Below, piece after piece: positions 1 through 32,000 of a DNA stretch of 32,000 nt (positions within the stretch are counted from its first letter, which is position 1; each line of letters opens with the position of its first letter). The stretch lies in the NCBI RefSeq assembly GCF_019464535.1, contig NZ_CP080507.1:900001-932000 (forward strand), in the 5' to 3' direction. Both the position numbers and the translations under genes were made by a program. This stretch comes from Horticoccus luteus. GTDB lineage: Bacteria; Verrucomicrobiota; Verrucomicrobiia; Opitutales; Opitutaceae. A model generated the notes under the pieces. That model made no database searches. It was given only the letters and a program-made list of their open reading frames with translations, and was not told where the DNA came from.

Positions 1-104
1 ATATCGGAAGCTTGCGCGGTGAGGACGGACGGCAGGCTCAGACGCGAACAAACATGCGATGATGGGCGTGGGAATAAATGGGGGCGTGGATTGCTCCTAG
101 GAAC

Positions 105-737
105 ATGAAGTGGCAATGTGCGGCCTTGGGCTTGCTGGCGTTGATGATCTGCGGTTGTCGCGATGATTCCACGACGCGGCCGGCGCGAAAAACCGAAATC
201 AACATGGATGCAAAAACCGAATCGATCGTGCTCGGCGGGGGATGTTTCTGGTGCACGGAAGCGGCGTATGAATTGCTGCCCGGCGTGACGGACGTCGTGA
301 GTGGTTACGCGGGCGGTGATGAACCGAATCCGACGTATGAAGCGGTGTGCGCCCACGCGACCGGCCATGCGGAGGTGGTGCAGGTGACGTTCGATCCGGC
401 GCAGGTTTCGCTGGAAAAAGTGCTCAATTATTTCTGGCAGATTCATAACCCGACCCAGGTGGGCGGGCAGGGCAACGATCACGGGCCGCAGTATCGGTCG
501 ATCATCCTCTACGCCGATGAGGCGCAGCGCGCGGCGGCGGAGGCCTCACGCGCGGAGGCGGCGAAGACGTTTCGCGATCCAATCACGACGGAGATCGTGC
601 CGTTGAAGAAATTCTGGCGGGCGGAGGAGTATCATCAGGATTACTTCCGGAAGAATCCGAACGCCGGTTACTGCAGCTATGTGATCGCGCCGAAGGTGCG
701 GAAGCTGGAGCACAAGCTGGCGGCGGAGCAGAAGTGA
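105..737 (+). CDS. msrA: Peptide-methionine (S)-S-oxide reductase MsrA with N-terminal lipoprotein-type signal peptide
   Basis: ORF 78..737. MsrA active-site block GGGCFWCTEA, followed by SGYAGG..NPTYE.VC...TGHAEVVQVTFDP and YHQDY. An in-frame ATG at 105 gives MKWQCAALGLLALMICGC (signal peptide with lipobox-like Cys). Start 78 vs 105 is unresolved. Confidence 0.9.
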   Translation: MKWQCAALGLLALMICGCRDDSTTRPARKTEINMDAKTESIVLGGGCFWCTEAAYELLPGVTDVVSGYAGGDEPNPTYEAVCAHATGHAEVVQVTFDPAQVSLEKVLNYFWQIHNPTQVGGQGNDHGPQYRSIILYADEAQRAAAEASRAEAAKTFRDPITTEIVPLKKFWRAEEYHQDYFRKNPNAGYCSYVIAPKVRKLEHKLAAEQK

Positions 738-753
738 CGGCGGGGGCGGAAGC

Positions 754-3700
754 TCATCGCGCTGATTCGAGCCAGCGGAGGTTGGCGTCGCGGTAATCGA
801 TGCGGCTGAGGTAGTATTTCGGAGTGCGGAATTCGAGCCAGCGGTTGCGGTCGGTGTTGATGCCGAAAGCGCCGGGGTAGCGCTGGAGCAGGCGGTCCAC
901 CCCCGGGGCATCGAGAAGCTGGGCGATCGCGAAGTTTTTGGGGTCCTGCACGCGCACCGCATCCCGGGCGGCGGCGAGGTCGGGCGCGGAAAGCCAGCGG
1001 GAGACCGTGACCATATTAAATTGCTGCGGCGTCACCGAGGCGAGGAGACAAGCCTGCCCGCCCACCTGCCAGACCGAGACGTGGTCGAATACGGCGCGGG
1101 CGGTGCCGAGGATGGTGCCGATTTCGCGGGCGCTCAGATGGTGGAGCTGGACCCATTGCACCAGCACGCCGCCGGGGGCGAGGCGGTCGCGTGCGAGCGC
1201 ATAGAACTCGCGCGAATAGAGATTGGTGGCGCCGGCATACCACACGGAGGTGAGTTCGATCTGGATGAGGTCGTAAGGCTCGCGGGCGCGCAGCAGGAAA
1301 TTGCGGCCGTCTTCGAGGTGGACGGCAACGTTGGCGCGGTCGAAAACGCCGGCGTTGATGCCGGCAAACTCCGCGCGCGCTCCCGCGATGTTGGCGGGGG
1401 AGAGATCAACGATGTCGACCCGGCCGAAGCCGAGACGGGCAATGACGGAGGCGGTCTGACCGGAACCGGCGCCGATGATGAGGGCGCGGTCCCGTGTGGG
1501 CGCGTGGGTGGCGGCGACGACGGCGAAGCCGACTTGGGCGGGGACTTCACCCGCATCATCGGCCTCGAATTTTCCGTTTTGCAGAAGAGTTTTGGTGATG
1601 CCGCCGTTGGCCCGGGGCGTGGCGGTGACAGTGACGAAGCCGGACTGAAAGTCTTCGGCGAACCAAAGCAACCGGGCTTGCGGGCTGAGTGACGGCTGCA
1701 GGTAGACGCCGAATCCGCGGGTGAGCTCGAGCCGGTTCCAAGGCGGTAAAACGGCGAGAAGGAGCAGGCCGGCGAGGCCGGGTGCGACCCACGCCAGGCG
1801 CAACGACCGGCGCAGGACAAGGGCGAGCCAGCCCGCAGCGGCGAGCAACGCGAAGCCCAGCAGCGTGTGTTCGGCGCCGAACGCGGGGATGAGGACGAAG
1901 CCCGTGACGAGCGCACCTCCGACGCAGCCGAGGACATTGGCGACGCTCAGGCGGGAGACATGAGCGCTGTCGCTTCTCGCGTCGAGCAGCAGGGGAAAGA
2001 TCCGGCCGAGCAGGAAAGCCGGAGGCAGCACGATCAGGCAGATCACGGCGAACTTGAACATTTCGCCGCTCCAGAACCACCGCAGCCCGAGCAGGCCGGC
2101 GAACCACGCGAGCATGCGGCCGGCCCAAGGCCAGAGAGCGTTGCTCACGGCCAGCGCGGCGACCAGCCAGCCGATGGTAGCAGGGAGCGAAGTAAACGCG
2201 CGCCGTGCGACGTCATGGGCGGCCAGCGTCAGCGCGAGCAGAACGGCCGCCAGCAGCCAGGAAAAGCTATACACACTGGCTCCGCAGACGGCGGCGATGA
2301 GGTGGAACCAGAGGACTTCCAGCGCGAAAAAAGCGAAGCCGGCGGCGAAGGACCAGAGGATGGGCTGAACGAGGGAGAGGTTGAAGCGTGGACCGGCGGG
2401 AGGATGGAAGGGAGGGACTAGTTTCGCCGGCAGTGATGCGGTTGTATCGGCGAGTGCTGTCACGGCCGCAACCGGCGCAGCCTGCACCGCGCCCAGTCCG
2501 GACCACAAAGCCACGCCGACAAACGCGGCGAGCAGGGCGGCAAACCAGAGTGCGCCGTTGGCCCCGATCGTATTGAACAGGAGCACCGGCGCGCCGAACG
2601 TAAAGGCAAAGGCACCGGCGAGGTTGATGGCGTAGTAGCGCGGCAGGGATCGGCCCTGCAAGTCACGGTGGCCGGCCAGCACGGCGGCGAGCGTGGGCAA
2701 CTCTGCTCCCATGGCGAACGTGGGAGGCAACAGCCAAATGACGGCAAGCGCGATGCGGACCAAGGTGAGCGAGGCGGCGCTGGTGCCGGTCGTCGCCAGC
2801 CATCCGCCCAAGACACGGTCGGCGGAGAAAAATCCGATCGCGAACAGCGCCGCCCACGCGCCGATGAACAGTTCGAGCAGTGCCAACCGGCGCACCGCGC
2901 CGACAGACCGCCGCGGGCAAAGCCATGCGCCGAGCGCGAGGCCGGTGAAGTAAACGGCGAGCACGATGGTCGCGGCCGGCCGGCTCGCGCCAACAAGCGT
3001 GGAGAGATATTTTTCGGCCACCTGTTCGAGAATCAGCGCGGTGCCGCCGGAGAAGAAGACGGCGCCGGCGAGCAGGCGGGCGGGAACGGCCGCGCGTGGG
3101 CCGGCAAACGGCGCGACGGCGGAAGAGACGGCTGCCGGCGCGGGCCGCGCCGGCCGGAACAATCTGAAAGCAACCCAGGCGGGCAGGCCGGAGACGATGA
3201 GCGCGGCAGGCCACGCGAGCCACGGCGGGATGGGTGCAAATTTACCCCAAAGCACCAGCACAAGGAGCGACAACGCGAGCGAACCGGCCAGGGTCCAGCC
3301 GAGCCGGCGGCGCACCGCGGGAGGCGCGCCGAGAGCCGGCAGCGGAGGATCGCCGGTGGGCGGGAAGCGGCGGATGCCGACGTCGGCCAGCCACCAGCAG
3401 AAGATCGTGAACGGCACGGCGGCGCAGACATCGACGAGGTAATGGACACTGAAAGTGAGCGTTGAAGCGATCTCGCCCAAGCCGAGCGGAAGCCAGAGCC
3501 AGAAGAGCCGGCGCCGGTGGCACCAGGCCGCGGCGAGCAGGGCGAGCGAGAACGCCACATGCAGCGACGGCATGACGTTGCGCAGCAAATCCGGACGGGT
3601 GATGAAGCGCTCGGGGCCGTCGAGCGCGGCCTCGCGGAGCGAAGCAAGCAAGGCGGGGTTGCGGGGGAGGGTGGACGCGGCCCGGTAAAGTTCAGGAAAC

Positions 3701-4542
3701 GCATAGGCCGGCCCCACCGCCGGCACGGCCCAATAGGTGATGTTACCGAGCAGCGCGATCAACAGGATCGCCAGCAGGCAACGGCGGAGGCCGGCGAAGT
3801 CGCGCGCGAAGTGCAGACTGGCCGCCACGCCGCCGATCAACAGTCCAAGCATCGGATAGACGCAGCGGGTGAGCGCGTCGGCCCAAGGATGAGCCGCGAC
3901 CCAGGAGGCGCAGACCTCAAGCGGATTGAAGCCGAACGACACGTCCATGCGCAGCAGGATGCGGTCCACGACTTCGGGCCGCGCCAGGCGGGTGGCGGAA
4001 AGCAGATATCCGCCGGTCAGGAGGTAAAAGAACAGTGTGCACCAGTGGCGGCCGACGTCGCGCGCGCAGGCGCCAATGTCACGCCAGCGTGTCAAACCTG
4101 TGACGGCCAGGACCAGGGTGAGGACCGCGCTCACCGCGAAGAGAGCGAGGATGAGCCCTTGGAGAAACCAGCTGGTCCACCGGTAACTCGTCCATACGAA
4201 GGCCTGCAACAAACCCGCGGTCAGTGCGAGGGAGAGAACGCCCCAAGTGATGCCGAGCGCCCGCCGGGGGACGGGCGGAACCCGGCGCAACAGCAGGGCC
4301 ATGAACACGACCACCACGGCGACAAAAATGCCGGCGCCAAAAGAGTCGGCGAGATGGGAGTAGGCCAGTTGGTCGAAGCGCGAGAAACGCAAATGCGTCG
4401 CCCGCATGGCCAGGGGAACGGCGACGCAGGCGGCGAGAAAGATCCAGACATCGGGTCGGCGCAGGACGCGCCGCAGCCAAAGGGAGAAGGCCGGCACGTC
4501 GTCCGGTATGCCGACGCGCGGGAGACGGGTCAAGCGCGGCAC
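754..4542 (-). CDS. Polytopic membrane fusion protein: PAP2_3 (AUR1/IPT1-like) domain + multi-TM domain + C-terminal spermidine-synthase-like (class I MTase fold) domain
   Basis: 1262-aa ORF starting at GTG 4542. Alternative starts are TTG 4533 (TTGA overlap with the upstream TGA stop) and GTG 4497. aa 325-328 PSLH and aa 367-371 HYLVD match PAP2 C2/C3-type motifs. From about aa 495, FFSGGTALILEQV... and many hydrophobic helices are typical of membrane-fused spermidine-synthase-like proteins. The last 243 aa carry IIGAGSGQ...VDIVDL...YDLIQIELTS...LYSREFY...PGGVLV. Confidence 0.8.
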   Translation of the reverse strand: MPRLTRLPRVGIPDDVPAFSLWLRRVLRRPDVWIFLAACVAVPLAMRATHLRFSRFDQLAYSHLADSFGAGIFVAVVVVFMALLLRRVPPVPRRALGITWGVLSLALTAGLLQAFVWTSYRWTSWFLQGLILALFAVSAVLTLVLAVTGLTRWRDIGACARDVGRHWCTLFFYLLTGGYLLSATRLARPEVVDRILLRMDVSFGFNPLEVCASWVAAHPWADALTRCVYPMLGLLIGGVAASLHFARDFAGLRRCLLAILLIALLGNITYWAVPAVGPAYAFPELYRAASTLPRNPALLASLREAALDGPERFITRPDLLRNVMPSLHVAFSLALLAAAWCHRRRLFWLWLPLGLGEIASTLTFSVHYLVDVCAAVPFTIFCWWLADVGIRRFPPTGDPPLPALGAPPAVRRRLGWTLAGSLALSLLVLVLWGKFAPIPPWLAWPAALIVSGLPAWVAFRLFRPARPAPAAVSSAVAPFAGPRAAVPARLLAGAVFFSGGTALILEQVAEKYLSTLVGASRPAATIVLAVYFTGLALGAWLCPRRSVGAVRRLALLELFIGAWAALFAIGFFSADRVLGGWLATTGTSAASLTLVRIALAVIWLLPPTFAMGAELPTLAAVLAGHRDLQGRSLPRYYAINLAGAFAFTFGAPVLLFNTIGANGALWFAALLAAFVGVALWSGLGAVQAAPVAAVTALADTTASLPAKLVPPFHPPAGPRFNLSLVQPILWSFAAGFAFFALEVLWFHLIAAVCGASVYSFSWLLAAVLLALTLAAHDVARRAFTSLPATIGWLVAALAVSNALWPWAGRMLAWFAGLLGLRWFWSGEMFKFAVICLIVLPPAFLLGRIFPLLLDARSDSAHVSRLSVANVLGCVGGALVTGFVLIPAFGAEHTLLGFALLAAAGWLALVLRRSLRLAWVAPGLAGLLLLAVLPPWNRLELTRGFGVYLQPSLSPQARLLWFAEDFQSGFVTVTATPRANGGITKTLLQNGKFEADDAGEVPAQVGFAVVAATHAPTRDRALIIGAGSGQTASVIARLGFGRVDIVDLSPANIAGARAEFAGINAGVFDRANVAVHLEDGRNFLLRAREPYDLIQIELTSVWYAGATNLYSREFYALARDRLAPGGVLVQWVQLHHLSAREIGTILGTARAVFDHVSVWQVGGQACLLASVTPQQFNMVTVSRWLSAPDLAAARDAVRVQDPKNFAIAQLLDAPGVDRLLQRYPGAFGINTDRNRWLEFRTPKYYLSRIDYRDANLRWLESAR

Positions 4543-6308
4543 CGCTCGCGACGGGCGAGCTGGCGGCGGCGCAGGGTGAGGGCGGAAAGGAAGGCAACGA
4601 CGCCCAATCCGAGCCCTACGGTTGCAGGTTCAGGTATGGCCGTGGCCGTGAGCTGGAGTGCGCTGCCGCTGACGGCGAAGCTGTAACTGTAGCCCGGGAG
4701 AGTCGTGCCGAGGGTGAAATCGTGGGCATCGAAGTTATCCACGGCGGCACCGGTGTAATCGAAGAGCGTGTAGGTGCCGGCGGAGAAGCCGCCGGAGTCG
4801 GTGAGGTTGAGCGTGACGGTGCCGCTGGATGGCCCGGTGAGTATGCCGCCGGAAACGCGGATGAGGTCGCTCGCGGTGCCGAGTTGAAAATCGAGGATTG
4901 AGCCGGCGTCGAGGATGAGTCCGCCGGTGAAGGTGAGCGTGCCGGGGGAATTGCCCGGAGCGAGGTGCGCGCCGGATTCGAACGTGGTGAGCCCACCGAT
5001 GAAGCCGCCGCCGCCGAGGGTGCCGCCGGAGTTCACCGTGACGGCGCCGGTGCCGGTGGCGGAGCCGGAGGTGTTGTTGGCCAGCAAGGTGCCGGCGGAA
5101 ATGGTGGTGCCCTGCGTGTAGTTGTTCAGGTCGCCGGAGAGCGTGAGGGTGCCGGCGCCTGATTTGGTGAGGGCGAAATTGGCGTAACCGCCGCCCAAGG
5201 TGCCGGAGAAGGTTTGAGTTTCGCTCGTGGCCACGGTGAGATGCCCGGCGGTGCCGCCGAAACTGTAAACGGTGCCGGCGCCGGTGAGGCCCGCGAGGGT
5301 GGTGGCGTGGTTGGAAATATCGAAATAGGCGCCGGACGCGACGGTGACTTGCGTCGAGGCCGAGAGGCCCTGATCGACCGTAGTCGGCAGCACGAGAAAA
5401 CCGTGAGCGACGTTGGTCTCTCCGGTGTAGGTCTGGGCCTGACCGAGACGGACGATAAGGCCATTGTTCGTTACGGCGCCCGTGCCGCTGATCACGCCGT
5501 TGAAGGTATAGTCATCAGAACGATTGAAGATGAGGGCGGCGTTGTTGGTGATATCGCCTGCGACCGAGCCGGAACCTCCGGCGTTGCCGAGTTGCAGTGT
5601 GCCGGCGGAAACGGTGGTGCCGCCGGTGTAGGTGTTGTCGTTGCCGAGCGTGAGCGTGCCGGAGCCGATTTTTGTGAGCGAACCTGCGCCCGAGAGCGCG
5701 CCGGAATACGTCGTAGCGGCATTATTGTTGCCGACGGAGAGCGCCACGGCGGCGGCGGAACCGTTGGCGAGCACGCCATTGCCCGAGCCGGAGAGACCGC
5801 CGAGCGTGGCGGCGGTAAGATTGCCAAAATCGATCTGGGATATGCGTTGAAGCGAAGAATTCTGAAGGGCCAAGGAGTGGCCGACGACCAGTTTGCCGTT
5901 GCCAGTCACCGTGGTGGCGCCGGTGAAGGTGTTGGCGGCGCTCAGCGTGAAAGACTCCGTTGCAGTGACCGTAAGGCTTGCCGTGCCGGTGAGCACCGCC
6001 GTGACCTCTCCGGACGTACCGGTGTAATCGCTCGAAGCATCGATGGTGCCGTTGGAGACAGTGCCACCATTGAAGATGGCGCTGACCAAGGTGACGGTGC
6101 CACCGCCGAGATCCGTGTCCGTCGGACCGTAGGTGGTCGTCGTCGCGCCGCTGCCGGTGTCGGTGCCACTGCCGGTTCCGCTGCCGGTGCTCGTGCCGGA
6201 GCCGACGATGCCGGAGCCGGTGGTTTGCGCGCCGCAGAAGCTGGCGAAGGCCAGGCACGTGAAAAATGTCAAGGCGATGGGCAGGCGGCGAAGCAGAAAG
6301 GCAGGCAT
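4530..6308 (-). CDS. Autotransporter-associated beta-strand repeat (PATR) protein with PEP-CTERM sorting signal
   Basis: ORF 4530..6356. ATG 6308 gives the signal peptide MPAFLLRRLPIALTFFTCLAFASFCGAQT. G/T/S/N-rich repeats of the type LTKSGAGTLTLSG.N.YTGGTT.SAGTL. C-terminus IPEPATVGLGLGVVAFLSALTLRRRQ (PEP motif + TM + Arg cluster). The C-terminal ~330 aa are paralogous to the end of 15739..20154. Confidence 0.85.
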   Translation of the reverse strand: MPAFLLRRLPIALTFFTCLAFASFCGAQTTGSGIVGSGTSTGSGTGSGTDTGSGATTTTYGPTDTDLGGGTVTLVSAIFNGGTVSNGTIDASSDYTGTSGEVTAVLTGTASLTVTATESFTLSAANTFTGATTVTGNGKLVVGHSLALQNSSLQRISQIDFGNLTAATLGGLSGSGNGVLANGSAAAVALSVGNNNAATTYSGALSGAGSLTKIGSGTLTLGNDNTYTGGTTVSAGTLQLGNAGGSGSVAGDITNNAALIFNRSDDYTFNGVISGTGAVTNNGLIVRLGQAQTYTGETNVAHGFLVLPTTVDQGLSASTQVTVASGAYFDISNHATTLAGLTGAGTVYSFGGTAGHLTVATSETQTFSGTLGGGYANFALTKSGAGTLTLSGDLNNYTQGTTISAGTLLANNTSGSATGTGAVTVNSGGTLGGGGFIGGLTTFESGAHLAPGNSPGTLTFTGGLILDAGSILDFQLGTASDLIRVSGGILTGPSSGTVTLNLTDSGGFSAGTYTLFDYTGAAVDNFDAHDFTLGTTLPGYSYSFAVSGSALQLTATAIPEPATVGLGLGVVAFLSALTLRRRQLARRERCRA

Positions 6309-6342
6309 CTTGCCTGGAATTATAGTGGCGGCGCGGCGCGGC

Positions 6343-6370
6343 GAATACCCCCACACGTGGGGGATTTTTT
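6343..6370 (-). promoter_or_regulatory. Conserved palindromic motif (candidate operator/promoter element), copy 1, upstream of PATR gene 4530..6308
   Basis: Plus strand cgaataCCCCCACACGTGGGGGatttttt. On the coding strand it is followed by TATTC, 18 nt, TATAAT (6324..6319), 10 nt, then ATG 6308. A near-identical element with the same spacing lies at 20229..20255. Confidence 0.4.
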
Positions 6371-6453
6371 AAGAGGGACGGAAAGGTGTTGCCTTGGACC
6401 GAGATGGCGGCCGTGGCCGAGCAGACCGGGGGAGGCGCCAGTCCCGCGCGTGG

Positions 6454-7224
6454 CTACGCGCGCCCGAGGCGGCGCAGGGCGAAGACGGTGGCGGCGTGGC
6501 GGTTTTCCTGGCCGAGCTTGCGCACGATGTTGGCGACGTGTTCCTGGATTGTCTGCAAGCTGCGCCCGAGGATCGCGGCGATCTCGGGGTTTTGTTTGCC
6601 CTCGGTCATCCAGAACAGGATATCCGACTCGCGCGGCGTGAGGCCGAGGGCGCGCAGCCGATCGCGGGGAGAGGGGGTCGAAGGCGATTTTTCCTGCCAC
6701 GGATTCTCGTAGCGGCGCCAAGCGAGGAGCAGGTGCGGGGCAAAGGCGTCGAGCAGGGCGCAATGCCGCGGGGTGAATTCACCGCGCCGGCGATCAAAGG
6801 CGAGACCGGCGACGGTGTGCTCGTCGAGCGCGAGCGGGAGGACGAGGGTGTGTCTGAAGCCGAGCCGCTGGAGGCAGTGGCGGTAGAATTCGCTCCGCCG
6901 GTATTGAACCGGATCGGTCACGTCGCACAGGCGCCGGGCGTGTTTGTCGCCGGTGCGATCGTAGTAGGCGACAAAGGCGTTTTCCTCGGGGTGCGAGACG
7001 TAGTAGGCGATTTCCTCGGGCCGGAAAGGGTTGGCCGGAAGGCTTTGATGGAGGATGCGGCCGGCGGCGCGGTCGATCACATGCAGGTGGCAGACGTCGG
7101 CCGGGATGAGACGGCTCATGCCGTTGAGCACCGCTGTGGTGAAGTCGGCATGGTCGCGCGCGAGGTTTATTTCATAAACGGCGTCAAAGAGCGGACGCCA
7201 CGCGCGCGGATCGATGCTGGGCAT
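6454..7224 (-). CDS. LuxR-family transcriptional regulator (N-terminal GAF-like sensor domain + C-terminal HTH)
   Basis: The C-terminal 256 aa of ORF 6454..8256, starting at ATG 7224 (MPSIDPRAW). LuxR HTH: LTPRESDILFWMTEGKQNPEIAAILGRSLQTIQEHVANIVRKLG. The upstream part of the ORF is R/P-rich and overlaps the neighbouring gene. Confidence 0.85.
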   Translation of the reverse strand: MPSIDPRAWRPLFDAVYEINLARDHADFTTAVLNGMSRLIPADVCHLHVIDRAAGRILHQSLPANPFRPEEIAYYVSHPEENAFVAYYDRTGDKHARRLCDVTDPVQYRRSEFYRHCLQRLGFRHTLVLPLALDEHTVAGLAFDRRRGEFTPRHCALLDAFAPHLLLAWRRYENPWQEKSPSTPSPRDRLRALGLTPRESDILFWMTEGKQNPEIAAILGRSLQTIQEHVANIVRKLGQENRHAATVFALRRLGRA

Positions 7225-7403
7225 GTGACGCTTGGCAATCAACTTGGGACAGCGGGGAAAGGCAAGGCGGCAGATGCACGGACGCGGCAGAGTCGCGAGC
7301 GCCGGCGCAAATATCGGGCGCGCTTTTGCGTGGGTAACCGGACGTTGAGCGGAGGCGCCGTCGAGTGTTGTCGGCGCAGGCAAACCACCGGATGGGCGGC
7401 CCC

Positions 7404-8909
7404 TCAGGCGGCGGGCGGGAGCACGAAGAGAAGAATCGCGAGGAGGTGGCAGGCGGTGCCGCCGAGGGCGAAAAGTTGACGCGCGGTCTGGTGATAACGC
7501 AGGCCGGGCCAGACGTGAAACGCGATGCCGGCGAGATAACAGGCGAGTCCACCGAAGAGCAGGCCGAGGCCGCCGCCGGGGAGCGTGGCTACGAGTGGCT
7601 TCAGTGCCACGCAGGCGAGGATGCCGACGAGCACATAGGCGACGCGGGAGATGATTTTCAGACGTTGCGCGAAGAAGAGGCGGAGGAGGGCGCCCGCGAG
7701 GCACACGCCCCAGACAACACCGAAGAGACTCCAGCCCCAGGCGCCGCCGATCTTGAAAAAGAACGGCGTAGCGGTCGCGGCGATGAGGAGAAAAATTGCG
7801 ACGTGATGGCGGCGGCTGAACGGCGCGCGGACCCGGCTCGCGCGAACGCGGCGGAAGTTGAGAAACGCGGAGTAGCCGAAAACGAGCGCGCTGCCGAAGA
7901 GAATGGCGCCGACGAGGACGCCGGGGCTGCTGTCGCGCAGCGCGGCGAAGGTGGTGGCGAGGACGAGTGCGGCGATGCTTGCGAGCAGGCCGGTGCCGAG
8001 CGACAGCGACTGGGCGAGACGTTCGCCGCGGGAATAGACGGGCGCGACGGCGGCTTGCGCGGCGGCGCGGCGGCGGTGGATGAGCGCATCGCTTTGCGCG
8101 TCGCACCAGCGGATGAGGGCGCAGGGGCGCGGACTGGCGAACTCGGCGGGCGTCCATTCGGCGCCGTCGGCATAGAGCGTTTTCGGCAGGATGAAGGTGC
8201 CGAGCAAGAGGTCGGCGACGGGGAGCGTGAAGAAGCCGGAGATGGCTTCGTTGCAATCGATGACGGCGTGGTGGCGGAGATGAAAGCTGTAGACCTTGCG
8301 CCAGAACCAGCCGAGGTGGCGGTGCTCGATGAGCGGCGCCCAGCGTTCAAACGACCAGTGTTCGATCGCGTGAAAGAGTTCGTAGAGGAGGAGCGACGTG
8401 GCGAGCGCGGCGTAACCGCCGAAAAACCACGGGAAGGCCGGCGCGAGCCATTGCGCGAGGGCGAGCAGCGGCGTCACGAGCGCGGCGAACACGGCGAACG
8501 TATACCACGGGAAGAAGGAGGCTTCGCCCTGTTCGGGCTCGAGGATCGGGTAGATGTTTTCGACGAAGGGCACGTCGCGTCCGCCGGGCGTGCGGCGGCG
8601 ACCGATGCGGGTCAGCGTGTGGTGCAGCGTGTGCTGTTTGTAGAAACGACTGAGAAACGGCACCACGGGCTTGTGGAGGACGTAGCGATGAAAAACGAAC
8701 TCCATGAAACAATTGAACAGCGAGACGAGGGCGAACACGGCGGCGAAACGGCCGAGTCCGGCGGAGAGTTGCGTGTGCCAGATGTCCGCGGGGACGGCGA
8801 AATAAAGCAGGGCGCTGAGGGCGGCGAACGAGGCGGCAACCGTGAGGAGAAAAAGCGGGAGCGAAAAGTGCTCCTCGACGCGATGCGCGCCGGCGGCAGG
8901 GGAAGACAT
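7404..8909 (-). CDS. Fusion protein: fatty acid hydroxylase superfamily (di-iron His-box) domain + hemolysin III/PAQR-like 7-TM domain
   Basis: 501-aa ORF, ATG 8909. His boxes HRYVLH (aa 74-79), HTLHH (93-97), HAIEH (180-184) and HLRHH (210-214). The C-terminal ~210 aa resemble Hly-III: RRHHVAIFLLIAATATPFF and GGLACYLAGIAFHVWPGLRYHQTARQLFALGGTACHLLAI. Confidence 0.8.
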   Translation of the reverse strand: MSSPAAGAHRVEEHFSLPLFLLTVAASFAALSALLYFAVPADIWHTQLSAGLGRFAAVFALVSLFNCFMEFVFHRYVLHKPVVPFLSRFYKQHTLHHTLTRIGRRRTPGGRDVPFVENIYPILEPEQGEASFFPWYTFAVFAALVTPLLALAQWLAPAFPWFFGGYAALATSLLLYELFHAIEHWSFERWAPLIEHRHLGWFWRKVYSFHLRHHAVIDCNEAISGFFTLPVADLLLGTFILPKTLYADGAEWTPAEFASPRPCALIRWCDAQSDALIHRRRAAAQAAVAPVYSRGERLAQSLSLGTGLLASIAALVLATTFAALRDSSPGVLVGAILFGSALVFGYSAFLNFRRVRASRVRAPFSRRHHVAIFLLIAATATPFFFKIGGAWGWSLFGVVWGVCLAGALLRLFFAQRLKIISRVAYVLVGILACVALKPLVATLPGGGLGLLFGGLACYLAGIAFHVWPGLRYHQTARQLFALGGTACHLLAILLFVLPPAA

Positions 8910-9092
8910 ACGACAGAGTCCGGGGCATCTGCGATAATAGCAATGGTGGAACCGGGCCTCCGTGGGGGCGTCGCGGTGTCAGGCGCGGCGGGCGAACGCG
9001 TTGCAGAGCTGCAGCGCAGAGGATATTTCGGCCGAAAGAATGGGCGGCCGGGGAATTGGGCCGACTGAGAGCCGGCGTATCCGCGACGCAGT

Positions 9093-9120
9093 TGTGGGGT
9101 GAGGTCACCCCGCCTACAGA
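9093..9120. repeat. REP-like palindromic element, copy A (core GGGGTGAGGTCACCCC at 9096..9111)
   Basis: tgtGGGGTGAGGTCACCCCgcctacaga, 22 nt downstream of the stop of the minus-strand gene 9142..9954. Related copies lie at 24769..24799 and 24818..24850. Confidence 0.7.
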
Positions 9121-9141
9121 CGAGAGCGGTTTCGTGCGCGG

Positions 9142-9954
9142 TCAGGCGCGGCGGCGGCGCCACGCGACGAAGCCCAACACACAGAGGCCGAGCACAGCAG
9201 CGTAGGTGGATGGCTCGGGCACGGCGGCGAGGGCGGGATTGGACAGCATGGACGTGTTGAACGTGCCGTCGGCGAAGGTGAAGAGCCGCGCTTCGTCGAT
9301 CGCGCCGGTGAAGTTGTCCGAGTGGGTGCTGTTGCCGAGCGAGAGGTAACCAGAGAGGAAATTGAAACTGGTGGCGGAGGAGCCGATGACGGTCTTTTGG
9401 TTGTCGAAATAGGCGTCGAGTGATTGGGCGTCAGCGTCGTAAACGAAGGCCGCATAGTGCCAGGCTGAGTCGGTGACGGTGGCGAAATTATCAACCGAGA
9501 TTCCGCCGCGGAGCACAGCCAGCGAGCCATTGTTCAAATACAAGCCGAGGCCGGAGCTGGCGGTGTCGCCATTATAAAAGAGCACTTGGGAACCGCCGGT
9601 GAGCGAGGGCACTTTGAACCAGAGCTCCATCGCGAAACTTTGCGAGGCGTTGAGGCTGGTGATGACGCTTTCCTGATAAGAGGCGGTGGACGCGAAATCA
9701 TAAGCCAGCGAGGAGCCCGGCGCGGCGGTTGCGCTCGTGTAGGTGCCGCCGGTGCCGATCTTGCTGGCGTCGTTGAGACCGGCCGAATCGACGGCGGTGG
9801 CATTCAAGGTGACCGCGTTGGCGGCCGCGCTATCGGCTTCGCCGCCGCGAAAAAGGCGAACGGTGGTTTGGGCCGAGAGGGCCGCGGTGGCGAATGACAT
9901 GACAACCGCGACGGGGATCAAGCGGACCAAGCAGCGCAGGGAGGCGGGTAACAT
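9142..9954 (-). CDS. LamG/concanavalin-A-like lectin domain protein with PEP-CTERM sorting signal
   Basis: ORF 9142..9999. ATG 9954 gives the signal peptide MLPASLRCLVRLIPVAVVMSFATAALSAQT. LamG-like features: ELWFKV....LFYNG, WHYAAFVYD, GAIDEARLF. C-terminus VPEPSTYAAVLGLCVLGFVAWRRRRA. Confidence 0.8.
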   Translation of the reverse strand: MLPASLRCLVRLIPVAVVMSFATAALSAQTTVRLFRGGEADSAAANAVTLNATAVDSAGLNDASKIGTGGTYTSATAAPGSSLAYDFASTASYQESVITSLNASQSFAMELWFKVPSLTGGSQVLFYNGDTASSGLGLYLNNGSLAVLRGGISVDNFATVTDSAWHYAAFVYDADAQSLDAYFDNQKTVIGSSATSFNFLSGYLSLGNSTHSDNFTGAIDEARLFTFADGTFNTSMLSNPALAAVPEPSTYAAVLGLCVLGFVAWRRRRA

Positions 9955-10090
9955 TGTGAATGAGGAGAAGATACCGTTCCGCGCAGGCGTCAAAGGCATT
10001 TACCGTGAACGGCGGCAGGTTGTGACGGCGCAGACGTTGGCTGGAAAATTTTGGGCTGGGGAAGCGGCGGCGGTTGGTTGAACGTGGGGC

Positions 10091-10882
10091 ATGGGTGCGT
10101 CCGACGAATTGTCCGTCGCTGAAACGGAGCTTTCCGAGCCGCAAGCCGCACGGGCGGCGAGAGGGGAGACGGAGACGCATCGCCGGTTGAAGCGCCTCGC
10201 GCTGGCCTGGGCGCAGGCGAATGGCCTGGCGATCGGCGCGTGCGAAGTGCGGGTGCCGCGTTGCGGTTATCGCGCGGATGCGGCGGCGGCGGCGCGGGGG
10301 GCGGAGGGGCGGCGGACGGCGGTGTTTGAATGCAAACAGGCGCGGGCGGATTTATTGAAGGATGCGCACGCGGAAGAGGAAACGAAGCGGCGGCTCGCGG
10401 AGTTGCTCGAGCGCCGGAGCAAGTTGGAGGCGCTGCTGGCGGTGCATCGGCCGGATTTGCGGCGTGGTGAGGCGTTGTGGCCGGAGTTCGATACGTGGGA
10501 TTTCTCGGGTCTGGAGCACGCGGCGTATCGGAGTGTGCTGACGGAGCTGGCGACGGTGCAGGCGCGCGTGGTGAAGGGAACGAAGTTTGCGAAGATGCTG
10601 CGTTATCGTTGCGCGGATTTTCTCTACCTCGTGGTGGAGGATAATATTTTTGCGGAAGCGGAAATCCCCGCGGGGTGGGGCTTGCTGGTGCGACGCGGTG
10701 AGACCGATGAACTGGTGCTCAAGCGGGCGCCGGTGGCATTGGCGGCGGCGGAGGCGCAGCGGCTCGCGTTGCTCGAAGAGATCGCGCTGGCGGCGACGCG
10801 CGTGGTGAGTCGCGCGTTGGGAATTCCGCGTGGCAGCGGAGACGGATGCGGGGCGCCCAACGGGTCCGGTCGCTGGCGGTGA
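10091..10882 (+). CDS. PD-(D/E)xK nuclease-fold protein, MmcB-like, with a central coiled-coil-like insertion
   Basis: 263-aa ORF, ATG 10091. ETHRRLKRLALAWAQANGL...GYRADAAA...TAVFECKQARADLLKD gives a D...ExK arrangement. Later YRCADFLYLVVED...IPAGWGLLV resembles MmcB/DUF1052-type proteins as I remember them. The assignment is unverified. Confidence 0.55.
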   Translation: MGASDELSVAETELSEPQAARAARGETETHRRLKRLALAWAQANGLAIGACEVRVPRCGYRADAAAAARGAEGRRTAVFECKQARADLLKDAHAEEETKRRLAELLERRSKLEALLAVHRPDLRRGEALWPEFDTWDFSGLEHAAYRSVLTELATVQARVVKGTKFAKMLRYRCADFLYLVVEDNIFAEAEIPAGWGLLVRRGETDELVLKRAPVALAAAEAQRLALLEEIALAATRVVSRALGIPRGSGDGCGAPNGSGRWR

Positions 10883-10972
10883 CGCGCAGGAGCGGACGCG
10901 GCGTTGAGGAGGCGGAATTTCGAGCGGGTGCGACCGGAGCCGGCGGGCGCTGGGCGGAAAACGACCGGGGAT

Positions 10973-13183
10973 TTAACCGCGCTTTTCCGAAGGGGCCGCG
11001 GGAGCCGGAGGCTGGCGGAGTTCCTGCAGGAAGGACTGGCCGGGCTTGAACTGGGGCACGCTGTTGACGATGGCCTCGGCGAGGCGGCGGGCCGTGTCGC
11101 GATCGCCATGCGCGAGGGTTTCCCGGGCGATGGTGAGCGCGCGGGGCGCTTCGAGCGGGCGCAAGTGGAGTTGTTGCGCCACGAAAATCGCGGCGGAGAG
11201 AGGATCCTGCAGTTCGAGGGCGCAGCGCACTTCGCGCCAGGCGATGTCGGACTGGGTTTGCGCGAGCCAGGAAGGATTTTCGGCGCGGACATCGCGGATC
11301 ATGGCTTGGACTTGAGGCCAAGCTTGGCGTTGAGCGGCGGCGTCGAGTTTCGCCAGAAATTCGGTGGGAGTGAGCGCAGCGTAAACGGAGGCCGGAGCAG
11401 CGGGGGCGGCGAGCAAGAGTTGGGCGGCCGCGACGGCGCCGGCGCCGATCGTGGGGTCCGCTGCGGGCGGAGCGGAGCCATCGGCGGGCGCGGGAAGCGC
11501 GGAGGGAGTAGGAGCGGGGAGCGCGGCAATTTTGTCTGCGGCGGTGTCGCTCCAGCGGGTGAGTCGCGTGCTGCCGGGAAAGCGCACGAGACCGGTGCGG
11601 GCGACGGCGGCGACGGCGGGCCAGTGGCCGGCTTGGGCGAGGGATTCTGCGCTGCTGGTAAACGCGGTGAGGCCGAGGTTGCCTTGTTGCAGGACGCTGC
11701 AGTGCGCTTCGGCGCGGTCGTCAGCGGGCATGGCGAGGGCGCCGAGGAGGGTTTGCAGCCAGTCGCGGATGACGGGCGTGAGCGGGACCGGCGGGGCAGC
11801 AGCGACGCCGCGGGCGCCGCCGAAGCCGGGACCGCCCAGGGTGCGGGCGGTGAGACCTGCGTCACCGGCGGGCAGGTTGGCTTGGTTGTCCAGGATTTTC
11901 TGATCTTCCGTGAGGAGTTGCTTGAAGGTGTCGTTCGCGGCACCGAGATCGCCCACTTTGAGATAGGTGACGGTGAGATCGGTGAGCGGGTTAATCACGG
12001 AGCGGCCGAGTCCGCGGGAATCTTCGACGCAGAGGGCGACCAGATCGGGGTGGCCGGAGTCGAGGGCGGCTTGAGCGAGGCGGTCGGCGCTGGTGGGATT
12101 GCCGTCGAAGCGGCGCAAGGCATCCTGCAGGGTCAACCAGGCGGCGTCGCGGGCGCCTGCGCGGCTGTAGAGGCCGATGGCTTCGGTCCAGACGGCGGGT
12201 TCGGTGGGATGACGCTGCTGGAGCGACTCGATCGTTTTGGTCAAACCGGCGACATCGCCGCGGCGGCTGAGGACGACGGAGAGGATTTGGAGTTGGAAGT
12301 CGGTGGGAAGCGCGGTGCTGGACCACGCGCGAACTTCCTTTTCCAGCGCGGCGCCGTGACCGAGGCCGAGTTGGGCTTGCACGTGGAGCGAGCGCCAGTT
12401 GAGCGATGAGTTAACACCGGCTTCGTCGAGGACGGCTTGCGCGTCGGCGTAGCGCTCGAGGGCGATAAGTGCGCGGGCCTTTTGTTCGAGGATCCAGGTA
12501 TGCTCGGCAGGATCGCGCGCTGTGCCGGGCAACAGGCGATCGCAGACGGAGAGGACCGTGGCGTGGTCGTCGAATCTCGCGGACGTTTGCACCAGGAAGT
12601 GGATGAAATCAGTCGGCGGGCGGGAGCGATCCAACTGGGGCAGCATGATGTCGCGCACGCCGCGATAGTAACCGTAGCGCGCGTAAACTTGCGCGAGGGC
12701 GAGGCGGGCGTCGGGAGCGTCGGGGTGGCGCGAGAGGCCGTGGCGAAAGTCGAACATCGCCTGGTCGAGTTTTTGATGAGCGAGGGCGTCGAAGCCGGCG
12801 GCAATGTAACCTTGGCCGCGCAGATCGCGGATCTGCGTCCAGTGCCAGGGCAGGACGAGGTCGGTGTAGCGCACACGGTTGAAGGGCTGGCTGCGCAACT
12901 GCGCGTAGAGGAGCCCGGCGCCGCCGAACCAAAGGGCGAGCGCGGCCGCGCCCGCGATCTTGAGCAGCGCGCGGGCGTCGAGCCACAGGGTCTTGTAATG
13001 GCCGGCGGTGGACTCGTCTTCGATGACCCGGGCGAGGCCCTTGAAGCCGCGGGCGCGGCGGTCGTGGTGCGAGTGTTTATTCCAAACGAGGCGGAAGCGG
13101 ATTTTCACGGGCGAAGAGGAGCGGAAAGCAGTTGAGCCGCAGATGAAAGTAATTCGCGAGGGTGGAAACGAAAAAACGCGCAA
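10973..13183 (-). CDS. Membrane-anchored TPR/helical-repeat protein
   Basis: 736-aa ORF with a TTG start at 13183; an alternative GTG at 13108 leaves the start uncertain. One predicted TM (LLKIAGAAALALWFGGAGLLYAQL). TPR-like helical repeats (ALAQVYARYGYYRGV, ARALIALERYADAQAVL, etc.). Ala/Pro-rich linker and a helical C-terminal region. Confidence 0.75.
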   Translation of the reverse strand: MRVFSFPPSRITFICGSTAFRSSSPVKIRFRLVWNKHSHHDRRARGFKGLARVIEDESTAGHYKTLWLDARALLKIAGAAALALWFGGAGLLYAQLRSQPFNRVRYTDLVLPWHWTQIRDLRGQGYIAAGFDALAHQKLDQAMFDFRHGLSRHPDAPDARLALAQVYARYGYYRGVRDIMLPQLDRSRPPTDFIHFLVQTSARFDDHATVLSVCDRLLPGTARDPAEHTWILEQKARALIALERYADAQAVLDEAGVNSSLNWRSLHVQAQLGLGHGAALEKEVRAWSSTALPTDFQLQILSVVLSRRGDVAGLTKTIESLQQRHPTEPAVWTEAIGLYSRAGARDAAWLTLQDALRRFDGNPTSADRLAQAALDSGHPDLVALCVEDSRGLGRSVINPLTDLTVTYLKVGDLGAANDTFKQLLTEDQKILDNQANLPAGDAGLTARTLGGPGFGGARGVAAAPPVPLTPVIRDWLQTLLGALAMPADDRAEAHCSVLQQGNLGLTAFTSSAESLAQAGHWPAVAAVARTGLVRFPGSTRLTRWSDTAADKIAALPAPTPSALPAPADGSAPPAADPTIGAGAVAAAQLLLAAPAAPASVYAALTPTEFLAKLDAAAQRQAWPQVQAMIRDVRAENPSWLAQTQSDIAWREVRCALELQDPLSAAIFVAQQLHLRPLEAPRALTIARETLAHGDRDTARRLAEAIVNSVPQFKPGQSFLQELRQPPAPAAPSEKRG

Positions 13184-13308
13184 ATGAAATGCGGGGCGAA
13201 GGGAAAGGCGCGGGCGAACGCCGGGCGAGGGAATCGTGCACGTGACGCGCGGGGAAAATCGAGGCGCAGCGATTGGACAAATGGGCGGGGCGCGCGACCG
13301 TTGGGGTT

Positions 13309-14115
13309 ATGCCGGAAACGACACCGCCAAACATCGATGATGCAGGACATGAAGTGCGCACGTATTTTGTGCGCGGACGCAACGCGCTCGTGGCGCGGGC
13401 GAATTTCAGCGAACTGTTCGTCGATTATTATCTGCACCTCGCGGATCAGAAGATGCATCCGCAGGCGGCGCACGATGCGATGTTCAAGCGGGCGCTGGCG
13501 GCGTTTACGCTGCATTGCGCGTCGCGGCCGTGGAATGAGCTGACGGCGTGGACGATCAACTTTCAGGCGCCGTTGGTGAATTTGTTTCTCACGGGCGACA
13601 ACACGAACGGCGCGGTGACGGGCCGGGTGTTTGACGACAACGTGAAGGAATTGCCGGAGAATTTGTTTTATGCGGACGTGGTGCGCGGCAACCAGCCGAC
13701 GCGGCGCAGCACGATCAGCTTCACGGGAGCGGAGCCGCTCGCGGCGGCGGAGAAATTTTACCGGCAGAGCGAGCAGCGCGTGGCGCGATATTTCCAAATC
13801 GGGGAGGAGGATTTCGTGATGGTGACGGAGCACCCCGATTGCGACATGGCATGGCTGGAGGGACTGACGACCGAGGCGATGAAAACGGTGGATGAGACCG
13901 AGACGCTGGCGTTGCTCGAGCGGCGGATCTATCGCTGGCACTGCGGTTGCAATCAGGAGCGCATGATGGAAGTGCTGGCGCCGGCGATGCGGCACAATCC
14001 GGAGGAGCTGTTTGGCGGTGAGCCGAAGTTGGAGATTCGTTGCCCGCGGTGCGGGGCACGACATGCGATCACGCGCGAAGGGTTGGAGGCGTTTGTGGCG
14101 AGCCACGCGGAGTGA
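13309..14115 (+). CDS. hslO: Hsp33 family redox-regulated molecular chaperone
   Basis: ORF 13273 (TTG)..14115; first ATG at 13309. FYRQSEQRVARYF parallels E. coli Hsp33 YFMRSEQLPTRLF. C-terminal zinc centre CGCNQERMMEVL ... IRCPRCGARHAI (CxC...CxxC). Confidence 0.85.
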   Translation: MPETTPPNIDDAGHEVRTYFVRGRNALVARANFSELFVDYYLHLADQKMHPQAAHDAMFKRALAAFTLHCASRPWNELTAWTINFQAPLVNLFLTGDNTNGAVTGRVFDDNVKELPENLFYADVVRGNQPTRRSTISFTGAEPLAAAEKFYRQSEQRVARYFQIGEEDFVMVTEHPDCDMAWLEGLTTEAMKTVDETETLALLERRIYRWHCGCNQERMMEVLAPAMRHNPEELFGGEPKLEIRCPRCGARHAITREGLEAFVASHAE

Positions 14116-14374
14116 GACGGGGCGCGCGCGAGCGCTGGCGCGACGGCGGGGGATGAGGGCGGAGCAAGGAGGGGCGGAGAACGACGGGCGGGATTATCGA
14201 GGCTCGGGTAACAGACTGACAGGTGGGCTGCGGTAGTGCGCTCCGCGCGCGGCTCGGGCGCAACGATGCTCGACGAACCATTGCGCGCGGAACGCACGGC
14301 CACCCGGCGCGGCGTAAGTTTGATATGCGAGCCTCAATGAGAGGACGATCAGGATGACGAGAACGAACGAGTGG

Positions 14375-14407
14375 GATTAAGAGAACGATTACGATTAAGA
14401 GAACGAT
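14375..14407. repeat. Tandem direct repeat (2 x GATTAAGAGAACGAT, 18-nt period) inside a purine-rich tract
   Basis: gattaagagaacgat at 14375..14389 and again at 14393..14407. They are embedded in a purine-rich stretch (~14338..14430) with degenerate GA(N)GA(N)CGA units, in the 383-nt intergenic region upstream of pnuC. Confidence 0.8.
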
Positions 14408-14498
14408 CGGGAGGCGGAGAGAGGCGGCGGGCGCAAGGCGGTGAGCGTGTTTTTTATTTCGCTACGGGAATGGGGGCGGGAGAGAACGGCGGACGGGC

Positions 14499-15167
14499 AT
14501 GAACGAAGTGGAGCATAATATCCTGGCGGGGTTTGTGGACGCGTCGGCGCTCGATCTGGCGAATCTGGTGCTGGGGGTCGTCGGCGTGTGGTTGATGATC
14601 CGGCGGACGTTGTGGGCGTTTCCGGTGGGCTTGGTCGCGGTGACGGTGCAGGGCGTGCTGTTCTGGCGGTCGCATTTTCCGGCCGATGCGCTGCTGCAGG
14701 TTTTCTTTTTTGTGACGCTCGCGTGGGGCTGGTGGCATTGGGCGCGCGGCGGGCGGACGGCGGCGGACGCAGCGGGCGAAACCAAAGCGGAGTTGCCCGT
14801 GGGACGACTGACGTGGCGCGGTTGGCTCGTGACGCTGGGGCTGGCGACGGGCGCGATGGTGGCGTGGGCGACGATGGTGGGTCCGTGGATGGGCGCGGCG
14901 ATGCCGTGGCGGGATGCGTTTATCGCGATGTTCAGCGTGGCGGCGCAGGTGCTGCAGGCGCGGAAGAATGTGGAAAACTGGCCGCTGTGGCTGGCGGTGA
15001 ACGGAGTGGCGATCGTGTCGTATTGGAGCGCGGCGCTGGCGTTCACGGCGTTTCTTTATGCGATTTATCTGGGGCTGGCGGTGGCGGGCTGGCGAGCGTG
15101 GCGCAAGGCGTTGCGGGTGCAGGATGCGGAGCGCGCCGGCGCGGCGGCGGAGGGATTGAAGGCGTGA
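14499..15167 (+). CDS. pnuC: Nicotinamide riboside transporter PnuC
   Basis: 222-aa ORF, ATG 14499. Multi-TM protein with PnuC hallmarks: VWLMIRRTLWAFPVGLV, DALLQVFFFVTLAWGWWHW, QVLQARKNVENWPLWLAVN. Confidence 0.9.
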   Translation: MNEVEHNILAGFVDASALDLANLVLGVVGVWLMIRRTLWAFPVGLVAVTVQGVLFWRSHFPADALLQVFFFVTLAWGWWHWARGGRTAADAAGETKAELPVGRLTWRGWLVTLGLATGAMVAWATMVGPWMGAAMPWRDAFIAMFSVAAQVLQARKNVENWPLWLAVNGVAIVSYWSAALAFTAFLYAIYLGLAVAGWRAWRKALRVQDAERAGAAAEGLKA

Positions 15168-15712
15168 ACGAAGCGGTGAAACGCGTGGTGGTGTTTGGCA
15201 CGGAGTCGACGGGCAAGACGACCCTGGCGGCGCGGCTGGCGGCGCATTTTGGCGAACCGTGGGCGCCGGAGTATGTGCGGGAATTTTGGGACGCGCACGG
15301 CGGGGCGATCACGAGTGCGGATCTGGACGCGATCGCGCGCGGGCAGGTGGCGAACGAGGACGCGGCGGCGGCGCGGGCGCGGCGCGTGGTGGTGGGCGAC
15401 ACGGATTTGCTGACGTGCGTGTTGTGGGACGACTGGCTGTTTCCGGGGGCGTGTCCGCCGTGGGTGCGGGACGAGGCGGAGCGGCGGGCGCGGGCGACGG
15501 ATTTGTTTCTGTTGTGTGCGGCGGACGTGCCGTGGGTGCCGGATCCACAGCGGTGTTTTCCGGACGAGGTGGCGCGGCAGCAGGCGAGGGCGCGCTGGCA
15601 GGCGGCGTTGGTGAATCGCGGACTGCCGTGGGTGGAGATTCGCGGTGGCTGGGCCGAGCGCGAGCGGGCCGCGATCGCGGCGGTGGAGACGTTGCTGCAG
15701 CGAGATCGTTAA
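15164..15712 (+). CDS. AAA-family ATPase, NadR-type ribosylnicotinamide kinase domain only
   Basis: The C-terminal part of ORF 14588..15712. GTG 15164 overlaps the pnuC stop (GTGA). Walker A FGTESTGKTTLAARLA, then EYVREFW and DLDAIARGQ as in the NadR RNK domain. No HTH or NMN adenylyltransferase domain. Confidence 0.8.
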   Translation: MNEAVKRVVVFGTESTGKTTLAARLAAHFGEPWAPEYVREFWDAHGGAITSADLDAIARGQVANEDAAAARARRVVVGDTDLLTCVLWDDWLFPGACPPWVRDEAERRARATDLFLLCAADVPWVPDPQRCFPDEVARQQARARWQAALVNRGLPWVEIRGGWAERERAAIAAVETLLQRDR

Positions 15713-15738
15713 CCGCGCGGCCGAGGTGGCGGAGACGC

Positions 15739-18700
15739 TCAGAGGCGAACGGGGCGCGCGGAGCGGCGGCGGCGCCACAGAGTCAGGGAGAGAACCGTGG
15801 CGCCGAGGAGCGCGGCGTAGGTGGCGGGTTCGGGGACGGCGGTGACGGCGGTGAGTTGCAACGTGCTGCCGCTGAAACCGAGCGTGTAGGTGTAGCCGGG
15901 GACGGTGGTGCCGAAGGTGAAGTCGGTGAGGTCGAAATTGCTCAGCGTGGCGCCGGTGTAATCGAAGAGAGTGTAGGTGCTGGCGGCGAAACCGCCGGCG
16001 TCGGTGAGGTTGAGGATGACGGTGCCGGAAGTGGGTCCGGCGAGGGGGCCGCCGGAGACGACGAGGAGGTCGCTGGTGGCGCCGAGCTGGAAGTCGAGGA
16101 CGGAGCCGGCGTTGAGGGTGAGGCCGTCGGTGAACGTCAACGTGCCGGGGGAGTTGCCGGGCGCGAGATGGGCGCCGGTGGCGAAGACGGCGGGTCCGCC
16201 GATGAAGCCGGTGCCGCCGAGGGTGCCGCCGTCCAGCACCGTGACGCTGCCGGTGCCGGTGGCGGAGCCGGCGGTGTTGTTGGCGAGGAGGGTGCCTTGA
16301 CTGACGGTGGTGCCGCCGGTGTAGGTGTTCGCGCCGGAAAGGGTCTGGGTGCCGTCGCCGGACTTGGTGAGCGCGAAATGGGGATCGGCGCCGCCGAGGT
16401 TGCCGGAGAAGACTTGGGACTGGTCGGCGGCGACCGCGAGGGTGAGGGTGCTGGCGGTGGAGTTGAAGCTGTAAACGGTGCCAGCGCCGGAGAGGCCGGC
16501 GAAGGTTTGATTGCGACCGGAGAGGTCGAGTTTGGCGCCGTTGGCGACGGTGACGACGGTGGAGGCGGAGAGCGTGTTGTCGGCGGTGGTCGGGAGGACG
16601 AGGATGCCGGTGTTGATTTGCGTGGGGCCGGTGTAGGTCTGGGCCGCGGAGAAGCGAACGATGTTGCCGTTGTTGGTCAGGCCGCCGGTGCCGCTGATGC
16701 TGTGGCCGAAGGTGTAGTCGCCGCTGCGATTGAAGACGACGGTGCCGTGGTCGGTGATGTCGCCGGCGACGGAACCGGTGGCGCCGCCGTTGCCGAGCTG
16801 GAGCGTGCCATCGACGATGGTCGTGGTGCCGGTGATGGCGTTGTCGCTGGTGAGAACGAGCGTGCCGCCTTGAATGCTCAACTGTCCGGAGCCGCTGATG
16901 GCACCGAAGTCGGTGCCTTGGGTGGTGGTGTTGGAGCGGTAGAAGGCGAGGGTGCCGTTATTGGTGATGGCGCTGACGGGGTTGAGGGAGCCGTCGACGC
17001 CGCCCAGGCCGAGTTGGAGGGTGCCGCCGCTGATGGTGGTGGGGCCGGTATAGACGTTGGCGCCGATGAGCATCTGCAGGCCACCGCCGGTCTTGATGAG
17101 GCCGAAGTCCGGATCGGCACCGCCGAGATTGCCGGAAAAGACTTGGAGCTGGCCGGCCGCGAGATCGAGCGTGAGCGCGCTGGTGGTGGAGGTGAAGCTG
17201 TAGATCGTGCCGCCGCCGGAGAGGCCGGCGAAGGTCTGGTTGCGGCCGGAGAGATCGAGTTTAGCTCCGCTGTCGACGGTGACGACGGTGGAGGCGGAAA
17301 GCGCGTTGTCGAAGGTGGTGGGGAGGACGAGGATGCCGGCCGAAAGGCGGGTGGGGCCGGTGTAGGTCTGCGCGGCGGAGAAGCGGACGATATTGCCGGT
17401 GTTGGTCATGCCGCCGGTGCCGGAAATGACGTTGTCAAAATGATAGTCGTCGGAGCGGTTGAAGGTGAGAGTGCCGTGGTCGGTGATGTTGCCGATGACG
17501 GCGGCGCCAGGGTTGAGGATGAGCGTGCCGGCCGCGATCGTGGTGCCGCCGACATAGGTCTGGGCTTGGGTAAGGGTGAGGCTGCCAGAACCGGTTTTGG
17601 TGAGCGAGCCGGCGCCGGAGAGAACGCCGTCGTAGGTGGTGTTGACGTTGTTGTGGCCGAGGGAGAGGGCGACGGCGGCGGAGTTGGCGTTGACGAGGGC
17701 GAGGTTGGCCGAGCCGGTGAGGCCGCCGAGCGCGGCGCTGGTCAAGGTGCCGAAATCGAAGGTGCCGCCATTGCGGATGACGATGGAATTTTGGAGCGCG
17801 TCGCTGTGGGCGAGGGTGACATTGCCGGCCAGGAGGGTGGTGGTGCCGGAGAACGTGCTGGCGCCGGAAAGGGTGAGCGTGCCGGCACCGGACTTGGTGA
17901 GCGAGCCGGTGCCGGAGAGGGAACCCGCGTAGGTGCCCGCAGAGGCTTGGTCGAAGACGAGGGCGGCGTTGCTGACGATGTCGCCCTGCAGAGAAGTGGC
18001 ATCGCCAACGAGTGTGCCGACGGAGACGGTGGTGCCGCCGGAGTAGGTGTTGGCGCCGGAGAGTGTGAGGGTGCCGGAGCCGGTTTTGGTGAGCGAGCCG
18101 GTGCCGGAGAGGGCGCCGGAGTAGGTGCCGTCGACGTTGCTGCCGCCGATGGTGAGGGCGACGGCGGCGGCGGATTCGTTGATGAGGGAGAGCGGAGCCG
18201 TGCCGGTGAGGCCGCCGAGGTTGGCGCTGGTGAGGTGGCCGAAACCGAGGCTGCCGGCGCTGACGGTGACGGTGGAATATTGGAGGGCGTTGGCGTCGCC
18301 GAGAACGAGGCTGCCCGCGGCGACTGTGGTGTCGCCGGTGAAGGTGTTCGCGCCGGCGAGGGTGAGCGTGCCATCGCCGGACTTGGTGAGAGCGCCCGAG
18401 CCAGCGATGATGCCGCCGTAGGTGAGGCCGGTGCCGGCGGCGGTGTCGAAGGTGCCTCCCGAGGCGCCGAGGGCGATGCCGCGGTTGGCGTTGAGTTCAA
18501 AGGTGGCGGTGGTGGCGAGCGTGCCGCCGTCGAGGGTGAGGCTGCCGGGTGTGGCGGTGGCGGGCGGCTGGCCGAGCGCGGAATCGGCGGGGATGGACAG
18601 CGTGCCGGCGGAAACGGTGGTGCTGCCGGAGTAGGTGTTGGTGGCGGAGAGCGTGAGGTTGTCGGTGCCAGTTTTGGTGAGCGAGCCCGTGCCGGACAGA

Positions 18701-20154
18701 GTGCCGGCGTAGGTGCCGGGGGTGGTTTGGTTGAAGGTGAGGGCGGCGTTGTTGAGGATGTCGCCCTGAAGGGAAGTCGCATCGCCGAGCAGGGTGCCGG
18801 CGGAGATCGTGGTGCCGCCGGAATAGGTGTTGGCGGCGGAGAGCGTGAGGGAGCCGGTGCCGGTTTTGATCAGAGAGCCGGGTCCAGACAGGATGCCCGA
18901 ATAAGTGTTGGCGGCGTTGTTGGCGCCGATGGTGAGGGCGACGGCGTCGGCGGAATCGTTGGCGAGGGCGAGGGCGCCCGAGCCGGCGAGGCCGCCGATC
19001 GTGGCGTTGGTGAGGAGGCCGAAGGCGAGGCTGCCGCCGTTGAGGGCGACGGTGGAGTTTTGGAGAGTGGAACCAGTGCCGAGGACGAGGGTGCCGGCGG
19101 AGACGGTGGTGTTGCCCGTGTAGGTGTTGGCGCCGGAGAGGACGAGCGTGCCGGCGCCGCTCTTGGTGAGGTTGCCAAAGCCTTGGATAAGGCCGGCGAA
19201 AGCGAGGGTGGTATCGGTGGCGGTGTCGATGGCCGCGGAGGCGGTCAGGTAGATCGTGCGGTTGGCGTTGAGCGTGAAGCCGGCGGTGGTGGCGAGCGTG
19301 GCGTTGCCGAAGAGGAGGTGGATGCCCATTGGACTGAGGGGGACGGCACCCAAGGCGGAATCGGCGGCGATTTGCAGAGTGCCGCCATAGAGCGAGGTGC
19401 CACCGGAGTAGGTGTTGACGCCGGCGAGGATGAGAGTGCCCGTGCCGGATTTGGTCAGTGACATGGACCCGGAGAGGGCGCCGGAATAGGTGGAGCTGGC
19501 GTTGGTGAGGCTGTTGCCGATGGTGAGACTCCCGGCCAGCGCGAGATTGTCCGAGCCGGAAAGGCCGCCGAACTCGGCGCTGCCCACTCCGCTGAGGTCG
19601 AGGGTGCCGCCGCTCATGATCACGGTGGAGAGTTGCAGGTCGTAAGAGTGGCCCAGCTTCAGCGTGCCCTCGGCGAGGATGGTGTCCCCGGAGTAGCCTG
19701 GGGCTAAGGCCGGGGCGGAAGAGAAGGTGAGCGTGCCGGCTCCGGTCTTGGTGAATGAGCCGGTGCCAGAGACTTGGCCGTCAAGGGTGCCGTCGACAGC
19801 TTGATTGATGACCAGGGAGGACTGGTTGTCGATGAGGCCCGAGTTGGTGGTGGCGAGAGCGGCCGCGTCGGCGACGACGGTGCCGGCGGAGATTCTAAAC
19901 AGGCTGGCGAAAAGGTTGGTGCCGGTGAGGGTCAGGGTGCCGGCGCCCGTTTTGAGGAATGTGCCGTTGCCGGTGAGGTCGCCGGACTGGGTGGCGGTGG
20001 CGCCGCTGGCGATCGTGAGATTATACCCTTTGCCCGTGCTGTCGTAGGCGGTGGCGTTGTTGTCGCCGTCGTTGTAGGTGATCGTCTGCGCGGCGAGCGG
20101 CAGGGTGAGGAGAGTGACAAGGAACAGCAGGAACGCGTGGCGCGGGAGAAGCAT
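15739..20154 (-). CDS. Giant autotransporter-associated beta-strand repeat (PATR) protein with PEP-CTERM sorting signal
   Basis: 1471-aa ORF, ATG 20154. Signal peptide MLLPRHAFLLFLVTLLTLPLAAQT. Dozens of LTK(S/T)G.GTLTLSG.NTY(S/T)GGTT(V/I)S.GTL repeats. C-terminus VPEPATYAALLGATVLSLTLWRRRRS. Confidence 0.9.
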   Translation of the reverse strand: MLLPRHAFLLFLVTLLTLPLAAQTITYNDGDNNATAYDSTGKGYNLTIASGATATQSGDLTGNGTFLKTGAGTLTLTGTNLFASLFRISAGTVVADAAALATTNSGLIDNQSSLVINQAVDGTLDGQVSGTGSFTKTGAGTLTFSSAPALAPGYSGDTILAEGTLKLGHSYDLQLSTVIMSGGTLDLSGVGSAEFGGLSGSDNLALAGSLTIGNSLTNASSTYSGALSGSMSLTKSGTGTLILAGVNTYSGGTSLYGGTLQIAADSALGAVPLSPMGIHLLFGNATLATTAGFTLNANRTIYLTASAAIDTATDTTLAFAGLIQGFGNLTKSGAGTLVLSGANTYTGNTTVSAGTLVLGTGSTLQNSTVALNGGSLAFGLLTNATIGGLAGSGALALANDSADAVALTIGANNAANTYSGILSGPGSLIKTGTGSLTLSAANTYSGGTTISAGTLLGDATSLQGDILNNAALTFNQTTPGTYAGTLSGTGSLTKTGTDNLTLSATNTYSGSTTVSAGTLSIPADSALGQPPATATPGSLTLDGGTLATTATFELNANRGIALGASGGTFDTAAGTGLTYGGIIAGSGALTKSGDGTLTLAGANTFTGDTTVAAGSLVLGDANALQYSTVTVSAGSLGFGHLTSANLGGLTGTAPLSLINESAAAVALTIGGSNVDGTYSGALSGTGSLTKTGSGTLTLSGANTYSGGTTVSVGTLVGDATSLQGDIVSNAALVFDQASAGTYAGSLSGTGSLTKSGAGTLTLSGASTFSGTTTLLAGNVTLAHSDALQNSIVIRNGGTFDFGTLTSAALGGLTGSANLALVNANSAAVALSLGHNNVNTTYDGVLSGAGSLTKTGSGSLTLTQAQTYVGGTTIAAGTLILNPGAAVIGNITDHGTLTFNRSDDYHFDNVISGTGGMTNTGNIVRFSAAQTYTGPTRLSAGILVLPTTFDNALSASTVVTVDSGAKLDLSGRNQTFAGLSGGGTIYSFTSTTSALTLDLAAGQLQVFSGNLGGADPDFGLIKTGGGLQMLIGANVYTGPTTISGGTLQLGLGGVDGSLNPVSAITNNGTLAFYRSNTTTQGTDFGAISGSGQLSIQGGTLVLTSDNAITGTTTIVDGTLQLGNGGATGSVAGDITDHGTVVFNRSGDYTFGHSISGTGGLTNNGNIVRFSAAQTYTGPTQINTGILVLPTTADNTLSASTVVTVANGAKLDLSGRNQTFAGLSGAGTVYSFNSTASTLTLAVAADQSQVFSGNLGGADPHFALTKSGDGTQTLSGANTYTGGTTVSQGTLLANNTAGSATGTGSVTVLDGGTLGGTGFIGGPAVFATGAHLAPGNSPGTLTFTDGLTLNAGSVLDFQLGATSDLLVVSGGPLAGPTSGTVILNLTDAGGFAASTYTLFDYTGATLSNFDLTDFTFGTTVPGYTYTLGFSGSTLQLTAVTAVPEPATYAALLGATVLSLTLWRRRRSARPVRL
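16382..16764. repeat. Intragenic duplicated block, copy 1 (partner 17111..17493, offset 729 nt)
   Basis: Aligned by eye, most positions are identical. The block encodes NRSGDYTFGHSISGTGGLTNNGNIVRFSAAQTYTGPT...LGGADPHF. Confidence 0.75.
17111..17493. repeat. Intragenic duplicated block, copy 2 (partner 16382..16764)
   Basis: Encodes NRSDDYHFDNVISGTGGMTNTGNIVRFSAAQTYTGPT...LGGADPDF. The in-frame offset is 243 codons. Confidence 0.75.
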
Positions 20155-20228
20155 GGCGGGAATGGAAGCGAACAGGGGAAGAGCGGGTTGAACCAGACGC
20201 CGCGAAAATAACAGGATCTGCGGCGGCG

Positions 20229-20255
20229 GAATATCCCCACACGTGGGGTATATTC
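20229..20255 (-). promoter_or_regulatory. Conserved palindromic motif (candidate operator/promoter element), copy 2, upstream of PATR gene 15739..20154
   Basis: Plus strand gaatatCCCCACACGTGGGGtatattc. On the coding strand it is followed by TATTC, 18 nt, TATTTT (20210..20205), about 50 nt, then ATG 20154. A second CACGTGG lies at 20255..20261. Confidence 0.4.
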
Positions 20256-20371
20256 ACGTGGACGAAGCGGCGGCCGGAGCGGCAGCGGGATGTTGGCTGG
20301 GGAGGAAGAAAAATCCGGCGGGAGCGGGACGCGGGTTGCATGAAGACGCGGAGGTGCAAGAGTCAGGAGCG

Positions 20372-21688
20372 ATGCAGAGTTTGATCACAACGTTGAGCGA
20401 CTGGCTGGTGGCGCGCGGGTTCGACCCGGGGGACGCGGGTCTCGTGTCCACGACGGTCGGCCTCCTGGTGCTCGTCGCGCTGGCGTGGGCGGGCAATTTC
20501 ATCGCGAAGCGGGTGATCCTGGCGGCGGTGACGCGGATCGTGAAGCGGACGACGTTTCAATGGGACGACGTCTTGTTGGAGGCGGGGGTGTTTGCGCGGT
20601 TGTCGCACGTGGCGCCGGCGATGGTGATCAATGCGTATGGCGACGATGTCTTTGGCCACAGTCCCGCGGTGCTCGCGGGGGTGAACGCGGCGGTGAACGT
20701 CTATCTGACGTTCATTTTGTTGTCGGTGCTTTTTGCGATTCTGGACGCGATCCAGATCATGGCTGAAAAGCGGCGGGCGGCGGAAAAGACGCCGATCAAA
20801 GGGTTTTTCCAGGCGATCAAACTGATCGGCGCGCTGCTGGGACTGATCTTCGTGCTGGCCACGGTGCTGAACAAATCGCCGGTGTATTTGTTGTCGGGAC
20901 TGGGGGCGTTGACGGCGGTGCTGCTGCTGGTGTTTCGCGATGCGATTCTGGGATTCGTCGCGGGAATCATGCTTTCGGTGAACGACATGGTGCGCGTGGG
21001 CGACTGGATCGAGATGCCGAAGGCGGGCGCGGATGGCTATGTGATCGATGTCTCGTTGACGACGGTGAAGGTGCAGAACTGGGACAAAACGATCACGACG
21101 ATCCCGACGTATTCGTTGATTTCGGAATCGTTTAAGAACTGGCGGGGCATGTTCGAATCGGGCGGGCGGCGGATCAAGCGGGCGCTGTATCTGGATGTGC
21201 AGACGATTCGTTTTGCGGATGAGAAACTGATCGAGCGCTGGCGCGGGATCGACCTGCTGAAGGAATATCTCGGGCACAAACGCGAGGAGATCATGAAATC
21301 AAACGTGGAGCGCGGGACCGATCTCACAATTCTGGGCAATGGGCGGCGGATCACGAACGTGGGCACGTTTCGCGCCTACTGTGTGGCTTACTTGAAAGCG
21401 CATCCGCAGATTCACCAGGACATGACGTTTCTGGTGCGGCAACTGGCGCCGACGGAGCACGGGCTGCCGCTGGAGATTTACGTGTTCACGACGGACAACC
21501 GCTGGGCTTATCACGAGGCGATCCAGGCGGATATTTTCGATCACTTGTTTTCGGTGGTGGGCGAGTTTGACCTGCGGATTTTCCAGGCCCCATCGGGGTG
21601 GAATTTTACGACGGCGCTGGCGCGGCCGAAAGGAGACGCGCCCGAGCGGGGCGAAGACGCGGAGGCGATGTTGCGGGCGAACCGATGA
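20372..21688 (+). CDS. ybdG: Mechanosensitive ion channel, MscS family (YbdG/MscM-like)
   Basis: ORF 20243..21688. ATG 20372 is preceded by AGGAG (20365..20369). Long collinear similarity to E. coli YbdG: PIKGFFQAIKLIGALLG, LGALTAVLLLVFRD.ILG, NDMVRVGDWIEMPK.GADG.VIDV.LTTVKVQNWD.TITTIP, FKNW.GM..SGGRRIKR, NVGTFRAY, MTFLVRQLAP...GLPLEIYVFT, IQADIFDH. Confidence 0.9.
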   Translation: MQSLITTLSDWLVARGFDPGDAGLVSTTVGLLVLVALAWAGNFIAKRVILAAVTRIVKRTTFQWDDVLLEAGVFARLSHVAPAMVINAYGDDVFGHSPAVLAGVNAAVNVYLTFILLSVLFAILDAIQIMAEKRRAAEKTPIKGFFQAIKLIGALLGLIFVLATVLNKSPVYLLSGLGALTAVLLLVFRDAILGFVAGIMLSVNDMVRVGDWIEMPKAGADGYVIDVSLTTVKVQNWDKTITTIPTYSLISESFKNWRGMFESGGRRIKRALYLDVQTIRFADEKLIERWRGIDLLKEYLGHKREEIMKSNVERGTDLTILGNGRRITNVGTFRAYCVAYLKAHPQIHQDMTFLVRQLAPTEHGLPLEIYVFTTDNRWAYHEAIQADIFDHLFSVVGEFDLRIFQAPSGWNFTTALARPKGDAPERGEDAEAMLRANR

Positions 21689-22458
21689 GCGGAGATTTTG
21701 AAGACCGGTTCGGCGGGTTGGGTCGGCTGTTGGGGCGCGAAGGTCTGGCGCGACTGGCGGCGGCGCACGTGTGTGTGGTGGGGGTGGGCGGCGTGGGGTC
21801 GTGGACGGTGGAAGGGTTGGCGCGGAGCGGCGTGGGGGCGTTGACGCTGGTGGATCTCGACGATGTGTGCGTGACGAACATCAACCGGCAGTTGCCCGCG
21901 CTCGACGGCAACATCGGGCGGCCGAAAGTGGAGGTGCTGGCGGAGCGGGTGGCGTTGATCAATCCGGCGTGTCGCGTGGAGGCGCGGACGGAGTTTTTCA
22001 CCGCGGCGACGGCGGAGGTGTTACTGGCGCCGGCGTTCGATGTGGTGGTCGACGCGATTGATTTGATGAGCAACAAGGCGCGGCTGATCGGCTCATGCGT
22101 AGAGCGGCGGCGCGCCTGCGTGACGGTGGGCGGCGCGGGCGGAAAGCGCGATGCGACGCAGGTGCGCACGGGGGACTTGGGCGAGGCGGTGGGCGACGAT
22201 TTGCTGCGGCTGGTGCGGAAAAAGTTGCGGCGCGATTACGGGTTCGCGGCGGGCGAGGACGTGCGGTTCGGCGTGCGGTGCGTTTACTCGGCGGAGAAGC
22301 CGGTGTTTCCGTGGAGCGATGGCACGTGCCAGAGCACGCGGGAGCCGGAGAGCGAGTTGAAGCTGGATTGCGCGAATGGCTACGGCACGGCGGTGTTTGT
22401 GACGGGGGCGTTTGGGCTCGCGGCGGCGCAGGAAGCGGTGCGGTTGATCGTGGGCTGA
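21685..22458 (+). CDS. tcdA: tRNA threonylcarbamoyladenosine dehydratase (ThiF/E1-like, TcdA/CsdL)
   Basis: The C-terminal part of ORF 21598..22458. ATG 21685 overlaps the ybdG stop (ATGA). RFGG..RL.G..GL..L....V.VVGVGGVGSW..E.LARSGVG.LTLVD.D.VCVTN.NRQ matches the TcdA N-terminus. Confidence 0.9.
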   Translation: MSGDFEDRFGGLGRLLGREGLARLAAAHVCVVGVGGVGSWTVEGLARSGVGALTLVDLDDVCVTNINRQLPALDGNIGRPKVEVLAERVALINPACRVEARTEFFTAATAEVLLAPAFDVVVDAIDLMSNKARLIGSCVERRRACVTVGGAGGKRDATQVRTGDLGEAVGDDLLRLVRKKLRRDYGFAAGEDVRFGVRCVYSAEKPVFPWSDGTCQSTREPESELKLDCANGYGTAVFVTGAFGLAAAQEAVRLIVG

Positions 22459-22536
22459 GGGGTGCACACTCGGAGGCCGGGAGGGCGTTGAGGCGCCTCG
22501 ATGAGAATGGCGCATCCGCGGTGATGCAGCGGCGGA

Positions 22537-23427
22537 TCAGCTTTTCGGTCGCGGGGGTGGCGAGGTGAAGAAGCGGTGGAAATTGGCTTCGATTTGCTCG
22601 GCGAGGGCGGGGAGCGAGGTGTCGCGGAGGGCGGCGAGGCCGGCGTAGGCGGCGGCGAGATTGGCGGGGTGGTTCACGCGTTGACCGTCGGCGGTGTCGG
22701 GGAGCACGTGGGTCTGAAGCGGAGGCGGAAGCGGCATCGCGGGCGCATCGGTTTCGACGAGGAGGCGGTCGGCGGGGAGCGCGGCGAAGACGGCGCGTTT
22801 TTTCGCGGCGCGGTCGGCGAGGAAGCTCCCGTTGAAGGAAAAATAAGCACCGAGGGCGGCGAGTTCGCGGGCGAGCTCAAGCGAACCGTTGTAGGCGTGA
22901 AGAAGAAAACCGCGGGCGGGGCGGCGGAGGCGGAGTTCGGCGGCGAGTGGACCCCAGGCGTCGAGGCAATGAAGGGTGGCGGGAAGATTGCGGGCGGTGG
23001 CGAGATCGAGTTGCCAGCGGAAGGCGGCGAGTTGTTCGTCGAGCGGCGCGCGACGGAGGCCGGCGAGGCGCGGATCGTCGAGGCGCGCGCGGTGAAGGAT
23101 CCACGCGTCGAGGCCGATTTCGCCGAGGGCGGGTGGAGGCGATGGCGCGGACGGAGGCGCGTCGAGGTGGGCCAGAAGTTGGTCGCGCCACGTGGGGCTG
23201 GCGTTGCCCACTTGCCACGGGTGGAGGCCGTAAGAGGGAAGAATCCACGCGTGCGTGCGGGCGAGGGCGGCGACGGCGGGCCAATCGGTTTCGCAGGTGC
23301 CGTTGACGACGGCGCGGCGGAGCGGGAGGGCGGCGAGGCCGGCGAAGATGCGGTCGCGGTGGGGCGCGAGCCAGGGGTCTTGCAGGTGATTATGCGCGTC
23401 GGAGAGCGGCGGCAGCTCAGGAGGCAT
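22537..23427 (-). CDS. TatD-family metal-dependent hydrolase
   Basis: The C-terminal 296 aa of ORF 22537..23805, ATG 23427. LSDAHNHLQ (HxH), GLHPW, LGEIGLD, LHCL.AW, LLHAYNGS, LLVETDAP. Confidence 0.85.
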   Translation of the reverse strand: MPPELPPLSDAHNHLQDPWLAPHRDRIFAGLAALPLRRAVVNGTCETDWPAVAALARTHAWILPSYGLHPWQVGNASPTWRDQLLAHLDAPPSAPSPPPALGEIGLDAWILHRARLDDPRLAGLRRAPLDEQLAAFRWQLDLATARNLPATLHCLDAWGPLAAELRLRRPARGFLLHAYNGSLELARELAALGAYFSFNGSFLADRAAKKRAVFAALPADRLLVETDAPAMPLPPPLQTHVLPDTADGQRVNHPANLAAAYAGLAALRDTSLPALAEQIEANFHRFFTSPPPRPKS

Positions 23428-23845
23428 GGGCGGCGGCGAGGTGGGCGCGGGCGAAGGTGCGGATGTGGGCAACGACGTTGGCGAGACCGTGGCGGCGGGT
23501 CGGGGAGAGGTGGCGGGTGAGGCCGAGTTCGTCGAGGAGGGCGACGTCGAAGTCGACGATGTCGGCGGGGGTGGCGCCGGAGAAGAGTTCGCAGAGCAAC
23601 GTGACGAGGCCGCGCACGACGGGCGATTCGGCGTCGGCGTGGAAGCGGCAACGTTCGCCAGTGAACTCGGCGACGACCCAGACGGGCGATTGGCAACCGG
23701 CGATGCGCGTGGCGGCGGTGCGTTGGGTGGCAGGCAAGGAAGGGGCGCGGCGGGCGCGATCGACGATGGCGGCGAGGCGTTCCTGAGGATCGTCGAACAC
23801 GCCATAGCGCTCGATGAACTGAAGTTCCTTTTCGGCGAGAGTCAC
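23417..23845 (-). CDS. sufE: SufE/CsdE-family sulfur acceptor protein
   Basis: 142-aa ORF, GTG 23845. IAGCQSPVWV active-site Cys loop and ...RGLV.LL...F.G..P..I. The stop overlaps the tatD-family start by 11 nt. Confidence 0.85.
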   Translation of the reverse strand: MTLAEKELQFIERYGVFDDPQERLAAIVDRARRAPSLPATQRTAATRIAGCQSPVWVVAEFTGERCRFHADAESPVVRGLVTLLCELFSGATPADIVDFDVALLDELGLTRHLSPTRRHGLANVVAHIRTFARAHLAAAHAS

Positions 23846-23906
23846 GCGGGGAAGATGCAGGGGAAAGCGGCGGATTTCAACGTCCGGCGGAGGAGGCGCG
23901 GCCGCG

Positions 23907-24743
23907 ATGGGGGCGCGGGACGGATTTGCGTTGGCAGGGGCGGGTGCTCAATTTCCGGGCGTGAAACTGGACCCGATTCAAGCGGCGTCGGCGGCGCAAT
24001 TCGACCGGCGGAGTCATCGTTACGGCAAGGGGCACATCCTCGAGCAGACGGCGGATATCGAGGGGGCGTTGCGACACGTGGAGCTGCCGGCGGGGGCGCG
24101 GGCGCTGGATGTGGCGACGGGGGGCGGGCACACGGGTTTGCTGCTGGCGGTGCGAGGGTATCGCGTGACGCTGGGGGATATTTCGACGAACATGCTGACG
24201 CGGGCGGCGGCGCTCGCGGCGGAGCGCGGGTTGAAGGTCGAGACGCGGGAATTCGCGGCGGAGGCGATGCCCTTTGGGGAGGGGGAATTCGACTTGGTGA
24301 CGTGTCGCGTGGCGCCGCACCATTTCAGCGATGCGCGGGGATTCGTGCGCGAGGTGGCGCGAGTGTTGAAGCGGGGCGGCTCTTTTTTGTTGATCGATGG
24401 AAGCATCGAGGATGGCAAACCAGAGGCGGAGGCGTGGCTGCACAACGTGGAGAAGTGGCGCGATCCGAGTCACCATCGGTTGTGGTCGCAACGCACGTGG
24501 GAAACGTGGTGTGCGGAGTCGGGCCTGGCGGTGAAAAGCAGCGAACTGCAACCGATGCTGCAGCCGGATTTGGAGTGGTATTTCGAGACGGCGGCGACCT
24601 CGCCGGAGAATCGCGCGAAGGTGCTCGAAGCCGTGCGCACGGCGCCGGAAGAGGCGCGGGCGTTGTTGAGGATCAGCGAGGCGGCGGACGGGAAAATTTC
24701 GTGGTGGTGGCAGCGGCTCGTGCTGGTGGCGCAGAAAGGGTGA
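23907..24743 (+). CDS. Class I SAM-dependent methyltransferase (Methyltransf_11-like)
   Basis: 278-aa ORF. ATG 23907 is preceded by GGAGGAGG. Motif I ALDVATGGGHTGL, acidic loop VTLGDIS, post-I/II FDLVTCRVAPHHF, VLKRGGSFLLID. Confidence 0.8.
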   Translation: MGARDGFALAGAGAQFPGVKLDPIQAASAAQFDRRSHRYGKGHILEQTADIEGALRHVELPAGARALDVATGGGHTGLLLAVRGYRVTLGDISTNMLTRAAALAAERGLKVETREFAAEAMPFGEGEFDLVTCRVAPHHFSDARGFVREVARVLKRGGSFLLIDGSIEDGKPEAEAWLHNVEKWRDPSHHRLWSQRTWETWCAESGLAVKSSELQPMLQPDLEWYFETAATSPENRAKVLEAVRTAPEEARALLRISEAADGKISWWWQRLVLVAQKG

Positions 24744-24768
24744 GGTCGAGATTCGGGGGCGCGCGAGG

Positions 24769-24799
24769 TGCGGGGTGAGGTCACCCCGCACACACACGG
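24769..24799. repeat. REP-like palindromic element, copy B (perfect 10-bp arms TGCGGGGTGA-gg-TCACCCCGCA)
   Basis: tgcGGGGTGAGGTCACCCCgcacacacacgga, 26 nt downstream of the methyltransferase stop. Confidence 0.7.
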
Positions 24800-24817
24800 A
24801 GGAGGAAAAGCGCGAAA

Positions 24818-24850
24818 TGCGGGGTGAGGACACTCCGCCCACACTACAGA
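24818..24850. repeat. REP-like element, copy C (degenerate)
   Basis: tgcGGGGTGAGGacACtCCgcccacactacaga. It shares its head with copy B and its tail (ctacaga) with copy A. It ends 36 nt downstream of the stop of the minus-strand NERD gene. Confidence 0.6.
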
Positions 24851-24885
24851 AAGGCGCAGAGCGGCGGAGTGACGGGCGCGACGGG

Positions 24886-25746
24886 TTAGAATTCTACGTC
24901 GCGGCAGCGGTGTTCGAGTTGGCGGGCGATGGTTTCGATTTGCGCGTGATTTAACGTGACCGGGGCGCGGCGGACGAAGGGCGGGATTTCGGCGGTGCCG
25001 AGGACGTGGACGTCGCTCGCGGCGGCAGAGGCGACGTTCCAGCCGGGGAACGTGAGAATCGCGAAGGGCGGGACGGTTTCGCCGGCGGCGGTGCGGATCC
25101 ATTGGCCGAGCCAGGCGGCGCGCTGGCGGGCTTGATCGAGGCCGAAGGTGTCGTTGCCCCACGGAAAGATGAGTTGGTCGCCGTCGAAGACGATTTCATC
25201 GGGGCGACGGTTGGCGAGGGCGCGGCCGGCGCGGCGGGTTTTCGTTTCGATGGCGAACACGCCGGTCGGGCCGACGACGACGTGATCGAGATTGAAGGCC
25301 CCGGCGGGCACATCGTGAAACACGCGGCAGCCGGCGGCGACGAGGGGTGCGAGGTTTTCGGCGACGATTTTTTCGCCGAGGAGGCCGAGGTGGCAGTCGC
25401 GGCGGAGGGTGATTTTTTGCATCATCCAGCGGCCGGTGAGAAAGAGCGTGCCGAGGAACAGGAGGAAGGCGGCGGCGAAGGTGGCGTCGCGAGCGCGGCC
25501 GTCGAGTTGCAGCGCGAGCATGAGGCCGCCGAGGAAAACGGTCATGGGGAGAAACGCGGCGGCGAAGACGTGGCGGAGGAGGGCGTCGTCGAGTTTTTGG
25601 AGGCGCCAGCGGAGGGATTCGCCGGGGCCGCGGAGGAGCGTGGGCGTGGCGGGCGGGCGTTCGCTGCGGCGGTTGACGCGCCAGAACCAGAGGGCGCTGG
25701 CGCAAAGCACGTAGGCGGCGAGGTAGAGCGCGAGGACGAGGAGCAT
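24886..25746 (-). CDS. Membrane-anchored NERD (nuclease-related) domain protein
   Basis: ORF 24886..25830 (TTG). ATG 25746 gives MLLVLALYLAAYVLCASALWFW plus two further hydrophobic helices. Then the NERD-like GEKIVAENLAPLVAAGCRVFHDV.....NLDHVVVGPTGVFAIETKT. Confidence 0.8.
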   Translation of the reverse strand: MLLVLALYLAAYVLCASALWFWRVNRRSERPPATPTLLRGPGESLRWRLQKLDDALLRHVFAAAFLPMTVFLGGLMLALQLDGRARDATFAAAFLLFLGTLFLTGRWMMQKITLRRDCHLGLLGEKIVAENLAPLVAAGCRVFHDVPAGAFNLDHVVVGPTGVFAIETKTRRAGRALANRRPDEIVFDGDQLIFPWGNDTFGLDQARQRAAWLGQWIRTAAGETVPPFAILTFPGWNVASAAASDVHVLGTAEIPPFVRRAPVTLNHAQIETIARQLEHRCRDVEF

Positions 25747-25790
25747 GCGGAGAAAGCGAGTCTGGCGCGAGCGTGCGACGGACGGGGAAA

Positions 25791-25818
25791 AGCTCCAAGC
25801 TCCAACGTCCAAGCTCCA
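25791..25818. repeat. Heptanucleotide tandem repeat (AGCTCCA AGCTCCA ACGTCCA AGCTCCA)
   Basis: Read directly from the sequence. It lies 45-72 nt upstream of ATG 25746 of the NERD gene (TGGAGCT-type units on the coding strand). Confidence 0.85.
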
Positions 25819-25971
25819 GAGAAACTTCAAGCAGGCGGCGCGGGCGCGCGCTGATTTTGGCGGCGGAGGCGGGCGCGCAGAACCTCCGAACGCCGACCGA
25901 TGGGGAAATGTCGGCTGGAGCGGACTGAGAGGGCGTCGGCGCGTGGCGGGCGCGCGGGTGACGCGGAGATT

Positions 25972-27741
25972 TTAGGAGACGGGGGTGAGGCGGATTTCGA
26001 CGAATTGCATGCCGCCGTCGGAGAAGAGCGTTTTGTTTTTCTTCGGGAGCTTCAGGCGCGTGGCTTGGAGTCGCAGCGTGTGGCGGCCGGAGTTGGCGAA
26101 GTTGAACCGGCCGAAGGAGGTGGCGATTTGCGGATAATAGGCGGAGCGGAGACTCGGCAGAATCGCGTCGGACGTGGTTTTGTGACGGAGCGTCTGGCCG
26201 TCGGCGGTGAGGCGGAGGGTGTGGCCGCCGCTCCAGGGTTCGAGGTGTTGATGGGTGGTGACCACGTTCACCTCGTAGGCGCCGGGGCGCAGGAGCGTGA
26301 AATCCCACTCGAGCCAGTCGTCGGTGGAGCGCCAGTTTTCGGTGAGGCCGTTGCCGCCGATGCGACCGGTGGGTGCGGTGGCGTCGGTGCCGAGGCGGGC
26401 CATGCCGGTGATGAGGGTGACGGTGGCGTCGGGTTGCTGGAGGGGTTGCGGTTCGACGTCGGGTGCGGCGGCGAGGTCGAGGGCGACGACGGTGACGGGG
26501 GCGCGGAAACGCAGGCCGGTAAAATCGATTGCGAGGATGGGCAGGCCGGTGGCGGCGTCGGTGGTCTGGCGCGTGGCGAAGGCGCGGCGGGCGTCACCGA
26601 GGGCGCGGGCGGTGCGCACGCGGGTGCGGAGGCCGTGGAGATGGAAAATTTTCGGCGGGGCGGAGAAGAAGTGAAGGAAGAGGCGGCGGCCTTTCGTGGT
26701 GATGCGGCCCCAGGAGAATTCGTTGCGGAAAGGACTGGGCGAGGTGCCGTAAATGGCATCGCCGTTGCGCTCGAGCCAGGCGCCGACGGCGCGGAGGCGC
26801 TGGACGCTGGGTGCGGGGACGACGCCGTCGGCATCGGGTCCGATGTTGAGCAGATAGTTGGCGCCCTTGCTGACGAGGTCGACGAGCGTGGTGATCAGAT
26901 TCTCGGCGGACTTCCACTCGTGGTCGTGGGTCTTGAAGCCCCACGTGTGGTTGAGGGTGGCGCAGGTTTCCCAGTCGCCTTCGAGGCGGCCGGGCGGGAG
27001 GAAGTTGTCGCGGGGGAGATTATAATCGCCGAGGCCGTGGCCGATGCGTCCGGACACGAGGCAGCGCGGCTGAAGTTTTTTGACGAAGCGGCGGATGGAG
27101 GCGCTTTGGGCTTTGGTAAGGGTGAGGGGCGTATCGAACCAGATCATGCCCACGGGGCCGTAGCGGGTGAGGAGTTCGCGGAGCTGGGGTTTTACTTTTT
27201 CGCGGAGGTAGCGCGCGGGGTTTTTCGCGGCGGCGGGGTAGTCCCAGTCGTTCCATGCGCCGTCGGGATGGTGCCAGTCGAGGTCTTGCGAATAGTAGAA
27301 GCAGAGGCGCACGCCCTGGCGGCGGCATTCGCGGGCGAGGTCGACCATCGGATCGTGGTGCCACGGGGTGGCGTCGACGACGTTGTAGCGGTTGACCGAC
27401 GTGCGATACATCGCGAACCCGTCGTGGTGTTTCGCGGTGATGACGAGGTAGCGCATGCCGGCTTGTTTTGCGAGGCGGACCCAGGCGGCGGCGTCGAAGT
27501 GGCGGGGGTGAAATTGCGCGGCGAGCGCGGCGTAGGTGGCGACGGGGATCTTCTCGCGAAACATCATCCACTCGCCGATGTAGGGCACGCGTTGGCCCTG
27601 CCAGACGCCGGCGGGAATCGCGTAGAGGCCCCAGTGGATGAACATCCCGAAGCGGGACTCGCGCCACCAGCGAAGCGGATCGTTTTGGGGCGCGGGGCGG
27701 CGGGTGGGTTGCTTGACGGCGGAGATATCGACAGCACGCAT
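25972..27741 (-). CDS. Alpha-L-fucosidase (GH29) with C-terminal beta-rich (carbohydrate-binding-like) domain
   Basis: 589-aa ORF, ATG 27741. WWRESRFGMFIHWGLYA, AKQAGMRYLVITAKHHDGFAMY, YGPVGMIWFDT, GANYLLNIGP..DG. Confidence 0.9.
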   Translation of the reverse strand: MRAVDISAVKQPTRRPAPQNDPLRWWRESRFGMFIHWGLYAIPAGVWQGQRVPYIGEWMMFREKIPVATYAALAAQFHPRHFDAAAWVRLAKQAGMRYLVITAKHHDGFAMYRTSVNRYNVVDATPWHHDPMVDLARECRRQGVRLCFYYSQDLDWHHPDGAWNDWDYPAAAKNPARYLREKVKPQLRELLTRYGPVGMIWFDTPLTLTKAQSASIRRFVKKLQPRCLVSGRIGHGLGDYNLPRDNFLPPGRLEGDWETCATLNHTWGFKTHDHEWKSAENLITTLVDLVSKGANYLLNIGPDADGVVPAPSVQRLRAVGAWLERNGDAIYGTSPSPFRNEFSWGRITTKGRRLFLHFFSAPPKIFHLHGLRTRVRTARALGDARRAFATRQTTDAATGLPILAIDFTGLRFRAPVTVVALDLAAAPDVEPQPLQQPDATVTLITGMARLGTDATAPTGRIGGNGLTENWRSTDDWLEWDFTLLRPGAYEVNVVTTHQHLEPWSGGHTLRLTADGQTLRHKTTSDAILPSLRSAYYPQIATSFGRFNFANSGRHTLRLQATRLKLPKKNKTLFSDGGMQFVEIRLTPVS

Positions 27742-27847
27742 GGGCGAGGAGTGTTGAATCCACTAATGGCCGCGAATCGACCTTAATGGCGGAGAATTTT
27801 CGGTGGCGCGCGACGCCGGTCACGCGCGTCGGCGAGGGGCGGCGGAA

Positions 27848-29542
<1,695 letters not shown>

Positions 29543-29605
29543 GCGGCAGAAGGCCGCACGGTGCGCGGGCCGAGCGCAGAGAGAACCGCACTTAGGGCGT
29601 CGCGG

Positions 29606-31570
29606 TCAAGCGGGCGAAAGGGCGAGCGGCGGCATCGGGCAGTCGAGGACGGCGGAGACGGCGCGGAGGAGCTCGGCTTCGGAGGCGCGGAGGACGCCAT
29701 CGGCGGTGGCACTGGCGGCGCAGGCGGTGAGGAGGCGGTGTTTGATGGGGCCGCTGGCGGTGGCGAGGCGTTCGAGCGCGGTGTCGAGTTGGGGCAGTTC
29801 GCAGGCGTTGGAAGGAAGGAGGGAAAGCCGGTCTGCGATGAGTTTAAGCTGGCCGGCGCCGGTGGCGAAGGCGCGCGCGATGGCGGTTTCATCGTCGCTG
29901 GAGGCGCGCGCGAGAGCGGAGAGGACGACGTTAAGGTCGGGGGCGACCGCTTCGAAGGAGAAGATTTGCTCACCGGGCGCGGTGGTGGGCGCACGACCGA
30001 GCTTGAGGGCGCGTTGGACGAGCTTTTGCAACGCGAACTCGAAGGAAGTGACGCGTTGGTCGGCGAGGACGAGGGCGTCGAGCGTTTCGAGGAGCGCGGC
30101 GACGCGGGGCGCGGGGAGATCGCGCAGGGTGGGTGCGGCGATCTGGATGAGGGGGAGTTTTTGCTCGACCGAAAGCGCGGTGATGTCGGAAGCGAGGGCG
30201 TCGATTTCGCGGAGCGTGTCGGGACCGAGGTGCGTGGCGATGAGCTGGCGTTGCTGTGCGGCGGAGGCGGGTGCCGGATCGAGGAGGAGCGCGCACACGA
30301 GGGCGGCGGCACCATTGGGCGTGCGAGCGGCGGTGCGCAGGCCGGCCGGGAGTGAGTTGAGGAGGGTTTGGGCGTCGGCCACGAGGGCGGCGTTGAGGGT
30401 GCCGATGCTGGCGACGATCGCGGCGGGCGAGAGCGGGCCGGGAATGACGGGAGGCAGGGGCGCGGGGGAACGATGGCCGAGGCCGGCGGAGGCGAAGGAC
30501 TCAGTGCGGACATCGACGACTTCGGGCGCGGGGGAGTATTGGCCGTCGAAGGCGGGATCGATCGCGCGGATGCGTTCGGAGAGCGGCGGGTGCGTGGCCC
30601 AGAGTCCGCCGAAACTGGAGCGGAAGGCTTGGGCGAAAAAGAAGTGCCCGATCTCGGCGCTCTTGGTGGTGTCGAGTTTGGAACCGAGCGCGAGGCCGCC
30701 GATTTTTTTGAGGGCACCGGTGAGGCCGGCTGGGTTGCGGGTGAACTGGACGGAGGAGGCGTCGGCGAGGAATTCGCGTTGGCGGGAGACGGCGGCCTGG
30801 ATGAGGCGGCCGAAGAAGTAGCCGATGTAGCCGATGATGAAGAGGGCGATGCCGATCACGAAAATCACGGCGATGCCGCCACCGCTTTTGCTTTCGCGGG
30901 AGGAGCGGACGCGGGTGTAGCGGAGGCTGGCGATCACGCCGCGGCCGAGCAGGCCGATGACGAGGATGCCGAAGACGAAGGCGGCGAGGCGGACGTTGAG
31001 CCGCATGTCGCCGTTGAGGATGTGGCTGAATTCGTGGCCGACGACGCCTTGCAGTTCGTCGCGCGTGAGGCGTTGCAACGTGCCGCGGGTGACGGCGACG
31101 ACGGCATCGCTGGTGGTGTGGCCGGCGGCGAAGGCGTTGATGGCGGCTTCGTCGTCGAGCACGTAGGCGGCGGGCACGGGGACGCCGGACGCGATGGCCA
31201 TTTCCTCGACGACGTTGAGAAAGCGGCGTTCGGCGGGGTCGGTGGTGTGCGGATCGACGCGCCGGCCGCCGACGTTTTCCGCCACCGCGGATCCGCCGGC
31301 GGAGAATTGCGACCATTTATACCCGGCGGCGAGCGCGACGACGACGAGGGTGCCAAGGGCGACGCCCACGAGGAGTTGAGGCTGCCACCAATCGGGGAGT
31401 GGAGCGACGTAATCGCCGTAAGGGTCGGATTGGCGGGCGTGCTGCGCGCCGAGAACGAAGAGGCCGACGGCGTATTCCGCGACGACGGTGCCGATGACGG
31501 CGAGGGCGAACAGGACGAGCAGGCGCGAGGTGCGCTTTTTCGCGCGGGCTTGGGCGGCGAAGAAGTCCAT
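29606..31570 (-). CDS. M48-family zinc metallopeptidase (HtpX-like) with ~310-aa C-terminal helical extension
   Basis: ORF 29606..31582 (TTG). ATG 31570 gives MDFFAAQARAKKRTSRLLVLFALAV. HEFSH zinc motif (31036..31022), downstream REFLADASS, HPPLSERI. The remaining C-terminal half is Ala/Leu-rich with no motif I recognise. Confidence 0.9.
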   Translation of the reverse strand: MDFFAAQARAKKRTSRLLVLFALAVIGTVVAEYAVGLFVLGAQHARQSDPYGDYVAPLPDWWQPQLLVGVALGTLVVVALAAGYKWSQFSAGGSAVAENVGGRRVDPHTTDPAERRFLNVVEEMAIASGVPVPAAYVLDDEAAINAFAAGHTTSDAVVAVTRGTLQRLTRDELQGVVGHEFSHILNGDMRLNVRLAAFVFGILVIGLLGRGVIASLRYTRVRSSRESKSGGGIAVIFVIGIALFIIGYIGYFFGRLIQAAVSRQREFLADASSVQFTRNPAGLTGALKKIGGLALGSKLDTTKSAEIGHFFFAQAFRSSFGGLWATHPPLSERIRAIDPAFDGQYSPAPEVVDVRTESFASAGLGHRSPAPLPPVIPGPLSPAAIVASIGTLNAALVADAQTLLNSLPAGLRTAARTPNGAAALVCALLLDPAPASAAQQRQLIATHLGPDTLREIDALASDITALSVEQKLPLIQIAAPTLRDLPAPRVAALLETLDALVLADQRVTSFEFALQKLVQRALKLGRAPTTAPGEQIFSFEAVAPDLNVVLSALARASSDDETAIARAFATGAGQLKLIADRLSLLPSNACELPQLDTALERLATASGPIKHRLLTACAASATADGVLRASEAELLRAVSAVLDCPMPPLALSPA

Positions 31571-31601
31571 CGAGCAGGGCAACGAGAGGCGGGTGGGCCG
31601 G

Positions 31602-31802
31602 TCAACGCGCGCCGGAGCGCGGTGGACTTGGGTGCGGTTCGCAGGCGACGAGAATCAAGGTGGCGATCAGTGCGCGCAGGATACTCGCGAAAAACCCGTT
31701 GAGGCCACGGCGGTGCTTGCTTGGCGGCCGGCCAGCGAAGATCGAAGCGAGGGTGGCCCAGCCGACGAAGAATTGCGGTTGCTGCGCGACGGGTGCGGAC
31801 AC
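31602..31802 (-). CDS. Possible small two-helix membrane protein (hypothetical)
   Basis: 66-codon GTG ORF that exactly fills the lemA-M48 gap: 15 nt after the lemA stop and 31 nt before the M48 ATG. Third positions are mostly G/C. Two hydrophobic segments (FFVGWATLASIFAG, FFASILRALIATLILVAC). No homology recognised and no SD sequence. Confidence 0.3.
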   Translation of the reverse strand: MSAPVAQQPQFFVGWATLASIFAGRPPSKHRRGLNGFFASILRALIATLILVACEPHPSPPRSGAR

Positions 31803-31815
31803 GGCAGGGAGCGGC

Positions 31816-32000
31816 TCAGGTAAATTGCACCTTCGGGGCGACGCGTTCGGCGGGGTCTTCGACTTTGAAAAGTTCGGCGGGTTGGAAGCCCATCATGCCG
31901 GAGAACGCGACGGCGGGAAACGTTTCGCGGGCGGTATTGTAGGACATGACGCTGTCGTTGTAGGCCTGCCGAGCGAACGCGATTTTGTTCTCGGTGGACG
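31816..32000 (-). CDS. lemA: LemA family protein (C-terminal part; gene continues beyond the window)
   Basis: Not in the ORF track because it is open at the window edge. The reverse-strand translation reads ...STENKIAFARQAYNDSVMSYNTARETFPAVAFSGMMGFQPAELFKVEDPAERVAPKVQFT, stop TGA at 31818..31816. This is a typical LemA C-terminus, and lemA is commonly paired with a membrane M48 peptidase. Confidence 0.8.
   Translation of the reverse strand, partial: STENKIAFARQAYNDSVMSYNTARETFPAVAFSGMMGFQPAELFKVEDPAERVAPKVQFT

What the first reader, a model, noticed from the sequence alone, without database searches (positions are those of the whole stretch)
754..8909. Same-strand cluster pairing two unusual membrane lipid-enzyme fusions with a LuxR-type regulator and a PEP-CTERM surface protein
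Seen: there are four consecutive minus-strand genes. 8909-7404 is a FA_hydroxylase::hemolysin-III/PAQR fusion. 7224-6454 is a GAF-like::LuxR-HTH regulator. 6308-4530 is a PATR/PEP-CTERM secreted protein. 4542-754 is a PAP2_3::polytopic::spermidine-synthase-like fusion whose candidate starts overlap the PATR stop or lie within 35 nt of it. Established: characterised members of all three enzyme families act on membrane lipids. The FA_hydroxylase superfamily includes sphingolipid, fatty-acid and ornithine-lipid hydroxylases. PAQR/adiponectin-receptor proteins have reported ceramidase activity. PAP2_3 includes the AUR1/IPT1 inositolphosphotransferases, which add head groups to ceramide. Inference: three such domains, a dedicated regulator and an exosortase-type cargo protein in one block look like an envelope or lipid head-group remodelling module. 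It may make or modify the membrane acceptor or anchor for PEP-CTERM cargo. I know of no described pathway with this composition.
Basis: partly seen in the sequence, partly recalled or inferred. Interest (0 to 1): 0.7.

Follow-up and report, generated by a model that had tools for sequence, protein, structure and literature searches.

The report
PEP-CTERM protein, lipid-phosphate enzyme, LuxR switch
The four genes are real but are not one unit: three form a conserved, undescribed module in which a LuxR-type switch controls a sortase-tagged surface protein and a membrane lipid-phosphate enzyme, while the fourth gene (a TrhA/PAQR fusion) is a widespread neighbour that happens to sit beside it.

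Summary
All four minus-strand genes exist at the stated coordinates, and most domain calls hold. A fifth same-strand PEP-CTERM gene (9142-9999) was missed.

The block is composite. The hydroxylase-like::TrhA/PAQR fusion (7404-8909) is already catalogued (NCBIfam NF047868). It is near-universal in Opitutaceae and normally sits in its own neighbourhood: NMN transporter, Hsp33-like, unk263, TrhA fusion, msrA. The other three genes are absent near it in about 70 of 80 species-level loci. This copy also lacks all three canonical PAQR zinc histidines.

The other three genes form a conserved module seen in about 16 loci (33-96% identity). A PEP-CTERM gene always lies directly upstream of the PAP2_3-coding part. 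This holds whether PAP2_3 is fused to MFS::SpdSyn (as here), split from it, or alone.

A 7-2-7 inverted repeat (CCCYCAY-GY-GTGRGGG) lies about 21-23 nt before a -10-like box in every GAF-LuxR locus. In the window it is at 6348-6363. Its 14-bp core recurs at 20235-20248, upstream of a second PATR/PEP-CTERM gene. No copy lies upstream of the TrhA fusion.

The biochemical role is inferred only: envelope or cargo modification tied to PEP-CTERM sorting. I found no description of this module.

The parts
754..4542 (-). Tri-domain membrane enzyme PAP2_3::MFS-like::SpdSyn-like (1262 aa). The PAP2_3 core is at about 3388-3957, the MFS-like 12-13 TM region at about 1753-3084, and the SpdSyn-like domain at about 763-1737.
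   Evidence: Pfam PAP2_3 7.5e-21 and Spermine_synth 2.2e-12. NF037959 scores 64 bits against a cut-off of 40. The catalytic motifs PSLH327 and H366-Y-x-x-D370 are invariant in 23 homologues. The AF2 model has pLDDT 81. The best PDB fold and sequence match is T. thermophilus SpeE 1uir. AUR1 9vj3 matches at E 0.009.
4530..6308 (-). PEP-CTERM surface protein with PATR beta-helix repeats. It has a signal peptide followed by an S/G/T-rich tract. Its stop overlaps the first candidate start of the PAP2_3 gene.
   Evidence: PATR 1.7e-18. The PEP-CTERM tail scores 19.1 bits. Orthologues in L087 and L090 pass PF07589. Start and signal peptide. Overlap with the next gene. S/G tract.
6348..6363 (-). 7-2-7 inverted repeat CCCCCAC-GT-GTGGGGG, the putative operator of the GAF-LuxR regulator. 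It lies 23 nt upstream of a perfect TATAAT box.
   Evidence: A match to CCCYCAYGYGTGRGGG is present downstream of LuxR in most GAF-LuxR module loci, with compensatory arm changes; L088 and L151 carry imperfect versions and L093 a shifted one. All 19 exact matches in 2.15 Mb of fetched loci are at modules.
6319..6324 (-). -10 hexamer TATAAT of the PATR-PAP2 operon, 10 nt before the ATG, implying a very short leader.
   Evidence: Read from the sequence. A TAnnnT-like box sits at the same spacing after the repeat in the related loci.
6454..7224 (-). GAF::LuxR-HTH transcription regulator (256 aa), EpsA-like in architecture.
   Evidence: GerE 2.7e-14 and GAF 2e-05. EpsA TIGR03020 scores 60 bits, below its cut-off of 170. 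Orthologues of 42-68% identity accompany the module in L091, L088, L093, L029, L094-L097, L099 and L151.
7404..8909 (-). Di-iron hydroxylase-like N-domain fused to a TrhA/PAQR 7TM domain (501 aa). It is an adjacent resident gene and not part of the regulon.
   Evidence: NF047868 452 bits and PRK15087 128 bits. There are 919 or more homologues, mostly annotated Opitutaceae. Its own conserved neighbourhood is shown. No operator lies upstream. The canonical PAQR zinc histidines are replaced.
9142..9999 (-). Laminin_G_3 plus PEP-CTERM protein. It has no operator and is conserved only in close relatives.
   Evidence: PF13385 4.7e-13, PF07589 3.9e-07. It appears in L001/L002 only.
20234..20249 (-). 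Second copy of the operator (core CCCCACGTGTGGGG identical), about 80 nt upstream of the 1471-aa PATR/PEP-CTERM gene, in a divergent intergenic region.
   Evidence: exactly two copies of the 14-bp core in the window, 0 expected by chance. The flanks are similar (TATTC-GCCGC), and a TTATTT box follows 22 nt later.
15739..20154 (-). Large PATR/PEP-CTERM protein (1471 aa), a probable second target of the same regulator.
   Evidence: PATR 9e-101. PEP-CTERM tail 25.8 bits. Operator upstream.

Best explanation
The block joins two unrelated units.

**Unit 1 (7404-8909).** This is the Opitutaceae-wide TrhA/PAQR protein with a di-iron hydroxylase-like N-terminal extension. It is a resident of the conserved neighbourhood NMN transporter, Hsp33-like, unk263, TrhA fusion, msrA.

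**Unit 2 (754-7224).** This is a regulon that occupies different genomic contexts in different lineages.
- A GAF-LuxR regulator is inferred to bind a 7-2-7 inverted repeat centred about 41 nt upstream of the start of transcription, which is the geometry of a class II activator.
- The regulator is inferred to switch on a two-gene operon.
- The first operon gene encodes a PEP-CTERM (exosortase-sorted) surface protein.
- The second encodes a polytopic enzyme with a periplasm-facing PAP2_3 His-His-Asp lipid-phosphate transferase/phosphatase domain. That domain is joined to an MFS-like domain and a spermidine-synthase-fold, nucleotide-cofactor-binding domain.
- The same operator precedes a second PATR/PEP-CTERM gene at 15739-20154.

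**Shown.**
- The domain identities.
- The invariable order 'PEP-CTERM gene, then PAP2_3 coding part'.
- The operator and its spacing to the -10 box.
- The independence of the TrhA fusion.

**Inferred.**
- The regulator binds the repeat.
- The enzyme acts in the envelope on the co-expressed cargo or on the lipid or glycan acceptor to which exosortase attaches it. The likely chemistry is transfer of a phospho-head-group, as in the AUR1 and sphingomyelin-synthase relatives of PAP2_3.
For: **The module is conserved without the TrhA fusion.**
- L087/L092, L088, L090, L091, L093, L096, L097, L151, L153, L154 and L156 carry the module with no TrhA fusion in the DNA held (up to 10 kb each side; less in L091, L153 and L154).
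- A PEP-CTERM ORF lies immediately upstream of the PAP2_3-coding part in every module locus.
- The background is 13 regex-detected PEP-CTERM ORFs in 1.38 Mb.
- The order survives gene fission: the split type is LuxR, MFS::SpdSyn, PEP-CTERM, PAP2_3.
- The order also survives a change of cargo family: PATR in some loci, choice-of-anchor R (NF041539) in others.

**Operator.**
- Sequences are listed.
- Exact matches occur only at modules, 19 sites in 2.15 Mb.
- Split loci carry a second copy before the PEP-CTERM gene.
- The window holds two identical 14-bp cores, with 0 expected by chance.

**PAP2_3 and MFS::SpdSyn belong together.**
- They recur fused in five more distant protein clusters.
- They are adjacent in other arrangements in L100, L116, L119, L123 and L125.

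**The TrhA fusion is independent.**
- In most of 80 genome loci it lies next to msrA, unk263 and Hsp33-like without the module.
- 324 genome hits encode a relative of the TrhA fusion.
- Only about 25 clusters hold the full tri-domain enzyme.
- Only 8 clusters at 50% identity match its PAP2 part at E <= 1e-30, out of 1.84 billion proteins.
Against: - No exosortase gene is in the window or in any fetched flank, so the link to sorting rests on the C-terminal signal alone.
- No transcript, binding or biochemical data exist for any part of the module.
- The TrhA-fusion-to-LuxR junction, on the same strand, is seen in two TrhA-tree clades: window/L001 and L029/L094/L099. This is more than random placement would give. 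It may reflect shared ancestry, since both clades have the same extreme GC skew, a local hot spot, or a weak functional tie.
- Counting helices suggests the SpdSyn-like domain could be periplasmic. That location is hard to reconcile with a SAM or dcSAM cofactor.
- Three lineages use a histidine kinase plus a GerE response regulator instead of GAF-LuxR, and they lack the repeat.
Confidence: 0.75

Rival explanations
1. One reading: all four genes, including the hydroxylase-like::PAQR fusion, form one lipid head-group remodelling pathway that serves PEP-CTERM cargo.
For: - All four genes are on the same strand and adjacent in the window and in its 90%-identity relatives.
- The TrhA-fusion-to-LuxR junction recurs in L029, L094 and L099, which carry the split form of the module.
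- The module lies within a few kb of the TrhA fusion in L017, L024 and L095.
Against: - About 70 of 80 species-level TrhA-fusion loci lack the module, and many have msrA directly after the TrhA fusion.
- The module is found elsewhere in at least 8 lineages.
- In L153 the module occupies the usual site but the TrhA fusion is absent.
- There is no operator upstream of the TrhA fusion, and a 179-nt gap separates it from LuxR.
- The PAQR domain lacks the zinc-ligand histidines.
- The loci with adjacency share an unusual GC skew, which suggests common descent.
Confidence: 0.1
2. The enzyme modifies the cargo protein itself, not a lipid acceptor. The periplasmic PAP2_3 domain would transfer a phospho-alcohol head group from a phospholipid onto Ser/Thr hydroxyls of the S/G/T-rich tract at the mature N-terminus of the co-encoded PEP-CTERM protein. 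The SpdSyn-fold domain would elaborate it further.
For: - 9 of 12 module-linked cargos, from both passenger families, have a tract with at least 60% S+G just after the signal peptide. The other PEP-CTERM proteins examined reach at most 0.56, apart from three further module-linked cargos (L017, L024, L029) that the census listed among the background.
- The PEP-CTERM and PAP2_3 genes are tightly coupled, with overlaps or gaps of 3-83 nt in most loci.
- The PAP2 motifs are predicted to face the periplasm.
- A related PAP2_3 domain is fused to a Sulfatase-family (LtaS/EptA-type) domain in P0348.
Against: - S/G-rich linkers are common in secreted proteins, and three cargos lack a strong tract.
- To my knowledge no PAP2-family enzyme is known to modify proteins.
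Confidence: 0.15
3. The PAP2_3/MFS/SpdSyn enzyme is a general membrane-lipid or polyamine-related enzyme with no mechanistic link to the PEP-CTERM protein. The two merely share a regulator that controls a surface or biofilm programme.
For: - Distant PAP2_3 plus MFS::SpdSyn pairs and fusions occur with no PEP-CTERM gene nearby: L100, L116, L119, L123, L125.
- EpsA-type regulators are described by NCBIfam as associated with PEP-CTERM systems in general.
- The operator also precedes PATR1471, which has no enzyme partner.
Against: - The order 'PEP-CTERM gene, then PAP2_3' is kept through fission, through fusion, through a change of regulator (GAF-LuxR or kinase plus response regulator) and through a change of cargo family.
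- That persistence is not expected from co-regulation alone.
Confidence: 0.2

Closest known systems
PEP-CTERM/exosortase systems with EpsA-type regulators (TIGR03020; Haft et al. 2006, PMC1569441, seen only as a reference listed)
   Same: - The C-terminal PEP motif, hydrophobic helix and Arg cluster on the cargo.
- A regulator with a GAF-like N-domain plus a LuxR HTH that gives a partial EpsA hit.
- Several cargo genes under one regulator.
   Different: - The regulator scores 60 bits against an equivalog cut-off of 170, so it is not EpsA.
- No exosortase or EPS biosynthesis genes are nearby.
- The partner here is a PAP2_3 enzyme, which I found in no paper together with PEP-CTERM.
PAP2_3 head-group transferases: fungal AUR1 IPC synthase (PDB 9vj3) and bacterial phosphoinositol dihydroceramide synthase (NF052609)
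   Same: - A PF14378 domain above the gathering score.
- The conserved PSxH and HYxxD motifs, giving the His-His-Asp triad.
   Different: - Resemblance is only at superfamily level: AUR1 E 0.009, and NF052609 24 bits against a cut-off of 480.
- The domain is fused to MFS-like and SpdSyn-like domains.
- No sphingolipid genes are nearby.
- The substrate is unknown.
Fused MFS/spermidine synthase family (NCBIfam NF037959; COG4262-type 'membrane-bound spermidine synthase')
   Same: - The C-terminal 800 residues pass the subfamily cut-off.
- They align at 24-38% identity over 760 or more residues with stand-alone members, which are named in Polyangiaceae, Myxococcota and Pseudomonas.
   Different: - An extra N-terminal PAP2_3 domain is present here.
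- The family has no characterised member that I could find.
Polyamine aminopropyltransferase SpeE (T. thermophilus 1uir/3anx)
   Same: - The same fold, including the N-terminal beta-hairpin domain.
- The GxGxG motif and the cofactor-binding acidic positions are kept.
   Different: - GGGEG is replaced by GAGSG, and IDLTDP by IELTSV.
- The dcSAM-selective acid and the amine-binding Asp are therefore lost.
- All SpeE equivalog cut-offs are missed.
TrhA (bacterial PAQR; E. coli YqfA, B. subtilis YplQ; PMC9017321) and the NCBIfam 'TrhA extension/companion domain' NF047868
   Same: - The C-terminal 200 residues are 33% identical to E. coli TrhA and pass PRK15087.
- The N-terminal 270 residues pass NF047868 at 452 bits.
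   Different: - The canonical motifs SxxxH, D and HxxxH read FxxxR, H and QxxxQ in this copy.
- The family consensus keeps only one of the three His.
- TrhA itself has only a physiological phenotype, in membrane energetics, and no known reaction.
LuxR-type class II activation at a lux box (from general knowledge)
   Same: - A dyad-symmetric 16-bp site that overlaps the -35 region, at a fixed distance from the -10 box.
- A regulator with a ligand-binding N-domain and a GerE HTH.
   Different: - The N-domain is GAF-like rather than an autoinducer-binding domain.
- The ligand is unknown.
- Binding has not been tested.

Membership tests
PAP2_3 (PF14378) | Score above the Pfam gathering threshold | tested here: met
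   75.2 bits against 27.
PAP2_3 (PF14378) | Catalytic His (C2), and His and Asp (C3), of the PAP2 superfamily | tested here: met
   P324-S-L-H327 and H366-Y-x-x-D370 are invariant in 23 homologues.
Fused MFS/spermidine synthase (NF037959) | Score above the NCBIfam subfamily cut-off | tested here: met
   64.1 bits against 40.
Polyamine aminopropyltransferase SpeE (TIGR00417, PRK00811, PRK03612) | Equivalog cut-off | tested here: not met
   44-76 bits against cut-offs of 250-472.
Polyamine aminopropyltransferase SpeE (TIGR00417, PRK00811, PRK03612) | Acidic residue in GGG(D/E)G, and the two Asp of the (V/I)D(S/L)(S/T)DP motif | tested here: not met
   The motifs read GAGSG and IELTSV, so only the first acid is conserved, as Glu. 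This comes from the alignment to 1uir. The role of these residues is from general knowledge.
TrhA / PAQR (PRK15087, PF03006) | Family model score | tested here: met
   PRK15087 scores 127.9 bits against 80. Pfam HlyIII gives no hit for this copy, and 8 of 30 homologues hit it.
TrhA / PAQR (PRK15087, PF03006) | Canonical zinc-site motifs SxxxH (TM2), D (TM3) and HxxxH (TM7) | tested here: not met
   The pairwise alignment to E. coli TrhA gives F348..R352, H367 and Q473..Q477. The assignment of these residues as zinc ligands is from general knowledge of the AdipoR structures.
TrhA extension/companion domain (NF047868) | Domain model cut-off | tested here: met
   452 bits against 200, covering residues 12-281.
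FA_hydroxylase (PF04116) | Pfam gathering threshold | tested here: not met
   16.5 bits against 31. 16 of 30 homologues reach E <= 0.01.
FA_hydroxylase (PF04116) | Histidine boxes of membrane di-iron enzymes | tested here: met
   H73xxxxH78, H92xxH95H96, H179xxxH183 and H209xxH212H213 are invariant.
PEP-CTERM sorting signal (PF07589 / TIGR02595) | C-terminal PEP motif, TM helix and basic cluster scoring above threshold | tested here: inconclusive
   The PATR608 tail scores 19.1 bits against 20.7. Orthologues score 21.7 and 23.2 bits. The motif is visible by eye.
PEP-CTERM/exosortase system | A cognate exosortase (EpsH/Xrt) in the genome | not testable with these tools
   None is in the 32-kb window or in the fetched flanks. 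The whole genome is not available.
EpsA regulator (TIGR03020) | Equivalog cut-off | tested here: not met
   60.1 bits against 170, covering residues 117-245 only.
LuxR/GerE HTH regulator with GAF sensor | GerE and GAF domains above the gathering score | tested here: met
   GerE 52.9 bits against 23.5, and GAF 25.6 bits against 22.4.
LuxR/GerE HTH regulator with GAF sensor | Binding to the dyad-symmetric operator at the target promoters | not testable with these tools
   Only the conserved 7-2-7 repeat and its spacing to the -10 box are shown.

The most novel reading that the evidence does not exclude
A PAP2_3 lipid-phosphate transferase, often joined to an MFS-like and a SpdSyn-fold domain, is a dedicated partner of particular PEP-CTERM proteins. 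It would either build the phospholipid-derived acceptor or anchor onto which exosortase transfers the cargo, or it would phospho-modify the cargo's S/G-rich tract. This would be the first enzyme chemistry tied to PEP-CTERM sorting. It would come with a ready-made genetic handle: the GAF-LuxR regulator and its 7-2-7 operator.
Probability: 0.3. Interest if true: 0.75.

Novelty: new variant of a known kind. Interest (0 to 1): 0.55.

Why it matters
What exosortases attach PEP-CTERM proteins to, and which accessory enzymes take part, is still unresolved. The archaeal counterpart, ArtA, is known to need lipid head-group biosynthesis enzymes (general knowledge).

This module offers a compact, testable system for that question:
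- It is rare but strictly conserved.
- It keeps a PEP-CTERM gene glued to a periplasm-facing lipid-phosphate transferase.
- It sits under a recognisable regulator and operator.

The result also warns that the eye-catching 'two lipid-enzyme fusions' pairing is mostly an accident of neighbourhood. Both fusions are already catalogued as families in NCBIfam.

Tried and rejected
- **PDB profile search, TrhA-fusion family.** No hit at E <= 1.
- **AF2 model of the TrhA fusion.** pLDDT was only 67. Foldseek gave AdipoR1 as a marginal top hit (E 4.6e-3) and nothing for the N-domain. I used it only as weak support for the PAQR fold.
- **Terminator and promoter consensus scan, 500-10200.** No intergenic terminator was found and counts were near the shuffle expectation. 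It was uninformative for operon limits.
- **tRNA and Rfam scans.** Empty.
- **Exact look-up of the window's TrhA fusion.** Not on record.
- **Neighbourhoods of distant stand-alone MFS::SpdSyn proteins (P0155, P0146).** No recurrent partner was seen.
- **Literature searches.** 'PEP-CTERM + PAP2' and 'fused MFS + spermidine synthase' returned nothing. 'PEP-CTERM + exosortase + spermidine synthase' returned one irrelevant Geobacter transcriptome paper.
- **The repeat as an intrinsic terminator of the LuxR gene.** Rejected for three reasons:
  - No T-run follows it.
  - It keeps a fixed spacing to a -10 box.
  - One copy lies in a divergent promoter region, where no co-oriented gene ends.
- **A single monophyletic origin of the TrhA-fusion/module adjacency.** The NJ tree of TrhA fusions puts the two adjacent groups in separate clades. 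The tree has no support values, so this stays open.

Full report
**1. What is in the sequence**

The window is 67% GC. The minus strand between 754 and 9999 carries five consecutive ORFs with third-position GC of 0.80-0.83, typical of real genes here.

- **754-4542.** This 1262-aa protein has PAP2_3 (75 bits) at residues 196-385 and Spermine_synth (47 bits) at residues 1011-1157. Its C-terminal two thirds pass the NCBIfam subfamily 'fused MFS/spermidine synthase' (64 bits against 40).
- **4530-6308.** This protein has a signal peptide, an S/G/T-rich tract, PATR repeats and a PEP-CTERM-type tail. The tail scores 19.1 bits against a gathering score of 20.7, and its orthologues pass. Its stop overlaps the first candidate start of the next gene.
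- **6454-7224.** This is a GAF plus GerE/LuxR regulator with a partial, sub-threshold EpsA match.
- **7404-8909.**
  - Pfam gives FA_hydroxylase only 16.5 bits (cut-off 31) and gives HlyIII nothing.
  - NCBIfam gives 'TrhA extension/companion domain' NF047868 at 452 bits and TrhA PRK15087 at 128 bits.
  - Four histidine boxes are invariant across 30 homologues.
- **9142-9999.**

Two caveats apply: the FA_hydroxylase::PAQR architecture is already a curated family, and only the PATR and PAP2 genes are tightly coupled. The other gaps are 145 and 179 nt.

**2. Is the four-gene block conserved?**

Homologues of the TrhA fusion are abundant: 919 or more, mostly annotated Opitutaceae, at 50-90% identity. 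A scan of one genome per species returned 324 confirmed loci, and I examined the best 80 with 10-kb flanks. A tblastn census with all window proteins gave three results.

- The usual context is NMN transporter, Hsp33-like, unk263, TrhA fusion, msrA, often with msrA directly after the TrhA fusion.
- The LuxR, PATR and PAP2/SpdSyn genes are absent from about 70 of the 80 loci.
- At 68% identity, the gene after the TrhA fusion is an unrelated DUF6797/cytochrome protein.

Only the 90%-identity relatives keep the whole block.

**3. What is conserved instead**

I then searched from the tri-domain enzyme. Only about 25 clusters hold the full fusion. An exhaustive HMMER pass over 1.84 billion representatives found 8 clusters at E <= 1e-30 for its PAP2 part. 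A metagenome scan was analysed. The module appears in three forms.

- **Fused.** A PEP-CTERM gene is followed by PAP2_3::MFS::SpdSyn. This form is in the window, L091, L087, L090, L088, L093 and L156.
- **Split.** The order is LuxR, MFS::SpdSyn, PEP-CTERM, PAP2_3. This form is in L029, L094-L097, L099, L017 and L024 (ORFs).
- **PAP2_3 alone.** It still has its upstream PEP-CTERM gene. This form is in L151, L153 and L154.

In every case the PEP-CTERM gene sits immediately upstream of the PAP2_3-coding part. By contrast, a simple C-terminal regex finds only 13 such ORFs in 1.38 Mb of Opitutaceae flanks.

The cargo's passenger domain differs between lineages. It is PATR in some and choice-of-anchor R (NF041539) in others. 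The regulator differs too: it is GAF-LuxR in most lineages, and a divergent HisKA kinase plus a GerE response regulator in L087, L090 and L156. The gene order nevertheless persists.

PAP2_3 and MFS::SpdSyn are also linked outside this clade.
- Five more distant tri-domain proteins exist.
- The two genes are adjacent in divergent or convergent orientation in L100, L116 and L125, and on the same strand in L119 and L123.

**4. A conserved operator**

The DNA downstream of the LuxR gene carries a 7-2-7 inverted repeat in every GAF-LuxR module locus.

- It reads CCCCCAC-GT-GTGGGGG in the window (6348-6363) and CCCTCAC-GY-GTGAGGG in most others. The arm changes are compensatory.
- Exact matches to CCCYCAYGYGTGRGGG occur at 19 sites in 2.15 Mb of fetched DNA, all at modules.
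- Split-type loci carry a second copy just before the PEP-CTERM gene.
- A TAnnnT box follows at a constant 21-23 nt. In the window it is a perfect TATAAT at 6319-6324.
- That spacing puts the dyad at about -41, the geometry of a class II LuxR-type activator (inference).

The 14-bp core occurs exactly twice in the window, with 0 expected by chance. The second copy, at 20235-20248, lies in the divergent promoter region of the 1471-aa PATR/PEP-CTERM gene and has similar flanks. No copy precedes the TrhA fusion or the Laminin_G PEP-CTERM gene.

A terminator reading is unlikely. No T-run follows the repeat, the spacing to the -10 box is fixed, and one copy lies where no co-oriented gene ends.

**5. 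The TrhA fusion as a neighbour**

The module lies next to the TrhA fusion in two groups: window/L001, and L017/L024/L029/L094/L095/L099. These are separate clades in an unsupported NJ tree. In three loci of the second group the same TrhA-to-LuxR junction is seen.

Both groups, and only they, share an extreme GC skew of 0.19-0.36, which suggests common descent. Within this region the module occupies different junctions:
- between the TrhA fusion and msrA in the window;
- between Hsp33-like and unk263 in L095;
- between the TrhA fusion and unk263 in L099.

In L153 the module occupies the region while the TrhA fusion is missing. I read this as an ancestral or hot-spot location, not a functional tie.

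**6. Active-site checks**

- **PAP2_3.** PSLH327 and H366YxxD370 are invariant. A profile search weakly reaches AUR1 (E 0.009).
- **SpdSyn-fold domain.**
  - The best sequence and fold match is T. thermophilus SpeE.
  - GGGEG is replaced by GAGSG, and IDLTDP by IELTSV.
  - Two of the three acidic residues that define aminopropyltransferases are therefore gone, while the nucleotide-binding glycines are kept.
  - It is probably a cofactor-binding enzyme or module of unknown reaction.
- **PAQR domain.**
  - Alignment to E. coli TrhA (33% identity) shows SxxxH replaced by F348..R352, D by H367 and HxxxH by Q473..Q477.
  - The family consensus keeps only the last His.
  - A zinc-dependent, ceramidase-like activity is thus not supported for this copy.
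- **Topology.**
  - The AF2 model of residues 64-1262 is good (pLDDT 81).
  - Helix counting with the positive-inside rule puts the PAP2 motifs on the periplasmic side.
  - It also gives 12 MFS-like helices plus a 13th, which would place the SpdSyn-fold domain in the periplasm as well.
  - I regard this last point as uncertain.

**7. Mechanism**

*Shown.*
- A regulator gene lies beside a lineage-covarying dyad operator that sits at fixed spacing before a -10 box.
- Downstream is an operon of a PEP-CTERM protein and a PAP2_3-containing enzyme.
- A second PEP-CTERM gene in the window carries the same operator.

*Inferred.*
- A ligand sensed by the GAF domain activates a small surface-protein programme.
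- The enzyme works in the envelope on the co-expressed cargo or on its acceptor.

Two concrete versions fit the data. In the first, the enzyme makes or trims a phospholipid-derived acceptor or anchor for exosortase. In the second, it transfers a phospho-head-group onto the cargo's S/G-rich tract, which is present in 9 of 12 module-linked cargos. Mere co-regulation without a shared substrate remains possible at about 20%.

**8. Comparison with known systems and novelty**

- Both fusions fall in families that NCBI already models: NF047868 plus TrhA, and NF037959.
- TrhA has only a physiological description, in membrane energetics (PMC9017321).
- I found no paper on fused MFS/spermidine synthases, or on PAP2 enzymes together with PEP-CTERM proteins.
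- The regulator resembles EpsA in architecture but fails its cut-off.
- The module is best described as a new accessory variant of PEP-CTERM/exosortase-linked gene sets.
- It is rare, confined mainly to Opitutaceae-like Verrucomicrobiota, and has a clear genetic handle.

**9. Verdict**

The cargo, enzyme and regulator are linked, but the TrhA/PAQR fusion is not part of the unit. The labels 'ceramidase-like' and 'spermidine synthase' over-read degenerate sites.
- Interest is moderate at 0.55. It is a concrete lead into the open question of what accompanies exosortase sorting, but its biochemistry is entirely inferred.

Noticed in passing
window 1-32000; loci L001, L002, L017, L024, L029, L095, L099: The strand composition asymmetry is extreme. 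GC skew averages +0.26 over the window and reaches 0.35, whatever the gene orientation. The same magnitude appears only in the lineages where the module sits near the TrhA fusion. Other Opitutaceae loci show 0.01-0.17.
   Followed up: partly
window 10091-10882 (+): A 263-aa protein has no Pfam or NCBIfam hit. It is the usual divergent neighbour of the TrhA-fusion gene across Opitutaceae at 61-80% identity, so it may be the TrhA fusion's true functional partner.
   Followed up: no
window 7404-8045 (PAQR domain of the TrhA fusion): This copy and its closest relatives have replaced His at four positions that most family members keep (H299Q, H303L, H477Q, and N367H at the Asp position). All three canonical PAQR zinc histidines are absent.
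   Followed up: partly
window 20234-20249 and 15739-20154: A second copy of the LuxR-type operator lies upstream of a 1471-aa PATR/PEP-CTERM gene, 14 kb from the first. This suggests a small regulon of PEP-CTERM adhesin-like proteins. The annotated GTG start of the divergent MscS-like ORF (20243) overlaps the site.
   Followed up: partly
L087 8080-8270; L090 8190-8340; L156: Three module lineages replace GAF-LuxR with a divergent HisKA kinase plus a GerE response regulator. Upstream of the cargo gene, L087 and L090 carry a different repeat (GGACAAATGTCC / TAGGAGAT...TAGGAGAT); the L156 upstream region was not read.
   Followed up: no
L153 5800-12100: The PEP-CTERM plus PAP2_3 pair, with a decayed SpdSyn remnant and a split GerE gene, lies between unk263 and msrA, where the TrhA fusion normally sits. 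No TrhA fusion is present there.
   Followed up: partly
P0348 (995 aa): A related PAP2_3 domain is fused to a Sulfatase-family domain (LtaS/EptA-type head-group transferases). This hints that the PAP2_3 subfamily works with periplasmic head-group transfer chemistry.
   Followed up: no
window 4530-6308 and positional equivalents in L001, L087, L088, L090, L091, L096, L097, L153: Module-linked PEP-CTERM cargos of two unrelated passenger families share an S/G/T-rich tract, in most just after the signal peptide (internal in L088). An example is TGSGIVGSGTSTGSGTGSGTDTGSG.
   Followed up: partly
L017 1-8600: This locus holds duplicated and rearranged module parts: two MFS::SpdSyn segments, two PAP2_3 segments and two operators. 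This indicates local duplication and recombination of the module.
   Followed up: no
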